64,000 nucleotides of DNA from Elusimicrobiota bacterium (GTDB lineage: Bacteria > Elusimicrobiota > Elusimicrobia > UBA1565 > UBA9628): positions 12,185 through 76,184 of the forward strand of contig JACPFR010000005.1 of NCBI GenBank assembly GCA_016182905.1, written 5' to 3'. Shown one piece after another: positions 1-64,000 of the stretch (position 1 is the first letter of the stretch; the number at the start of each line of letters is the position of its first letter). A model generated the notes under the pieces. The model made no database searches and was not told the origin of the DNA. It saw only the letters and a program-made list of their open reading frames with translations. Made by a program: the position numbers and the translations under genes.

Positions 1-854
1 GGCTTGCCTCCTTGGCTGGTTTGCGGCAACCGGGGCTTCGACGTATTTGAAAACAACGGGAACTCGATCATGAGGCCCGCGTAGACGCGCAGCCTCGGCC
101 CTCCCGCATTCCCGCTCCTGAGGCTCTTGCCCGCGGCGGCGTGAAGCTGCAGCCAGGGGCGAACGTTGTGCTTGATCCCGACATCTGCGGCCAGGCGAGC
201 CGATTCCCCCGGGGTCGCGCTCTCGCGCCAATAGACCTCCGACAAGAGCTTGGTGCGAGCCGCCACCTTGTATTCCTGAGCGAAGGCGAGAAACAGCGCG
301 TTGCGCCGCTCCTGCCGAACGTCGTTGATGACGGGCTCGCCGACTACCGTGTAGCCGACGTTCCAGAGCCCGGTAAACCATGCCCACGTCTTTTGGGTCC
401 TGAGCCTGACGTCGTAGTCGACCGCGCCGGCCCCTAGCCCTCTCCCCGCATCTCCGTTATCGAGCTTCGCCTCGCCGGAGAGGGCGATGCCGGGCCTGCG
501 GGCCTGCTCGCGAAGCACGAGCAGCTTGGTCCCGACGACGGCGTCTCCAAACCCGGTCCGCGTTTCCCCTTGCGCCGGCGACAACGAGAGGTAGGGGACC
601 TCCAGCGTGAGCTCCTGCCAGGACGAGACCCCAAGAACGAGTTCGATGAACGGTAGTTGCCGTTCGGCAACGCTCGTTCTCAGGTAGCGCGTCCCGAGGA
701 AAATCTCAGCCACGCCCTTGCCCGCCGTAGGGACGTCACCCGCGACGAGGGGAGGCACGGCGTGAGCGTCCCGCGAGGCCGCGGCGAGGAATCCGGCCGC
801 GACAAGGACCCTAGCGCCCGCTCTTGCCGACCTGAGGCTTGATTTCAATGTCAT
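1..854 (-). CDS. Exported protein, possibly an outer-membrane beta-barrel; 5' part only, gene runs off the window edge
   Basis: Reverse frame open from ATG (revcomp of cat at 852-854) to position 1 with no stop over >280 codons. N-terminus MTLKSSLRSARAGARVLVAAGFLAAASRDAHA is a signal peptide. Not in the ORF track because no stop lies within the window. Overlaps the upstream gene end by ~44 nt. Confidence 0.45.
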   Translation of the reverse strand, partial: MTLKSSLRSARAGARVLVAAGFLAAASRDAHAVPPLVAGDVPTAGKGVAEIFLGTRYLRTSVAERQLPFIELVLGVSSWQELTLEVPYLSLSPAQGETRTGFGDAVVGTKLLVLREQARRPGIALSGEAKLDNGDAGRGLGAGAVDYDVRLRTQKTWAWFTGLWNVGYTVVGEPVINDVRQERRNALFLAFAQEYKVAARTKLLSEVYWRESATPGESARLAADVGIKHNVRPWLQLHAAAGKSLRSGNAGGPRLRVYAGLMIEFPLFSNTSKPRLPQTSQGGK

Positions 855-1551
855 CGAGATAGACCACCGAGTCTGCTTTAGACCACAGTCCCACCTTGCC
901 GGAGATCGAGTCCTCCCACTCATGCTCGAGGGTCAGCTTGCCGTTGAGATAACCTTCGATCCTCTTGCCTCGGACGACCAGCTTCAGGTCGTGCCATTGC
1001 AGCGTCGGCGTGGGTGTTTTCTTGATCCATTGGACCGAGCTGCGCTTGCCGCGGATGTACTTGAAGAGCACCAGGTTATCCTCGAGCGCGTTGCCCCGCA
1101 GCACGAGATAGTCCCCGTTGGGCTTCAGGTTGAAGACGATCCCGGCCGCTTGGTCGACGCGACCGCTCATGGGCTTGAACCTCAGGCTGATCTCGCCGTC
1201 GCGGAAGTCGTCGATCTCCTTGGCCACCGCCAGCGGGAAATAGGCGTAGGCTTTGACGTTGTCCAGGAACTCGGCGTAGCGCTCTCCATACAGGGCGCGC
1301 GCCTTGTCCGCCAGGCCCGCGGACGCCTGTCCCTGCTTCCATTTGCCGCCGTCGATGACGAGCACCTTGTTCTTTCCCTCGACTCCGATCCGCCAGACGC
1401 CCACGACCGGGGTGAAAGCGGATGGCTCGGCGCCGACCGTATCCGCCGAGAAGTCGTAGCGGCTGGGAGCGGCGACGCATACGGCGGCGCTCAGCAGCGG
1501 CCACAGCGCGACGGCTATTCGCAGCTTCGATTTGGCATGGTGCATGGTCAT
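811..1551 (-). CDS. Secreted hypothetical protein, DUF1080/LamG-jellyroll-like
   Basis: Start at MTMHHAK with GGAGG RBS (tctaggagg) upstream. Signal peptide RIAVALWPLLSAAVCVAAPS. The long ORF N-terminus upstream of that M is unsupported. Confidence 0.6.
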   Translation of the reverse strand: MTMHHAKSKLRIAVALWPLLSAAVCVAAPSRYDFSADTVGAEPSAFTPVVGVWRIGVEGKNKVLVIDGGKWKQGQASAGLADKARALYGERYAEFLDNVKAYAYFPLAVAKEIDDFRDGEISLRFKPMSGRVDQAAGIVFNLKPNGDYLVLRGNALEDNLVLFKYIRGKRSSVQWIKKTPTPTLQWHDLKLVVRGKRIEGYLNGKLTLEHEWEDSISGKVGLWSKADSVVYLDDIEIKPQVGKSGR

Positions 1552-2897
1552 CCTCCTAGAATCCATCTCATCGGGGCGCCGCGCCCGTTGAACCAGCACC
1601 CGAGCCCGGCAATAAGCGGCAGAACTCCATAGAACCACCATTCCCACCAGCCGGTATCGGCCACGAGCGGATAACCGGGATAGTCGGTACCAGCCTCGGT
1701 CGATACGGTCTGCCCGGAGAGGTTGAAAAGAATGGGGAGTATCTCTTCCTCGCTGTTGGAGCGGCTTTGCTCCCTTTTCCCATCGTAGTCGTAGGCGATG
1801 ACGCCGTAGTCGTCTTGGCCCTCAGCCTGCCCGGAAAGTCTCCGCGCGTCGGCATACACGACCGCCAGCTTGGGGACCAAGCGGCGCAGCTTGTCTAAGA
1901 TGTTGCGCTCCAAGTCGGCGAGGCGGGAATCCTCCGGAGAAAGGCGAACCGTGATCCGAAGCGGCTTATTCAGACGCCGTAGCGCCAGCTCCACCGCCGG
2001 AGGAAACGAGTTGCGCCGGTCCTCGGTAACGTCCCTCGATACGTTCAGCATCGCCCCCAGCGTCCAGACGCCGGCGATCGCCAATGCCGCGAAGAGCCCC
2101 AAAGCCGCCCTTCGCCTCGGCGCCGCGCCGAGCCACGCGCCGGTCAGGAAGATCAGCCCGAGTCCGAGGGCCGCCAGCGCGAGGGCCGATTCGAGAGAGA
2201 AAAGTCCGCGTTCGAACGGCCTCAAAGCCGCGGTAAGCGAGAGAAACGAGACCCGACTCAGCAAACCGTCTCCTGCCGCGGCGAAATCAAGCACCCACGA
2301 ACCTGTCGTGCAGGCCAGGGCGATGATGGCGGCCGTGGAAACGGAATCCGCCACGGCGGCCGCGAAGAACGCGATTCCCGCGATGGCCAGAGCGTAGAGA
2401 CTGTGCCCGGCAAGGAGGTTGAGGGTCTCCGGCCAATAGATATGACCTCCCAGCGCCCGCCAGCCGACGAGCGCCGATAAGGCGGGCAGAAGCGCGACAA
2501 CCCAGGCCAAGCCGACCGCCAAGGCCTTCAATGCCGCGAGTACGGAAGGCTTCATCGGAAGCTGAAGCAACAGCTTGATCGAGCCGCTCTGCTTCTCGCC
2601 TCCGATCAGCCGGATAGCGATGAAGGGGAATAGCAACGTCGCGACCAAGTAATAGGCACCGAATGTCGGCACAAGGACGCCGTCCAGGGGCGTCATGGCT
2701 CGCGCCATCTCCGGGAACGGAAGGGCGGAGCGGCTCGCCTCGCCATAGAGCCGGACGGCCTGGCTGAAGCTGTAGCCGGTGACTATAGAGAGAAGGACCA
2801 GCATCACCCAGAGGGACCTCGAACGAAGCAGCTCTCGGACCTCTTCTTGGAGCAAGGCGCCGACACGTCCAACGACCATGCCGTCAGGTGAACGCAA
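1548..2897 (-). CDS. ABC-2 type transporter permease with C-terminal GldG-like (ABC_transp_aux) domain
   Basis: Multiple TM helices in the N-terminal half. C-terminal soluble domain resembles the GldG N-terminus. ATGA overlap with the upstream ATPase gene; start could be M1 or M7. Confidence 0.65.
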   Translation of the reverse strand: MRSPDGMVVGRVGALLQEEVRELLRSRSLWVMLVLLSIVTGYSFSQAVRLYGEASRSALPFPEMARAMTPLDGVLVPTFGAYYLVATLLFPFIAIRLIGGEKQSGSIKLLLQLPMKPSVLAALKALAVGLAWVVALLPALSALVGWRALGGHIYWPETLNLLAGHSLYALAIAGIAFFAAAVADSVSTAAIIALACTTGSWVLDFAAAGDGLLSRVSFLSLTAALRPFERGLFSLESALALAALGLGLIFLTGAWLGAAPRRRAALGLFAALAIAGVWTLGAMLNVSRDVTEDRRNSFPPAVELALRRLNKPLRITVRLSPEDSRLADLERNILDKLRRLVPKLAVVYADARRLSGQAEGQDDYGVIAYDYDGKREQSRSNSEEEILPILFNLSGQTVSTEAGTDYPGYPLVADTGWWEWWFYGVLPLIAGLGCWFNGRGAPMRWILGG

Positions 2898-3633
2898 GGA
2901 AGACCTCCTCGAGGGTCCCGGCAGGGCTGGGTGCCCGGGTCTTCAGTTCATCGAGCGTACCGCTTCCCAACAGCTTCCCTTCCTTCAAAAGCAGGAACCG
3001 GTCGCAGACTCTCTCCGCGTCCGCAAGCTGGTGGATGGACAGGAGCAAAGTCCGCCCAAGAGCGCGGACCTCCTTAAGCAGGGCCATCACGCTTCGGGTC
3101 TGCCGGAGATCAAGGCCGTCGAAAGGCTCGTCGAGCAGGAGCAGCGGCTGAGGCGTCAGCAGACCGATGGCCAATAGCAGCCTCTTGAGCGTCCCCTTGG
3201 ACAGCGCGCCGACCCGCTTCTCCAGGGCCGAGCGCAGGTCCAATCTCCTGATGAGATCTTCGACGCGACCTAGGTCTGCTCCATACAGTTGGGCGTAAAG
3301 CCGGAGAGTCTCCGATGAACAGAGCTCACGGTGCGGCAGAATCCCATCAGGCAGGTAGAACAGTTCTTCCTTCCTGCGTCCTGAGGGGAAATCGCCGCCT
3401 CGCCAACTCAGCGCGCCGGACTCGTGGTGCATGAGGCCGGCCATGCATTCGAGAAGCGTCGTCTTTCCAGCTCCATTGGGACCGATCAGTCCAAGAATCT
3501 GGCCCGGATAAACTTCGAAGCTCACCTCATCAAGCGCGGAAAAACCGGCGAACCGCTTCGAGAGGCCTTGGACCTTAAGCAGTGCCTCAGCCACGGTTCG
3601 ACTCCTCTTGCGCCAAGCTCGCGTGTACGGCAT
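2884..3633 (-). CDS. ABC transporter ATP-binding protein
   Basis: Walker A GPNGAGKTT, ABC signature LSKGTLKRL, Walker B LLLLDEPFDGLD. Alternative GTG start at 3594 would reduce the overlap with the upstream gene. Confidence 0.85.
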   Translation of the reverse strand: MPYTRAWRKRSRTVAEALLKVQGLSKRFAGFSALDEVSFEVYPGQILGLIGPNGAGKTTLLECMAGLMHHESGALSWRGGDFPSGRRKEELFYLPDGILPHRELCSSETLRLYAQLYGADLGRVEDLIRRLDLRSALEKRVGALSKGTLKRLLLAIGLLTPQPLLLLDEPFDGLDLRQTRSVMALLKEVRALGRTLLLSIHQLADAERVCDRFLLLKEGKLLGSGTLDELKTRAPSPAGTLEEVFLAFT

Positions 3634-4582
3634 CGAAGAAGGCGATGCCTGCTTCCAGCCGGTCCGCGTCCTTCTTATACAGGCGGCAGAGTCCCTGCAC
3701 GGCCATCGCCACTCCAGGCGCCTCCGGTCGGCCGAACTTGCCGTCTTTCAGGTCGATGTCGTGTACGATCTCGGCCAGCCCGCGCAGCGCCGGGTCGGTG
3801 AGCTTCAGGCGGTGGATCAGCGCCTCGAACGTACACCAGTCTCCGAAGTGCGTGAACTCGGCGTCCGCCATGTCGAAGCGCAATTCACCACGGCCCGGCG
3901 TGTAAGGCTCCGCCGCGAATTTGAACCGGGCGCTTCGATCGACGTAGCGGCGGATCAGCCAAGCCGAGACGAGGCGGTCGATGTGGGGAGAGGGCCTCGT
4001 GACCCATACGCGGCCTTGGAGTTCGGCCGCCGAGATCAGCGGGGGAGGCTCGGGCGCCGCCTGGCGCCGCATTGAATCCGCCTGCGCGATGAGCTTTTGG
4101 ACCTTGTGAACGGCCGCTTCCGCCTTGCCGCGCTCAGGAGCCGTGAAGAAATCGATCTTACGCAGGCGCTCACACTCGGCTTTCGCCGCCAGCCACTGCT
4201 TGTTCAGGCGCTGAAACGTCTCTTCGGAAGGCCTTCCGCCTTCCAAGCTGTTGCGCACGGTATGCGCCAGAGCGGCCGCGGCGTTCGCCAATTCCGCGAA
4301 GTCCTCATCGCGCGCCTTGCGGAACGCGGCGATAATGTCATTATTTTCCGCCTCGGTGATGGAATCCGCGACGAATACCGAGGCCTCGCCGCCGAGCTGG
4401 AGAATCTCCTTTCTCAGCCACTCGAAGTCTTCCCTTGTCTCCGCCTGATTGGGGAGCGCATAGATCGAGTTCTTGATGGGCACCGCGCCGAGTGCCTTGA
4501 GCTTTCGCCACACCCGCACCCTGACATTGGATGGATGGGCCGGAAGTTGGTGCGTCAACAGCAGCCACCGCGACGTCTTCAT
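3587..4582 (-). CDS. chrB: ChrB-like chromate-resistance regulatory domain protein
   Basis: N-terminus WLLLTHQLPAHPSNVRVRVWRKLKALGAVPIKNSIYALP matches the ChrB family pattern. ~330 aa, typical for the family. No chrA nearby. Confidence 0.6.
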   Translation of the reverse strand: MKTSRWLLLTHQLPAHPSNVRVRVWRKLKALGAVPIKNSIYALPNQAETREDFEWLRKEILQLGGEASVFVADSITEAENNDIIAAFRKARDEDFAELANAAAALAHTVRNSLEGGRPSEETFQRLNKQWLAAKAECERLRKIDFFTAPERGKAEAAVHKVQKLIAQADSMRRQAAPEPPPLISAAELQGRVWVTRPSPHIDRLVSAWLIRRYVDRSARFKFAAEPYTPGRGELRFDMADAEFTHFGDWCTFEALIHRLKLTDPALRGLAEIVHDIDLKDGKFGRPEAPGVAMAVQGLCRLYKKDADRLEAGIAFFDAVHASLAQEESNRG

Positions 4583-4818
4583 GGAACAGGATGCTATATA
4601 AAACAGCTGTTACACTTCAACGTTTTGTTACATGCTCATCGGCAGCTGTGATTTAAGCCGGCACAAACGCTATACCTTACCCAGCCGCGCTCCTCGACTA
4701 AGTCGCGGTGTATGTAGCCGATCAAGGGCCGGACGGCGGCCTATGTCTGCGTGGACTACGCCTGCGAGCTGCCGACGAGCGACCTGGAGACCTTCAAGGC
4801 CATCCTGGACGGGAAGAG

Positions 4819-5388
4819 CTAATATCGATAGCCGCTCCACTCTTCCTCAAGTCCGACGCCCAGTCCGAGCACGAGCCGGTTGACGAAGTTGAAGTAGGCC
4901 GCGATCTGCGCGGCGTCGAGGATCGACCGGTCGTCGAGGCCCGTATCACGCAGAAGCGCGACGTCGGCCTCGCGCACGGACGCGGGATTCCGGGTGAGCT
5001 TCTCGGCGTATTGGCAGAGGCGCGCGGTCCGGGGATCAAGGGCGTTCCAGCGGCCTTCACGGACCGCGGTCATGACCTCCGGACTTTTCTCGTAGCGCGA
5101 CAGTGCCTCGGCGTGGTGCGCGACGCAGTAGGGACAGCCGTTGGTCCTCGATACGGCCACGGCGATCGCCTCTCGCTCGCGGCGCGTCAGCGGGGATTGC
5201 CCGAACAACAGCTCCATATAGAGCGCCATGTGCGCCGTTAAAGTCTCCGGGTGGAGGCCGTGTATCTTATGCACGGCGGCCAATGCGCCGCGCTTGCCCA
5301 CGGTCGCCTCATAGACGGCCTTAAGCTCGCCCTCGGCCTCCTCGGGCTCGATGACGCGGATCCAGGCGCGGCTTTTTTCGCCGCTCAT
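4819..5388 (-). CDS. Carboxymuconolactone decarboxylase (CMD)/AhpD-like family protein
   Basis: Real start at MSGEKS, with ATGA overlap to the upstream M28 gene stop. The long N-terminal extension of the listed ORF is an Arg-rich artefact. Motif GCPYCVAHH. Confidence 0.75.
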   Translation of the reverse strand: MSGEKSRAWIRVIEPEEAEGELKAVYEATVGKRGALAAVHKIHGLHPETLTAHMALYMELLFGQSPLTRREREAIAVAVSRTNGCPYCVAHHAEALSRYEKSPEVMTAVREGRWNALDPRTARLCQYAEKLTRNPASVREADVALLRDTGLDDRSILDAAQIAAYFNFVNRLVLGLGVGLEEEWSGYRY

Positions 5389-6596
5389 GACGGGCCGAGC
5401 GGCCGCGCCGGCGGCGCGGCCTTGGCCGTCTCCACCGCGAACGCCACGGCGAGCCTGGCGAATTTCACCGAGTGGGCGGCGCCGGATGCGGCCAAAGTGT
5501 CGCGTTCGGTGTGGATGTTCGGGTTGACCCCGTCGAAGTTCGACTCGAAGACCGCGCTCGCCGGGTAGCCGCTGCGCGTCCATGAGGCGTGGTCGGAACA
5601 GGCGTAGCCGCAGGCCACCTCTCCCCGCCGGGCGCCCGTGTAGGCGTCGGACAGGCGGCCGAGATAGTCGGTCAGCGCCGGCTCGACGTTGTCGGTGACG
5701 AGGAACAGCCTGTCGCCGGAGCCGGCGAAGTTGGTCATGTCGAACTGGATGACGCCGGCGACCGCGCGGCCCTCGGCGCGCCAACGCTTGGCGATGTCTC
5801 CGGACCCGCGCAGGCCGACCTCTTCCGCCGCGTAGCCGATGAACGCGACCGTGCGCCGGGGACGGAAGCCTCCCTCGGCGAGCACGCGCAAGGCCTCGGT
5901 CAGGACGGCGATGCCGGACGCATTGTCGTCGGCGCCGGGCGCGCGCCCCTGGGCCCCCGCGCGGGAGTTGATCGAGTCGAGGTGGCCTCCAAGAACGACG
6001 GTCTCCCCGGACAGGTCCGTGCCGGGGAGAACGGCCATGACCGAGGGCTGCTTCCAGCCCGCGTGTTCGACGAGCTCCACGGCGGCCCCGGGGACGCCCT
6101 TGAGGATCGCGCGCCAGCGCGCGGCCAGGGCGCGCGCCGCGGCGGCGCCGTCCTCGGTCTGATAGAAGCGGTCATGCCGCGTCGAGAGGTCCTCGATCGT
6201 CGCTCTCAGTTCGGACTCTTTCACCGCCGCGGCGAGCGGCCGGACGACGCTCCCCTGATCGACGGTGGGGTTCTCCCCGGCGGGCGCGGCGACGGCCTTA
6301 AGGTCCGTCTCGGCCTCCGCGCGCGTGGCGTGGGCGAAGAATCCTCCGCACTTGTTGAAGCGCTCGTGCATCGCCGACGACAGGACCGGCAGGAGCGCGG
6401 GATCGACGCGGTAGATCGCGAGACGCGCGTCGGACTGGATCGACGCTCCCATCGCTACGCCCGCGGCGGCAAGCCCGGGCAGGTCCGCGCGCGCAAGCGA
6501 GATCCACACCCCCTCGTCCGCCGGTTCCGTCGCCCAGCCCGACGCCGCCACGGCCAGGGCCGCCGTCGCAAGCCGCATCCGCCGCGAGCGGCTCAT
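5385..6596 (-). CDS. M28 family Zn aminopeptidase (secreted)
   Basis: Signal peptide MRLATAALAVAASGWA. M28 motifs HLDS, DDNASG, AEEVGLRGS. Confidence 0.8.
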   Translation of the reverse strand: MSRSRRMRLATAALAVAASGWATEPADEGVWISLARADLPGLAAAGVAMGASIQSDARLAIYRVDPALLPVLSSAMHERFNKCGGFFAHATRAEAETDLKAVAAPAGENPTVDQGSVVRPLAAAVKESELRATIEDLSTRHDRFYQTEDGAAAARALAARWRAILKGVPGAAVELVEHAGWKQPSVMAVLPGTDLSGETVVLGGHLDSINSRAGAQGRAPGADDNASGIAVLTEALRVLAEGGFRPRRTVAFIGYAAEEVGLRGSGDIAKRWRAEGRAVAGVIQFDMTNFAGSGDRLFLVTDNVEPALTDYLGRLSDAYTGARRGEVACGYACSDHASWTRSGYPASAVFESNFDGVNPNIHTERDTLAASGAAHSVKFARLAVAFAVETAKAAPPARPLGPS

Positions 6597-7549
6597 ATTC
6601 CCCGCCCGCTCAACCCGGCTTCGAGCCTGCGCGCGGCGTCAAGCGCCGCGCTCCCGGCCGCGGAGATCCTCGGCGCGGCCGGAACCGGCGGCTTGTACCA
6701 GCATAAGGGACGAACCCCGACCGTGAAGCCCTCCTCGCGGGTGCAGGCGCCCGGACGCGGGTCGCCGAATGCGAAGCTCTCGGCGGCCGGCTTGACGCAA
6801 AGGGCCGATTGGAAGTGGGTGTCCAGCCTGCATTGAGGCGCGGGATGGGCGGCCGACGTCCGAGCCACGCGCGACGGGTCCGGCGCGTCGAACCGGGCGA
6901 GCGCGGCCTGTCCCGACAAGGCCTGCGCGACCTTCGCCATGACGAGCCCTGCCATCGCCGAGCGCGCGCACAGCGCGCGCTGGGATGCCGAATCGAACAC
7001 CACTGAGCAGCGTTTCGCCGCGAACGCGTCGACGCCCGGCCCGGCGCCCGCGCGGAGATTGTCCTTTTCGAGCCAGACGCGGCGATGGCACTTCATGTTG
7101 GCGAAATAGTCCGCCTGTCCCTCCACCGACAGGCCGCGGGCCGGGAAACCTCCGAGGTGATGGCCCATCTCGTGGCAGGCGACCAAGGAGAATCCGTCGG
7201 GCGTGATCGAGGGATGACGCGCCATCCCTCCGAACATGTTGACGATCCAGCGATCGCCGTCGCGGGAGGCCGAGGCGTTGACGGAGCCGTCGTCCCACTT
7301 GCGCCGGATCTCGAGGACGCCGCCCTGCGCGGCGACGATGGGGGCGTAGACCTCCTCCAGGCGATCGAGGATCGCGTCGAATTGGTCCTTGGTCAGTCCG
7401 CCCGCGTCGGCGGCCGACGGCCCGGTCCGGACCGGGATATTGGCCCCGTTCTCCGGGAAATAGCCGGCGCACGCGGCGAAGCCGCGCTGAACGGCGGTCG
7501 AGGGAGACAGGACGGCGGCCAATACTGCGGCGACGAGAGACTTCCTCAT
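6593..7549 (-). CDS. Secreted zinc metalloprotease (HExxH)
   Basis: Start MRKSLVAAVLAAVLS preceded by GGAGGAG RBS. HEMGHHLGG zincin motif. ATGA-coupled to the M28 gene. Confidence 0.65.
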   Translation of the reverse strand: MRKSLVAAVLAAVLSPSTAVQRGFAACAGYFPENGANIPVRTGPSAADAGGLTKDQFDAILDRLEEVYAPIVAAQGGVLEIRRKWDDGSVNASASRDGDRWIVNMFGGMARHPSITPDGFSLVACHEMGHHLGGFPARGLSVEGQADYFANMKCHRRVWLEKDNLRAGAGPGVDAFAAKRCSVVFDSASQRALCARSAMAGLVMAKVAQALSGQAALARFDAPDPSRVARTSAAHPAPQCRLDTHFQSALCVKPAAESFAFGDPRPGACTREEGFTVGVRPLCWYKPPVPAAPRISAAGSAALDAARRLEAGLSGRGI

Positions 7550-8409
7550 TTCACTCCTCCATTTTCGCCCCACCGCGGCGCCAGGGCGTCCGGCGGCGTC
7601 TCGGTCGGGCGCTCATGAGCCCGCGGCTCCAGCCGGACCCAGGTTCGCGGCGGCGAGTAGGGCTGATCGCGGGAAAGGACCCGCGCGTCGGGAAAGCGCG
7701 CGCGAGCGTCGCCCCAGGTCGTCTGGGACCACAGCGACCTTTCCAGCACCGTCATCGGCGCGTCCAGCATGGCGCCCGAAACGGCCCGGCCCGCCGTCGG
7801 AAGCCACAAGCTCTCGGTTTCCCGGTCCCAGAGAACGAAGGCGTCGAGGCCGCTCCAGAGTTCCGGCGAGAAATAGGTGTAGCCGCTCAAGGCGAAGGTG
7901 TGGACGCGCCCGTGGACGCGGCGATCGTAGACCGCGGCCAGATCGGCCAGGGGGCAGAACGCCGCGAAGATTTCCCGGCCGCCGAGCTCGTCGTTGACCA
8001 CTTCGTGACGCTCCAACAGAGACAGCGGATAGATGCGTGTCTCGCCGGCGATGGTCGCCGTCAAAACGCGCTCGCCGGCCTCCAGCCGCTTGCTCGCGCT
8101 CGAGACGGGCTCGAATCGGGGCTCGAGCAGCGCGGGGAAAGCCTCGCGGCCGATGCCGTAATGGAGCTGAGCCGGGCGCAGCCGCGATTCGGTGATGTCG
8201 AAGTTCTGAGCCGCGGCCTTGCCTCCCCACAGCCAACGCCGTCCGCCGGCCTGAAACACCTTGCCGTGATCGACGCTGATCGGCCGCCGGTCCCGTCCGC
8301 GGTTGGCCAAGGCCGCCTCGGGATCGAGGCCCGCGCAGCCGCCCAAAGTCAGCGCCGTCAACGCCAGCGGGAGAGCGGCTGTCAGCGCGACCGTGACCGT
8401 GTTCCTCAT
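7546..8409 (-). CDS. Lipoprotein, degenerate DUF3179-like paralog
   Basis: Lipobox LTLGGC after MRNTVTVALTAALPLALTA. Similar to the 34594..35532 DUF3179 protein, but the CPLC motif is replaced by CPLADL. Alternative ATG at 8445. Confidence 0.55.
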   Translation of the reverse strand: MRNTVTVALTAALPLALTALTLGGCAGLDPEAALANRGRDRRPISVDHGKVFQAGGRRWLWGGKAAAQNFDITESRLRPAQLHYGIGREAFPALLEPRFEPVSSASKRLEAGERVLTATIAGETRIYPLSLLERHEVVNDELGGREIFAAFCPLADLAAVYDRRVHGRVHTFALSGYTYFSPELWSGLDAFVLWDRETESLWLPTAGRAVSGAMLDAPMTVLERSLWSQTTWGDARARFPDARVLSRDQPYSPPRTWVRLEPRAHERPTETPPDALAPRWGENGGVK

Positions 8410-8531
8410 GCGCGAAAGAATATGTCTTTCCACGCGACGCGTCATGAGGCATTCGCTCTAGAAGCGCGGCAGGCGCGCGGCGAATAAAAATAGGAAGTCT
8501 CGCTTCCTCTCGATCTGCTAAAATTCCCCTC

Positions 8532-9389
8532 ATGAAGGAGTTCTCCGCGATACTCCGGGGCTTGCGCCTCGACGCCGGCCACAAGACGCCCCGGCGCTTC
8601 TTCCTCGCCCAGGGCGGGCGGGCGTTCTTCGGCTGCACCTACCGCAACTACGCGAACGTCGAGTACGGACGCTCCCTGCCGAGCCCAGCGCTCATGGAGA
8701 AGATCGCCGCGGCTTTACGCCTGATCAGCGACGACGCCCGCGCGCGGCCGCTCCTGAGCGCCTACCTGCGCGCTTTATTGGAGGGCACGTCCCTGTTCGA
8801 CCACATCCTCCGGGCGCTCGGCCGGGGTCCTCACTCAGCCGCGGACCGCTGGTCCCCCATGAGAAGGGCGTTGGAAGAAAACGTCCGGTCGCGCGCCTTC
8901 TCCTTGACGCGCGATCAAACCGACGCCGTCGCCGGGAGCATCGAGGGGCACTGGGCCTTCGGCGTCCTCATTCACGACGGCGGCCGGTGGACCGCGAAGC
9001 GCCTGGCGCAGGTCACGGGCCTGCGCGCCGATCGCCTGCGGCGCGTCCTCGAGCGATTGACGAAGCTCGGGCTTTTCGAGCGCGACTCCGAAGGCGGGTA
9101 CCACTGCCGGCATCACGGAAAGGATTTTCACCTCGCCAAGGGCGGGATGAGTCAGGCGCGCCTGGACGCCCTTCGCCGCCATTTCGTCGAGTCCGGAGAG
9201 AAGCACGGCGGGACGAAGGTCTCCCGGTTCCTCTGTCTGCGCGCCTCCGAGCGCGAACTCCAGGCCTACCTTCCGCAGATCTTCGAGGCTTCGTTCAAGG
9301 AACTCGGTCTGCTCTCGACCGACGAGAAAAGCGAGGACACGGCCTTCTTCCACGTGGAGGCCGTATATAGGAAAATCCTCCAGTTCTGA
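8532..9389 (+). CDS. Hypothetical protein with N-terminal HTH-like region
   Basis: 285-aa ORF with typical codon usage. Divergent from the DUF3179-like lipoprotein gene. Family not recognised. Confidence 0.5.
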   Translation: MKEFSAILRGLRLDAGHKTPRRFFLAQGGRAFFGCTYRNYANVEYGRSLPSPALMEKIAAALRLISDDARARPLLSAYLRALLEGTSLFDHILRALGRGPHSAADRWSPMRRALEENVRSRAFSLTRDQTDAVAGSIEGHWAFGVLIHDGGRWTAKRLAQVTGLRADRLRRVLERLTKLGLFERDSEGGYHCRHHGKDFHLAKGGMSQARLDALRRHFVESGEKHGGTKVSRFLCLRASERELQAYLPQIFEASFKELGLLSTDEKSEDTAFFHVEAVYRKILQF

Positions 9390-9787
9390 AGGCCGGCACT
9401 GACCGCGCAGGCCGCTTGAGCGCCGCCTAAAGGGACGCCGGCGACGCCTCCGCCGCGGGGACCTGGAGCGCGCTGAGCAAGCCGGGGCCGAAGCCTCCCT
9501 TGAAGGCCGCCAGCGCCACGGCGAGAAGATGCACGGGCGAGGCGCCCGGCACGGCTTCCGGGGGCAGCCGCGAGATGAAGAGAGCGGCCAGAACCGAGAC
9601 CGCCGCGGCGGCGAGCCATTGCTTCACATCCTCTCCGTTCATAGAACGCAAATATTACATGCCGGGCCGACCGATCGGGAATGGACGGAATGTCAGGGCC
9701 TGATGACGTTCCTGCGACCGCCGCTTTTCCGGAAGGTTCACATCTCCTCCATGGCGCTTCATGAGGCGGCTTCGCTAAAACCGGACC

Positions 9788-10741
9788 ATGAACGCTTTCA
9801 AGCAATTGAGCCGCTGGCTGGCGCCCGATGCAAACCACGAATCCGCCGATGCTCTCACCCATTACAGCCATTTGCTGGCCAGTTTGTTGACCATGGCCTG
9901 GTTCGTCGAAGCGCGCGACCCTTATACCGGCGGGCATCTGTGGCGCGTGTCGCGTTATGCGCGGCTGCTGGCGGAGGATGCCGGTTACGGCGATGCCGAT
10001 GCGGCGCGGATCAGTCTCGGCGGGTTTTTGCACGATCTGGGAAAAATCGGCGTGCCCGATGCGATCCTGCGCAAGCCTGAACGTCTGACCGACGACGAGT
10101 ATGCGGTCATCAGGACCCACCCGGATATCGGCATGCGCATGCTCGCCGGCCATCCGCTGGCCCGACTCGTCAGCGACGCCGTGTTTTTGCATCACGAGCG
10201 CCCTGACGGCAAGGGTTATCCGCGCGGCCTGGTTGGCGGCGCGATTCCCGAAATGGCGCGCATCGTCGGCATCTGCGATGCGTTTGACGCGATGACCAGC
10301 CATCGCCCTTATCGACCCGGCATGCCGCGCGACAAGGCCGTCGCCGTCATTCGCGAATTTCGCGGAACGCAGTTTGACGCCCGCTTTGCCGACGTCGTCA
10401 TCGCGCTGGGCGCGGCGGGAAGCCTCGACCATGTGATGGGCCATAGCGATACGGGCATCCCGCTGAGGTCGTGCCCCATGTGCGGCCCCACTTTGGTGGT
10501 GCAGCGCGAGCACCGGCGGGGCGATCACATCTACTGCCGCAACTGCAGCGGCGAATTCGTACTGGAAGAAGAAGACAACTTCCTGGTGGCGGCCCCTACC
10601 GGCAAGCAAGGCCGCGCCGTTGACCTGGAACCCGAAGCCGATACGGCGCTGATCGCACGCACGGTACGCGCGGCTGCAGAAGCGTTGCCTATTGCGGATA
10701 TGCTCAGATCTTCAGCCCTGCCGCTCGGAGCCGGTCGATGA
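9788..10741 (+). CDS. HD-GYP domain phosphodiesterase with C-terminal zinc-ribbon
   Basis: HD..LHDLGK..HHERPDGKGYP..DAFDAMTSHRPYR motifs. C-terminal CPMCG...CRNCSG. Confidence 0.85.
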   Translation: MNAFKQLSRWLAPDANHESADALTHYSHLLASLLTMAWFVEARDPYTGGHLWRVSRYARLLAEDAGYGDADAARISLGGFLHDLGKIGVPDAILRKPERLTDDEYAVIRTHPDIGMRMLAGHPLARLVSDAVFLHHERPDGKGYPRGLVGGAIPEMARIVGICDAFDAMTSHRPYRPGMPRDKAVAVIREFRGTQFDARFADVVIALGAAGSLDHVMGHSDTGIPLRSCPMCGPTLVVQREHRRGDHIYCRNCSGEFVLEEEDNFLVAAPTGKQGRAVDLEPEADTALIARTVRAAAEALPIADMLRSSALPLGAGR

Positions 10742-11061
10742 AGTTTTTCACCCGCTGGGTTGTCAGAGCGAAAATGAGGACCTGCTACTGTCATATCCCG
10801 CCGGATCTCTTGGTCGAGCTCGTCCGGGCGAAGTTCTTCGACCGCGTTCCCACTATCGAGCTCGTGAAGAGGTATCCGAGCGAGCGCGAGCGGGAGTACG
10901 TCCGCACGATCGCGCTGCTGGACGTGCCGGAAGCCGAGGTCCGCGAGCTTCTGAAAGGCGACGCCGCGTTCCTGGCGCACTTCCTGGACTGCCGTCGGCA
11001 CGCGCTTCAGGTCTTGAAGGGGAGGATGAACGACCTCGAGGCGCACCTGAGATCGGCTTAG
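10738..11061 (+). CDS. Hypothetical protein
   Basis: ATGA overlap with the HD-GYP stop. Helical charged protein. No family recognised. Confidence 0.4.
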   Translation: MKFFTRWVVRAKMRTCYCHIPPDLLVELVRAKFFDRVPTIELVKRYPSEREREYVRTIALLDVPEAEVRELLKGDAAFLAHFLDCRRHALQVLKGRMNDLEAHLRSA

Positions 11062-11384
11062 GTGGAAAAACCGATGCGGTGCAGCCCCTCCTGCGCGGGC
11101 AGTTCCGCCGTCCCCATCGGGAAGGCGACGGCCGATATGATGACGCCGGCCGGGATGAAGACGTGGGCATGGCAGAAGTCCTCGCCCTTCGCGTCGGGAA
11201 GCTTGCCCGTCCCGGCGGGGCAGACGCTGAACCGGGGGCTGTCGAGCCAGAGACCGTGGCTTTCGACCTTGTGCACGGTGGCCAGCAGCGGGGAGCCGTT
11301 GATGCCGAGCGGTCTCAGCCGCGAGACGACATCGTCGGAAAGGACGAGGATGACCTGCTTGCCCTTCAAGTCGTAGTCGAACAT
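11058..11384 (-). CDS. Hypothetical protein (last gene of the bufferin-type operon string)
   Basis: 108-aa ORF MFDYDLKGKQVILVLSDD... in the same strand series as the buf genes. Confidence 0.45.
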   Translation of the reverse strand: MFDYDLKGKQVILVLSDDVVSRLRPLGINGSPLLATVHKVESHGLWLDSPRFSVCPAGTGKLPDAKGEDFCHAHVFIPAGVIISAVAFPMGTAELPAQEGLHRIGFST

Positions 11385-11465
11385 GGGCCTCCGTGACTCT
11401 CCGCGCTCTCTCCAGTTCGTCTCGTCCGCGGGCCGAACGTTACAGCGAGCCTGCTCGAGCGCCCC

Positions 11466-11633
11466 TCATGAGACGGGCTTCAATGTCCCGCCCACGCAGC
11501 TGGAGCAGCGATCCTCGACCGGCGCGCAGCGCGGGCACCACAGCTCCCCGCACTTATCGCACTTCCTCCAGCCCGTCTGCCCGGACTCCGGGCTCATGTT
11601 GCAGTGATTGCACGCCAGCGCGTTGTCTTCCAT
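11466..11633 (-). CDS. Cysteine-rich mini-protein, 55 aa, four CxxC pairs (zinc-ribbon-like)
   Basis: Not in the ORF track (<60 aa). Translation by hand: MEDNALACNHCNMSPESGQTGWRKCDKCGELWCPRCAPVEDRCSSCVGGTLKPVS. GGAGG RBS 4 nt upstream. 29 bp after the CMD gene stop. Confidence 0.5.
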   Translation of the reverse strand: MEDNALACNHCNMSPESGQTGWRKCDKCGELWCPRCAPVEDRCSSCVGGTLKPVS

Positions 11634-11662
11634 GATGCCTCCTTCTTTGGTTGCCCCTCGCG

Positions 11663-12208
11663 TCAGCCCTTCGTCGCCGGCGCGAACTCCAGCTCCGCGC
11701 CCAGGTTCTTGCCGATTCGTTGAATGAAGTTCCCGGCCGCCACGACGAAGGCGAGCTCGGCGATCTCCTTGGGTGAGAAGTTCCGTTTGAGCGCCTCCAA
11801 GGCCTGGTCATCGGCCTTGATCACTTGCGTGGTCTGGTAGGCGAAGCGGATCACGGCGCGTTCCGCCTCATTGAACGCGGGGTTGTCGAATCCCTGCGGC
11901 CCCAGCAAGGCGATTTGCGCGTCGGTCAGGCCCGCCGCTTTCCCCATCGGGACGTGGTGGCCCTGACAGTAGGCGCACTCGTTGGCGCGGGCGACGGTCA
12001 GGTAGGCGATCTCCCGCACGCGCGGCGTCAGCGAGAGCTTGTTGAAGTAGACATCGAGGAGGCCGCCGAAGGCCTGGGTGACGGGCCCGGAGTGACCGAC
12101 GAGCTTGACGACGTTGGGCACCATTCCGAATCCCTTCTTGAGGTTCTCATAGACCGGCTTGGCTTCGGGAGCTTCCTGTCCTTCGTGAGCGTAGGTCGTT
12201 CGCGGCAT
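11663..12208 (-). CDS. CMD/AhpD-like family protein
   Basis: CAYCQGHH motif and AhpD-like fold signature. Immediately downstream of the DUF2063 gene. Confidence 0.75.
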   Translation of the reverse strand: MPRTTYAHEGQEAPEAKPVYENLKKGFGMVPNVVKLVGHSGPVTQAFGGLLDVYFNKLSLTPRVREIAYLTVARANECAYCQGHHVPMGKAAGLTDAQIALLGPQGFDNPAFNEAERAVIRFAYQTTQVIKADDQALEALKRNFSPKEIAELAFVVAAGNFIQRIGKNLGAELEFAPATKG

Positions 12209-12288
12209 GTCGATTCCTCCTGTACGTCATCCAAGGCGGACGTCGGCGGGTCCGGGACCGAGAGACCCGGACCCGCCGACGGGCCGTC

Positions 12289-13146
12289 TTAACAGCCGCC
12301 CACTTTCGTCATGGGGTCCTTCCGAGTCGGCGGCTCGATTCCTTTGATAAGGCCGCGGGCGACCCAAGATGAGAACCAGCGGCGGACCTCGGCGGCCCCG
12401 GCAACGCCCACCGACTTCGAGGCGCGGGCAAGCACGGCGCCAAGCCGAGCCCCTTCCTTGAGCCGTCGCAGCGTAATCCACTCCAGCCTGGAAATCTCAT
12501 ACACCTTCACCCAGGTCTCATCTCGAAAGAGCAGCAGCCATTGCGCCCGATCATTGCGGAGGATTTTGCCTCCGGCCTTAAGGGGAAGCTCGCGGCGGCG
12601 CCAAAGACGCTCGACGGGCCAATCGACTTTGAGGAGCAGGACCGTCGGATCCAGGATCAGTCTCACGCGCGCCCAATCCTCGTCCCGAATATTTCCGATG
12701 GTTTTAGGATCGAGGGGGAGCAGGCGATCGGCGAAAAGCCGGGTCATGGCGTCCCGCTCGAGCCGGGAGAGGTCCGCCAGGAACGGGTATTTCCGGCCGA
12801 GCGGATGGGAGCGCACGAAGCGAGGAAGGGCCGCGCCTAGATCCGCCAGAGAGGACGACCTCGATGGATTCGAGAGGAGGTAGTCGGCGACGAGAACGCG
12901 AAATTCGTATTCGCCCAGCGTCCTTCTCACGGCGGGGAAATCTGAGGTCAAGGCCTCGTGCAGGCGCAGAAAATAGCCGTCGCCATAGACGCTCAGACGC
13001 GTCGGCGCATCTAGCGGGGGGGGATCTGTGATCCAGCGCAGCGCCGCGGGTCTATTCTTCACGGCCGCCCGCACGCCTTGCGGGTCAGTGAATATCTCTC
13101 GTAAGGATCGCTGGAGACGGGCCAGGTTAGGCGGCGACGGCGGCAT
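12289..13146 (-). CDS. bufC: DUF2063 family protein (MNIO partner, BufC-like)
   Basis: Start MPPSPPNLARLQRSL overlaps the DUF692 gene end by 20 nt. DUF2063-type sequence. The listed N-terminal extension is unsupported. Confidence 0.7.
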   Translation of the reverse strand: MPPSPPNLARLQRSLREIFTDPQGVRAAVKNRPAALRWITDPPPLDAPTRLSVYGDGYFLRLHEALTSDFPAVRRTLGEYEFRVLVADYLLSNPSRSSSLADLGAALPRFVRSHPLGRKYPFLADLSRLERDAMTRLFADRLLPLDPKTIGNIRDEDWARVRLILDPTVLLLKVDWPVERLWRRRELPLKAGGKILRNDRAQWLLLFRDETWVKVYEISRLEWITLRRLKEGARLGAVLARASKSVGVAGAAEVRRWFSSWVARGLIKGIEPPTRKDPMTKVGGC

Positions 13147-13963
13147 CGCGCACCTCCGTGGCCCGCGCCGCTTCGCGCTGAAGCCGCGCAAAGGACGGTA
13201 TCTTGTCATCCCATTCGATGAGCGTCGGCACGCGCCCGAAGCGCCGGATCGCCGCCGCATAGAGCTCCCAAACCGGGTCCGAGACCGGATGATCGTGCGT
13301 GTCGATAAGAAAGCCTCCCTCGTCGGAGTAGCCGGCCAGATGCATCTGCCCTACCCGTTTCAACGGTATGGCGTTGATGTAATCGAGAGCGTCGAAGCCG
13401 TGGTTCACGGCGCTGACGTGGATGTTGTTGACGTCCATCAGTATCCCGCAGTCGGCGCGGGCGGCGATCTCCGCCAGAAACTCCCATTCCGGCATCTCGG
13501 AGTGCCGATAGGTCAGATAGCTGGAGACGTTTTCGATGAGAATCCGGCGGCCGAGGTATTCCTGCACTCGTCTCAGGCGCGCGGCGACATGGTCGACGAC
13601 CGCTTCGGTGTAGGGCAGTGGAAGCAGGTCATGAAGATTCCGCCCGCCGACCCCCGTCCAGCAAAGATGATCGGACACGATGGCGGGCTCGATGATACGG
13701 ATGAGGCTCTTGAGCCGTTTCAGATAGTTCCGGTTCAAAGGATCGGCTGAGCCGATGCTGAGCGAGACGCCGTGAAGCATCACCGGATAGTCGCGGCGGA
13801 CGCGCCCGAGCACCTCGAGGGGCCGTCCCCCTGAGGAGCCGCCCCGCAGTCCCATGTAGTTCTCGGAGTTCACCTCGAACCAGGAGACCGCGGGACGGCG
13901 TGAGAGCACATGATCGTAGTGGGCGGGCCGCAGTCCGAGGCCGACGCCGAGTTCCGGGTTCAT
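13127..13963 (-). CDS. bufB: DUF692/MNIO (multinuclear non-heme iron oxidative) enzyme, BufB/MbnB-like
   Basis: Start MNPELGVGLGLRPAHY with AAGGAGAG RBS. TIM-barrel DUF692 motifs HLSIGS, DHLCW, IENVSSY, MDVNNIHV. Confidence 0.8.
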   Translation of the reverse strand: MNPELGVGLGLRPAHYDHVLSRRPAVSWFEVNSENYMGLRGGSSGGRPLEVLGRVRRDYPVMLHGVSLSIGSADPLNRNYLKRLKSLIRIIEPAIVSDHLCWTGVGGRNLHDLLPLPYTEAVVDHVAARLRRVQEYLGRRILIENVSSYLTYRHSEMPEWEFLAEIAARADCGILMDVNNIHVSAVNHGFDALDYINAIPLKRVGQMHLAGYSDEGGFLIDTHDHPVSDPVWELYAAAIRRFGRVPTLIEWDDKIPSFARLQREAARATEVRDAAVAA

Positions 13964-13986
13964 GTCTCTCCTTGAGGCCGCCGGTC

Positions 13987-14313
13987 CTACTTGCTGCCCA
14001 GGTCCTTCATCGGCTCGGCGCCGGTCTTCGCGGCCTTCTTCTCCGGAGGAGTCAGCGTCCCTCCTTCGATGTTCTCGCAGGACTCCTTGGGCATGTACAG
14101 CCAGCCCTGGCCCTTGCAGGAGTTCTTTCCCGCGCATTCGTGCCCCGGGCCGCCGCATTGCCCGTGGCCGCCGCACTTATTGACGCCGTAGCACTTGACG
14201 TTCTTGTCGCTCTTCTTGGCCTTCGACTCCTTGGCCCAACTCGGCGTCGACACGACCGCCGCTCCGACGATTCCCGCCACCGCCGCCTTCAATAACATGT
14301 TGCCTTTCGCCAT
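13987..14313 (-). CDS. bufA: DUF2282-type secreted Cys-rich RiPP precursor (bufferin BufA1-like)
   Basis: AAGGAGG RBS. Sec signal peptide MAKGNMLLKAAVAGIVGAAVVSTPSWA. Core KCYGVNKCGGHGQCGGPGHECAGKNSCKGQGWLYMPKESCENIEGGTL matches the DUF2282 CYGV...C...CAG...VPKG.CE.I.GG pattern. Confidence 0.8.
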   Translation of the reverse strand: MAKGNMLLKAAVAGIVGAAVVSTPSWAKESKAKKSDKNVKCYGVNKCGGHGQCGGPGHECAGKNSCKGQGWLYMPKESCENIEGGTLTPPEKKAAKTGAEPMKDLGSK

Positions 14314-14403
14314 TTGTTCAGCGCCTCCTTTTCTTATTGATGAATGCCTGACCCACCGATTTTAGTGCGTTTGGACGCGGAAACGTTACATGCCCGAGGT
14401 GAA

Positions 14404-15144
14404 TTATTTGTCGCAACGCGCCGTCGAGCCCCCGCGCTCATTCCGCTCTCCCGTCCAGGGGTCGACGCCGTCCCCGACGGGCATCCGGAGAAGATCCTCG
14501 ATGATGAGGTCTTGAATGGCCGCGCGTGAATGGGGCGCGGCGCTCTCGCCTGAGAACAGGCGTCGCGCGAGCGCCTTCAGGTCGCCGAAGGTGTCCACAT
14601 CGGAGCGCACGGACAGGAGCCGGAAGCTTTCGCCGCGCAGGCGCTCGAGTGTTCGATTGAGAACATCGGGGCCCGACCACTCCATCTTCGCGAAGAGGCG
14701 CGGCATGGGCGCGCGCAGACCGATGAGATAATAGCCGCCGTCCTCGGCGGGGCCCAGGACGGCCTGGACGTCATCGAGGCGCGCGAAGGCCTGGCGCAAA
14801 ATATCGGGCTCCAAGTCGGGGCAGTCGCTGCCGATGACGACGACCTTCTCGGCGCCCGCGCGAAAGGCCTTGTCGAAGGCCGCGACGAGGCGCGCGCCGA
14901 GGTCGCCTTCCGCCTGCGGGAACCACGGCGGCGCGTCCTCGAGCCAGGCCAGGCCGGGGCGTTCGGGGTGCGGCTCGTAAGCGATCGAGACGGCCGCCTC
15001 GCTCGTCAGCCGGGCGCAGGCGACCGTATCCCGCACGAAGGCTTCGTAGACGCGGGCGACCTGCGAGGCGGAGAGAGGAATCTGGAGACGAGTCTTGACC
15101 TTCCCAGGGACCGGCGCCTTGACGAAAAGGATCAGCGAGTTCAT
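14404..15144 (-). CDS. TIGR04282-type rSAM/selenodomain-associated transferase 1 (DUF2064)
   Basis: Start MNSLILFVKAPVPGKVKTRL, ATGA-coupled to the upstream GT2 gene. Family hallmark N-terminus. The listed upstream extension is an artefact. Confidence 0.7.
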   Translation of the reverse strand: MNSLILFVKAPVPGKVKTRLQIPLSASQVARVYEAFVRDTVACARLTSEAAVSIAYEPHPERPGLAWLEDAPPWFPQAEGDLGARLVAAFDKAFRAGAEKVVVIGSDCPDLEPDILRQAFARLDDVQAVLGPAEDGGYYLIGLRAPMPRLFAKMEWSGPDVLNRTLERLRGESFRLLSVRSDVDTFGDLKALARRLFSGESAAPHSRAAIQDLIIEDLLRMPVGDGVDPWTGERNERGGSTARCDK

Positions 15145-15824
15145 GAATAAAGCCTCCTCAGCCTCTCCGGCGAGACCCCGGCCTTGAAGAGCGCGATGAT
15201 GACGACATTTCTCAGGGCGTTGAACACGGGACCGTTGCGCTCGTAGCGCCGCACCGAGGTCAGCACGGCATCCTCCATGACGACGACGGGGCCCAGCCTC
15301 GCGAGCATGGGGAGCAGGTAATACTCCTCCATGATGCTGACGGGCGGGTATCCTCCGACGCGCACGTAGTCTTCCCGCCTGCAGGCGACCGCCTGATCGC
15401 CGTGCGGCACCCCGGTCTTCCGCGAGCGCCAATGCCCCAAAGCGGCGATGAGCCGGTAGATCGGCCTCGCCGAATCGAAGTCGAGGCGGTAGGCGGTCGC
15501 GCCCGGCCGCGGCTTGGCGGCCCAGGCGTCGAGCAGCGCGCCGAGCCAGCCTCCGGGCAGGCGGGTGTCGGCGTGCAGGAACAGAAGAAGGTCTCCGGCC
15601 GCGGCAAGAGCGCCTCGATGCATCTGCACCGCCCGTCCGCGCGCGGGAGACTCGATCAGCTTGTCGGCGACGCGGCGGGCGATCTCGATCGTGCCGTCCG
15701 TGCTGCCGCCGTCGGCCACGATGATCTCGATGTCGCCTTTGCCGGCGGTCAGGCGCAGGCGCGCGACCGCCTCCTCCAGGCGCCGGCGTTCGTTGACGGT
15801 CGGGATGACGACGGAGACCTTCAT
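15141..15824 (-). CDS. Glycosyltransferase family 2, TIGR04283-type rSAM-associated transferase 2
   Basis: Start MKVSVVIPTVNE. GT2 motifs. ATGA overlaps on both sides. Confidence 0.7.
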   Translation of the reverse strand: MKVSVVIPTVNERRRLEEAVARLRLTAGKGDIEIIVADGGSTDGTIEIARRVADKLIESPARGRAVQMHRGALAAAGDLLLFLHADTRLPGGWLGALLDAWAAKPRPGATAYRLDFDSARPIYRLIAALGHWRSRKTGVPHGDQAVACRREDYVRVGGYPPVSIMEEYYLLPMLARLGPVVVMEDAVLTSVRRYERNGPVFNALRNVVIIALFKAGVSPERLRRLYS

Positions 15825-16540
15825 GGCGCGGACCTCGCGGTCTTCGCCATCCACTGGATCAGGCCCGCCGTCAGGGCCGGGCCGGAGACGGGACGGGAGA
15901 GGATATCGGTGCCGTGTCCTCCGACGGACAGCCGCAGGCGTTTGACCGGGCCCGCGACAGAGGAGGCCAGGCGGCCCGCGATCGCGTCGAAATCGGGGTC
16001 GTCGGCGGCGGAGGTGACGAAGAGAGGCCGCCGGCCGTAGGCCGCGACAAATTCCGAGACCGGAACGCGCTTGGGATTGTCGCCCGGGGAGATCAATGCC
16101 GCGCCGCCGAGACGGGGGTCGGAGGCGGCGCGGCGGAAAGCCAGGGATGCGCCGATGCTGGCGCCGCCCAGGAAGATCGAAGAGGGGGAAAAACCGCGAC
16201 CTTCGAGCCAGGCGACGGCGGCGGCGGGATCGCGGTCTACCTCGCGCCAGCGGGCTTTATCCCAGTCACCGGGACCCTGCCCGTAGGGATTCGCGCTGTC
16301 ACCATGACCGCGAGGATCGAGCAAGAGTACGGCTATCCCGGACGCCGCGGCCTTGACCGCGGACGGCTCCCAGTCCTTGCGCGCGCCCCCGAGCATGGGC
16401 ATGAGCACGAGGACGGCGCCGGGAACGCCGGCGGACTCGTGGTAGGTCGCGGCAAGCGCGACGCCGTCCTCCGTTTTGAGAACGACCTCGATCGGGGCCG
16501 CGGCGACCGCGGCGACGGCGAGAGGGGCCAAGAATATCAT
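15821..16540 (-). CDS. Secreted alpha/beta hydrolase (dienelactone hydrolase-like)
   Basis: Signal peptide MIFLAPLAVAAVAAAP. Nucleophile elbow GGASIGAS. Confidence 0.6.
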   Translation of the reverse strand: MIFLAPLAVAAVAAAPIEVVLKTEDGVALAATYHESAGVPGAVLVLMPMLGGARKDWEPSAVKAAASGIAVLLLDPRGHGDSANPYGQGPGDWDKARWREVDRDPAAAVAWLEGRGFSPSSIFLGGASIGASLAFRRAASDPRLGGAALISPGDNPKRVPVSEFVAAYGRRPLFVTSAADDPDFDAIAGRLASSVAGPVKRLRLSVGGHGTDILSRPVSGPALTAGLIQWMAKTARSAP

Positions 16541-16998
16541 CGCGCGACCTCCGCGAGCGAGCGGCGCGCGGCCGCGCTCACCGACTCGTTCTCATCGGCG
16601 AGCGCGGCCGAAAGGTACTGCGCGGCGGCCGGGTCGCGGCGCTCACCGAGGGCCTGGGCAGTCTTGACCCGGACCCACCAGTGACGGTCGCGCAAGGAAC
16701 GGGAGAGCGGGAGCAAGGCGTCTTTGCGCGACACCCGCCCCAGGGCCCGCGCCGCGTTGGCGCGCACTTCCCACCTCGGGTCGCCCAGCGCCTTGACCAA
16801 CGGCCAGTAGGAGCCGTCGGGGCGGCGTTCTCCGAGTTGGAACGCCGCCCGCTGACGGATATCGGATGAGGCGTCCGTCAGGGCGGCGGCCAGGCGCGCC
16901 TCGTCCCAGGACGCGTCCGGACGCGCCCCGGGTCCGCAGGCGGCCAGGGCCGTCAGCAGCATGTACGGGAAAGACGACTCGGCCGTCATGCGGCGCAT
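16537..16998 (-). CDS. HEAT-repeat (PBS lyase-like) protein
   Basis: Repeated ...VRANAARALG... / ...VRVKTAQALG... units. Start at M74/M77 of the listed ORF, with ATGA overlap to the arsS stop. Confidence 0.55.
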   Translation of the reverse strand: MRRMTAESSFPYMLLTALAACGPGARPDASWDEARLAAALTDASSDIRQRAAFQLGERRPDGSYWPLVKALGDPRWEVRANAARALGRVSRKDALLPLSRSLRDRHWWVRVKTAQALGERRDPAAAQYLSAALADENESVSAAARRSLAEVAR

Positions 16999-17876
16999 GA
17001 CCCGCCTCCGAGCACGCAGAACGAGGCGCAGTGCGGGTGCCGCAGGGCGACCGGACGCCACGACTCCCGCACGGTCCGGCCGAGCTCGAAGCGCGCGTCG
17101 TAGGGGATGAGCGTGCAGGCGACGACGGCCGGGCGCTCCGCGCCGCGGCGCTTGACCACCATGCGCGAGGAGGCGCACATCACCGACTCGGGCGACTTGC
17201 CGAGCAGACCCCAGCACTCGGCGGTGATCTCGGGAAGCTCGCCGGAAGCACCCATCTCGGGGAACACCGTCAGCTCGACCTCCCGGCCGATCGCGCGGCG
17301 GTACCCTTCCCGCGCGGCGGCTTCATCCTCGTCGACGAAGGTCCGCCCGGCCACGGAGGCGCTAAATCCCGAGTCGAGCAGCCACCGCAGGCCGGCCACG
17401 GCCTTGTCGAAGGCGCCGGCGCCGCGTTCGGCGTCGTGGACGGCGGCGGTGTGATGGTCGAGCGAGACGCGCAGGCGCAAACCGCGATCGTGCCGCTCGA
17501 GCAAGGCGAGCAGCTCCGCCTTGCGGTTCGTCATCGGCGCCATCGCGTTCGTGAGAATCAAGACCGAAAAGCCCCGCTCCAGGGACTCCTCGGCCATGGC
17601 GAGAAGATCGGGGTTCATGAACGGCTCGCCGCCGGTGAATCCGATCTCTGTCGCTCCCATCTCCCGGGCCTCCTCGAGAAAGGGCCGGATCTCGGCCGAC
17701 TTCAGATACTCGAGACGATCATTGCGCGGGGAGGACTCGATGTAGCAATTCGCGCATTGGATGTTGCACCGGGTCCCCGTGTTGAACCACAGCGTTTTCA
17801 ACGCGCCGGGCGGCACGACGGCGCGGGCCTTTCCCTGGGCCGTGGTCTCGGCGTCGGCCCACTTAGCAGCAGGCAT
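16986..17876 (-). CDS. arsS: Radical SAM protein, arsenosugar-biosynthesis ArsS-like
   Basis: CNIQCANCY (CxxxCxxC) rSAM motif. Adjacent to arsM and the rSAM-associated transferases 1/2. Confidence 0.7.
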   Translation of the reverse strand: MPAAKWADAETTAQGKARAVVPPGALKTLWFNTGTRCNIQCANCYIESSPRNDRLEYLKSAEIRPFLEEAREMGATEIGFTGGEPFMNPDLLAMAEESLERGFSVLILTNAMAPMTNRKAELLALLERHDRGLRLRVSLDHHTAAVHDAERGAGAFDKAVAGLRWLLDSGFSASVAGRTFVDEDEAAAREGYRRAIGREVELTVFPEMGASGELPEITAECWGLLGKSPESVMCASSRMVVKRRGAERPAVVACTLIPYDARFELGRTVRESWRPVALRHPHCASFCVLGGGSCAA

Positions 17877-18909
17877 CGCCGTTCCTCGCTTTCGTCGAGA
17901 ACGGCATGTTCGTCCCGCAGCCCGGGAAGATGCCGAAATGCTTCGTCGTGTCGCCGAAGAAGTCGAAGTGGCGGCGGTAGCGGCTCTTTTCGAGCATCGA
18001 CGCGGTGTTGCCGCACACCGTCATGATCCGCCCGGCCTCGAAGCGGTGATGGCCGTCGAGCTGAAACGCCTGCGGCGCGTCCGCGATCGTCCCTTTATAC
18101 CTCACGGCCTGGCCGTAGTCTTCGCAGGCGGGCTCAAGACCCGTGAGCTTGAACAGCCGGTAGGTCGCCGAGTAAAAGCCGATGTGGCCGGCGCGCTCCC
18201 GGATCGGGCCCTTGTCGAGAGCCAGCGGCCGCGACTCGACGAGCCGCGGGTCGGCGAAGCCCGCGCTCTTGGCGAGAGGAAGAAAATCGCTCCAATACAA
18301 CGCGCCTCCCAGGCATTCTCCGTACAGCACGGGGTCGTTCCTCAATTCCTGAGGTACGCGTCGGTCGGCGTAGACGTCAGAGAAATACATCTCGCCGCCT
18401 TCCTTGAGAACGCGCCGGGCCTGGCGCAGGACAGCCGCCTTGTCGCGCGCGAGGTTGATCACGCAGTTGGACACGACCAGGTCGAACGAGGCGTCCTTGA
18501 GGCCGATCTCATCGAGGCGCGAGATGTCGCCTTTGATGAACTCCACGTTCCCGTAGCCGAACGCCTTCGCGTGATGCGCGCGGTTGCGCTCGGCGACCTC
18601 GAGCTGCTCGTCGGTCATGTCGACGCCGGTCACGCGTCCCGCTCGGCCGACCAGTTGGGAGAGGACATAGCAGTCCCGTCCGGAGCCGGAGCCAAGGTCG
18701 AGGACGCTCAGACCCGTCAGCTCGCTCGGGATGGTCAGGCCGCAGCCGTAGTAGCGGGAGACGACCTCCTCGCTCACCCTCGATAGCGCCGCGCGCACGG
18801 CGCGCGGCAGGTCCGAAGGCGAGCAGCAGGCGTCGGTTTTCAGGTCGGCGCCGCTTTTCAGGGTCTTTCCGTAATAGTCGCGGACTCCGGCTTCGATGTC
18901 GGCGGGCAT
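17863..18909 (-). CDS. arsM: Arsenite S-adenosylmethionine methyltransferase ArsM
   Basis: VLDLGSGSGRDCY SAM motif I. Conserved Cys DACCSP, NCVINL and a C-terminal Cys. Confidence 0.85.
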   Translation of the reverse strand: MPADIEAGVRDYYGKTLKSGADLKTDACCSPSDLPRAVRAALSRVSEEVVSRYYGCGLTIPSELTGLSVLDLGSGSGRDCYVLSQLVGRAGRVTGVDMTDEQLEVAERNRAHHAKAFGYGNVEFIKGDISRLDEIGLKDASFDLVVSNCVINLARDKAAVLRQARRVLKEGGEMYFSDVYADRRVPQELRNDPVLYGECLGGALYWSDFLPLAKSAGFADPRLVESRPLALDKGPIRERAGHIGFYSATYRLFKLTGLEPACEDYGQAVRYKGTIADAPQAFQLDGHHRFEAGRIMTVCGNTASMLEKSRYRRHFDFFGDTTKHFGIFPGCGTNMPFSTKARNGDACC

Positions 18910-18941
18910 AAGTCAAACCTCCATGGAAATATCAGCCGTCA

Positions 18942-19934
18942 TCACAAAAGATGTAGATGCGTTAAAGTCCAGTAGGCCGCCACGCCGATCACTCCGGCGG
19001 TCGGCAAGGTCACGAGCCAGGCCAGCGCGATCTGGCCGACCATGGCCCGGTTCACTCCGGCCGACCCCTTGCGCAGGCCCATGCCCATGATCGCGGAGCT
19101 CGACACATGGGTCGTCGAGACCGGGAAGCCGTGGAGGGCGGTGCCCACGACCATCGCGGTCGTGGCGAGATTGGCCGCGAAGCCCTCCAGATGATCCATC
19201 TTGGCGACCTTGTGCGCGAGGGTGTCGGTGACCGCGAGCCCCAGGATGATCCCGCCCGCCGCGTTGGCGACGGCGAGGACGAGGAAGAACCAGCGCGGCG
19301 CCACCGTCGCGCTGGGATCGAGCACGGCGTAAAAGAAGAAGCCGAGACCGGCGATCTTCGGGGTGTCGTTCAAGCCCCGCGCGAAGCCGCTCGAAATCGC
19401 GCTCGCCCAATGCGCCCAGTGGCAATTAAGACAGTACTGTTCGCGGCAGAGCCAGTTCAATCCGCGGAACAACAGCCAGGCCGTGCCGAACGCGGCGACG
19501 GGCGAAAGCAGCAACGGTAAGGCGACTTTCTTCCACACGCTTCCCCAAAGCACCTGGTCGAAGCCGAAGGCGTACAGGCCGGTCAGGAGCGTGGCGCCCA
19601 CGATGGCGTGCGTGGTCGAGACCGGCATGCCGATACGCGTCGACAGCAGGACCCAGCCGACCGCCCCGGCGAGGATGGCGAGCGCGAAGGTCTGGTTGAG
19701 CTGAACCTGAGGGGAGAGCATTCCCGTGGTGAAGAGCAAGGTCATCTTCACGGCCCAGGCGGAGGCGAGCACAGCGCCGGCCGCGACGGCCAGAGAAGCA
19801 ACGACGACGGCCTTCTTGTAATCCGACTCTCCGCTCCCGACCAAGGTCGCGATCGACTTGGAGATGTCGTTGGCGCCGTTGGCGAAGGCGAGGCCGGCGG
19901 CGGTGGTCAGTCCCACGACGGCGACGATGTTCAT
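18942..19934 (-). CDS. Inorganic phosphate transporter, PiT family
   Basis: GANDISKSIATLVGSG PHO4 signature, present twice. Confidence 0.85.
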   Translation of the reverse strand: MNIVAVVGLTTAAGLAFANGANDISKSIATLVGSGESDYKKAVVVASLAVAAGAVLASAWAVKMTLLFTTGMLSPQVQLNQTFALAILAGAVGWVLLSTRIGMPVSTTHAIVGATLLTGLYAFGFDQVLWGSVWKKVALPLLLSPVAAFGTAWLLFRGLNWLCREQYCLNCHWAHWASAISSGFARGLNDTPKIAGLGFFFYAVLDPSATVAPRWFFLVLAVANAAGGIILGLAVTDTLAHKVAKMDHLEGFAANLATTAMVVGTALHGFPVSTTHVSSSAIMGMGLRKGSAGVNRAMVGQIALAWLVTLPTAGVIGVAAYWTLTHLHLL

Positions 19935-21286
19935 TTGATCTCCACGGTCATTAAGTGAGTCCGTCCGGGCCGCCGTTCGTTACACGCGTTGTAAAGACCT
20001 CGGCCGAGCAGGCCGTAGACCACGGCGTATTCGCCGATCCACAGCCAGCGCCACCACGGCAGGCGAGCCGACGATTCTCTCAGCGCGGGATCGATCGCGA
20101 AATACATGAAGCCGACGATCCAGGCCCAGGCCAAGGCGGCCGGCGAGGGAGTCAGGAGGGCGAACGGCAAGGCCCAGAGCACGTACCAGGGCTGGACCAC
20201 GGGACTGGCAAGGAGGACGGCGAGGATCATCCCGCACAGGTAGCGTACGGCGTCCTCGCCGCAGCGCCGGGCCCATGGCAGGCTGAACGTGATGACGATC
20301 AGTACGAGGAGGAGCCGTCGCAAGGAGGGGGATTCGACGAGAGTCGACAAGGCGGCGTACAGGCTGGGATTAGCCAGCCAGTCGGATGCGAACGCGGCGA
20401 TGCCGCTCTCAGGTACGGCGTGCAGCGCCGCGGCAAGACCGGAAACGACCGGAATCAGGCCGAAGCATGCGACTGAGAGAAAAACCACCGCGTAGCGCGG
20501 GCGCCGAAGGAACAGCCATGGCAGCAGGACGATCGGGACGACTTTCACCAGCGCCGCCGCCGCCCATACCGCGGCGCCGATTCCGCGGCGCCCGGATTCC
20601 CACAGGTCGAGGCCGGCAAGGAGCCCGAGGATCATCAGGGAGTCGAGATGCCCCGCCGCCGAGAACTCGACGAGCACGAGGGGATGCCAGGCGTAGACCG
20701 CGGCCCAAGCGACGGACAAACCGCGGCGGCGCAGAAGCCGCATGAGCAGGACGCAGGCAAGGAGGTCGCAGAGGGAGAAAAATCCCTTTTGGGCTCGCGC
20801 GTCGGCCGTGACGGCGGCGACAATACGGAAAGCCGCCAGGGCCAACGGGGGATAGATCGCGGTCAGGCCCTGATTGTTGATCCGTTCGTCCTGTCCTTGG
20901 CGAAGGAACGCGAGATCCGGAGAAGACGGCGGGAGAAGATAGGGATTGCGTCCCGCGTTGGCGACCCGGCCCTCCCATGAATATCGATAGGCGTCGGTCG
21001 ATGGGGTCGGGGGAACGAGAACGAGCGCAAGACGACAGAAAGCCGCGACGACGAGGATAAGCGCCTTCCGATCGCCCTCGTCCTTCCCAGGATGAGGCTC
21101 ATGCGCAAGCCTTCGCCAGGTCAGCCACGACACGCAGGTCCAGAGGGCCAAAACGCACAGGAACGCCGGAACATGGTCCACCAGCGGAGCCCGGAGGGCC
21201 AACGCGACGGCGCCGAGCGCCGAGGCAAGGCCGGCTCGAAGCAGAATACGGGTCACCAGAGTGAGTCCGCGCCGGCGGAGGAACAT
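19931..21286 (-). CDS. Integral-membrane glycosyltransferase, GT87/DUF2029-like
   Basis: ~10 TM helices. ATGA-coupled to the PiT gene. Confidence 0.6.
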   Translation of the reverse strand: MFLRRRGLTLVTRILLRAGLASALGAVALALRAPLVDHVPAFLCVLALWTCVSWLTWRRLAHEPHPGKDEGDRKALILVVAAFCRLALVLVPPTPSTDAYRYSWEGRVANAGRNPYLLPPSSPDLAFLRQGQDERINNQGLTAIYPPLALAAFRIVAAVTADARAQKGFFSLCDLLACVLLMRLLRRRGLSVAWAAVYAWHPLVLVEFSAAGHLDSLMILGLLAGLDLWESGRRGIGAAVWAAAALVKVVPIVLLPWLFLRRPRYAVVFLSVACFGLIPVVSGLAAALHAVPESGIAAFASDWLANPSLYAALSTLVESPSLRRLLLVLIVITFSLPWARRCGEDAVRYLCGMILAVLLASPVVQPWYVLWALPFALLTPSPAALAWAWIVGFMYFAIDPALRESSARLPWWRWLWIGEYAVVYGLLGRGLYNACNERRPGRTHLMTVEIK

Positions 21287-21307
21287 TACAGAGGTCTGAC
21301 TCCATAC

Positions 21308-22147
21308 CTAAAGCACGCTGGGCGCGATTTCCTCCACCATGTCGCCGATCAGATCAGGATCACTGTCAGGAGCCAACATGCCGGCATCGCCCATCTTTCC
21401 GGTCATCTCCAGCTTGAAGGCATCGCCGGTCTTGCGCAGGCGCGACTCGCCCCCGCAGGCGCGGCAATAAATGCATTCGCCGCCATGCTGGGCGCGACGC
21501 AGCGCGATCGGCGCGCTGCATGAGGGACAGCCTTGCAGCGGAAGTCCCGGCTCGCTGTGTCCGACGATGCAAGCGACCTCCGAAGAACGATCCCATGCCA
21601 GGGCGTGCCGTCCGAATTGAGCGTCGAACTGGCCGCCGAGCTCGTCGCCGATGACGGTCAATGCCTTCGCCATCGGCATTCCCTTTCGATAGGGACGAGC
21701 GCTGGTCATGGCATCGAAGGCGTCGGCGATGCCGACGATGCGCGCGACTTCGGGGATCGCCTCGCCCGCGATGCCGCTCGGATAGCCCTTGCCGTCCGGA
21801 CGCTCGTGATGACCGACCACGGCATCCATCGCCAGACCGGCAAGCGGATGATGCGACAGCAGCCGTCCGCCGACCGTCAGGTGGGTTTTCATGACGGCGT
21901 ATTCAGCATCGGCCAGGCGATCCCGTTTGTTGAGGACCGAATCCGGCACGCCGACCTTGCCGAGGTCGTGCAGGAAGCCGCCGATCTCGCACAGCGCGAC
22001 ATCGCGGGGGGACAACCCGGACTGCCGCGCCAGCAGCTTCGAGAGCTGAGAGACGCGCCACAGGTGTCCTCCGGTATAAGGGTCGCGCGCTTCGACGATC
22101 ATCGCCGAACCCAGCAAGGCATGCAGCAACGATTCTTTTTCCGCCAT
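21308..22147 (-). CDS. HD-GYP phosphodiesterase with C-terminal zinc-ribbon (paralog of 9788..10741)
   Basis: Same motifs as the first copy (HHERPDGKGYP; CPSCS...CRACGG). Stretches of identical DNA with the first copy. Confidence 0.85.
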   Translation of the reverse strand: MAEKESLLHALLGSAMIVEARDPYTGGHLWRVSQLSKLLARQSGLSPRDVALCEIGGFLHDLGKVGVPDSVLNKRDRLADAEYAVMKTHLTVGGRLLSHHPLAGLAMDAVVGHHERPDGKGYPSGIAGEAIPEVARIVGIADAFDAMTSARPYRKGMPMAKALTVIGDELGGQFDAQFGRHALAWDRSSEVACIVGHSEPGLPLQGCPSCSAPIALRRAQHGGECIYCRACGGESRLRKTGDAFKLEMTGKMGDAGMLAPDSDPDLIGDMVEEIAPSVL

Positions 22148-22230
22148 GATACGCCCCCCTGCTCACGGAAGTCTAATCCGGGCGGCCGGGCGCCGGCCAT
22201 AGCGGGCGCGTGAATTAATTTTAACGGCCC

Positions 22231-22262
22231 TTGACTCAATACCCAGGTATTGGGTCTATACT
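22231..22262 (+). promoter_or_regulatory. MerR-type promoter/operator: -35 TTGACT, 20-bp spacer with dyad CAATAC-C-CAG-GTATTG, -10 TATACT
   Basis: Read directly from the sequence upstream of merR1. A long spacer with a palindrome is the MerR-family signature. Confidence 0.7.
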
Positions 22263-22279
22263 GGAAGCAAGGAGGCGCG

Positions 22280-22687
22280 ATGAAAGAATATCTGACGGTC
22301 GGAAAGGTCGCCCGGCAGGCCGGAGTCAACCTGCAGACCGTTCTTTATTACGAGAGGCGGCGCTTGCTGTCGCCGGCCCGGCGCTCCGACTCCGGCTACC
22401 GCTTATACGCGCCGGAAACGGTGCGCGTCATCCGCTTTATTAAGAATGCCCAGGCGTTGGGCTTTACGCTCGAAGAGGTCGCCAAGCTCTTGCGGCTGAG
22501 GGTCAACCATCGCAGCCAATGCGAATCGGTCAAGCGGCAGGCCCGATCGCGGTTGGAGCTGGTGCAGGAGAAGATCGGGGGATTGAGGGCGATGGAAAGG
22601 ACTCTGAAGCGGCTGCTCAAGACTTGCACGGCGCGCGGCACTACGGACTCCTGCCCGATCCTGGAAAGTCTGGAATCAAGGAGATGA
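22280..22687 (+). CDS. merR: Hg(II)-type MerR family transcriptional regulator
   Basis: Start MKEYLTVGKV with AAGGAGG RBS. Cys81/Cys117/Cys126 spacing identical to MerR Hg-binding cysteines. Confidence 0.85.
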   Translation: MKEYLTVGKVARQAGVNLQTVLYYERRRLLSPARRSDSGYRLYAPETVRVIRFIKNAQALGFTLEEVAKLLRLRVNHRSQCESVKRQARSRLELVQEKIGGLRAMERTLKRLLKTCTARGTTDSCPILESLESRR

Positions 22688-22691
22688 TCAT

Positions 22692-23279
22692 ATGGACAAG
22701 AAATTCGTCGGATTGGCGGCGCTGGCTTCGGCCGGACTGGCCTCGGTGTGCTGTCTCGGTCCACTCGTCGTGACGGGCCTGGGGCTGGGAAGCTTGGGTC
22801 TGGCGGCGGGCTTGACCAAGTACAGACCGCTCTTCCTGGCGCTGACCGGCATCATCCTCGCCGTCGCCTTCTACCTCGCCTATCGCAGACGTTCCGTGAC
22901 GTGCGTCGACGGCAGCTGCGAGCTCCGCTCGGGCAGCCGGGCGATGAAGGCCGGCGTGTGGACGTTGGCGGCGCTGGCGGCGGCCATGGCGACTTTCCCA
23001 AGTTGGTCGGGGCGATTCGTCTCAAGCGCTCCGGTCGCCGTCCCGGCGGGGACTCAAGTCCTGTCCCTGAAAGTCACTGGCATGGACTGCGAGGCCTGCA
23101 CCGCGGCGATCAAGCAGTCGGTGGAGAAGGTGCCGGGCGTCCTCTCGGCGCGTATCGACTTCACCGGACAGCGGGCGACGGTCGTTTCCGACGGCAACGC
23201 CGATCCCAGGGCGGTGATTCAAGCCGTGGCGACCGCAGGATACAAGGCCGAATTGATCAACGGAGGCGGTCATGACTAA
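22692..23279 (+). CDS. merT: MerT mercuric transport protein fused to C-terminal HMA (MerP-like) domain
   Basis: TM1 with GLASVCCLGP (MerT CC motif). Second Cys pair CVDGSC. C-terminal GMDCEAC HMA domain. Confidence 0.8.
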   Translation: MDKKFVGLAALASAGLASVCCLGPLVVTGLGLGSLGLAAGLTKYRPLFLALTGIILAVAFYLAYRRRSVTCVDGSCELRSGSRAMKAGVWTLAALAAAMATFPSWSGRFVSSAPVAVPAGTQVLSLKVTGMDCEACTAAIKQSVEKVPGVLSARIDFTGQRATVVSDGNADPRAVIQAVATAGYKAELINGGGHD

Positions 23280-23736
23280 TCCTGACGAGCACGAGGCGTG
23301 CTGCCGTCTTCCGGCCGTCGCCCTTGCCTGTCCCGTCTGCGGCAAGCAAGGCCGAAAGGTGGGGAAAGAAACCTTGGATCAGCACTTAGCTCCCGGGCCG
23401 CGGGCTCTGCTTGGTGATGAAGCCGGCTTCTGTCCGAACCCGGCCTGCGAGGTCGTGTACTTCGACGGTACCGCAACCGTCCGCAAGGGCGAAACGTTGC
23501 ATGCCGTCACGCAGAAGGATCCGGGCGATGAAGTCTTCGTGTGCTACTGCTTCGAACATAAGCGCGGCGACCTGAGGCGCGATCTGGCGGAGAAAGGCAT
23601 GACGGACATTCCGGACCGGGTCAAGCGGGGTGTTAAGGAAGGGCGCTGCGATTGCGCGCGAAAGAACCCGCAGGGAGCCTGCTGCCTGGGCAATATCGTT
23701 GCGGCGATCAACGAGATAAAAGGAAAAAAATCATGA
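23272..23736 (+). CDS. CopZ-N-terminal-domain-like Cys-rich metal-binding protein (zinc-ribbon + putative [2Fe-2S] site)
   Basis: CPVCGK...CPNPACEVVYFD zinc ribbon. C-terminal VCYCFE...GRCDCARKNPQGACC resembles the Archaeoglobus CopZ N-terminal domain. GGAGG RBS. Confidence 0.6.
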   Translation: MTNPDEHEACCRLPAVALACPVCGKQGRKVGKETLDQHLAPGPRALLGDEAGFCPNPACEVVYFDGTATVRKGETLHAVTQKDPGDEVFVCYCFEHKRGDLRRDLAEKGMTDIPDRVKRGVKEGRCDCARKNPQGACCLGNIVAAINEIKGKKS

Positions 23737-24104
23737 AAAGCGCGCTGCTCGCCGTCGGGTTGGCGTTCGCGACGACGGCGGCCGTTGGATCTTCCGTGCT
23801 TGCCGCGAACGTCGCCTCGGACGCCGCGCGGGCGGAGCCGGCCGAACTGTCCGGAGCGGTGCTCGTCCGCGTAAAAGGCATGGACTGCCCCATGTGCGCC
23901 TTCGGCTTCAAGAGGCGGCTCAAGAAACTGCCGGGGGCTGAGGCCGTGCGGCTCGACTATAAGGCAGGCACGGCGCGCATCACGTTTAAGTCCGGCGCAC
24001 GGATCAATCCGGACGATATCCGCAAATCCGTCAAGGACGCCGGATTCGAGGCGATCGAGATCGGCCCGGCCATACCGGCGCAGATCAAAGGAGAAAAACA
24101 ATGA
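23733..24104 (+). CDS. Periplasmic heavy-metal-associated (HMA/MerP-like) protein
   Basis: Start MKSALLAV (ATGA overlap). Signal peptide. GMDCPMC motif. Confidence 0.8.
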   Translation: MKSALLAVGLAFATTAAVGSSVLAANVASDAARAEPAELSGAVLVRVKGMDCPMCAFGFKRRLKKLPGAEAVRLDYKAGTARITFKSGARINPDDIRKSVKDAGFEAIEIGPAIPAQIKGEKQ

Positions 24105-24622
24105 AACGGATACTTGTCGTTCTCGGGGCGGTCGCGGCACTTTGCGCGCTTTCCCCGCTGGCACAGGCGCAAACCTTCCGCAACGTCCTCATCCACGTCA
24201 AGACGTCGCTGTCGCTTGACGACGCGCAGATCTGCGCCGCGCCGAACGTCGCCCTCGCCTCGCTCAAGGCCGGCCACAAGGTGACGATGCTCTTCGACGC
24301 CAGCGCGGTGACCTCCGTCACGAGGGGGTTCGGCTGGAAGCGTAAGTTCTCGAGCACGAGCGCCATGGACCGGGCGAAGCTCCCGGAGCGCGAACGGCGC
24401 AGCCTGTCCGAGCAGCTCGGCGTCCCGCTCGAGCAAGTCCCGCACGACTACGGCGAATACCTGGGCTTCCTGAAGGGCAAGGGCGTCGAGATCTACGGGA
24501 ACAAGACGATGATGCTGCTCTACAACATCGACCCGGCCAAAGCGGATTCCGCCGTCGTGCCCGTCGGCTTGGAAAAAATGGTCGAGCTGTTCAACGCGGC
24601 GGAGCGCACCATCGTATATTGA
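24101..24622 (+). CDS. Exported hypothetical protein, possibly DsrE/YchN-like fold
   Basis: Signal peptide MKRILVVLGAVAALCALSPLAQA. ATGA-coupled. Confidence 0.45.
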   Translation: MKRILVVLGAVAALCALSPLAQAQTFRNVLIHVKTSLSLDDAQICAAPNVALASLKAGHKVTMLFDASAVTSVTRGFGWKRKFSSTSAMDRAKLPERERRSLSEQLGVPLEQVPHDYGEYLGFLKGKGVEIYGNKTMMLLYNIDPAKADSAVVPVGLEKMVELFNAAERTIVY

Positions 24623-24667
24623 CGTAGCCGACATATCGAAGCGCCCGCTGAAATGGTGGAATCGATA

Positions 24668-26440
24668 ATGGCAACGGCGACGAGCGGATGCGGCGTGGAG
24701 AGCCTTCGCGCGCGCAGTCCGGAGGCGCTGACGGCGATGGTCAACGAGCACCTCCCGGCCTTGCTCGCGGGGGCGCTCGCCATTGGGCTGTCTCGGGCCG
24801 ACGCGGAAGAGGCCGTCCAGGAGACCTTCGTGGCCTTCCTCTCCGCGTCGGACCGTTTCCAGGTCCGATCGAGCCTGCGGACCTACTTGTTCGGCATCCT
24901 TTATTATAAGGCGTCCCACTTGCGCGCCAAGGCCCGGCGGGAGGAGGGGCGCGACGACCTTGAGGCCGTGCTCGAGGCGCGCCTCGACGCGGGCGGGATG
25001 TGGCCGCCGCGCGGGCCGGAGGCCGAGATGCTCGGAGCCGAGACTCGGAGCCGGATCAAGGAGGCCGCGGAAAGCCTCTCGACGGCCCAGAGAACGGCGT
25101 TTTTTCTCAAGGAAGTCGAGGGAGCGACTCCGGCGGCTATCTGCGGCGTTTTGAACGTTACACCGACGTATCTTAGAGTGCTGCTCTATCGCGCCCGCAT
25201 GAAACTGCGCTTATGCCTCGGTCCGCGGGTTCTTGGAGCCGTCTTTGCTTTGTGCGCGTTTTCACCGGCGACCGCCGGCGCGCAGGGCTATGGCCTCATC
25301 GCCGCATGGGGGACGAGCGGCTCCGGCCCCGCGCAGTTCCGGGAGCCTATGGGGATCGCCATAGACGGCCAAGGAAACGTCTACGCGGCAGATTCGCGCA
25401 ATCGCCGCGTCCAGAAGTTATCGCCGGACGGCAGGTTCCTCGCGGAGTTCGGCGGGCCGGATGTGTTAAAAAAGCCGGTGGACACAGCGGTCGGTCCCGA
25501 GGGGACGCTTTATGTCTGCGACTATGAAGCGGACCGCGTCGAGGTTTTTTCCCGGGATGGCGAGCGCCTTTACGGCTGGGGAGAGCCGGGAGAGGGGAAC
25601 GGCCAATTCCGTTCTCCGGCCGGTATCGCGGCGGACAGGACCGGCAACGTTTACGTGGCCGACTTCTACAATCACCGCATCCAGGTTTTCGACTCCAAAG
25701 GCGGATGGCTCAAGTCCATCGGCAAGAAAGGGCGCGGGAAAGGAGAATTCACTTATCCCACGGATCTGGATTTCGACGACTCGGGCAATCTGGTCGTAGC
25801 CGACGCCTACAACCATCGAATCCAGAAGATCTCGCCGGACGGACGGTCCCTGGAAATATGGGGCTCCGCCTGGAAGCGCTTCTTCTCACGCGGCGCTTTT
25901 CGCGTGCCCAGCGGCGTCGCGGTGGACGCTCGCGGCGACATCCACGTCGCCGACTCGGCCAATAAGCGCGTCGTTTTGCTGGGAGCCAAGGGAGACTTTA
26001 AGGGCGAATGGAGACCGGCGGACGACAGGCGTCCCGACGTCTATTCCCCGACCCATATCGCCGCCGGATCGGATGGACGCATCTTTGCGGCCGACACCGC
26101 CAATGACCGCATACTGGTCCTGGGTCTTGGAGCCTCCGAGGTCGCCGGCGAGGGCCGGGAAGCTCGGGAGCCTCCTGCCGCCGAGCATGTTTCCGGGGAC
26201 GTGCTGGTGCGGATCGAAGGAATGGCCTGCCCATTCTGCGCCTACGGCATCGAGAAACACTTAGGCCGCCTGGCCGGCGTGCGTTCCGCCCGCGTGAACC
26301 TGGGCCAGGGGACGGCGATACTGTATCTCGAGCCGGGTAAGACCGTTTCCTTCGACGATGTCCGCAAGGCCGTGGAGAAGGCCGGGTTCAAGGCCGCGGA
26401 ACTCAAGGGAATGCCGCCCGTCCGTAAGGAGCACCCATGA
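24668..26440 (+). CDS. ECF sigma-70 factor fused in frame to TM segment, NHL-repeat beta-propeller and C-terminal HMA domain
   Basis: N-terminal 190 aa are ~75% identical to the ECF sigma at 33723. No stop after region 4; the ORF continues through MKLRLCLGPRVLGAVFALCAFSPATAGA into NHL repeats and ends with GMACPFCAYG. Confidence 0.6.
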   Translation: MATATSGCGVESLRARSPEALTAMVNEHLPALLAGALAIGLSRADAEEAVQETFVAFLSASDRFQVRSSLRTYLFGILYYKASHLRAKARREEGRDDLEAVLEARLDAGGMWPPRGPEAEMLGAETRSRIKEAAESLSTAQRTAFFLKEVEGATPAAICGVLNVTPTYLRVLLYRARMKLRLCLGPRVLGAVFALCAFSPATAGAQGYGLIAAWGTSGSGPAQFREPMGIAIDGQGNVYAADSRNRRVQKLSPDGRFLAEFGGPDVLKKPVDTAVGPEGTLYVCDYEADRVEVFSRDGERLYGWGEPGEGNGQFRSPAGIAADRTGNVYVADFYNHRIQVFDSKGGWLKSIGKKGRGKGEFTYPTDLDFDDSGNLVVADAYNHRIQKISPDGRSLEIWGSAWKRFFSRGAFRVPSGVAVDARGDIHVADSANKRVVLLGAKGDFKGEWRPADDRRPDVYSPTHIAAGSDGRIFAADTANDRILVLGLGASEVAGEGREAREPPAAEHVSGDVLVRIEGMACPFCAYGIEKHLGRLAGVRSARVNLGQGTAILYLEPGKTVSFDDVRKAVEKAGFKAAELKGMPPVRKEHP

Positions 26441-27330
26441 AAACGGCGCGGATTCTGCTCTCCCTATCCTTGCTAGCCTCCCACATCCCGCCCCTTGAGG
26501 CCGCTCCCATCAGCTTCAACACCGCCCTTCCCGTGCATGAGGGAGGACTCCTCTTTCGCGGGCTGGGAGTTTGGATGAACATGCATGACGACCCCTCTCC
26601 CATGGGTCGGGAAATGGATGTCGCGGCGGTTGCCTCCGTGCTGGTTTACGGGGCCGGCTCCAAGCTGGCGCTGATGGGCGTATTCCCGTACATGGACAAA
26701 AGACTTGCGATCAAGTCGACCGGCGTCGTCCGGCGAGCTTCCGGGCTCGGAGACATCTTGACCGTCGGCCGATACGAGATCTTTGCGCGCAGCGGCCCCG
26801 GACAGACCACCCGCGGAGCGGTCCTCGCCGGGGTCAAGTGGCCGAGCGGCAGAAACGCCGAAACCGACGCCCTCGGGGTCCTGCCGCCCTCCGTGCAGCT
26901 TGGGTCCGGTTCCTACGATCCCATCCTGGGCACCGTGTGGACCGGCCAGTGGCTCGCCTTTCAAGTGGATACGGACGTCTCCTATCGGAGAAACACGAAG
27001 GCCGATGACTTCAAGTTCGGCGATGCCCTGGAGCAGAATATTTCCGTTCAGTATCGCCTTTGGCCCAGGGTGTTGGAGGCGGAGGGCCTGCCCAGCTACC
27101 TCTACGGAGTCTTGGAAGCCAACAACATCTACTCGGCGAAGAACGAGGCGGGCGGCGTCACGGACGGGGACTCAGGCGGATACCAGTTGTTCCTGACGCC
27201 CGGTCTGCAATGGGTCGCCAAAAGAGCCGTGGTCGAAGTCGCGGCGCAGTTGCCGGTCGTGCAGAGCCTCAACGGGACCGCTCTCAGGACCGACTACCGC
27301 CTGTTAGGCGGCTTTCGTCTCTGGTTTTGA
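26437..27330 (+). CDS. Outer-membrane beta-barrel protein (MetA-pathway/transporter-like)
   Basis: Signal peptide. Alternating beta-strand pattern. C-terminal ...GGFRLWF aromatic terminus. Confidence 0.65.
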   Translation: MKTARILLSLSLLASHIPPLEAAPISFNTALPVHEGGLLFRGLGVWMNMHDDPSPMGREMDVAAVASVLVYGAGSKLALMGVFPYMDKRLAIKSTGVVRRASGLGDILTVGRYEIFARSGPGQTTRGAVLAGVKWPSGRNAETDALGVLPPSVQLGSGSYDPILGTVWTGQWLAFQVDTDVSYRRNTKADDFKFGDALEQNISVQYRLWPRVLEAEGLPSYLYGVLEANNIYSAKNEAGGVTDGDSGGYQLFLTPGLQWVAKRAVVEVAAQLPVVQSLNGTALRTDYRLLGGFRLWF

Positions 27331-27339
27331 ATCCACCGT

Positions 27340-29484
27340 TTAGAAGTCCAACTGCGCCGATAACCTGTACGTCCGCGGCGCGCCGAGATGGAGGTAGCCG
27401 TCCCCGAAGTACTCTCCGACGTCTTTCCAATAGACCGCGTCGAGGACGTTTTCCACTCGGAAGCGCCAGGTGACGCGGCTCGGGCCGACGGCCAGGGCGT
27501 AGCGGGCGCCCAGATCGAACCGATTGTAAGCGGGAACCGACAGTGAGTTGTCGCGCGAGGCGTATTTCTCCGAGACGCGCGCCCAGGTGCCGTTGAGGGA
27601 AGCGCCGGGAAGACGGGAGATGCTCCACTCGAGCGTCGCTTGACCGCGCAGCCAGGGGACGTTGAGCGGGGCCCTGCCGTCGAAGGCTGACACGCCCGTG
27701 CCGCTCTGCCGGGCGTGGATCAACGTCGCGCCGGCGAATACGCGGAGGTCGTCGGTGACGCGTCCGGCGGCCGAAAACTCCAGGCCGCTGTGCTTGACGG
27801 TCCCCCGTTGGACGAAGACGTTGCCGGGATCGACGAACTCGTAAGGCTTCCAGATGTGGAACGCCGCCGCCGCGACCAGAAGCCGCTTGGACATGTCGCG
27901 CTTGACGCCCAGCTCGACCTGACGGGTGACCTTGGGATCCAGGGTCCGGCCGGCGTTGGCGGTCGTGACGCCCGCGGTGCCGCCGAGCTCGAGGCCTTGG
28001 CTGTAGGAGGCATAGCCCATCAGGTCGGATCGCGGCATGAAGGCAAGCGCGACCTGCGGCGAAAGAAACGATCGCCGATAACGCGAGACGGGAGCTCCGT
28101 CCACCTTGCTGAAGCGGTCGTCGACGAGGATGCCGGCACGCAGCCCGGCATGGACCTTCCACCGGGAAGAAAGGGAGATCGAATCCCGGGCGAAGGCGGC
28201 GGACTCGGCGTAGTCCTGGACCCGGTGGACGACGCCCGTCCCCCGCGCCGAGGGCGCGAAGACCAGCGGGCTCGGGCTGTAGATGTTGTCGGTGCCGACG
28301 TAGTCGTAGACCTCGGCGCCCAGATTCACCGCGCGCTCGAAGCGCGAGAGGCCGACCGCGGCCTCGTGCCGCACGGACCCCCATTCGCGGTCGCCGCTCA
28401 AGACCGCCTGGGCGTGGGTCGCGGCGCGGACCTCACCCGAGCTGCGATAGTCGTAGAGGTCGTAATCGCCGTTGCCGCAGAATGTGGCGAGGTAGACGGG
28501 ACCGCTTGAGCAGCCGTAGGGGAAGGCGGCCTTGTCCTCGGAGGCGACGCGGTTTCGGTTGACCGCCGCCTCGAAGCGCCAGTCCGTGTCGGCTCCATAG
28601 GCGAAGCGCGCGCCCATATTATGGGCCTCGACGGCGACCGGCCCGCTCCAGGGCTGATTGTTGAGCATCTTCTCCGGCCGGACGCCGGGCGGCAGAGCGG
28701 TCCCGCCCAGCGGCTGGTAGCCGGGGACGGACAACTGGCTTTTCTTCTGCCAATCCGCGTCGATTCCAAAAACCGCGTTTTCGCTTAGTCGCCAGTCCAG
28801 CGCCGCGCTCAAAAAGTCGCGATGTCCGACCGCTTCCTTGACGTAAGGATGAAACTCCTCACGCGCCGCGTTGACGCGCCAGCCGAAGCGGCCGAAGCGG
28901 CCTCCCAGGTCCGCATGGCCGTAGCGGGTTCCGCGGTCACTCATTTCCAAGGTGACGCGGCGCAGGGGCGCTTCCGTCGGCTGCTTGGTGATGTAATTCA
29001 CCACTCCGCCCGGGGCCGCCAGTCCCGCCTCGAAGCCGGCGACGCCCTTCAATATCTCGATCCGCTCCTTGTTCTCCAGGGGCATGCTCGACTCGTTGGC
29101 GATCGTCAGGCCGTCGCGCTTGTAGCCGCTGGCGTTATCGAGGGCGAAGCCGCGTATCGAGAGGCTCTCGTAATAGCCGAGGGGAGCGTAGTTCTCGCCC
29201 ACGGAAGCATCGTTTCCGATCAGGCCCAGGACGCCGCGCGCGCCCTGGTCGTCGATGAGCCCTCGCGGGAAGATGGTCGCCGAAGCGGGCGTCTCGAGGA
29301 GCGACCGTCCAGTGAGGCCGAGCCGGGTGAGCGTGGAGCCGTAGTCGTTGGGCTCGCGCGGCGCGGTGATGACGATCGGAGCGAGCGGTCCCGAGGCGGG
29401 CTGCGCCGCTAAGGCCAGCGACGCGGTGTTCAGGACATGGGAGAGACAAAGACAGAGGACGTATGATTTGGCGGTTTTTGACAT
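27340..29484 (-). CDS. TonB-dependent receptor
   Basis: Signal peptide. N-terminal plug region. C-terminal ...YRLSAQLDF barrel terminus. 714 aa. Confidence 0.85.
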   Translation of the reverse strand: MSKTAKSYVLCLCLSHVLNTASLALAAQPASGPLAPIVITAPREPNDYGSTLTRLGLTGRSLLETPASATIFPRGLIDDQGARGVLGLIGNDASVGENYAPLGYYESLSIRGFALDNASGYKRDGLTIANESSMPLENKERIEILKGVAGFEAGLAAPGGVVNYITKQPTEAPLRRVTLEMSDRGTRYGHADLGGRFGRFGWRVNAAREEFHPYVKEAVGHRDFLSAALDWRLSENAVFGIDADWQKKSQLSVPGYQPLGGTALPPGVRPEKMLNNQPWSGPVAVEAHNMGARFAYGADTDWRFEAAVNRNRVASEDKAAFPYGCSSGPVYLATFCGNGDYDLYDYRSSGEVRAATHAQAVLSGDREWGSVRHEAAVGLSRFERAVNLGAEVYDYVGTDNIYSPSPLVFAPSARGTGVVHRVQDYAESAAFARDSISLSSRWKVHAGLRAGILVDDRFSKVDGAPVSRYRRSFLSPQVALAFMPRSDLMGYASYSQGLELGGTAGVTTANAGRTLDPKVTRQVELGVKRDMSKRLLVAAAAFHIWKPYEFVDPGNVFVQRGTVKHSGLEFSAAGRVTDDLRVFAGATLIHARQSGTGVSAFDGRAPLNVPWLRGQATLEWSISRLPGASLNGTWARVSEKYASRDNSLSVPAYNRFDLGARYALAVGPSRVTWRFRVENVLDAVYWKDVGEYFGDGYLHLGAPRTYRLSAQLDF

Positions 29485-29730
29485 CGTTCGCTCCTTTGGC
29501 CGGCGGCCAGGGGAACGAATAATGTGTCAGAGCGCTCTGTGCTTCCCTTCGCTGGCATTACCCAGATCAGGTTCAGAGGGTTTCTCTCACCCAAAGCTCG
29601 AAAGCTTTAGGACCCCTAGCATGGGAAAGTTTAGGTAATAGGCGGGGAGGTGTCCATGGGAATGTCCCGGGATGTAACGATTTCCAGACCGAGCGGACTC
29701 ATCGTTGACGCGATGAAGAAGGAGAACGCC

Positions 29731-30210
29731 ATGACAGAGCCGCAGAACGGACGCCCGCCGTTTCCGCCCTTCACCCGGGAAACCGCGGCGAGGAAGGTGC
29801 GCATGGCGGAGGACGGCTGGAACATGCGCGACCCGGAGCGAGTGTCGCTCGCTTACGCCGAGGACAGCGTCTGGCGCAACCGCGCCGAGTTCCTATCGGG
29901 GCGTAAGGAGATCGTGCAGTTCCTCCGGCGCAAGTGGTCCAAGGAGCTGGACTACCGCCTGATCAAGGAACTATGGACGTTCGACGGCGCGCGAATCGCG
30001 GTGCGCTTCGCCTACGAGTGGCACGACGGCGCGGGCGGCTGGTTCCGGTCCTACGGCAACGAGAACTGGGAATTCGACGCGGCGGGGCTGATGCGCCTGC
30101 GCCTCGCCAGCATCAACGACCTTCCGATCCCGGAGTCCGCGCGCAAGTACCGCTGGCCGCTCGGCCGGCGGCCGGACGATCACCCGGGGCTTTCGGAGCT
30201 CGGTCTCTGA
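29731..30210 (+). CDS. DUF1348 family (NTF2-like) protein
   Basis: Start [17 protein letters not shown] with AAGGAG RBS. DUF1348 consensus PFTRETA..KVR.AED.WN.RDPERV. Confidence 0.7.
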
Positions 30211-30770
30211 CGGGACTGTCGTATCAGCGAGCCGGCCGCTTTCTTCGCGGCCGAGGCGGAGCGGACGTCCCCGGTCATTGCCGCCCTGACGATGGCCCCG
30301 TCCGCCAGCAATAGGAGCTGGTCGGCCAACAGGCCGGGATCCCGGACTTTCGCCTCGTCCGATAATGCCCGCAGATAATCACGGAATCCCGTTTTGAACG
30401 CAGAGGCTGCCTTCGCCGCCGGGTTCGAGCGGTTCGAGATCTCCGCCGACGTGTTGATGAAGGGGCAGCCTCTGAACGTCGGCGTGCGGAACCACTCGCC
30501 CAAAGCGTCGAACACGGCCAGCAGCCGCGCACGCGGCTGAACCGAAGCTCCTTCCACGCGTTCCTTCAGCCAGGCCGACCACTCGCGGTTTATTCGTCCG
30601 AGAAACGCGACGACGAGGATCTCTTTCGATGGAAAGTGACGGTATAGGCTGGTCTTCGTCACCTCGGCCTCCGCGACGATCCGGTCCACGCCGACGCTGT
30701 TGACGCCGTGAGCGTAGAAAAGACGGGTGGCGGCGGCCAGGATTCTCTCCCGCGCTCCTCGTCCGTTCAT
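30180..30770 (-). CDS. TetR family transcriptional regulator
   Basis: N-terminal [44 protein letters not shown]. Confidence 0.85.
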
Positions 30771-31417
30771 GTCCCTTCCGCCGGCCGGCGCAGCATGCCG
30801 GCGAATTTTTCACGCCACGGCGATGGCAGAGACTTCGCCGTCAACGCGCGCCTCAAGGTCTCGGCCGACGGCGTCTCCGACAGCATGAGCCGGAGGACTT
30901 CCGGCACGGGCAGGCGCGCCGGATCACGACTTATCGGCGCGACCTCGTCGCCGACGCTCAAGACACCCTCCTCGAGCACGCGGAAGTAGACGCCCCATCT
31001 CTCGCTGTCCAGGAACCGCTCGATGATCGAGTCGTCCTCGAACTTCATGCCGAGCTTATAGCACGGAAAGCGCGGCTGAACTGCCTCCAAGACCGCGCCG
31101 CCGATCCGGAAGCGGTCTCCGACGCACACCTCCTCCTCCGGGAAACCCTCGATCGTGAGATTCTCGCCGAAGGCCCCGAAGGGGAGGGTACGTCCGAGCT
31201 CCTTGCGCCACCACTCGTAGTGAGCGGCCGAATACGCGTAGACCGCCTTATACTCTCCGCCGTGGACGCGCAGGTCCGACTGCTTGTCTCCCTCGAGGTT
31301 CATGCGCCCGACCCGCACGGGTCCCTCGACGGGCTCTTTGAATATGCCCGTCTCGATCTCCCGCCCTTTCCAGCGGACCGTCCGGCCGAGCGAAACGTTG
31401 ACGGAGACGAGTTTCAT
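30767..31417 (-). CDS. MOSC domain-containing protein (YiiM-like)
   Basis: MOSC beta-barrel motifs GENLTIEG and PCYKLG. Confidence 0.75.
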   Translation of the reverse strand: MKLVSVNVSLGRTVRWKGREIETGIFKEPVEGPVRVGRMNLEGDKQSDLRVHGGEYKAVYAYSAAHYEWWRKELGRTLPFGAFGENLTIEGFPEEEVCVGDRFRIGGAVLEAVQPRFPCYKLGMKFEDDSIIERFLDSERWGVYFRVLEEGVLSVGDEVAPISRDPARLPVPEVLRLMLSETPSAETLRRALTAKSLPSPWREKFAGMLRRPAEGT

Positions 31418-31423
31418 GCCGTG

Positions 31424-31603
31424 TTAGCCCTCTTTGATGGCCGCTTTGAGCTTCTTGAGAATCTCGGGCGTGACCTCCTTGATCCCGTGGTCGGGCCCGG
31501 CATGGGCCGCGACCTTCTGCAGCAACTCCTGCTCGCTGTCCGCCTCCGCGGTGAACGAGCAGCCCGGAACCACGTCGGCGCAGCTGATCTTCTTCTTGCT
31601 CAT
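31424..31603 (-). CDS. DUF1059 family small protein
   Basis: Start MSKKKISCADVVPGC with AGGAGG RBS. 59 aa. Confidence 0.65.
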   Translation of the reverse strand: MSKKKISCADVVPGCSFTAEADSEQELLQKVAAHAGPDHGIKEVTPEILKKLKAAIKEG

Positions 31604-31760
31604 AACTCCTCCTGTCGCTTCTCTCGGGAGCATCGCCCCCGAGAGTATGTGTACAGGTCTGTCTATATGTTACACCCGATCGATGGAAATAAAAAGCCCT
31701 CAACGCTGAATGGCCTTCATCAGTGTAACGAACTCGAGATCGCGCGGACTCATAGGAGCC

Positions 31761-32153
31761 ATGAACGAAATGACGCGGGACCTCATGACTCAGATGAACG
31801 CGCTGCCGCTTTGGGTCCGTCTTTGGACGGCCTGGATGATGGCCGTGTTCTTCTCGTCCGCGTTTTTCTTCCGCCGGGAAGCGGAGGCTCGCGTCACGTT
31901 GGGGGCGTTTCTCCTTACTATGGGCGTCGCGATGGCGCTCTTCCAGGCGACGGGCACCGTGAAGATGATCGCCGCGGCGCACCTGCTCGTCTGGACGCCG
32001 CTGTTGGTTTATCTTGTCAGGGCGAGGTTGAATCGCGCGTCCGCCGGGGCCGGGAGTCCGTTGGCGGCCTGGCTCGGTCTGCTGATCGGCACGATCGGAA
32101 TCTCGCTCATGTTCGACGTGAGAGAAGTCGTCCTTTTTATGGGTGGGTCTTGA
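31761..32153 (+). CDS. Small integral membrane protein, unknown function
   Basis: AGGAG RBS before MNEMTRDL. Four predicted TM segments. Confidence 0.5.
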   Translation: MNEMTRDLMTQMNALPLWVRLWTAWMMAVFFSSAFFFRREAEARVTLGAFLLTMGVAMALFQATGTVKMIAAAHLLVWTPLLVYLVRARLNRASAGAGSPLAAWLGLLIGTIGISLMFDVREVVLFMGGS

Positions 32154-32194
32154 ATAATCGTTCCAGACCGGATATCCTCAAACAACGACGCCAT

Positions 32195-32776
32195 ATGCCC
32201 TGGGAAAAAAAATTCGATCGAGCCAAAGTCCTCGACAAGGCCATGCAGGCCTTTTGGAGCCGGGGCTATGAGGCGACTTCCATGCAGACGCTCGTGGAGC
32301 GGACGGGGATCAACCGCGGAAGCCTTTACGCCACCTACGGCGACAAGCGCGCGCTGTTCCTGGCTTCGCTTCATATGTACGACGACCGGATACGGCGCAA
32401 ACGCCTGGCCGCCCTCGAGTCATCCGCGCCGCCGCGGGAAGCCGTGCGGAGGCTTCTCCAGACCTTCGCGGAAGTCAAGTCCGCCGGCGAGGAGAATTGC
32501 GGCTGCTTCCTGACCAACACGGCGTTGGAACTCGCCGCGCACGACCCGGAGGCCGGGGCGATCGTCGCCAAGGCGCAGAAGGAGATCGAGGAATTCTTCG
32601 AGCGGATGATCCTCAAGGGACAGACTGAGGGGGACATCCCGGCCGGCGTGAACCCGAAGAAGACCGCTCGCGGTCTTCTCGCCGCTTTGATCGGGCTCGC
32701 GGTGCTGTCTCGCAGTCGTCCGGAGCGGGAACTGCTCAATGGCATCGTGGAGGAGGCCGTCGGGAGGCTCGGTTGA
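32195..32776 (+). CDS. TetR family transcriptional regulator
   Basis: Start MPWEKKFDRAKVLDKAMQAFWSRGYEATSM. Only the C-terminal part of the listed 518-aa ORF is real. Confidence 0.8.
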   Translation: MPWEKKFDRAKVLDKAMQAFWSRGYEATSMQTLVERTGINRGSLYATYGDKRALFLASLHMYDDRIRRKRLAALESSAPPREAVRRLLQTFAEVKSAGEENCGCFLTNTALELAAHDPEAGAIVAKAQKEIEEFFERMILKGQTEGDIPAGVNPKKTARGLLAALIGLAVLSRSRPERELLNGIVEEAVGRLG

Positions 32777-32852
32777 TTTTTTTTGATTTGTGTGGAACGA
32801 ATGTTCCAGACAAAAGATCCGCACGACAGTCGTTGAGACATGGAAAAATAGA

Positions 32853-33416
32853 ATGGAATACAAAACATACGCCGTCGAAGACGCGCCCGCGGGGTACAAG
32901 GAACTTCTGGTCGCCGCGAAGAAGAAGTACGGCTTCGTGCCGAACCTGCTCGGCAAGATGGCCGAGGCGCCGCCGCTGTTGAAGGCCTACATGACGCTCT
33001 CGGGGATATACGAGGAGTCCACCCTCGACGCGTCCGAGCGCCAGGTCGTGCTCCTGGCCGCGAGCCGGGTGAACGGGTGCGAGTACTGCGTCGCCGCGCA
33101 CACGGTGATCGCCTCGATGCAGAAGGTGCCGTCCGACGTCGTGGCCTCGGTCCGCACGGGCGGTCCCGTCGGCGACGGGCGGCACGAAGCCCTGCGCGCG
33201 TTCGCCGAGGCGGTCACGGAGTCGCGGGGCTGGCCGAGCGAGGAGCGGACGAAGGCGTTTCTCGCGGCGGGCTACGAGCGGCGCCAGGTCCTGGAGGTCG
33301 TCCTCGGCGTGGGCCTCAAGACGCTGTCGAACTACACCAACCACATCGCCGGAACGGGTTTGGACGCCGCCTTCAGCCAAGCGGCCTGGTCCAAGGAGGG
33401 CGCGGCATGCCATTAG
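32853..33416 (+). CDS. CMD/AhpD-like family protein
   Basis: Start MEYKTYAVEDAP. Motif GCEYCVAAH. Confidence 0.75.
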   Translation: MEYKTYAVEDAPAGYKELLVAAKKKYGFVPNLLGKMAEAPPLLKAYMTLSGIYEESTLDASERQVVLLAASRVNGCEYCVAAHTVIASMQKVPSDVVASVRTGGPVGDGRHEALRAFAEAVTESRGWPSEERTKAFLAAGYERRQVLEVVLGVGLKTLSNYTNHIAGTGLDAAFSQAAWSKEGAACH

Positions 33417-33622
33417 TCCAAATCAAGGGCGTCGGGGGCTACCTGACGCTGGCGCAGAAGCAGGAGATGATCCGCAAGGTGACGGACGCGGTGCTCTCGG
33501 TCGAGGGAGAGGGGCTGCGTCAGGTGACCTGGGTGACCATCGAGGATGTTCAGCCGGGCGCGTGGGGCGTCGGGGGCCAGCCGGTGACCGACGACGACCT
33601 TCGAACCATGGCCAGGGGCTAG
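33408..33622 (+). CDS. 4-oxalocrotonate tautomerase family protein
   Basis: MPLVQIKG Pro1 N-terminus. AAGGAGG RBS. Overlaps the CMD gene stop. Confidence 0.75.
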
Positions 33623-33722
33623 GCGACCGCGGGAAGGGGCGGCGTCCGCGCCGATGGGCGCCGCCCCGCGGGCCGGATGTCGGGATCGAGCGACTTTGGA
33701 AAAGGAATGGTAGAATCCGCGC

Positions 33723-34307
33723 ATGGCAACGACACCGGGCCGATCGAGCGTTGAGGACCTCCGCGCTCGCAAGCCGGAGGCGCTGACGGCCATGGTGAAT
33801 GAGAATCTCCCGACTTTGCTCGCCGGGGCGCTCGCCATCGGGTTGTCGCGCGCCGACGCGGAAGAGGTCGTCCAGGAGACTTTCGTCGCCTTCCTTTCGG
33901 GCCTGGATCGTTTCGAGGGGCGCTCGAGCCTGCGCACCTACCTGTTCGGCATCCTCTACCACAAAGCGTCCAACCTGCGCGCCAAGGCGCGGCGCGAGGA
34001 GGGGAGCGACGACATCGAGGCCGTCGTCGCCGCGCGTTTTGATGAGGCCGGAATGTGGTCTCGTCCGCCGCGCGGCCCGGAGGCCGCGGCGCTCGACGCC
34101 GAGACCCGGAGCTGGGTCGAGAAGTGCGCGGAGGGCCTCCCGGACGCGCAGCGGGCGGCCTTTTTCCTCAAAGAGGTCGAGGGCGAGACCTCGGAATCGG
34201 TCTGTAACGTTTTGGGCGTGAACCCGACCAACTTGCGAGTGATGCTCCATCGAGCCCGTCTGAAGCTGCGGGAATGCCTGGAGCGGAATTGGGAACAAGG
34301 CCGATGA
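33723..34307 (+). CDS. ECF sigma-70 factor
   Basis: Regions 2 and 4 (FVAFLSGLDRF...; NVLGVNPTNLRVMLHRARLKLRECL). Confidence 0.85.
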   Translation: MATTPGRSSVEDLRARKPEALTAMVNENLPTLLAGALAIGLSRADAEEVVQETFVAFLSGLDRFEGRSSLRTYLFGILYHKASNLRAKARREEGSDDIEAVVAARFDEAGMWSRPPRGPEAAALDAETRSWVEKCAEGLPDAQRAAFFLKEVEGETSESVCNVLGVNPTNLRVMLHRARLKLRECLERNWEQGR

Positions 34308-34564
34308 TGAAGCTCATGATGGCGTTCATGCCGAACTGCCGCGAGGTCGCCAAGACCTTATGCGGCGACGGCTTGGCGGCCGAGCCCTGGCATCGACGGC
34401 TGCTGATCCGCGTCCACCTGTCTCAGTGCGAGTTCTGCGCCCGCTTCGCCCGTCAGATGGATCGCATCTGCGAGGCTTTGAAGGAGGCTTGGTCCGAGCC
34501 TCAGGGCGGGGACGTCGAGGCGTTCAAGCGCCGCGTCATCGACCAACTGGGCCGCCGGCTGTAA
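34304..34564 (+). CDS. Soluble ZAS-type (RsrA-like) anti-sigma factor
   Basis: ATGA-coupled to the sigma gene. HLSQCEFC = HxxxCxxC ZAS motif, plus upstream Cys. No TM segment. Confidence 0.7.
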   Translation: MMKLMMAFMPNCREVAKTLCGDGLAAEPWHRRLLIRVHLSQCEFCARFARQMDRICEALKEAWSEPQGGDVEAFKRRVIDQLGRRL

Positions 34565-34593
34565 CGATCCCGCGTCCGGCGGGACTCACCTCT

Positions 34594-35532
34594 GTGGATA
34601 TCCGCTTCGCCGTGACGGCCGCGCTTTCGATGGCAGCCGTGTCCTGGGCCGAGCATGCGCCGCTCGACCCCTTCGCGGCTTTCCTGCCGCGCGGCGTCCG
34701 GGTCTCGGTGCCGCGCGAGGAGATCCGCGGCGGCGGCCCGCCAGTCGATGGGATCCCGGCGCTGGTCCGGCCGCGGAAGGCCTCCGTCGAGGAGTCCGAC
34801 CGCGCTCTTAAGGCCGACGACGCCGTGCTCGGCCTGGTCGTGAACGACGAGGCCGTCGCCTACCCGATCCGCCTGCTCGACTGGCACGAGCTGGTCGACG
34901 ACGAGGTGGGCGGCGTCCCGGTCGCCGTGACCTACTGCCCGCTCTGCCGCAGCGGCATCGTCTTCGACCGCCGGGTCGCGGGAGGCGTCCTGGAGTTCGG
35001 CGTGTCGGGCCTCCTCTACAACAGCGATCTCGTGATGTACGACCGGGGAACGCGCAGCCTCTGGTCTCAGATCATGGCCGAGGCGATCGCCGGCGGATCG
35101 ACGGGGACCAAGCTCGCGCGCCTGCCCGCGCGCCGGACGAGTTGGGCTCGCTGGAAGGCGGCGCGTCCGGACACTCGGACGGTCCTCTTCGACACGGGGC
35201 ACGCGCGGGACTACGGCAAGGATCCCTACGCGGGCTACGAAAAATCTCCGGAGCTCTATTTCCCCGTCGGTCACGAGGACTCCCGGCTTCCTCGAAAGAC
35301 GGTCGTCTTCGGCGTCTCCCTGCCCGAAGGGGCGGCGGCCGCGCCCGTCTCCGCGCTCGGCGGCGAGGGCGTGCGCCTCCGGATCGGGAAACGGCTGATC
35401 GTCATGCGCGACGACGGCGGGGCGCGCGCCTTCGACGAGGAGGGACGGGAGATCGCGGGCCTCGAGGCCTACTGGTTCGCGTGGGCCGCCTTTCATCCCC
35501 GGACTTCGCTGGCCGGCGCGGAGAAGCGGTGA
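34594..35532 (+). CDS. DUF3179 family protein (secreted)
   Basis: VAVTYCPLCRSGIVFDRRV and SGLLYNSDLVMYDRGTRSLWSQ are DUF3179 hallmarks. Proposed GTG start gives signal peptide VDIRFAVTAALSMAAVSWA; the start position is uncertain. Confidence 0.65.
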   Translation: MDIRFAVTAALSMAAVSWAEHAPLDPFAAFLPRGVRVSVPREEIRGGGPPVDGIPALVRPRKASVEESDRALKADDAVLGLVVNDEAVAYPIRLLDWHELVDDEVGGVPVAVTYCPLCRSGIVFDRRVAGGVLEFGVSGLLYNSDLVMYDRGTRSLWSQIMAEAIAGGSTGTKLARLPARRTSWARWKAARPDTRTVLFDTGHARDYGKDPYAGYEKSPELYFPVGHEDSRLPRKTVVFGVSLPEGAAAAPVSALGGEGVRLRIGKRLIVMRDDGGARAFDEEGREIAGLEAYWFAWAAFHPRTSLAGAEKR

Positions 35533-35762
35533 ACGGGGAGCTCCGCGAGGCGGCGGCCTATGCGGCGCGTCCCGCCGTCCTGCGACGGAGCGCGGCGATC
35601 GCGCTTTTCGTGGGCGTCGTCTTGTCGGCGGCGAACCAGGGCGACGTCGTGCTGCGCGGGCCGTGGACGGCGCGATTGTGCGCTAAAATCGCGTTCAATC
35701 TTCTCGTGCCCTTTGTCGTCTCATCCGCGAGCGCCGCGGCCAACAGGGAAAGACGCCGTTGA
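35529..35762 (+). CDS. Putative small 2-TM membrane protein
   Basis: GTGA overlap with the DUF3179 stop. Fills the gap before the TTG-start redoxin gene. Weak. Confidence 0.3.
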   Translation: MNGELREAAAYAARPAVLRRSAAIALFVGVVLSAANQGDVVLRGPWTARLCAKIAFNLLVPFVVSSASAAANRERRR

Positions 35763-36262
35763 AGATCCCGAACCTGCTCTGGAAGCTCCTCTGGCCCTTG
35801 CGGACGAGGCTCCATCCAGGCGCGGACATCGGCGGATGCTTTCCCGACTTCACCTTGCGCGACACTTTCGGGCGGGAGCATTCGCTCTACGCCGGCGGGA
35901 GGGAGAAGCACACGGTGCTGTGGCTCACGAACTTGTGCGGGGACTGCCGGGCGAAGATTCCCCTTCTGGAGGAAGTCAGGTCCGAGTCAGGCGGCCGTGT
36001 CCGCGTCCTGGCCGTCAGCCTCCTGGATCTCGACGACCCTTTGCCCATGACGGTATCGCTGGTCTGCGGTTTCCCGATACTTCTGGACCCCGACGACGTC
36101 GTCGCGCGCCGGCTCGGCCAAACGCATCCGCCGGGGGCCTGTCCCTTGCGCAATATCTACATCGTCGACGGAGCCGGAACCATCCGCTTCAAGCACCACT
36201 TGTCGGCGGTAAAGCCGGAGGAATTCCGCGCCGTTTGGAGAAAGTTGGGCGCGGCCCCGTAA
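35759..36262 (+). CDS. Redoxin/thioredoxin-fold thiol-disulfide oxidoreductase (TlpA-like)
   Basis: NLCGDC CxxC motif. Apparent TTG start overlapping the upstream stop. Confidence 0.6.
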   Translation: MKIPNLLWKLLWPLRTRLHPGADIGGCFPDFTLRDTFGREHSLYAGGREKHTVLWLTNLCGDCRAKIPLLEEVRSESGGRVRVLAVSLLDLDDPLPMTVSLVCGFPILLDPDDVVARRLGQTHPPGACPLRNIYIVDGAGTIRFKHHLSAVKPEEFRAVWRKLGAAP

Positions 36263-36304
36263 CAAAGCCGGCGCGAGACGGACTTACTATCAGGAGCATA
36301 TGAC

Positions 36305-37051
36305 ATGAACCGCTCGATCCTCATCGTTTCCCTGATCCTGTCGACGGGCGAAGTCTCTCGGGCCGCGGAGCCCGACGGAGCGCGAGCGCGATTGAACGCG
36401 ACGCTCGCGGCGCGGGTGCTCGAGGGCCGCGTCGACTACGCCGGCCTCAAGAAGGACTCGTCCGGCCTGGACGCCTGGCTCGCCGCCGCCGCCGCGGCCG
36501 ACGAGGACGAATTCAAGGGCCGGCCGCGAGATCAGCGGCTGGCCTTCCTGATCAACCTGTACAACGCCGCGACCCTGCGCCTCATACTGGACCGCTATCC
36601 GATCGCCTCCATCCGGGACATCGGACCGGCATGGGACCCGAACAAGGCCTGGAAGCTCCCGGCGGTGAAGGCGTTCGGGCGGACCGTCACGCTCAACCAG
36701 CTCGAGCACGAGATGATCCGCCCGGTCTATAACGAGCCGCGCGTCCATTTCGCGCTCGTTTGCGCGGCCAAGGGCTGCCCGCCCCTGCGCTCCGAGTCCT
36801 ACGACGGGACGCGGCTCGACGCGCAGCTCGACGATCAGGCCCGGACCTTCCTGTCTCAGAGGGCCAAGAACGACGCCAGCAAGGCGGGGGAGACGGCCTA
36901 TCTTTCCCCGATCTTCAAATGGTACATGAAGGACTTCGGCGGCTCGAAGAAAGCCGTCCTGAGATACGTGAAGAAGTGGCTGCCGGTCGAGGAAGGCTGG
37001 GCGGTCGATTGGACGGCGTACGATTGGGCGCTCAACGAGGATAAGAAATGA
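36305..37051 (+). CDS. DUF547 family protein
   Basis: Signal peptide. LINLYNA and HFALVCAAKGCPPL DUF547 motifs. Confidence 0.8.
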   Translation: MNRSILIVSLILSTGEVSRAAEPDGARARLNATLAARVLEGRVDYAGLKKDSSGLDAWLAAAAAADEDEFKGRPRDQRLAFLINLYNAATLRLILDRYPIASIRDIGPAWDPNKAWKLPAVKAFGRTVTLNQLEHEMIRPVYNEPRVHFALVCAAKGCPPLRSESYDGTRLDAQLDDQARTFLSQRAKNDASKAGETAYLSPIFKWYMKDFGGSKKAVLRYVKKWLPVEEGWAVDWTAYDWALNEDKK

Positions 37052-37671
37052 GGGAGTTCCTGGCGTCGGCGCTGGCGTGGACCGCGGCCGCCGGTCCCCT
37101 GGGACAGGCGGCTTTCGTGGGGCTTTACGTCCTGGCCACCGTGGCCTTCCTGCCCGGCTCGGTGTTGACCTTGGGGGCGGGCGCGGCCTTCGGCCTTTGG
37201 AAGGGATTCATTTTGGTCTCGATCGGCTCGACCGTGGGGGCGAGCGCCGCGTTCCTGGTGGGGCGCTACCTGCTGCGGGACTGGGTTTCCCGTAAGCTGG
37301 AGAACGTCCCCGCGTTCGGCGCGATCGCAGGAGCCGTGGGCCAGGAGGGCTGGAAGGTCGTGCTTCTGACGCGCCTGTCGCCCGTGCTGCCGTTCAACCT
37401 GCTCAACTACGCCTACGGCCTGACCACGGTGGGCTTCGGGGAATACGTCCTGGCTTCTTGGCTCGGGATGATCCCGGGCACCTTCTTGTACGTCTACCTC
37501 GGCGCCGTCGCCGGCGAAGCCGCGCGGGGTGGCTCTCGCGCGCGCACGCCCGCCGAGTGGGCGCTGTACGCGGGGGGGCTGGCCGCCACCGCCGTCGCCG
37601 CCTGGCTGGTGGGCCGCACCGCCAAGCGCGCGCTGTCCGCCAAGACGGCGCCGAACGCAAAGGAGAAATGA
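37048..37671 (+). CDS. TVP38/TMEM64 (DedA/SNARE-associated) family membrane protein
   Basis: TM-rich. ATGA-coupled. Classic partner of mercuric-reductase-like oxidoreductases. Confidence 0.8.
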   Translation: MREFLASALAWTAAAGPLGQAAFVGLYVLATVAFLPGSVLTLGAGAAFGLWKGFILVSIGSTVGASAAFLVGRYLLRDWVSRKLENVPAFGAIAGAVGQEGWKVVLLTRLSPVLPFNLLNYAYGLTTVGFGEYVLASWLGMIPGTFLYVYLGAVAGEAARGGSRARTPAEWALYAGGLAATAVAAWLVGRTAKRALSAKTAPNAKEK

Positions 37672-39189
37672 ATGTCGAACGACCTGATCTCGCCCATGGA
37701 CGAGCACAACCGCAAGCTTCTGTCCAACGTCCATCCGCCGGACTGGGTCAACCCCGAGCCCGCGGGGCGCTACAATCTCGTCGTCATCGGAGGCGGGACG
37801 GCCGGGCTCGTCACCGCCGTCGGCGCGGCGGGCCTGGGCGCCAAGGTCGCCCTGATCGAGAAGCACCTGATGGGCGGCGACTGCCTCAACGTCGGGTGCG
37901 TGCCGTCGAAGGCCCTGATCTCCGCTTCGCGCGCCGCCGCCCGGGTCCGGAGCGCGGGAGAGTTCGGCGTCAAGGTTCCGGACGGCGTGACGGTGGATTT
38001 CCCGGCGGTGATGGAGCGCCTGCGTCGTCTGCGCGCGGACATCAGCAGGAACGACTCGGCGGCGCGCTTCAAGAGTCTCGGGGTCGACGTGTTCGTCGGC
38101 CAGGGCCGGTTCACGGGCTCGGACAGCGTCGAGGTCGGCGGCAAGACCTTGCGCTTCGCCAAAGCCGTGATCGCCACGGGCGCGCGCGCAGTGACCTTGC
38201 CCATCCCCGGTCTCAAGGAGTCCGGGGCGCTGACCAACGAGACGGTGTTCAACCTCACCGAACTGCCCAAGCGCCTGCTCGTCATCGGCGCCGGCCCCAT
38301 CGGCGTGGAGATGGCTCAGGCCTTCGCGCGCCTGGGCTCCCAGGTGACTTTGTTCGAGGCCCTGCACGGCATCCTCAACCGGGAGGACCAGGACGCCGCC
38401 GAGCTCGTGCGCAAGTCCCTCGACCGCGACAAGGTCGAGTTCCTGTGCTGCGTCGACATCGAGCGAGTCGAGCGCTCCGGCGCCGTGAGCACGGCGCATT
38501 TTAAGAGCAAACACGGGCCTTCCGGCACGAAGGAATTCGACGCGGTCCTCGTCGGCGTAGGGCGCGCGCCCAACGTCGAAGGCCTCGAGCTCGACGCGGT
38601 CGGCGTGGCCTTCGACAAGACCGGCGTCAAGGTCGACGATCAGCTGCGCACGACGAACCCGAACATCTACGCCGCGGGCGACATCTGCCTGGCGCCGAAG
38701 TTCACCCACACCGCCGATTTCGCGGCGCGCATCGTGATCCAGAACGCGCTGTTCATGGGGCGCAAGCGCTTCAGCGCGCTGACCATCCCCTGGTGCACCT
38801 ACACCGATCCCGAGATCGCCCACGTCGGCCTGTACGAGAAGGAGGCGCTGGCCAGGGGGCTCAAGGTCCGGACCTTCGTCCAGAAGCTCGACGAGGTGGA
38901 CCGCGCCATCCTCGACGGCGAATCCGAGGGGTTCGTGAAAGTCCATGTCGAGGACGGGACCGATAAGATCCTGGGCGCCACCATCGTCGCCTCTCACGCG
39001 GGCGACATGATCGGCGAGATCTCGGTGGCGATGAACAACGGCGTCGGGCTTTCCGGCATCGGGGCGACCATCCACCCGTACCCGACCCAGGCCGAGGCCG
39101 TGCGCAAGCTCGGCGACGCCTACAACCGCACGCGCCTGACGCCTTTCGCCAAGTCCGCGCTCGGCGCCTGGCTGCGATGGAGCCGGTAG
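37672..39189 (+). CDS. FAD-dependent pyridine nucleotide-disulfide oxidoreductase (mercuric reductase-like / dihydrolipoamide dehydrogenase family; not MerA)
   Basis: GGGTAG FAD motif. Redox-active CLNVGCVPSK. NAD motif GAGPIGVE. C-terminal dimerisation domain. Lacks the MerA C-terminal CC pair and the NmerA domain. Confidence 0.85.
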   Translation: MSNDLISPMDEHNRKLLSNVHPPDWVNPEPAGRYNLVVIGGGTAGLVTAVGAAGLGAKVALIEKHLMGGDCLNVGCVPSKALISASRAAARVRSAGEFGVKVPDGVTVDFPAVMERLRRLRADISRNDSAARFKSLGVDVFVGQGRFTGSDSVEVGGKTLRFAKAVIATGARAVTLPIPGLKESGALTNETVFNLTELPKRLLVIGAGPIGVEMAQAFARLGSQVTLFEALHGILNREDQDAAELVRKSLDRDKVEFLCCVDIERVERSGAVSTAHFKSKHGPSGTKEFDAVLVGVGRAPNVEGLELDAVGVAFDKTGVKVDDQLRTTNPNIYAAGDICLAPKFTHTADFAARIVIQNALFMGRKRFSALTIPWCTYTDPEIAHVGLYEKEALARGLKVRTFVQKLDEVDRAILDGESEGFVKVHVEDGTDKILGATIVASHAGDMIGEISVAMNNGVGLSGIGATIHPYPTQAEAVRKLGDAYNRTRLTPFAKSALGAWLRWSR

Positions 39190-39213
39190 GCCGGCGCCCG
39201 GGCAGGTGAGATC

Positions 39214-40077
39214 GTGAGCGGGCGGACGGCCTTCGTTTTCGCGGGGGGAGGGAGCCTCGGCGCGGTGCAGGTGGGGATGCTCAAGGCCCTGGCGCGGGCG
39301 GGGGTCGTGCCGGACTTGGTGGTGGGAGCGTCGGTCGGCGCGATCAACGGAGCCTTTTACGCCGGCGACCCGACGCCCGCCGGCGTCGAGCGCATCGAGC
39401 GCATCTGGCTCGGCCTGTCGCGGCGGGACGTGTTCCCGTTCCCCTTCGTCCAGGGCTGCCTCGGCCTGGCGGGCCGCTCGTCCCATGTCTCGGATCCCGG
39501 ACGCCTGCGCTCGATCCTGGAGCCTGAGCTGCCGTGCCGCAGGCTCGAGGAGTGCTCCGTGCCCTGCGCGGTCGTGACGACCGATCTCATGGACGGCTCC
39601 GAGCGCGTCTACCGGGAAGGCCCGGCGATGAACCTGCTGTTGGCCAGCGCGGCGATCCCGGCCGTCTTCCCGCCGGTCCTTCACGAGGGACGCTATCTCG
39701 GCGACGGGGGCTTGGCCAACAATGAGCCCGTCTCGACCGCCGTCGCTCTCGGCGCGACGAAGGTGATCGTGCTCTCGACCGGGTTCTCCTGCGCGCTGGC
39801 GCGGCCGCCCCTCGGCGCCGTCGCGACGGCGCTCCACGCTCTTAATCTTCTCGTCAATCGGCGCCTGGTCCGCGACCTGGAAGGAGCGGGGGCCGGCGTC
39901 GAGGTGGCCGTGGTGCCGCCACTGTGTCCGGTCGCGGTGACCCCGTTCGATTTTTCGGCGACCGCCGACCTGATCCGCCGGGCCGAAGCCTCGACGCGGC
40001 TGTGGCTTCGCCAGGGCGGGCAGTCCCGGCGGGGCATACCGGACGAGTCCATTCCGCACAGCCACGGCATCGCCTAA
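39214..40077 (+). CDS. Patatin-like phospholipase
   Basis: GGGSLG oxyanion motif. GASVG (GxSxG). Asp dyad DGG. GTG start. No signal peptide. Confidence 0.8.
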   Translation: MSGRTAFVFAGGGSLGAVQVGMLKALARAGVVPDLVVGASVGAINGAFYAGDPTPAGVERIERIWLGLSRRDVFPFPFVQGCLGLAGRSSHVSDPGRLRSILEPELPCRRLEECSVPCAVVTTDLMDGSERVYREGPAMNLLLASAAIPAVFPPVLHEGRYLGDGGLANNEPVSTAVALGATKVIVLSTGFSCALARPPLGAVATALHALNLLVNRRLVRDLEGAGAGVEVAVVPPLCPVAVTPFDFSATADLIRRAEASTRLWLRQGGQSRRGIPDESIPHSHGIA

Positions 40078-40112
40078 GGGCGCTCGGCCGGCGATTTGGT
40101 ATCTTGGCTCCC

Positions 40113-41381
40113 ATGGCCGCCGTCTTCGCCGCCCTGCTCTTTCTTCTCGTCCCGCCGCTGCGCGCGACGACGGTCTCGCGCATCGAGGTCGAAGGCGCGC
40201 GTACGCGGACGGAGACCATCCTCGCGCTGCTCGACACCCGGCCGGGCGAGCCGTTCGACCCGGCCGCGTGGGAGCGGGACCTGCGGCGCCTGCGCAACCT
40301 CGACTACTTCTACGACGTGGAGGGCGCGGCCGCCGAGTCCGACGGGAAGGTCGACCTGACGCTGCGGCTGCGCAACAAGCACTCCACCTTGCCGGTGTTC
40401 AAGTTCAAGCGCGGGGGAGGGTCTTCCCTCATCACCGCCGGGCTGTACGAAATCAACTTCCTCGACCGCCTGCTCGAGGTCGGCGGCCAGTACGAGCGGT
40501 TCAACGGCCAGCCCGGTTACGCGCTGTGGTTCCGCCATCCCTATTTCCTGTCGCGCCGCAACCGTCTCGGCACCGAGGTCCTTTCGCACATGATCGACCT
40601 TCCGCTGCTGACGGACAAGGGAGCGGAGGAGGCGTTCTTCTCGAACCAGGAGACGCGTTGGAACGGGCGGCTGCAGCGCGAGCTGACCGAGCGGCTCAGG
40701 CTCGGGTTGGAACTGTCCGTCTACCGCAACGAGTTCGCCCGCGACGACGCGACGCCCGCGATGGCCGCGGCCAACGACGCTTTCCTGCGCTCGAGGGGCC
40801 TTCGCTCGGGACGGACGGTCTCGCTGACGCCGAGCGTGACCGTCGGACGCCTCGACCGGGACCGCCACCACGTCGTCGGTCACGAGGGCTTCGCGCAGGC
40901 CGAGCTGGCCCATCGCGCCTTCGGCTCGGACTTCGGCTTCGCCAAAGGTCTCCTGGGCGCCGCGGGGGGGTGGAGGCCGGCGGAGCGCTGGAACCTCGTC
41001 TACCAAGCCCGTCTCGGCAGCAAGACGGGCCGGGAGTTCCAGCATAAGTTCTACCTCGGCGGGCTGGACACCGCCCGGGGCTTCCTGGACAGGCAGTTCC
41101 GCGGCGAGCACATGTGGCTGGCCAACCTGGAGGCCCGCCCGACTCTCGTGGACAAGCCGCTGTGGGTGCTGCAGGGCGCGCTGTTCACGGACCTGGCCAA
41201 GACCTGGGACGCCCGAAATTTCGGGACGGAAGGCTTCGGCGACCCGATCTTCAGCTACGGGATCGGGGCGCGGGTGATCTTCCCGCGCGTCTACCGGGCG
41301 ATCCTGCGCCTGGACGCGGCGCGCACCCAGCGGCCGGTCCGGCAGACGGGCGTGAGCCTAGGCCTGCAGCAGTTCTTCTAG
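40113..41381 (+). CDS. Omp85/BamA-family outer-membrane protein (POTRA + surface antigen barrel)
   Basis: Signal peptide MAAVFAALLFLLVPPLRA. C-terminal ...LGLQQFF aromatic terminus. Confidence 0.75.
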   Translation: MAAVFAALLFLLVPPLRATTVSRIEVEGARTRTETILALLDTRPGEPFDPAAWERDLRRLRNLDYFYDVEGAAAESDGKVDLTLRLRNKHSTLPVFKFKRGGGSSLITAGLYEINFLDRLLEVGGQYERFNGQPGYALWFRHPYFLSRRNRLGTEVLSHMIDLPLLTDKGAEEAFFSNQETRWNGRLQRELTERLRLGLELSVYRNEFARDDATPAMAAANDAFLRSRGLRSGRTVSLTPSVTVGRLDRDRHHVVGHEGFAQAELAHRAFGSDFGFAKGLLGAAGGWRPAERWNLVYQARLGSKTGREFQHKFYLGGLDTARGFLDRQFRGEHMWLANLEARPTLVDKPLWVLQGALFTDLAKTWDARNFGTEGFGDPIFSYGIGARVIFPRVYRAILRLDAARTQRPVRQTGVSLGLQQFF

Positions 41382-42358
41382 GCCGGGACGGCGTGGCCTT
41401 TGCGGGCCTTGATCTCGTTGGTGATGAGGGGGAGGAGCTCGGCGTACTCGCCCTGGACGGAGATCGAGGCCATCTGCATCAGCGGGCAGTCCTTGTCCGT
41501 GTTGATGGCGATAATGGTCCCGGAGGAGGCCATGCCCGCCAGGTGCTGGATCTGGCCGGAGATGCCGATCGCCACGTACAGCTTCGGGCGGACGGTGCGG
41601 CCGGTCAGGCCGACTTGATGCTTGTAGGGAATCCAGCCCGAGTCCACCGCGCGGCGGCTCGCGCCGACGGCGGCGCCGAGGGCGTGGGCCAGGTCGAAGA
41701 GGGGCTTGAAGCCCTCGGCGGAGCCGAGGCCGAAGCCGCCGGCGACGACCTTCTCGGCGGCGCCGAGGTCGATCTCCCGGGAGGTCTCTCCCTGGAAGGA
41801 GACGAACTCGGTCTTGGGCGCGCCCGGGTCGAAGGCGACGGCCTCGACGGGGGCGGCGGCGCCCGCGGTCTCGGCGCGGGGGAAGGTCATCGGGGCGACG
41901 GTCAGCACGCCGACGGGCGTCTTGAACTCGACCTCGGCGATGAGGTTTCCGCCGTAGTAGCCGCGGCGGACTCGGCCGTCCGAGAGGATCTCGGTGACGT
42001 CGGTCGCCAGCCCGGCCTTGAGATGGACCGCCAGGCGCGCGGCGAGCGCGCGGCCCGCGATCGTGGAGGGCAGGATGACGCGCGCGGCGCCGGACTTCTC
42101 CGCGGCGGCGGCGGCGGCCTTCGCGTAGGCCTCCTCGGTGAAGTCCTTGAGCGAGGCGTGCTCCACGGTGAACGCCTTGGCGACGCCGCGCGAGGCGACG
42201 TCGCCCGCGAGGGCGGCGGCGTTGCCGCCGACGACGGCGGCCAGCAGCGGCTGCTTGAGCGCGTCGGCCAGGACCTTGCCGGCGCCGAGGAGCTCGTACG
42301 AGGACGGCGACAGCGTTCCCCGCGAGGGGATGACGACGACGAGGATTCCGTTGGCCAT
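41378..42358 (-). CDS. etfA: Electron transfer flavoprotein alpha subunit
   Basis: FAD-binding C-terminal motifs VAIGISGQIQHLAGM and IIAINTDKDCPL. Confidence 0.9.
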   Translation of the reverse strand: MANGILVVVIPSRGTLSPSSYELLGAGKVLADALKQPLLAAVVGGNAAALAGDVASRGVAKAFTVEHASLKDFTEEAYAKAAAAAAEKSGAARVILPSTIAGRALAARLAVHLKAGLATDVTEILSDGRVRRGYYGGNLIAEVEFKTPVGVLTVAPMTFPRAETAGAAAPVEAVAFDPGAPKTEFVSFQGETSREIDLGAAEKVVAGGFGLGSAEGFKPLFDLAHALGAAVGASRRAVDSGWIPYKHQVGLTGRTVRPKLYVAIGISGQIQHLAGMASSGTIIAINTDKDCPLMQMASISVQGEYAELLPLITNEIKARKGHAVPA

Positions 42359-42359
42359 G

Positions 42360-43163
42360 TTAGATGAGCTTCCTTTCGACGAGGATGTCGACGAGTTTGG
42401 CCGCTTTCTCGGCGGCCGTGGCGCCTTCCACCTTGAGCCCGGCGGGGCGGGCGGGGGGAAGGGCGGCTTTGACGACGACGGAGCCGGCGCCCGCGGCGCC
42501 GACCTGCGCGGGCTGCAGGCCGAGGTCGGCCGCCGTCCACTTGGGGAACACGGCCTTCTTCGAGGCCATCTTGCCCTTGAGCGAAGGCAGGCGCGGCTCG
42601 TTGATCTCCTTAATCGTGGAGACGCAGGCGGGAAGCGAGAGCTTCACGGTGTCGACGCCGTCCTCCATGTTGCGCAGGACGGTGACGGACTTGTCGTCGA
42701 CGGCCTCGATCTTCTTGACGGCCGAGACGCTGGCCCAGTCGAGCCACGCGGCGGTCTGGGTGCCGACGACGCCGGCGCCCGCGTCGGAGGTGTTCTTTCC
42801 GAAGAGGACGATGGAGACGGGCTTCTCGGCGTGCAGCTTCTTGAGCGCGGCGGACAGCGCCAGGCTGGTCGCGTAGGAGTCTCCGCCCTCGAACTCGGGG
42901 CCGGTGACGAGCGCGCCGGCGTCCACGCCGCGGGCGATGGCCTCGCGGAGGACCTCGGCGGCGGCGTCGGGGCCGACGGTGAGCGCGGTCGCGGTCGAGC
43001 CGGGCGCGCCCTCCTTGAGGCGGACGGCGGCCTCGACGGCGAACTCGTCGAACGGGTTCAGCGCGGTCGGGACGCCGGCGATCTTCGGCCGGCCTTCGGC
43101 GTCGACGCCGACGTTGACGGTGGAAGGGGTGCTCTTGACGCAGACGACGATGTTGAGTGCCAT
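42360..43163 (-). CDS. etfB: Electron transfer flavoprotein beta subunit
   Basis: Start MALNIVVCVK. EtfB signature. Confidence 0.85.
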   Translation of the reverse strand: MALNIVVCVKSTPSTVNVGVDAEGRPKIAGVPTALNPFDEFAVEAAVRLKEGAPGSTATALTVGPDAAAEVLREAIARGVDAGALVTGPEFEGGDSYATSLALSAALKKLHAEKPVSIVLFGKNTSDAGAGVVGTQTAAWLDWASVSAVKKIEAVDDKSVTVLRNMEDGVDTVKLSLPACVSTIKEINEPRLPSLKGKMASKKAVFPKWTAADLGLQPAQVGAAGAGSVVVKAALPPARPAGLKVEGATAAEKAAKLVDILVERKLI

Positions 43164-43200
43164 GGTTTTTCGAGCATAGCAAATTGGCATAATCGGTCAA

Positions 43201-44313
43201 ATGGCGAACCACAAGGAGCTCAAGCTTCCCACCCGCTTCGGGAAAAAGACCCCCGGCGCCGCTCCCGGCGTGTACCCGGACCAGGTCGGGAAGCTGGCCC
43301 CGGCCAAGCCCGCTGCGCCGGTCAAGGTCACGGTCATCGACTACTCGCCCGAGCAGGTCGAGATGCGCGGCGCGCTCGACTTCGACGATTTCCTCGCCTC
43401 GCACCGCCCGGCGTGGACGACGGTGCGCTGGATCAACATCGACGGCCTCGCGAGCCCCAAGGCGATCGAGGCCTTGGCCAAGAAGTACGAGCTGCATCCG
43501 CTCGCCGTCGAGGACCTGCTCAACACGGGCACGCGCCCCAAGGCCGACGCCTACGGCGGCGACCCCGAGGTCGCGGCGCGGCTGTTCATCGTCGCGCGCA
43601 TGATCGAGCTCAAGGGCGAGCGCCTCGACAGCGAGCAGATCTCGATCTTCCTCGGCCACAAGACCGTGCTCACCTTCCAGGAGACGCCGGGCGACATATG
43701 GGACCCGATCCGCTCGCGGATAAACGCCAGGGGCTCGAGACTAAGGACCGCCGACGCGTCCTTCCTCGTGTACACCTTGCTCGACGCGATCGTCGACCAC
43801 ATCTTCCCGGTGCTCGAGCACTACGGCGACCTTCTCGAGGAGCTCGAGGCGCGCGTGCTCGAGGGCAGCCAGGCGAAGATCCTGCGGGACATCCACGCCC
43901 TGAAGCGGGAGCTGCTTCTGCTGCGGCGGGCGCTGTGGCCGATGCGCGACGTGGTCCACCAACTGCAGAGCGAGCGCCACGAGTGCCTCAGCGAGACCAC
44001 CCGCACCTACATGACCGACCTGTACGACCACGTCGTCCAGGCGATGGACATCCTCGAGACCTACCGTGAGATCGTCGCCGGCCTCGCCGAGACCCACCTG
44101 TCGGCGGTCAACAACCGCCTCAACGAGGTCATGAAGGTGCTGACCGTGATCTCGGTCGTCTTCATCCCGCTGAACTTCATGGCCGGCGTGTTCGGCATGA
44201 ACTTCGAGAACTTCCCCTGGAAGGCGCCGCACGCCTTCGAGATCTTCGCGATCTCCTGCCTCGCGATCATCTTCGCGATGGTCGGCTGGTTCCGCCGCCG
44301 CGACTGGATATAG
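43201..44313 (+). CDS. corA: Magnesium/cobalt transporter CorA
   Basis: GMNFENFPW (GMN motif) followed by two C-terminal TM helices. Confidence 0.9.
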   Translation: MANHKELKLPTRFGKKTPGAAPGVYPDQVGKLAPAKPAAPVKVTVIDYSPEQVEMRGALDFDDFLASHRPAWTTVRWINIDGLASPKAIEALAKKYELHPLAVEDLLNTGTRPKADAYGGDPEVAARLFIVARMIELKGERLDSEQISIFLGHKTVLTFQETPGDIWDPIRSRINARGSRLRTADASFLVYTLLDAIVDHIFPVLEHYGDLLEELEARVLEGSQAKILRDIHALKRELLLLRRALWPMRDVVHQLQSERHECLSETTRTYMTDLYDHVVQAMDILETYREIVAGLAETHLSAVNNRLNEVMKVLTVISVVFIPLNFMAGVFGMNFENFPWKAPHAFEIFAISCLAIIFAMVGWFRRRDWI

Positions 44314-44327
44314 TTATAAAAGAAAAA

Positions 44328-44393
44328 CCACTCGCCCTCCAGCTCGGCTGATTTTCAGCCGTCGGGTTCCGGAAAAGAGATCCGGAGGGCGAG
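44328..44393 (+). terminator. Large GC-rich nested hairpin (CCACTCGCCCTCC ... GGAGGGCGAGTGG) between corA and tRNA-Tyr
   Basis: 13-bp perfect inverted repeat with internal sub-hairpins. Preceded by an A-rich tract. Likely a bidirectional terminator. Confidence 0.6.
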
Positions 44394-44479
44394 TGGTGGT
44401 AGGGACAGGATTCGAACCTGTGTAGGCTATTGCCGCCGGTTTTACAGACCGGTGCTTTTGACCGCTCAGCCACCCTACC
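44394..44479 (-). tRNA. tRNA-Tyr: tRNA-Tyr (anticodon GTA), class II with long variable arm, encoded CCA
   Basis: Reverse complement folds as GGTAGGG acceptor, D-arm GCTGAGCGGTCAAAAGC, anticodon loop CTGTAAA, long variable arm, T-arm GGTTCGAATCC, CCCTACC-A-CCA. Confidence 0.85.
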
Positions 44480-44713
44480 GTTAAAACTAAACGCTTATCT
44501 TTGCTGCGTCTCTTGGCGTCCCGATTTTTCGGGAGTCCGAATTAACCGGATTTTTTGTCGAGATGTCTGTCGAGATTTTCTATCGAGCCGCTTGCTGAGA
44601 CGCCGCTGTTTCGGACGACTTCCGTCTGCTAATCACTGACAATCGCCATTTCCAGGCGCGTTTCAGCGGAACGGGTACATTATGCCAGTTTTCCGCTCGA
44701 TTCGAACAACCTT

Positions 44714-45223
44714 TCACCGTCCAGGCGCGGCGCTCGCCTTTCTCGGGACGGACGCGGCCGGCGCCGCCGGCTTGCGGCCGTTCGGAGTCATCGCTTCAAG
44801 GCGCCAGCGGACCTCGCGCTTGCCGAGCTTGCGGACCGCGATCAAGGCCGCGCGGGCCTTGTCGCGCGGCTTGGAGCGGCCGCCTTCCCATGCCAGCACC
44901 GCGCCCGCGCTGGCGCCGACGAGCTTGCCGAAGGCTTCGCGGGAGAGCCCGAGCCGCGCTCGCTGCGCGCGGATGAGGCTCGGGCCCAGGTGGGCGTGCT
45001 CGAGTTCCTTGCCGGAGGCGACCGCGGGCGCCGCCATCCGCTCTTTGTAGTCCATCAACAGCTTGGCGTTGTCCCGCCGCAGCTGCTCGGCGCTTCGCGT
45101 CAGCTCCGCGACCTTGCGTTTGAGGAACACCACGTCCTTGCGGAGTTTGGCGTCCGCTTGGCGCGAGACGCGGCGCGCCAGCCGCTGGATCTCGTCTTTA
45201 AGGATTACACCGATGTTGGGCAT
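44714..45223 (-). CDS. HTH (XRE-like) domain protein with N-terminal coiled-coil
   Basis: GGAGG RBS. LSREAFGKLVGASAGAVLAWEGGRSKP HTH. Confidence 0.55.
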   Translation of the reverse strand: MPNIGVILKDEIQRLARRVSRQADAKLRKDVVFLKRKVAELTRSAEQLRRDNAKLLMDYKERMAAPAVASGKELEHAHLGPSLIRAQRARLGLSREAFGKLVGASAGAVLAWEGGRSKPRDKARAALIAVRKLGKREVRWRLEAMTPNGRKPAAPAASVPRKASAAPGR

Positions 45224-45734
45224 GGGAACCTCCTGCAGGCGTTACTCGGTCAAGAGCCGATGGACATAATCGACCATCAGCTTCTGACGGCGTTCGCGAA
45301 ATTTTGGAACCAGGATTTCTCGGACGCGCTTTGCTTTCCGCATTTGCCTGATTGTCTCATTTTTATCTGTCCGGGATCGAACCCCCCCGGGTCAGATGGT
45401 TCTATGACGGCTTGTTGCCCAGCGTCGCTACGAGAGGCGGGAGGCCGCGGCTCTCGTCCTGCCCTGGGGGCGGACGGCCCCCAAAACAGTGGCGGACATT
45501 GGTCCGAGACGGTGGCGGTCATCGTCCGAAAAACGCACTTATAAACTTCACAGGATTAGGGTCTAAGTTCACCGCGCGCTCGCGCAAACGTGAATGTCAA
45601 GAATTAGAAATGAAGGCCAAGGCTCCGGCTCAGCGCGAACTTTCCGCACCGACGGGAGCCCCGTGGCAGAGGGCGGATGGAGTAATGGGCTTCCTGAAAG
45701 GCCTGGAGGATGAGGCCGGGAATGCTGCCGGGGC

Positions 45735-45766
45735 TTGACTCTATACCTAGGTATAGGGTGTAAAAT
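45735..45766 (+). promoter_or_regulatory. MerR-type promoter/operator: -35 TTGACT, 20-bp spacer with perfect palindrome CTATACCTAGGTATAG, -10 TAAAAT
   Basis: Read directly from the sequence upstream of merR2. Same architecture as the merR1 promoter. Confidence 0.7.
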
Positions 45767-45772
45767 AGAATC

Positions 45773-46180
45773 ATGATCAAAGAGGCGACGATCGGGACGC
45801 TCGCCAAGGCGGCGGGCGTCAACATCCAGACGGTGCGCTACTACGAGCGGCGGCGGCTGTTGACGCCGGCGCTGCGGCGCGAGTCCGGCTATCGCGTCTA
45901 TCGCGAGGACGCTCTGCAGAAGCTGCGCTTCATCAAGAACGCGCAGGAGCTTGGATTTTCCCTCGAAGAGATTCGCTCGCTGCTGCAGCTGCGCAGCGGC
46001 GGACCGGCGTCCTGCGAAAGGGTCCAGAAGAAGGCCGCCGAGCATGCTCGCGATGTCAGAGCGCGCATCGAACGGCTGCGCGCGATGGAGCGGGTACTCT
46101 CGCAACTCGTCAGGACCTGCCAGAAACGCGGCCGGACGGATGAGTGCCCTATCCTTCGCAGCCTGGAGGCCAAGAAATGA
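45773..46180 (+). CDS. merR: Hg(II)-type MerR family regulator (second copy)
   Basis: Cys81/Cys116/Cys125. HTH IGTLAKAAGVNIQTVRYYERRRLL. Confidence 0.85.
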   Translation: MIKEATIGTLAKAAGVNIQTVRYYERRRLLTPALRRESGYRVYREDALQKLRFIKNAQELGFSLEEIRSLLQLRSGGPASCERVQKKAAEHARDVRARIERLRAMERVLSQLVRTCQKRGRTDECPILRSLEAKK

Positions 46181-46863
46181 CGAGAAACATCCGCTTGCTT
46201 TATTTCAAGAACTGCCCAAACGTGGATGCGGCGAGGAGCAGTCTCCGTGCCGCGTTGGCGCAGGCGGGCCTGCCCGTCCACTGGATCGAAACCGATATCG
46301 AGGCGCCTGACTGTCCGCCTGATTTGAGGACCTTTCCTTCTCCAACCGTGCTCGTGGAAGGTCGGGATGTCTCCGGTGGAGGGCAAGCGCCGGAAGGAAC
46401 CGGGGCCTGCCGCCTGGGAGGCGCGCCCAGCGCAGAAGCAATCTCAAGGGTGCTCAATGATCACTCCTGGCTCGGCTCCGTGGCGGCTCTGCCCGCGGCC
46501 TTGATTGGTCTTCTTCCCGCGACGTTCTGTCCATTCTGCATCCCCGCGCTGGGCGGTCTGCTCGGGGCGCTGGGTCTCGGGGCCTTCGCAGGCCGCATCC
46601 TGGCACCCTTGACCCTGGCTCTCCTGGCAGTCGCCCTGGGTGGATTGGCCTTTCAATCCCGCCGAAGAGGCGATTACCGGCCTCTAATCGCCGGAGCGGC
46701 CGGCGCCGCGGCTCTCTTCGCCGGACAGTTCTTCCTCGAATCGGCGCTGTTGAAGGGTCTCGGCATCTCAGTTTTGGTCGGGTCGTCGCTTTGGAATATC
46801 ATGCCGAGAAGGCAAACTGCAGGCGGAGGACCCTGCTCCGCTTGCGCGAAAGGAGGTGAGTAA
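46177..46863 (+). CDS. MerC-like membrane metal transporter with N-terminal thioredoxin-fold domain
   Basis: GGAGG RBS, ATGA overlap. N-terminal YFKNCPNVD...DCPPD. TM1 FCPFC. C-terminal GGPCSACAKG, analogous to the MerC CAAC/CxxC layout. Confidence 0.55.
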   Translation: MTRNIRLLYFKNCPNVDAARSSLRAALAQAGLPVHWIETDIEAPDCPPDLRTFPSPTVLVEGRDVSGGGQAPEGTGACRLGGAPSAEAISRVLNDHSWLGSVAALPAALIGLLPATFCPFCIPALGGLLGALGLGAFAGRILAPLTLALLAVALGGLAFQSRRRGDYRPLIAGAAGAAALFAGQFFLESALLKGLGISVLVGSSLWNIMPRRQTAGGGPCSACAKGGE

Positions 46864-46864
46864 A

Positions 46865-47140
46865 ATGGCGAAGCGAAGAGTAGAGGTGTTCACTGCCGGT
46901 TGTCCCGTCTGCGAAGACGCGGTCAAGAAGGTCAACTCGGCCGCCTGCTCCGATTGTGAGGTCACGATCTATGACCTCAATCGAGGGTGCGCGACGAATG
47001 AATGCCGCGAGAAGGCCAAGGGATACGGCGTCACGCGGCTTCCCGCCGTCGTGGTGGACGGACGCCTGCTCGACTGTTGCAGCAAGGGTTCTGTCGAGAT
47101 CAAAGAACTCGAGGCTGCTGGAGTCGGCAAGAAGCGATAG
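46865..47140 (+). CDS. Small thioredoxin/glutaredoxin-like protein (CPxC)
   Basis: AAGGAGG RBS. FTAGCPVC active-site motif. Additional Cys pairs. Confidence 0.6.
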   Translation: MAKRRVEVFTAGCPVCEDAVKKVNSAACSDCEVTIYDLNRGCATNECREKAKGYGVTRLPAVVVDGRLLDCCSKGSVEIKELEAAGVGKKR

Positions 47141-47157
47141 AACGCCTGAATCGAAAA

Positions 47158-47197
47158 GGAGCCCCGGCGCGCGGAATCCGCCGGGGCTCTTTCATTC
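47158..47197 (+). terminator. Rho-independent terminator (GAGCCCCGGCG-loop-CGCCGGGGCTC + TTTCATTC)
   Basis: 11-bp perfect stem followed by a T-rich tract, 18 nt after the stop of the Trx-like gene. Confidence 0.7.
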
Positions 47198-47391
47198 GGG
47201 CTGGCCGTTCTACTTATGTTGCCTAGAACCTGCCGCCTTCGTCGAAATTTGCGGCCATCCGCAACATAAGTGCGACCGCAACATAAATGATGCCGGACGA
47301 GGACTAAAGTCGGAGGTCGTCCGCCGAAAGGCGGGCGGCCGCTGCGGCGGGTCGGTCCGCGGCGCTCCACCCCGCAAGCGGGGTCCGAAAG

Positions 47392-47790
47392 TCAGGAAGT
47401 CAGGTCCGGATGATGCTTGAAGCCCGCCTGACGGAGCCGGACATAAAGGGGGAAGGCGTAGTCGTAGATCTCCCGGCCCCGCGCGGATTGCAGGCGGCGG
47501 ATTTTCCGGGCGTCCAGGCCGAGTTCCTCGATCAACCGGTCGATGAGCGCGAAGAGCCGCGCGGGCGTCATGCCGCGGAGCTTCCGACTCGCTTGGGGGT
47601 CGCCGTATGGCTGGTGCAGCTCGTCCGGCCCGAGGATTTTTCTGTAGAGCCCGCCGGGGAGGCGGCAGTGGAAGTTGTTCAGATACGGCCAGCCGTCGCG
47701 CCCGAGCTCCCGGCGCTTATGCGCCGCGATCTCTCGGTCGATCCGTTTGAGCAGGTCGCGCCTGGTCCCGCCGCGCTGTCGATTCCACAT
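47392..47790 (-). CDS. Hypothetical protein
   Basis: 132-aa ORF. No family recognised. Confidence 0.4.
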   Translation of the reverse strand: MWNRQRGGTRRDLLKRIDREIAAHKRRELGRDGWPYLNNFHCRLPGGLYRKILGPDELHQPYGDPQASRKLRGMTPARLFALIDRLIEELGLDARKIRRLQSARGREIYDYAFPLYVRLRQAGFKHHPDLTS

Positions 47791-47888
47791 GGGAGCCTCG
47801 CCTTGATCCTGCGCAGGATATCAATTATGGGCGGCGGAACCATGATAAATAGGAGGCTCCTTCGGACTTCCCGGCGGGTGAATTTCCA

Positions 47889-47917
47889 TTGACAGATCGC
47901 GAAAGGAGCATTATCCT
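47889..47917 (+). promoter_or_regulatory. Candidate sigma70 promoter (TTGACA-17 nt-TATCCT) for the response-regulator gene
   Basis: Consensus -35 hexamer. Spacing reasonable. ~40 nt upstream of the ATG. Confidence 0.4.
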
Positions 47918-47957
47918 GGGTCAGTCAGGTTTGCAATACCCTCTCGAGCCCAAATAA

Positions 47958-49079
47958 ATGATGACGCCCGCCGGCGGCTTCCCCGAATCCCGTGCGCCCA
48001 GCTCCCAAGCGGGGCTCGTCTTGGTCGTTGACGACGACAACAGCGTCAGGCATACGCTGCTCGACCTCCTGCACGGCACCGAGTTCCGGAGCGCCGGCGC
48101 CGCCTCCGCGGCGGAAGCCTTCGAGGCCGTGAAGAAGTGCCAGCCGCGGGCCATCCTCCTTGACTGGGCTCTGCCCGGGGGAATCGACGGCTTGGCCGTG
48201 TTGAAGGCGCTCAAGGCGGCCGCATCGACGAAGCACATCCCTATCATCATGATCTCCGGCCTCAAGCGAAGCGCGGCCGAACGGCTGACGGTCAAGCAGG
48301 CCGGGGCGGAGGACCTTTACGACAAGACGGACTTGATGAGCCGCAGAGCCGACTTCCTGAGCCTCTTGCGCGACGCCGTGGCCAAGAATAAGGCGCCTTC
48401 GACTTGGCGGCTCCTGGTCATAGAGGACGACGCGGAATTCCAGGAGTTCATCCGATTCGCCTTGGCGCGCCGGGAATTCGACGTCCGCTTCGCGGGCACC
48501 GGCCGCGAAGGCTGCGCGATGGCGCGGGACCTCAGGCCGAACCTCGTCATCCTCGACATGACCTTGCCTGATATCAACGGAGTCGACGTCTTCAAGTCCC
48601 TCCACGCCAACCGCGAGACGCAAGGCATTCCCGTCCTGGCCATGAGCGCCCTGGACAGGACGGCGGGGCCCCTCGAAAGCGCCCTCAAGGAGATAGGCGT
48701 CGACGATTACCTGCCCAAACCTTTCGGCGAGAACGAGATCCTCCAGCGCATGTCCAAACTGCTGGGACGAACCGCCGCGGGACAGCCGAACGGCGGAACC
48801 CTCGCGCGCGGGCGCGTGCGCCTGGAGATCGACACCAGGCGCGTTTGGGTCGGGGAACGCCTGATCGAGCATATCGGCTACAAGCAATTCGACCTGCTGC
48901 GCGTCATGATGGAAAGCGCAAGCGGAGTCTCCAGGAAGGAGATTCTCACCCGAGTCTGGGGCGGCGACGAGAACGCCACGGTCGTTAACGTGACCATCCT
49001 CCGGCTGCGTCGGGCGCTGGGGTTCGCCGAGAAAGAGGGAATACTCTCGATTCCCGACGGCTATATGCTCGTCGGCTGA
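47958..49079 (+). CDS. Response regulator with two receiver domains and OmpR/PhoB-type winged-helix output
   Basis: REC1 (VLVVDDD...D) and REC2 (LLVIEDD...ILDMTLPDING). C-terminal trans_reg_C domain. No histidine kinase nearby. Confidence 0.8.
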   Translation: MMTPAGGFPESRAPSSQAGLVLVVDDDNSVRHTLLDLLHGTEFRSAGAASAAEAFEAVKKCQPRAILLDWALPGGIDGLAVLKALKAAASTKHIPIIMISGLKRSAAERLTVKQAGAEDLYDKTDLMSRRADFLSLLRDAVAKNKAPSTWRLLVIEDDAEFQEFIRFALARREFDVRFAGTGREGCAMARDLRPNLVILDMTLPDINGVDVFKSLHANRETQGIPVLAMSALDRTAGPLESALKEIGVDDYLPKPFGENEILQRMSKLLGRTAAGQPNGGTLARGRVRLEIDTRRVWVGERLIEHIGYKQFDLLRVMMESASGVSRKEILTRVWGGDENATVVNVTILRLRRALGFAEKEGILSIPDGYMLVG

Positions 49080-49204
49080 GCCGCTTCCTCCCGCGAACCG
49101 TCGCCCACGGGAGGGTGTAATCAACTGTAATTGACATCCCCGGATTCGGGGGTTATGGTTGGGGTGGCCGTTGCCGGGCGTCGTTGAGTCGCGGCAGGCC
49201 GCCG

Positions 49205-52200
49205 ATGGCTTCAACAGACGAACCGTCTTCGCCGCCGAGCAATCTTCTCCGGCCGCGCCGTCTTTTCGCGGCGGCCGCCGTATCGGCCGCGCTGTCGCTC
49301 TCGGCGCTCGCGCTTGACGCCGAAGCCGCGACGGTCTCCTGGACGGGCGCCTCCGACGGCAACTGGTTCAACGCCGCGAACTGGTCTCCAGCCCAAGTCC
49401 CGACCTCCGCCGACGACGCCGTCATCGACCTGAACGCGACGGTCTCCGCATCCGGCGGGACCTCCATCGCGTTCGCCACTCTGACTCTCGGCGACGCCGC
49501 CGGAAACTTCGCCCCGACTTTGCGCCTCTCGGCGGCCCAGAGCACCAGCGGCTCGGTGACGATCCATCGCGGCGCGAGGCTTCAGCAGGACACGAACCAG
49601 CAGATCGTCTTCGGCGCGCTGGACGTGAAGCCCGGCGGGTTGCTGACTCACACGGCGAACACGTCCGCGCGCTCGTTCCTCCTTAATCTGAGCGTGACGG
49701 GGAACTTCGACCTGCAGGCGGGGGCCACGATCGCGGCCAACGGTCAAGGCTACGCGCCCGGCGTCGGGACGCAGAACGGCTTCGGGCCGGGCGCGGGCGT
49801 GTACGGAGGCGACGGCAGCGGCGCCGGCCACGGCGGCGCGGGCGGACGCGGCAGTTCCGGGGCCCTGGGCGGCGGGGCCTACGACAACACGACGAATCCG
49901 ACGGAGCTGGGGTCGGGCGGCGGCGGAAGCTACAGCACGACGGGCGGTGCGGGCGGCGGCGCGGCGCTGATCACGGTGGGCGGGGCGTTTTCGCTCAACG
50001 GCCTCGTCAACGCCAACGGCAACGACGGCGTCCGCAGCCCCCAGGACTACGGCTCGGGCGGCGGGGCGGGCGGGACCGTCAATATCATGGCGGCGTCGTT
50101 CAGCGGCATGGGCTCGGTCCTGGCCAACGGCGGCACGGGCGGCGCGGGCGGCAACAGCCGCGGCGGCGGGGGCGGCGGCGGACGGGTCTCGATCGCCGTC
50201 ACGGGCTCGGACAGCTCGAACCTGAACCTCCAGGCCAACGCGGGCGGAAACGGCGGCTCGGGCGCCGCGAACGGCGGCGCGGGCGTGATCGCTCTCAAGG
50301 GGCCGGGCGCTTCGATCTACAGCCTGACGATCGGCGGGGCGAGTCTCGCGGCCCAATCGGCCACGCCCATCACGGGCCCTGCGCCGACGTTCGCGAGCGT
50401 CACGATCAACAACGCCGTCGTGACCTTCGACGCGGGGAGCACGGCGAGCATCGACGTCCTCGCGACGACGAACACGGTGAGCATGACGGCGGCGACGCTC
50501 TCCGTCAACGGCCTCGTCGTGACGAGCACGATGAGCCTCACGGTCGGAACGCTCGCCCTGAACGGAGGAACCCTTGAGGTCGCCAAGGGCTCAAGCCTGA
50601 AGCTGACGGCGCAATCCTCCTCCGGCGGCGACTTGGTCGTCGACGGCGGCGGCGCCTTCGTGCAGATGAACACGGCGGCGCTGAACTTCACGGCGGTGAC
50701 GGTCCTGCCCGGGGGCCTGATCACGCAAGCGGCCAATACCAACACGCGCGCGGCGGTCTTGAACCTGAACGTGAGCGGGAACTTCGACCTGCAGCCCGGC
50801 GCGACGGTCTCGGTGAACGGTTTGGGCTACGCGGGCGGGACCGCCAACGGCAGCGGCTACGGCCCAGGCGCGGGAATATACGGCGGGGACGGCAGCGGCG
50901 CCGGCCACGGCGGCGCGGGCGGACGCGGCAGCTCCGGCGCCGGCGGGGGTGCGGCCTACGACAATGTGACGAGCCCGACGGACCTGGGCTCGGGAGGCGG
51001 GAGCAGCTACAACAGCATGGCGGGCGGAGCGGGAGGTGGAGCGGCGCTGATCACCGTGGGCGGGGCCTTCTCGCTCAACGGCGTCATCAGCGCCGGCGGC
51101 AACGACGGCGTCCGCAGTCCCAATGACTACGGCTCGGGCGGCGGCGCGGGCGGGACGGTCAATATCACGGCGGCGACGTTCAATGGCACGGGCTCGATAC
51201 TGGCCAACGGCGGCGCGGGCGGCGCGGGCGGCAATCAGCGCGGCGGCGGAGGCGGGGGCGGACGGATTTCGATCGTCGTTACGGGCGCAGATAACTCGAA
51301 CCTGAATCTCCAAGCCAACGGCGGAACCGGCGGCGGCTCGGGCGCGGCGAGCGGCGGCGCGGGCGTGATCGCGCTGAAGACCTCGGGCGGGGCGAATTAC
51401 AATCTCAGCATCGGCGACTTGAACTCCGCGGCGCAGACTGGAACGGCCGTCGCCGGCTCGACTTTGGCCTTCTCCACGGTCACGCTCAACAACAGCATCG
51501 TCAGCTTCGACGCCGGCAGCACGGTCAACATCAACAATCTGATCGTGGCCGGCGCGGTGAACCTGACGGCGGCGACGCTCGCGTTCAACGGCGGAACGCT
51601 TGAGGTCAAGAGCGGCGGCACCCTGCGGCTTTCCGCCCAGGCGACATCCGGAGGGAACCTCATCGTCGACGGCGGCGGCGTCTTCCAGCAGATGAACGCC
51701 GTGCCGTTGAACTTCGTCTCGATCAACGTCTTGCCCGGAGGCTCGCTCACGCACGCGGCTAACAACGCTTTTCGTTCGGCGGTTCTCAATCTCAACGTGG
51801 CCGGAGACTTCAACCTGCAGGCGGGGGCCACGATCGCGGCCAACTCTCAGGGCTACGCGGGCGGGACCTCCAATGGCAGCGGCTACGGCCCAGGCGCGGG
51901 AATATACGGCGGGGACGGAAGCGGCGGCGGCCACGGCGGCGCGGGCGGGCGCGGCAGTTCCGGCGCCGGCGGGGGTGCGGCCTACGACAACACGACGAGC
52001 CCGACGGACCTGGGCTCGGGAGGCGGGAGCAGCTACAACGGCGCGGTGGGCGGCGCGGGCGGCGGCGCGGTACTGATCATGGTAGGCGGGACGTTCTCGC
52101 TCAACGGCGTCATCAACGCCAACGGCAACGACGGCGTCCACAGTCCCTATGACTACGGGTCGGGCGGTGGAGCGGGCGGGACGGTCAATATCACGGCGGC

Positions 52201-55200
52201 GACGTTCAACGGCACGGGCTCGATACTGGCCAACGGCGGCGTAGGCGGGGCGGGCGGCAATCAGCGCGGCGGCGGGGGCGGAGGGGGCCGGGTCTCAATC
52301 GTCGTCACGGGAGCGGACGGCTCGAACCTGAACCTTCAAGCCAACGGCGGAACGAGCGGCGGCTCGGGCGCCGCCAACGGCGGCGCGGGCGTGATCGCGC
52401 TTAAGACCACTGGCGGGGTCAACTACAGCCTCTCGATCGGCGACCTGACGTCCGTGCCGCAGACAGGCAGCGGCGTCGGCGGAGCGGCGCCGGTATTCTC
52501 GACCGTCACGCTTAACAATAGCATCGTGAATTTTGATCCTGGCAGCAACGTGACGATCAACTCGCTGGTGGTGGTCGGCGGGGCCGTCCTCTCGGGTCAC
52601 AATCTTTCCTTTGGAAGCGCCGTCCCGATCCAGGTACGCTCTGGCTCCTTAAAGGTGACGGCCAACCAATTGACGGTCCCCACCGGCTCGCCCATCGAGG
52701 TCCAAGGCGGCGGAAGTATGGCTTTTGCAGTCGCCGGCAACTCGGGCGGCGCGCTCATCGTGCGCAACGGCGGCTCTTTTCAGCAGCTCAACGCGCAAGT
52801 CCTCAGCTTCGACTCGGTCCTTGTCGAGCGGGGCGGGATGCTCACGCACGCGCCCAACAGCACGACGAGATCTTCCGTCCTGAACCTGGCCGTCAGCGGG
52901 GCCTTCGACCTGCAGGCAGGCGCCACGATCGCGTTGAACGGCTTGGGCTACGCGGGCGGGACCGCCAACGGCAGCGGCTACGGCCCAGGCGCGGGAATAT
53001 ACGGCGGGGACGGCAGCGGCGCCGGCCACGGCGGCGCGGGCGGGCGCGGCAGTTCCGGCGCCGGCGGGGGTGCGGCCTATGACAACGTGACGAATCCGAT
53101 GGACCTGGGCTCGGGCGGCGGGAGCAGCTACAACAGCATGGCGGGCGGAGCGGGCGGCGGCGCGGCGATGATCACCGTGGGCGGGGCATTCTCGCTCAAT
53201 GGCGTCATCAACGCCGGCGGCAACGACGGCGTCCGCAGTCCCTATGACTACGGGTCGGGCGGCGGGGCCGGCGGGACGGTCAATATCACGGCCGCGACGT
53301 TCAACGGCACGGGCTCGATACTGGCCAACGGCGGTGCGGGCGGAGCGGGCGGCAATCAGCGCGGCGGCGGGGGCGCTGGCGGACGCATCGCGATCGCGGT
53401 GACGGGGGCGGACGGTTCGACCCTGACGCTGCAGGCCAACAGCGCGGTCGGCGGCGGCTCGGGCGCCGCGAACGGCGGCGCGGGCGTGATCGCGCGCAAG
53501 GCCCCGAGCGCATCCAGCTACAACCTGACTATCGGCGATCCGAGCGTCACGCCCCAGTCGGCGACGCCGCTTGCGGGGGCTTCTCCGACGTTCGCGAACC
53601 TGACGATCAACAACGGTGTCGTGACCTTCGACGCGGGCAGCACGGCGACGGTGACCGCCCTCGTGGTCAAGGGGACGGCCAGCGTGACGGCGGCGACACT
53701 GGCGCCGGGTACTTTGGAAGTGGCGAGCGGGGCGGTGCTGAAGTTGATGGCGCTGGCGACGAGCGGCGGTCTGCAGGTGGACGGCGGCGGGACGTTCGTT
53801 CAGATGAACACGGCGACGCTCGGCTTTGCATCGGTGTCGGCGCTGCCCGGGAGCGTGCTGACCCACAACATCAACTCCAACACGCGCGCGGCGATCTTGA
53901 ACATGAACGTGGTCGGCGACTTCGACCTGCAGGCGGGCGCGGCGATCGCGTTGAACGGCTTGGGCTACGCGGGCGGGACCGCCAACGGCAGCGGCTTCGG
54001 CCCGGGCGCGGGGATATACGGCGGCGACGGCAGCGGCGCCGGCCATGGCGGCGCGGGCGGGCGCGGCAGTTCCGGCGCCGGCGGCGGCGCGGCTTACGAC
54101 AACGCGACGAGCCCGACGGACCTGGGCTCGGGCGGCGGGAGCAGCTACAACAGCATGGCGGGCGGAGCGGGCGGCGGGGCGGCGCTGATCACCGTGGGCG
54201 GGGCGCTCTCGCTCAACGGCACGATCAACGCCAACGGCGTCAACGGCGCGCGCAGTCCGAATGACTACGGCTCGGGCGGCGGCGCGGGCGGGACGGTTAA
54301 CCTGACGGCGGCCGCGTTCAACGGCTCGGGCACGATCTCGGCGACTGGAGGTTCAGGCGGCCCCGGCGGCAATCAGCGCGGCGGCGGAGGCGGCGGCGGC
54401 CGTGTCGCGCTCGCGGGCTGCAACGCCAACAAGGTGACGAGCGGCGTGAGCGGCGGCGGCGCGGGAGGCTCCAGCGCGGTGGGCGGAAGCACCGGGACCG
54501 TCAACCCCACGATCCCCGCCGGCTGCCCCAGCGCGCCGCCCGCCCCGGTCAATCTCGCGGTCTCATCTGCCGGCGAAGACGCGTCCGGCAGCACCTTCAT
54601 CACGGCGACCTGGGACCCGGCCCCGTCTGCCCTCTCCTATACATTGCAGGCGTCCACCGCCGCCGACTTCAGCGGCATCGTCCATGCCGCGACGAGCGCG
54701 GCGACGACGGCGACCATCCTCGGGGTGACGCCGAACGCGACCTACTTCCTGCAGGTCGCGGCCTACAATATCGTCGGCTTCTCCGCTTTCTCATCCGCCG
54801 TGACGACGCGCACGCCCGCGGACCTCACGTCGCCACAACCGCCGTCGCTCGTGAGCGCCTCAGGCGGGCCTGGGGGCCGCATCTCGTTGTCGTGGCAGGC
54901 TGCGGCGGCCGGCGAGCAGACGACTTCCTTCAACCTCTACCGCGCGACCGAGGCCTACACCTCGACTACGGGCCTGACCTCGATCCAACTCCATGCGGCC
55001 GCGACCTTCTACACGGACGTCCCGCCCACCGATGGGACTTACTTCTACGCCGTGGCGGGACTTGACCCTTCCTTCAACGAGAGCGGGATATCGAACATGC
55101 TCTCCGCGCAGTCCCTGCACGCGGGACCGGCCGCGCCCAGCCTCGCCGCCGTCTTCAGCGCGGCGCAGAAGCATATCGCTCTGTCGTGGACGGCCTCGAC

Positions 55201-58200
55201 CGGCACGGTCGTCGGCTATAACGTCTACCGCGCGACTTTCTCGGCGTCGAGCGTCGCCGGCCGCGCGCCGCTGCTGAGCGGAACAACCGCGACGGCCTTC
55301 GTCGACGCCCCGTCGATCGCGTCGGACTCGACGTACTACTACCTGGTCACGGCCGTAGACCCCGTTGGAAACGAGGGCGCGCCCTCCAACCAGTCCGCCG
55401 TCGCCTTCGACGTTCACTCGCCGGCGATCACGATCACCGGCGTCTCGAACGGCCAGTACGCGAGCGCGAACCTGACCCCGGCCGTGACGATCGCGGACTT
55501 CAGCCCGTATGTCGCCACCGTCAGCCTCAACGGCCAACCCTTCGCGGGCGGCGTGACGCTGACCTTGCCCGGCACCTACTTCCTGTCGGTCGCGGCGTCC
55601 GACGTGTTCGCCAACGCGAGCTCGGCGACCGCCTCCTTCACGATCGACAAGGCCACGCCGACTTTCGTCCTGCTCTCGCCGCAAAACGGCCTGATCACGA
55701 ACCAGAACGTGCCCGTCTCCTACCAAGTCTCCGACGACCTCACGCCCGCCGCCCAGATCGTCGTCAAGGACGAGCTCGGCATCGTGGTTCCATCGTCCTA
55801 CACGATCACGATCGAGGGCGCGCGCAACCTGACTTTGACGGCCCGCGACCTGGCCGGCAACGCGGCTTCGGCGAGCTCCGTCTTCATCCTCGACAAGACG
55901 CCGCCGGTGGTCGTCTCGGACCTGCGCGTGACGGCCAAGAACCCCGCCGCCGGACAGGCGACGTTGGCCTGGACCTCCCCGCACGACGCGCTGAGCGGTG
56001 TGGCGGGCTACATCGTCAAGGCCGCGGGCTACCCGATAGACGCCGCGAACTTCGACGCGGCGCCGACCGTCGCGGTCTCCACGACGCCGCGCGCGGAGGG
56101 TGCCGCCGAGCAGTTCGTCGTCACGGTCCCCACGATCTCGACCGTCTACTTCGTGATGAGGTCGTCCGACGAGGCGGGCAATCTCTCGGCGATCTCCAAC
56201 ATCGCCTTCTGGGACCTCAACGGACCCGTCCTCTCGGGCCTCAATCCCGCTCCCGGGGGCGTCGTCTCCCGTCCGGCGAACGTGACGGTTCAAGCCGGCG
56301 ACCTCACCGGCGTAGCGTGGGCCGCGTTCGCGGTGGACGGCGTGGTCCTTTCCACGATCACGACCGCGCCTTACAGCTTCCTTTGGAACACCCTCGCCTA
56401 CGCCGACGGGACGCACTCGGTCGCGTTCAACGCCCTGGACGTCCTGGGAAACGCCTCTTCGCTCTCAGCCGCTTATACCCTCGCCTATCAGCCGCCGCCG
56501 ACGCCGGTCGTGACCGCGCCGAGCGCGAACTTCACCACGTTCACCGCGACGGTCACGGTCGCGGGCACGGCGGAGCCGGGGACCACCGTCCAGGTGCTCA
56601 TCGACGGCTTCATCCTGGCTTCGGCCCTGACCAGCTCCACCGGAAGTTTCCAGACCGTCGTGACCCTTCCCGCGCAGGGCAGCCCGCTCATGACCGTGCT
56701 CGCGAGCGACTTCAAGGGCGCCGGCACACCCATCTCGCCTATCGTCATCAACTACAACCTGACGCCGCCCGGCGTCCCGGGGAATTTCTCCGCGGCTTCC
56801 TTGCCCGCGGGACGGGTGCGGCTGGCCTGGGACGCGCCGGCGGGCAAGGTGCCTTCGTTCTACCGGATCTATCGAAGCAGCGATGCGGCGGCTTTCTCCC
56901 CGGGCGTCGTCCCCGCCGCGGCGCTGCTGATCAAGGACTCGCTGAACGCGCGGACCTACGACGACCTGCCCGCGCAGGACGGCGTCTATCACTACGCAGT
57001 CACCGCGCTCGACGCGAGCTTGAACCAGAGCGGCGCCTCGGACTCCTCGAGCGCGGTCTCCGACCGCGCCGTCCCGACCGCGGCCTTGACCTTCCTCGAC
57101 GGCGTCCCGCCGTTCGGACCGGGCGCGAAGCGCCTCCAGCTCTCGCTCTCCAAGGTGCTGGCGTCGCCTCCGCTCCTGCTGTTCCGGCCCTTCACCCAGA
57201 CGCCGCTCAGCCTCGCGCTCAGCGCCTCAAGCCCCACGGTCTGGCTCGGCACGCTCACCGTGACCTCGGCCATGAACTCGGGAGTGGGCGCCTTCTCCTT
57301 CCAGGGCTCCGACTTCGTCGGGAACGTGGGGACGAGCCTCACCGCGGGAGCGACGGCGCTCCTCGACCTAGCGGGCCCCTCAGGCTCCATCGCGCTGGTG
57401 CCCGCGTCCCCGGTCAAGGCGGGGACAGTTGCCCTGAGCCTGAACTTGACGGAGCCCGTCCCCGTCGCGCCGCAGTTGGCCTACGTCACAGCCTCAGGCT
57501 CGACCGTGCCCGTGACTCTCTCCGGCGCCGGTACCGCGTGGACGGGAACGCTCACGATCGTCCCCGGCTCCGACGGGCCCGCATCCTTCGCCTTCAGCGC
57601 GACGGACGCATTGGGCAACGTCGGCGCGAGCTTGACCGCGGGCGGGAGTTTCGTCATCTTGACCGAGGCTCCCGGCGCGCCGCTGTTCCTGCGCGCGATC
57701 CCGCAGAAGGCGGGCGCGGTGCGGGTGACCTGGAGCGCGCCGGTCGGCGGGACGCCGGCCTCCTACAACGTCTACCGCGACTCGGTCAGGATCTCGTCCG
57801 GCGTCGCGCCGCTGTCCGACGGCAGCGGCCTGTTCGTCGACAATCCCGCGGACGGCCCTTACGTCTACGCGGCCAGTGCCGTCGATGCCGCGGGCAACGA
57901 GAGCCCCCTGTCCACGGCCGTCTCCGCGACCGCCAAGTCCTCCTCTCCGGCCGCTCCGACGGCCTCGACCGCGACCTTCTCGTCGTTCGGCCACATCGAG
58001 GTGAGCTGGGAGGCGGGCAGCGCGGACTCGACGCTCTACCGTATCCACCGGACGAGCGCGGCGGGAGGCTCCTTCGCGAGCGCCTCCTTCAGCGCGCTCG
58101 CCAGCACTCCGCCGTTCGTCGATACGCCGCCCCAGAACGCGCGCTACTTCTACTACATCACGGCCCTGGACTCCGCGGGCAACGAGTCCAGCCCGTCTCA

Positions 58201-61200
58201 GGCGGCCGAGATCGTCTGGGACCGCGCCCCGCCCTCGATCGTGATCGCGGGCGTGCAGAACGGCGTCCTCTACAACCTGGACGTGGCCCCGGTGTTTACC
58301 GCGACGGGCTCGGCCACGGCCGTCACATTGAGCGCGACCCTGAACGCGGCGCCGTTCGTCTCCGGCTCCACCGTGAGCGCAGAGGGGGACCATACTCTGA
58401 CGGTGAACGCCGTCAACCAGTCCGCCGCCGGCTCGACGACGACGGTCCACTTCACGATCGACAAGACCTTCCCGGCCGTCTCGATCACGGGCATCCCGTC
58501 GGGGACCTCGGTCTCGCCGGTCCTGCCTCAGGTCACGGTGACCGACCTGCACCTGGGCGCGGTGACCTTGACCCTCGACGGCGGCTCGTATCCGCAGGGA
58601 ACGCCCATCAGCGCCAACGGCGCCCACGTGTTCACGGTGACCGCCGCGGACCTGGCCGGGAACGTCTCCGTCTCGAGCAAGACCTTCACTTTGAACCTCC
58701 CTCCGTCCGCGCCGGCCAACTTCACGCTCACGGGCGCGGAAGGCGCGGGCGCGGCCTTCACCTGGGAGAGCCCCGCCTCTGGCCTCGCCGGCTACCGCTT
58801 CTACAAGGACGGAGTGCTGCAGTCCCAGGGCCTGCTGAGCGGGCTGCAGTTCCAAGACGCCGCCTTCGCTCTGGGAACCGCCCACGTCTACGAGGTCCTG
58901 GCGGTGGACGCCTCGGGCCAGGACGGCGCCCGCGCCCGGATCAGCGTGCCCGCCGTCGACTTCACGCTCGACTCCTACGGCGTCAACTTGAACGGCGTCC
59001 AGGCGCTGACGCGCGGCTTCTTCGACACGGTGCGCTTCCGGGTTAGTAACACCGGCGCGCAAAGCGCGCCGGTGGGGCCGGCGGCCATCGAACTCGTCTC
59101 GGCGGGAGCGACGGTATTCAGCGGACAGGCGCCGTCGGTTTCCGTGCCCGCGGGGGGAGCCGTCTTGATGCCCGCGGTCGTGGCCGTGACGCCGGACATC
59201 GCGGACGCGCCGACTTTGCGCGCGACGCTGACTTTGCCCGTCGGTCTCGGCAGCCGGGCGACGGTGAAGAAGACCTTCCCGCTCGCCGCCCGCACGCCGC
59301 TGGGCTCGCCGGTCGAGCTCTTCGCGGGCCCCATGATCTTCGGCGCCAACGCCGCGGTGCAGGTCAAGTTCAACAACAAGGGCTCGGCGCCCATGGAGGT
59401 CCGCACGGCCATCAACAGCGACGTGTCGGTCTCGCTCGCGACGCCGCAGGGCACGGTGCTCTCGCAGGCGACGTTGTCCCAGACGGGCAACGGCGCGCAG
59501 GCGGGTCCCACCGGCTATTTCGTGTCGATCGCGCCCGGCGCGAGCTTCCTCTTCGACGGGGTTCAAGTTTTCGTGCCCGAGGCGCTGGGAAGCGGCGCGG
59601 TGCTGGCGGCTTCGATCAGCCGGACCTTCAACGGCTTGATCGGAGACACGATAGACGGCACGCGCGCCTTCGACGCCTCTCAGACGATCACTGGCGTCGC
59701 GGCGCCCGCCTACTCCGCCACGATCTCGCCGGACCGGCCGGTGTACGACCAGGGCCCGACCGTGATCCTCTCAGGCGAAGCCCGGGACACGGCCGACGCG
59801 CTCGTGCCCGGCGCGACCGTCCAGGTCGGCGTCTCGGTGCAGGGCTTCGTTCGCAGCCTCAGCGCGAAGACCGACGAGACCGGGCATTATTCCATCCCGT
59901 TCAACCCGGCCCCGACCGAGGCCGGCACCTACACGCTATGGGCCTCGAACCCGGCTGTGGTGAGCCGCGTTCCCCAGTCGAGCTTCACCATCGCCGGCTT
60001 CTCGTTCCAGTACACAAGCTTCAACGCCGCCGTGGTCCGCAACTCGACCTTGCCGTTCACCGTCTCGCTGCTCAACACCGGACAAACCGCCTTGACCGAT
60101 CTGACGGCGCTGGTCATCTCCACCTCGGGCGTCGCCGGGGTCGGCCTGACGCTGAACCCGGCGAGCGTTCCTTCTTCCTTGGCGGGCGGGCAGAGCGCGG
60201 CGCTCTCCTTCTCCGCCTCCGCGACGGCGGACGCGCCGCTGGGACCGGTGTCGTTCACCGTGGAGGCCCGGGAGTCCAACGGCTTCGTGCGCCGGATGCC
60301 GGTGACCTTGAACGTCTCGGCCGGCGCGCCCGGCCCTTCCGCCGACCCCCAGGCCTTCACCATCGGCATGAACGCCGGCCAGACCCGCGTCCAGACGGTC
60401 GTGCTCAAGAACCTGGGCACCTCGGCGTGGACCGGGGTCTCCGTCAGTTCCTCGGCCCTGAGTTGGGTGGCGGTCCAGGGCAACAACACTCCCAGCGCCG
60501 CGTACACTTTGGGCGACGTTCCCGCCGGCGGCCAGGTCCAGTTCAACCTCGTCGTGGCGCCGCCCCTGGGTCTTGCCAGCCAGGCCTTGGCGCTCAATCC
60601 TCTGGTCACGGTGAACTCGACCAATGCCCCGGCCCTTCCTGTCAACGCGCTCATCACCATCACGGCCGGCACCGACGGCGGGATCATCTACAACGTCATC
60701 AACGCGGACAAGCCCCGCAACCAGTTCGGCAGCGGCGTCCCCGTTCCGGGCGCTCAGGTCCAGCTCGTCAGCCTGGACATCGCGGGCCTGAGCTTCAGTG
60801 CGGTCGTCGATGCAAACAGCGTCGCTCGCTTCAACAGCGTCCCCGCGGGCCGCTACAACTTGACGGCCAAGGCCGCGGGCTTCAGCGACTTCCTCGGCAC
60901 CGAGACCATCCAGCCGGGCGTCACCAACACCCGCGAGGTCCTGCTCCTGACCGAGATGGTCAGCTACGTCTGGTCCGTCACGCCGACCACGATCATCGAC
61001 CAGTACACGATGAAGCTCTCCATGACCTTCAAGACCGACGTCCCGGCGCCGGCGGTCATCATCTCGCCCGCCGTATTCAACTTCAATTTGGAGTCGGAAG
61101 GCAGCGTCGACGCGCAGTTGACCGTGAGCAATCAGGGCCTCATCTCGGCGTTCGACGTCGCGCTCCTGCCCAAGATCGACCATCCGCATCTCACGATCGA

Positions 61201-62953
61201 CATGCCTTACTCGACGATCGCCGAGCTCAAAGCGGGGCAGACGATCACCGTTCCGATTCGCGTCACGCTTCACTCAGATCCGTTGGTCTGTTACAAAGGC
61301 AAAATCGTCGGCTCCGGCACGTATCTCGCAGCCTGCGGCACCGCCGTGAATGCTGTATGGCCAGGACCTGAGTTCAACGCGAACTGCGGCGTTACTCCGA
61401 GCCTTATCGTGCCCGAGACGACCACGGGCCCCGCTCTTCCGATCCCCGATATCGCCGGCGTCCTTCCCGCCGCCCCGCTCGTCACCGCGGCGGTCGTGAA
61501 CGTGATCGCCGCCGCCGCTCCGGCCGTCACCGGCTGCTCCTGCTCGATGAAGATCACGGGCGACGATAGGCTGCCGCTCGGAACCGGCACGAAGACCTAT
61601 ACCGCGACGCTCAATGCCGACGCCAGCTGTCCGTCCTGCTCCCGCCCGTGCGCTCTCGGCACCGAGTGGATTGCGTCGGGCGTGGAGATCGTGAGCAAGA
61701 GCGGCTGCGTCGTCGAGGTGCGGCCCACGAGCGCAAGCGGTGGAACGCTGAACGTCACGAACGGAGCTCCGAACTTCTGCAAGTCGGACATGAAGAAGAT
61801 ATCGGTCTGCGAGCCGATCATCACGCGAAGCTCAGAGCTTACCGGCATCAGTGGGGGACCGATTACGCTGACCGCTGCACTTCCATCGGGGTGCCAGTCG
61901 CAGAGCATTTCATGGTCTCCGGCTTCTTCTCCTCAGGGAACGCTCGACCCGACGACCGGACCTTCAACTACCTTTACACCGTCGTCGACTTCCGGCGAAC
62001 TAGTGATTACTGCACACGATACCACTGCAGGTTCGACTCTGGCGACCAGCACTACGGTTTTAGTCGCGCAATTAGTCATTGTGCATCCTACTGGTGATCC
62101 CAGGGTTCCCTCACAACGATCAACCACAAACCAATTCGTATTTACTGGCGCAAACGGTATTGTCCCTATCCGAGTCGAAGCTGATATCCAGCCAGCAAGT
62201 GCACGTGCAATTGTGGATGGAACCCAGATAAAGTGGCATTTGAACAGAATTCCATCGGGGCCGGCGCTCTCGTGGAACAATGCGTGGCCCGCGGAACCTA
62301 CTGCGGGCATGACTTACAATGCAGTTGCGACTCTCACCGGTTATCCAACCAATAATTCAGATTTCGGAAACTTCGGGATGATTGCCCAGGTCTTAAGCGG
62401 AGGTGCCGTTAGCTCGCAGTCGACTCCAATACAATTGTTCTTTGATGCTCTAACTGTTGCGGCTGGGCGAACTGTTCCGAATTGGTTTGTTTACTGGACC
62501 AACGCACTCGGATTTACAGGACAGTTTTCATTTGACCCGAGCCTGGCAACCAACGATACGACCGTAACATCCGCAACCACCTGGACGATAAGAATTGCAC
62601 CAAGCGCTTATTGGCCGGACGTAGCGGGCAACCCTCCGACCGGACATAGATACATAGATGGCTTCAGAGCCAGCATCTATCATGAATTCTGGCATCGCGA
62701 CCACCGTGTGCATAACTTTACGGTTCACGGCGCTTGGACTCCGCCCATCACCGAGGATATTGATGGCGATGGCATTTGTGATCGCGAACCGACTGATCCG
62801 CCAGGTCATAACGGGGGCTACGAAGCGATGATTGGAAGTAACCCGAACTCCGCCGACAGCACCGAGGTCGGTGCTGATTGGGCAGAGGCGCATGGAACGT
62901 ACGGAAACGAGGGACTCGACTGGGCGCATCCGGGTAGTCAATGGGAGCCATGA
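49205..62953 (+). CDS. Giant secreted surface protein (~4,583 aa): five ~350-aa Gly-rich tandem repeats, then FN3, Ig-like, CARDB-like and CarboxypepD_reg-like domains, and a Cys-rich C-terminus with HExxH
   Basis: ATG at 49205 (the ORF-track TTG at 49184 is less likely). N-terminus with RRLF plus a hydrophobic stretch. Continuous ORF of 13.7 kb. Domain calls from recurring ...YRA...Y.Y.V.A.D..GN.S FN3 motifs and the ARFNSVPAGRYNL motif. Confidence 0.8.
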   Translation: MASTDEPSSPPSNLLRPRRLFAAAAVSAALSLSALALDAEAATVSWTGASDGNWFNAANWSPAQVPTSADDAVIDLNATVSASGGTSIAFATLTLGDAAGNFAPTLRLSAAQSTSGSVTIHRGARLQQDTNQQIVFGALDVKPGGLLTHTANTSARSFLLNLSVTGNFDLQAGATIAANGQGYAPGVGTQNGFGPGAGVYGGDGSGAGHGGAGGRGSSGALGGGAYDNTTNPTELGSGGGGSYSTTGGAGGGAALITVGGAFSLNGLVNANGNDGVRSPQDYGSGGGAGGTVNIMAASFSGMGSVLANGGTGGAGGNSRGGGGGGGRVSIAVTGSDSSNLNLQANAGGNGGSGAANGGAGVIALKGPGASIYSLTIGGASLAAQSATPITGPAPTFASVTINNAVVTFDAGSTASIDVLATTNTVSMTAATLSVNGLVVTSTMSLTVGTLALNGGTLEVAKGSSLKLTAQSSSGGDLVVDGGGAFVQMNTAALNFTAVTVLPGGLITQAANTNTRAAVLNLNVSGNFDLQPGATVSVNGLGYAGGTANGSGYGPGAGIYGGDGSGAGHGGAGGRGSSGAGGGAAYDNVTSPTDLGSGGGSSYNSMAGGAGGGAALITVGGAFSLNGVISAGGNDGVRSPNDYGSGGGAGGTVNITAATFNGTGSILANGGAGGAGGNQRGGGGGGGRISIVVTGADNSNLNLQANGGTGGGSGAASGGAGVIALKTSGGANYNLSIGDLNSAAQTGTAVAGSTLAFSTVTLNNSIVSFDAGSTVNINNLIVAGAVNLTAATLAFNGGTLEVKSGGTLRLSAQATSGGNLIVDGGGVFQQMNAVPLNFVSINVLPGGSLTHAANNAFRSAVLNLNVAGDFNLQAGATIAANSQGYAGGTSNGSGYGPGAGIYGGDGSGGGHGGAGGRGSSGAGGGAAYDNTTSPTDLGSGGGSSYNGAVGGAGGGAVLIMVGGTFSLNGVINANGNDGVHSPYDYGSGGGAGGTVNITAATFNGTGSILANGGVGGAGGNQRGGGGGGGRVSIVVTGADGSNLNLQANGGTSGGSGAANGGAGVIALKTTGGVNYSLSIGDLTSVPQTGSGVGGAAPVFSTVTLNNSIVNFDPGSNVTINSLVVVGGAVLSGHNLSFGSAVPIQVRSGSLKVTANQLTVPTGSPIEVQGGGSMAFAVAGNSGGALIVRNGGSFQQLNAQVLSFDSVLVERGGMLTHAPNSTTRSSVLNLAVSGAFDLQAGATIALNGLGYAGGTANGSGYGPGAGIYGGDGSGAGHGGAGGRGSSGAGGGAAYDNVTNPMDLGSGGGSSYNSMAGGAGGGAAMITVGGAFSLNGVINAGGNDGVRSPYDYGSGGGAGGTVNITAATFNGTGSILANGGAGGAGGNQRGGGGAGGRIAIAVTGADGSTLTLQANSAVGGGSGAANGGAGVIARKAPSASSYNLTIGDPSVTPQSATPLAGASPTFANLTINNGVVTFDAGSTATVTALVVKGTASVTAATLAPGTLEVASGAVLKLMALATSGGLQVDGGGTFVQMNTATLGFASVSALPGSVLTHNINSNTRAAILNMNVVGDFDLQAGAAIALNGLGYAGGTANGSGFGPGAGIYGGDGSGAGHGGAGGRGSSGAGGGAAYDNATSPTDLGSGGGSSYNSMAGGAGGGAALITVGGALSLNGTINANGVNGARSPNDYGSGGGAGGTVNLTAAAFNGSGTISATGGSGGPGGNQRGGGGGGGRVALAGCNANKVTSGVSGGGAGGSSAVGGSTGTVNPTIPAGCPSAPPAPVNLAVSSAGEDASGSTFITATWDPAPSALSYTLQASTAADFSGIVHAATSAATTATILGVTPNATYFLQVAAYNIVGFSAFSSAVTTRTPADLTSPQPPSLVSASGGPGGRISLSWQAAAAGEQTTSFNLYRATEAYTSTTGLTSIQLHAAATFYTDVPPTDGTYFYAVAGLDPSFNESGISNMLSAQSLHAGPAAPSLAAVFSAAQKHIALSWTASTGTVVGYNVYRATFSASSVAGRAPLLSGTTATAFVDAPSIASDSTYYYLVTAVDPVGNEGAPSNQSAVAFDVHSPAITITGVSNGQYASANLTPAVTIADFSPYVATVSLNGQPFAGGVTLTLPGTYFLSVAASDVFANASSATASFTIDKATPTFVLLSPQNGLITNQNVPVSYQVSDDLTPAAQIVVKDELGIVVPSSYTITIEGARNLTLTARDLAGNAASASSVFILDKTPPVVVSDLRVTAKNPAAGQATLAWTSPHDALSGVAGYIVKAAGYPIDAANFDAAPTVAVSTTPRAEGAAEQFVVTVPTISTVYFVMRSSDEAGNLSAISNIAFWDLNGPVLSGLNPAPGGVVSRPANVTVQAGDLTGVAWAAFAVDGVVLSTITTAPYSFLWNTLAYADGTHSVAFNALDVLGNASSLSAAYTLAYQPPPTPVVTAPSANFTTFTATVTVAGTAEPGTTVQVLIDGFILASALTSSTGSFQTVVTLPAQGSPLMTVLASDFKGAGTPISPIVINYNLTPPGVPGNFSAASLPAGRVRLAWDAPAGKVPSFYRIYRSSDAAAFSPGVVPAAALLIKDSLNARTYDDLPAQDGVYHYAVTALDASLNQSGASDSSSAVSDRAVPTAALTFLDGVPPFGPGAKRLQLSLSKVLASPPLLLFRPFTQTPLSLALSASSPTVWLGTLTVTSAMNSGVGAFSFQGSDFVGNVGTSLTAGATALLDLAGPSGSIALVPASPVKAGTVALSLNLTEPVPVAPQLAYVTASGSTVPVTLSGAGTAWTGTLTIVPGSDGPASFAFSATDALGNVGASLTAGGSFVILTEAPGAPLFLRAIPQKAGAVRVTWSAPVGGTPASYNVYRDSVRISSGVAPLSDGSGLFVDNPADGPYVYAASAVDAAGNESPLSTAVSATAKSSSPAAPTASTATFSSFGHIEVSWEAGSADSTLYRIHRTSAAGGSFASASFSALASTPPFVDTPPQNARYFYYITALDSAGNESSPSQAAEIVWDRAPPSIVIAGVQNGVLYNLDVAPVFTATGSATAVTLSATLNAAPFVSGSTVSAEGDHTLTVNAVNQSAAGSTTTVHFTIDKTFPAVSITGIPSGTSVSPVLPQVTVTDLHLGAVTLTLDGGSYPQGTPISANGAHVFTVTAADLAGNVSVSSKTFTLNLPPSAPANFTLTGAEGAGAAFTWESPASGLAGYRFYKDGVLQSQGLLSGLQFQDAAFALGTAHVYEVLAVDASGQDGARARISVPAVDFTLDSYGVNLNGVQALTRGFFDTVRFRVSNTGAQSAPVGPAAIELVSAGATVFSGQAPSVSVPAGGAVLMPAVVAVTPDIADAPTLRATLTLPVGLGSRATVKKTFPLAARTPLGSPVELFAGPMIFGANAAVQVKFNNKGSAPMEVRTAINSDVSVSLATPQGTVLSQATLSQTGNGAQAGPTGYFVSIAPGASFLFDGVQVFVPEALGSGAVLAASISRTFNGLIGDTIDGTRAFDASQTITGVAAPAYSATISPDRPVYDQGPTVILSGEARDTADALVPGATVQVGVSVQGFVRSLSAKTDETGHYSIPFNPAPTEAGTYTLWASNPAVVSRVPQSSFTIAGFSFQYTSFNAAVVRNSTLPFTVSLLNTGQTALTDLTALVISTSGVAGVGLTLNPASVPSSLAGGQSAALSFSASATADAPLGPVSFTVEARESNGFVRRMPVTLNVSAGAPGPSADPQAFTIGMNAGQTRVQTVVLKNLGTSAWTGVSVSSSALSWVAVQGNNTPSAAYTLGDVPAGGQVQFNLVVAPPLGLASQALALNPLVTVNSTNAPALPVNALITITAGTDGGIIYNVINADKPRNQFGSGVPVPGAQVQLVSLDIAGLSFSAVVDANSVARFNSVPAGRYNLTAKAAGFSDFLGTETIQPGVTNTREVLLLTEMVSYVWSVTPTTIIDQYTMKLSMTFKTDVPAPAVIISPAVFNFNLESEGSVDAQLTVSNQGLISAFDVALLPKIDHPHLTIDMPYSTIAELKAGQTITVPIRVTLHSDPLVCYKGKIVGSGTYLAACGTAVNAVWPGPEFNANCGVTPSLIVPETTTGPALPIPDIAGVLPAAPLVTAAVVNVIAAAAPAVTGCSCSMKITGDDRLPLGTGTKTYTATLNADASCPSCSRPCALGTEWIASGVEIVSKSGCVVEVRPTSASGGTLNVTNGAPNFCKSDMKKISVCEPIITRSSELTGISGGPITLTAALPSGCQSQSISWSPASSPQGTLDPTTGPSTTFTPSSTSGELVITAHDTTAGSTLATSTTVLVAQLVIVHPTGDPRVPSQRSTTNQFVFTGANGIVPIRVEADIQPASARAIVDGTQIKWHLNRIPSGPALSWNNAWPAEPTAGMTYNAVATLTGYPTNNSDFGNFGMIAQVLSGGAVSSQSTPIQLFFDALTVAAGRTVPNWFVYWTNALGFTGQFSFDPSLATNDTTVTSATTWTIRIAPSAYWPDVAGNPPTGHRYIDGFRASIYHEFWHRDHRVHNFTVHGAWTPPITEDIDGDGICDREPTDPPGHNGGYEAMIGSNPNSADSTEVGADWAEAHGTYGNEGLDWAHPGSQWEP
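49560..54420 (+). repeat. Five tandem direct repeats (~1,020-1,080 bp each) inside the giant gene
   Basis: Recurring DNA/protein blocks NLNVSGNFDLQ.GAT...NG.GYAGGTANGSGYGPGAGIYGGDGSGAGHGGAGGRGSSGAGGGAAYDN.T.PTDLGSGGGSSYN... starting near 49.68, 50.76, 51.79, 52.87 and 53.89 kb. Confidence 0.8.
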
Positions 62954-62954
62954 A

Positions 62955-63896
62955 ATGAATTCACGCCTTAGCTGTTTCATATTCTTAGGCCTTGCAATCG
63001 GCCACATGCCGGCAGCAGCCGAAGGGAAGCTCGATCATGAATCGTCTTTGATGTCCCATGCCCGAAAGATTCAAAATTTTGAAACCGCGCTGAAGACCGG
63101 CGCAGGCTGTTCCGCCGCATTGCGAATTGTCCTCAAGGACACCGACCCTTACTCCCGTCGAGTTGCAGTCGAGCGTTGTGGGGATCAGCTTGATGCTCGC
63201 GACGAGGACCTGCTAAAGAAGGACGGCTCTTGGATATTGCAGGACGCTCTGCGATCTCGTCGTGTTAAATCGCAACTCGCCAAGCTGCCGCCAGAAGCGC
63301 GTTGGAAATATTTTCAGCGAATTACTCGAGTGGCTCCGCAAAGAATCCCCGATACGGCCGAGATGTTCATAAATCAAGGCTGGGCTAAATCCATCGACGA
63401 TGTGCATCTGCGGATACCGGAAGCGACGAACAAAACCGAGAGACTTCGCGACAAAGCACGTGCCGCGTCGAAACTCAAGGCGCTATCATCTTCGGCTGAA
63501 ATCGCCGAAGCACTACGTATGCTCGGTGATCCAGAATCTCCTGCGGCTGCGGAGGAAGCCTTGCGCAGCCTTGTCACGCTTGGAGGACCTGCGCTTCAAG
63601 CCGCCCTCTCGGGACTAAAAGCCGCAACCCCCCGGCCCGAACCTCCTCCCTGGACTCCCGAGCATACAGCCTTTCAGCGCCGCATGAAGCTAATTATGGC
63701 TTTGCCTGACGTCCGCTCAGTTCCAGTGCTTGAAGAAATTCAGTCTTCCGGATCTGCGTTCGTGCGCCGCGAAACGTCGCGAGCTTTGAAATGGGTTCGA
63801 TCTGGGACCAGGTATCCGGTTGACCACGAGTCCATCTTGCTTCTCTCTGAGGATGATAGATCACCGTTATTGCCGGAGGCTGATGAACCCCCGTAG
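62955..63896 (+). CDS. Secreted hypothetical protein (low-GC), candidate partner of the giant protein C-terminal module
   Basis: ATG 2 nt after the giant-gene stop. Signal peptide MNSRLSCFIFLGLAIGHMPAAA. ~47% GC versus ~69% for the window. Confidence 0.55.
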   Translation: MNSRLSCFIFLGLAIGHMPAAAEGKLDHESSLMSHARKIQNFETALKTGAGCSAALRIVLKDTDPYSRRVAVERCGDQLDARDEDLLKKDGSWILQDALRSRRVKSQLAKLPPEARWKYFQRITRVAPQRIPDTAEMFINQGWAKSIDDVHLRIPEATNKTERLRDKARAASKLKALSSSAEIAEALRMLGDPESPAAAEEALRSLVTLGGPALQAALSGLKAATPRPEPPPWTPEHTAFQRRMKLIMALPDVRSVPVLEEIQSSGSAFVRRETSRALKWVRSGTRYPVDHESILLLSEDDRSPLLPEADEPP

Positions 63897-64000
63897 GCTA
63901 ATGAGCGCGTCTCTCACAACTCCGTCGCCTGCCGTCAGGCTAGCGACAATGGGAACGGTGCTGTTCACCCTCCTTTGTGTCGGCATTGCCACAGCGGCCG

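Follow-up and report, generated by a model that had tools for sequence, protein, structure and literature searches.

The C-terminus of a giant, Sec-exported surface protein of an Elusimicrobiota MAG probably carries a grafted, foreign-looking cassette of the polymorphic-toxin type (estimated probability of roughly 0.7). As best read from the sequence, its zinc-protease-like tip and an exported HEAT-repeat partner would represent a putative bacterial toxin and its antidote. All coordinates given below refer to the 64,000 nt stretch of DNA analysed (the window).

The giant ORF spans positions 49184–62953 of the + strand, with a likely ATG start at 49205 from which 4582 aa are counted. A signal-like segment at its N-terminus is followed by five Gly-rich repeats of ~350 aa each, and the motif GHGGAGGRGSSG recurs at aa 215, 574, 916, 1281 and 1620. 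The protein also contains fn3/Big Ig-like arrays, the only Pfam matches being fn3, Big_13 and Big_7. Scans of it detected no TPS, PAAR/VgrG, LXG, RHS or HINT domain, no VENN motif and nothing recognisable as a trafficking, pre-toxin or releasing domain, and no dedicated secretion genes adjoin the gene. An Omp85/POTRA gene is located 8 kb upstream and is unlinked to the giant gene. The end of the stalk (60281–61780, +), composed of a CarboxypepD_reg-like region and a Cys-rich Ig-like domain, is common to orthologues with other tails, and aa 4199 is the last residue homologous to any of them.

Maximum-likelihood change point analysis placed a drop in GC3 of the giant ORF from 0.896 to 0.505 at codon 4214 (nt 61826), after which values stayed low through the next gene. 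The sharp break reported at this C-terminus by the first-pass annotation is real, and uniform composition, which that annotation had named as a refuting outcome, was not what was seen (GC3 of 0.90 falling to 0.51). The low-GC C-terminal module (61826–62953, +) corresponds to the last 376 codons (4214–4589, plus stop). Bulk GC was 66.7% over positions 1–61825, versus 54.1% in the tail and 55.2% in the next gene; 2-kb windows elsewhere were all at or above 60.8% (mean 66.8, SD 3.0), while 300-nt windows in the low-GC region ranged from 0.49 to 0.57. The measured average of 54–55% is thus higher than the 47–50% originally claimed for this region.

Recovery of GC had been placed at 63.9 kb. Logan contig L001, which overlaps the window at 99.96% identity, shows GC of 47–59% persisting for ~3.2 kb past the window end, and the low-GC island does not stop at this position. 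What ends there is a unit unusually well conserved between strains. Across the window and L001, the island measures ~5.26 kb at 53.6% GC, contains five more small + strand genes beyond the one directly following the giant ORF, and regains high GC only at a rhodanese gene. The first of these five low-GC genes, of which 63901–64000 (+) is the start (60 aa in L001), opens a strain-variable array that continues past the window end.

An AF2 model of the tail (pLDDT 96) resolved an Ig-like domain and a HExxH domain. The Ig-like beta-sandwich (62063–62446, +), which serves as a conserved homology arm in other loci, lies directly N-terminal to the zincin-like half (62447–62950, +). The latter is built of a helix, a small sheet, the long HExxH helix and two further helices, the final one opening with a near-invariant Glu (model helices 140–149, 197–222, 252–257 and 267–276; strands 165–168 and 174–178). 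It comprises ~170 residues and includes a terminal DWxxPGxQ motif. Both motifs noted at first pass are present: HEFWH, the HExxH codons, at 62681–62695 (+) within IYHEFWHRDHRVH, and the Ca-binding-like, TSP3-type DIDGDGICD (DxDGDGxCD) at 62756–62782 (+), with a Pfam TSP3_bac E value of 0.045, below cutoff. H-E-x-x-H was invariant in all 96 aligned tail-family members (96/96), and the family alignment was likewise invariant at N140, Y144, H207, E208, H211, D286, W287 and G291. Conservation in at least 90% was seen for D234, listed with the DIDGDGICD motif, and for E268 (62864–62866, +), at the start of helix 267–276; in the model, E268 is a candidate third zinc ligand. The multiple Cys pairs attributed to the low-GC tail belong elsewhere: the tail has just two Cys (4237 and 4532), and the ten Cys that form the pairs in question lie at 4051–4209, before the break, where the stalk is still high in GC.

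Searches of the tail against Pfam, NCBIfam and PDB returned no match, with nothing beyond the weak TSP3_bac hit in Pfam at E ≤ 1, and no characterised peptidase family matched it by structure or sequence. The tail family is widespread, if nameless, comprising at least 1241 protein clusters at a membership cutoff of E ≤ 1e-3. Among the 150 best matches (120 to 2242 aa long), the domain formed the extreme C-terminus in most. Many members of the family are short stand-alone secreted proteins; the scaffolds seen are of adhesin-like, PKD, Big and transglutaminase types. An N-terminal inactive transglutaminase scaffold was found in 7 of the 33 long members scanned, and RHS in none (0/33).

The gene that follows (62955–63896, +) encodes a 313-aa exported, HEAT-like, alpha-helical protein, a putative immunity protein or inhibitor. 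Its ATG at 62955 comes 1 nt after the TGA of the giant ORF (62951–62953), and not 2 nt as first described, with GGGAG located 7 nt upstream. The signal peptide ascribed to it was borne out by a signal-peptide-like N-terminus (MNSRLSCFIFLGLAIGHMPAAA, followed directly by EG), conserved in loci L002 and L003. The match to HEAT_2 was below threshold (E = 0.0019; 18.9 bits against a cutoff of 27.7). Partners of HE[FQ]WH tails are mutually homologous, and the window partner is homologous to those of other such tails (E = 3e-38, 5e-26 and 1e-12). In most loci with downstream room, a same-strand ORF starts between −47 and +64 nt from the tail stop, larger gaps being seen in six. The immediate downstream gene was signal-peptide-like in 41 of 47 loci and matched HEAT_2 in 28 of 47 (best E = 2e-47), and pairing of the tail with an exported HEAT protein extends to Thermoanaerobaculia and Armatimonadota MAGs. 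Absence of a downstream partner would have counted against a toxin–immunity pair; a partner exists, and its family co-varies with the tail subclass.

Comparison of strains revealed that the cassette is better conserved than the stalk next to it. Locus L002 is 90% identical overall, with 92% over the tail and next gene and 78% over the adjoining stalk; identity rises from 72–83% to 87–97% at ~61889, and differences from the window occupy 53 of 240 stalk-flank positions as opposed to 153 of 2008 cassette positions (Fisher p = 1e-10). Further downstream, four to five extra exported proteins are encoded, two of them HEAT-like, and a 2.4-kb segment of L001 (4653–7064) is absent from L002.

Orthologous giant proteins carry different tails on stalks of 43–54% identity, and the tail is therefore not a conserved integral part of them, the other outcome named as refuting. 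Homology to the stalk stops at aa 4199 in P0158 (54% identical), at aa 4083 in P0159 (51%) and at aa 4052 in P0160 (43%). One orthologue tail is Peptidase_M15-like (Pfam E = 0.0024; PDB 1lbu E = 0.016) and another is Cys-rich and PLA2-like (E = 0.0055) with a CNKHDACY motif, both assignments being sub-threshold matches, while P0159 runs on into DUF6531 and RHS repeats (E = 1.7e-6 and 7.5e-12). Each complete orthologue has its own small gene downstream and its own GC3 drop in the tail; what follows the alternative tail is, in L005, a HEAT protein of 340 aa with a signal peptide and, in L006, a hydrophobic protein of 153 aa that is apparently multi-TM. L002/L001 and L006 are syntenic, since a rhodanese gene borders the island in all of them.

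Orphan tail/partner pairs, which the first-pass annotation had proposed to look for elsewhere in the genome, were found in other genomes with members of the tail family and not in the island of the window, where no orphan tail fragment was detected. In L020, a full tail and partner are followed by a 5′-truncated tail with partner and then by a 99-aa fragment with partner, the homology arm being 97.3% identical over 185 nt; L007, L004 and L025 have akin arrangements. Together, alternative tails, partner pairing and orphan arrays argue for the toxin/immunity interpretation that the first-pass annotation had proposed for the low-GC cassette.

The exchangeable unit would run from ~61.83–61.89 kb to 63.9 kb and take in an Ig-like linker, an Ig-like 'pre-toxin' beta-sandwich, the zincin-like domain and the translationally coupled HEAT-like gene. 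As a catalytically active Zn-metallopeptidase, the tail may damage a target in the envelope or periplasm of neighbouring bacteria, and its partner would bind and block the tail in the periplasm of the producer. The extra exported proteins downstream could be additional or orphan immunity genes, and recombination, either at the conserved end of the stalk or at the Ig-like domain, would presumably bring in new tail/partner pairs.

A rather unlikely alternative is a mobile secreted or surface zinc protease (serving nutrition, matrix remodelling or adhesin function) with a periplasmic inhibitor that would only shield the producer during export, with no role as an interbacterial toxin. A secreted protease that is not a toxin would be just as likely to come with an exported inhibitor, the exported partner fits protection during transit, many relatives are stand-alone secreted proteins without toxin trafficking domains, and neither a recognised trafficking domain nor delivery machinery beside the gene points to transfer into another cell. 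Such a protease leaves unaccounted for the unrelated M15-like, PLA2-like and RHS tails, each with its own gene, as well as the 5′-truncated orphan arrays with their 97% homology arms, the strain-variable run of exported HEAT-like genes and the cassette-limited excess of between-strain identity. The acquired peptidase tip of an adhesin, put forward at first pass as the alternative, is compatible with the anatomy of the protein and fits the alternative tails and orphan arrays less well.

Even less probable is a tip that serves binding or adhesion without catalysis, in which HExxH would be retained only for metal-dependent structure and the HEAT protein would act as chaperone or docking partner. 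The lack of a match to characterised peptidases and the Ig-like domain with a Ca-type loop, typical of adhesins, would suit it, but metal binding alone would not need the invariant catalytic Glu of HExxH, the Glu on the downstream helix is near-invariant, and the order of secondary structures equals the minimal zincin layout (PMC3482391). It is hardly credible that misassembly fused a low-GC contig to a high-GC genome within the ORF: a MAG as source and the abruptness of the break would suit such a chimera, but the reading frame is intact, the break falls at a domain boundary, the junction recurs in separate assemblies of other samples (L002, 90.6% identity with 177 nt of stalk spanned; L003, 80.7%), and beyond the island, in both L001 and L002, host-like sequence resumes with the rhodanese gene.

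The toxin-type cassette has its closest counterparts among the Sec-dependent ('T2SS/Sec') polymorphic toxins, for which inactive transglutaminase scaffolds, zincin tails and Imm-HEAT have been described (Zhang, de Souza, Anantharaman, Iyer & Aravind 2012, PMC3482391). Shared features are a multidomain protein with a signal peptide whose N-terminal/stalk part is conserved and whose C-terminus varies, an immunity-like gene immediately after it, heterogeneous poly-immunity-like arrays and orphan cassettes, tails of zincin type, HEAT-repeat proteins of the immunity kind and, in several relatives, transglutaminase-core N-termini. The stalk differs in consisting of Gly-rich repeats and fn3/Ig arrays, with neither RHS nor filamentous-haemagglutinin repeats; none of the catalogued pre-toxin or releasing peptidase domains was found, and the tail matches no Pfam model beyond the weak TSP3_bac hit. 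No immunity protein is given by Zhang et al. for Tox-MPTase1-5 (PMC3482391), whereas the tail described here is systematically paired with exported HEAT proteins.

Displacement of tail and immunity genes at a conserved junction and compositionally deviant cassettes are shared with Rhs and CdiA-CT/CdiI loci, as are orphan tails truncated at the 5′ end but retaining their homology arm (L020), and the RHS continuation of the P0159 stalk adds a further likeness to Rhs. Unlike CdiA, the giant protein is without a TPS domain, FHA repeats, a VENN motif or an adjacent CdiB, and unlike Rhs it is without YD repeats and PAAR. The cognate immunity protein PA0261 counteracts the C-terminal domain of VgrG2b, a zinc metallopeptidase that exerts its toxicity in the periplasm (Wood et al. 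2019, PMC6899460). That effector depends on the T6SS for delivery, unlike the Sec-exported giant protein. In AprA/AprI and Inh systems, secreted serralysin-type metalloproteases are accompanied by operon-encoded periplasmic inhibitors, an arrangement resembling the exported zinc-protease-like protein and adjacent exported, proteinaceous putative inhibitor seen here. Those systems are conserved single pairs with small beta-barrel inhibitors, in contrast to the polymorphic C-terminal cassettes and HEAT repeats of the present family.

Codon-position analysis of the giant open reading frame (49184-62953, + strand; likely start ATG at 49205, giving 4,582 aa) revealed a step, not a drift, in composition: GC3 calculated in 450-nt blocks ranged from 0.83 to 0.95 up to nt 61783 and was ~0.50-0.57 thereafter, with a maximum-likelihood change point at codon 4214 (nt 61826), where it fell from 0.896 to 0.505. 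The compositional drop that the first-pass annotation had placed inside this gene was thereby confirmed, at an average GC of 54-55% and not the 47-50% originally given. Bulk GC was 66.7% for nt 1-61825, 54.1% for the low-GC C-terminal tail (61826-62953) and 55.2% for the partner gene behind it, while the lowest value among the other 2-kb windows was 60.8% (mean 66.8, sd 3.0). Nor does GC recover at ~63.9 kb, as first proposed: L001, a Logan contig overlapping the window (99.96% identity over 4,698 nt), carries the low-GC tract ~3.2 kb past the window end, giving an island of ~5.26 kb (GC 53.6%) in which five further small + strand genes precede a rhodanese gene of host-like GC. A separate dip in GC to 0.60 at 60800-61400, within the high-GC stalk, is distinct from the break at 61826 and reflects amino-acid composition, not foreign origin; GC3 stays at 0.88-1.0 there. 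GC3 change points within very long ORFs can flag cassettes of this kind.

The N-terminus of the giant protein is signal-like and is followed by five tandem Gly-rich repeats of ~350 aa (~340-365 aa each, counted by recurring motifs; window 49205-54400, + strand, aa ~40-1750), in which GHGGAGGRGSSG recurs at aa 215, 574, 916, 1281 and 1620, and YGSGGGAGGTVN at aa 289, 649, 991, 1356 and 1695. These units had no Pfam match and, going by their sequence, look like a beta-helix-type fibre; the only Pfam matches in the giant protein were fn3, Big_13 and Big_7. RPRRLF in the N-terminal signal (window 49205-49340) resembles a twin-arginine motif; Tat export of a 4,582-aa substrate seems implausible. 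The gene directly upstream encodes a response regulator (MBI2384689.1 by exact-sequence look-up), and other upstream genes encode CorA, ETF, an Omp85/POTRA protein 8 kb away (39924-41381) and mercury-resistance-like functions, including a mercuric-reductase-like gene (NCBI name; 37672-39189) and a MerC-like membrane protein (46144-46863). No link between the mercuric-reductase-like, MerC-like or Omp85/POTRA genes and the cassette was evident, and no secretion-system genes were found beside the giant gene.

The same junction, followed by the same downstream gene, was recovered in two assemblies from other samples, namely the related-strain loci L002 (ERZ1292625; 90.6% identity to the window over 61649-63954) and L003 (SRR22388204; 80.7%). 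Identity between L002 and the window was 72-83% upstream of ~61889 and 87-97% from there to ~63.87 kb, with mismatches at 53/240 positions in the stalk flank and 153/2008 in the cassette (Fisher p = 1e-10), which indicates that the tail and the partner gene behave as a single unit whose common ancestry is more recent than that of the stalk next to it. A disrupted reading frame in L002, suggested by the gene calls, was ruled out, as its translation is intact across the junction. Gene content past the cassette differs between strains: L002 is without the segment L001 4653-7064, and in L003 a homologue of the 283-aa island gene directly follows the partner.

Both motifs first reported for the tail, IYHEFWHRDHRVH and DIDGDGICD, were found. 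The multiple Cys pairs also attributed to it fall within the high-GC portion of the protein (aa 4051-4209), and the tail itself has two Cys only. When 5.8 billion proteins were searched by indexed words, only eight relatives of the tail appeared. A profile run against 1.84 billion representatives of clusters at 50% identity found at least 1,241 family clusters at E≤1e-3, of which 721 reached E≤1e-10 and 95 reached E≤1e-30. For most of the 150 top-scoring hits (120-2,242 aa long) the match ends at most a few residues from the C-terminus. Many members of the family are short secreted proteins that stand alone, and the long ones had N-terminal scaffolds of the PKD, Big, beta-helix, TSP3 and transglutaminase-core (7/33) types, with RHS in 0/33. 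The contigs that carry the nearest HEFWH relatives have 32-44% GC, in keeping with import from lower-GC donors. When the tail was compared with Pfam at E≤1, including Tox-MPTase models other than Tox-MPTase1, the sole match was TSP3_bac (E 0.045); NCBIfam gave no match, eight further family members had no Pfam domain over the tail, and a PDB sequence profile search with a 96-sequence alignment gave 0 matches at E≤10. As judged from these comparisons, the tail belongs to no curated family in the Pfam models compared, NCBIfam or PDB sequences.

Invariant positions in the 96-sequence alignment were N140, Y144, H207, E208, H211, D286, W287 and G291, and those conserved at ≥90% included E268, D234, P139, W141 and W145, giving the family motif set PNWxxYW ... 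HExxH ... E ... DWxxPGxQ. AlphaFold2 run on this alignment produced a model with pLDDT 96.2 and pTM 0.91 (pLDDT 58 with 9 sequences only), which comprised an Ig-like beta-sandwich (1-128), a helix (140-149), a small sheet (165-178), a long helix (197-222) carrying the HExxH, and two subsequent helices (252-257 and 267-276). The zincin hallmark of an invariant HExxH on an active-site helix was thus present in the 96 sequences and in the model, and the ≥90% conserved E268, predicted to open helix 267-276, is a candidate third metal ligand. Foldseek with the whole tail model, Ig part included, gave Ig matches only.

The partner gene (62955-63896, + strand) encodes, as the first-pass annotation held, a 313-aa protein with a signal-peptide-like N-terminus, and its ATG lies 1 nt, not 2 nt, after the TGA of the giant ORF. 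The deposited model (MBI2384691.1) has 296 aa, starts at Met18 and is without the signal peptide (window 62955-63005). The 313-aa start is better supported, because a GGGAG Shine-Dalgarno sequence lies 7 nt upstream of it and the N-terminus is conserved in L002 and L003, Met18 being replaced by Leu in L003; the deposited start is probably 17 codons too short, hiding the signal peptide. Against HEAT_2 the window's partner scored E 0.0019 (18.9 bits, under the 27.7 cutoff). We then surveyed 67 metagenome and 3 genome loci encoding the tail domain, the genome loci coming from a narrow-alignment contig scan. Where a locus left room downstream, there was in most cases an ORF on the same strand whose start fell in the interval from 47 nt ahead of the stop to 64 nt past it; the gap was larger at six loci. 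Among 47 non-redundant downstream proteins, 28 matched HEAT_2 at E≤0.01 (best 2.3e-47), 16 matched HEAT_PBS, and 41 had a signal-peptide-like hydrophobic N-terminal segment by a Kyte-Doolittle criterion; one Thermoanaerobaculia and one Armatimonadota MAG showed the pairing as well. The window's 313-aa protein matched the partners at the metagenome or genome loci L011 (E 3e-38), L014 (E 5e-26) and L004 (E 1e-12). Partners of HE[FQ]WH tails, the subclass to which the window's tail belongs, were mutually homologous (E 3e-38 to 1e-5) and those of other tail subclasses had no detectable relation to them, so that the partner family varies together with the tail subclass. Divergence is faster in the partner than in the tail (27% identity where tails share 52%). 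An adjacent downstream gene co-varying with the C-terminal domain is a feature of polymorphic toxins; the immunity role is putative.

With the 515 residues before the break used as query, five stalk homologues were found, among them P0158 (54% identity, similarity ending at aa 4199), P0159 (51%, aa 4083) and P0160 (43%, aa 4052). The GC3 change point at aa 4214 lies 15 to 162 residues past these end points. The 280-aa tail of P0158 contains SRHIYGLAADI and has a sub-threshold Peptidase_M15_3 match (E 0.0024), its only PDB sequence match being the Zn D-Ala-D-Ala carboxypeptidase 1lbu (E 0.016); P0159 continues after the stalk with DUF6531 and RHS repeats; and the Cys-rich tail of P0160 contains CNKHDACY and weakly matches PLA2G12 (E 0.0055, sub-threshold). 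Downstream of P0158, at locus L005, lies a gene for a 340-aa HEAT_2 protein with a signal peptide; downstream of P0160, at L006, come a gene for a 153-aa hydrophobic protein, apparently multi-TM to judge by its translation, and after it a rhodanese gene. In L005 GC3 steps down from 0.56-0.76 and in L006 from 0.72-0.90, in both cases to 0.32-0.46, and the downstream genes are at 0.34-0.36. The tail is accordingly not a conserved integral part of orthologous giant proteins: M15-like, RHS and PLA2-like tails take its place, with their own downstream genes and GC3 steps in L005 and L006, and the sharing of one stalk by different C-terminal domains, as in polymorphic toxins, was found in all three homologues. 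An Ala/Val/Pro-rich hydrophobic stretch (..LPIPDIAGVLPAAPLVTAAVVNVIAAAAPAVTG..; window ~61430-61520, aa ~4083-4113) lies between the conserved CarboxypepD_reg-like region and the Cys-rich Ig-like domain; P0159 ceases to be homologous where this stretch begins (aa 4083) and P0160 ~30 residues earlier (aa 4052), and the stretch may serve as a linker or as a spacer prone to recombination.

The family HMM, applied to all fetched loci, picked out several contigs that carry at least two modules. At L020 a full HEFWH tail and a partner homologous to the window's are followed by a 5'-truncated tail, the first 185 nt of which are 97.3% identical to the first tail before it diverges to HENQH, with a different signal-peptide HEAT protein as its partner, and then by a 99-aa tail fragment with a third partner. 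L007 carries a full and a 5'-truncated module, each with its own HEAT partner (arm 76%), and tandem modules were found at L004 (arm 86%) and L025 (arm 79%). Orphan cassettes with homology arms were thus found at family level (L020, L007, L004 and L025), and the Ig-like domain acts as a conserved pre-toxin segment, since the arm lies within it in L004 and L020. At the window locus there were no orphan tails, only extra immunity-like genes, and tblastn found no further tail or partner copies in the window. A 209-aa ORF at L004 87-716 was dropped as an orphan, being a contig-cut gene open to the contig start. In L009 (Armatimonadota MAG056) neighbouring paralogues (3060-4457 and 5530-6951) have a common FlgD_ig-like N-terminal region and different C-terminal domains, one with an HExxH-family tail and a HEAT partner, the other with an unassigned domain and a different 272-aa gene; a second copy of the 272-aa gene type and another HEAT gene lie further downstream.

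Taken as a unit, the locus carries a compositionally foreign, strain-exchanged Ig-plus-HExxH tail together with a translationally coupled, exported helical-repeat protein. It is in our view very likely that the tip is zincin-like, can be exchanged and comes with a cognate binding partner that is exported, and the reading as a toxin-immunity cassette, argued from sequence, has in our estimate a probability of about 0.7. Under the cassette reading Sec would export the giant protein, which would be displayed at the cell surface with a Zn-metallopeptidase as its tip; this tip would act on a target in the envelope or periplasm of nearby cells, and in the producer's periplasm the partner would bind and block it; additional exported island proteins may be spare immunity genes, and cassettes could be swapped by recombination at the stalk end or the Ig-like arm. 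There is experimental precedent for such a pair in VgrG2b, whose C-terminal domain is a zinc metallopeptidase that exerts its toxicity in the periplasm and has a cognate immunity protein to counter it (PMC6899460). With Sec-dependent polymorphic toxins the locus has in common tails that vary, a downstream gene that co-varies with them and, at family level, orphans that bear homology arms, while a recognised delivery module of polymorphic toxin systems was not found at the window locus (PMC3482391). In that catalogue no immunity protein is listed for Tox-MPTase1-5, and HEAT-repeat immunity is listed only with Ntox34 and Tox-REase-7 (PMC3482391); the pairing of this tail with exported HEAT proteins appears not to have been catalogued. 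The giant protein has no TPS, PAAR, VgrG, LXG, RHS or HINT domain, no VENN motif and no known pre-toxin or releasing domain, and its sole trafficking feature, the N-terminal signal-like segment, fits the Sec-dependent class. It differs from CDI systems (CdiB/CdiA/CdiI) in that neither these TPS and VENN features nor an adjacent CdiB was found and its Pfam matches are without FHA repeats, and from Rhs toxins in having no RHS_repeat match, although the orthologous stalk of P0159 does carry DUF6531 and RHS.

In serralysin systems a dedicated periplasmic inhibitor stands beside a secreted protease, and a comparable non-toxin protease with its own inhibitor would agree with export of the partner; the alternative tails, the orphan arrays and the variable immunity-like array do not fit such a pair, however, and we regard it as unlikely here. 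A non-catalytic tip is hard to reconcile with the invariant catalytic Glu and is quite improbable, and the chance that the break is an assembly chimera is negligible, given that separate assemblies span the junction and the L002 ORF is intact across it. Building on the toxin-immunity cassette, we tentatively suggest, with more doubt than belief, that Ig-plus-zincin tails and exported HEAT-repeat partners constitute a large family of antibacterial effectors and immunity proteins that is missing from current catalogues, with at least 1,241 clusters spread over Elusimicrobiota, Acidobacteriota, Armatimonadota and numerous lineages that have not been cultivated. Delivery here would follow a contact-dependent route not described before, in which the tip of a giant Sec-exported fibre (~4,600 residues) is exchanged among M15-like, PLA2-like, RHS and zincin modules. 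The logic would then be similar to that of CdiA, built on a scaffold unrelated to it and lacking any known secretion partner. If the cassette reading holds, a 'dark' C-terminal domain of wide occurrence would gain a name, a motif set and a cognate partner class, making the protease/inhibitor pair directly testable, and exported HEAT-repeat proteins would be a common immunity class against envelope-acting effectors. Cassette exchange would then operate on giant adhesin-like proteins without a canonical T5SS, T6SS, T7SS or Rhs delivery hallmark in Elusimicrobiota, a phylum of groundwater and other habitats known largely from metagenomes.

Among the other island genes, the 237-aa and 269-aa products were HEAT_2-like (E ~1e-5), and the 283-aa and 182-aa products had signal-like N-termini and no Pfam match. 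The island is flanked on its right by a conserved tandem-rhodanese-type gene, both in the window's lineage (L001 7782-8300, L002 3139-3870) and at the distant orthologous locus L006 (3256-3966), where a further large surface-protein gene follows it. A 60-aa ORF after the partner gene (window 63901-64000 plus L001 4599-4763) and the 182-aa gene (L001 6424-6972) have the common signal-peptide end ..AAGGVNP.. (BLASTP 50% over 28 aa, E 3.5e-5), and the 269-aa gene differs between L002 and L001 only in its first ~28 residues, which together suggest rearrangements at signal-peptide-coding segments.
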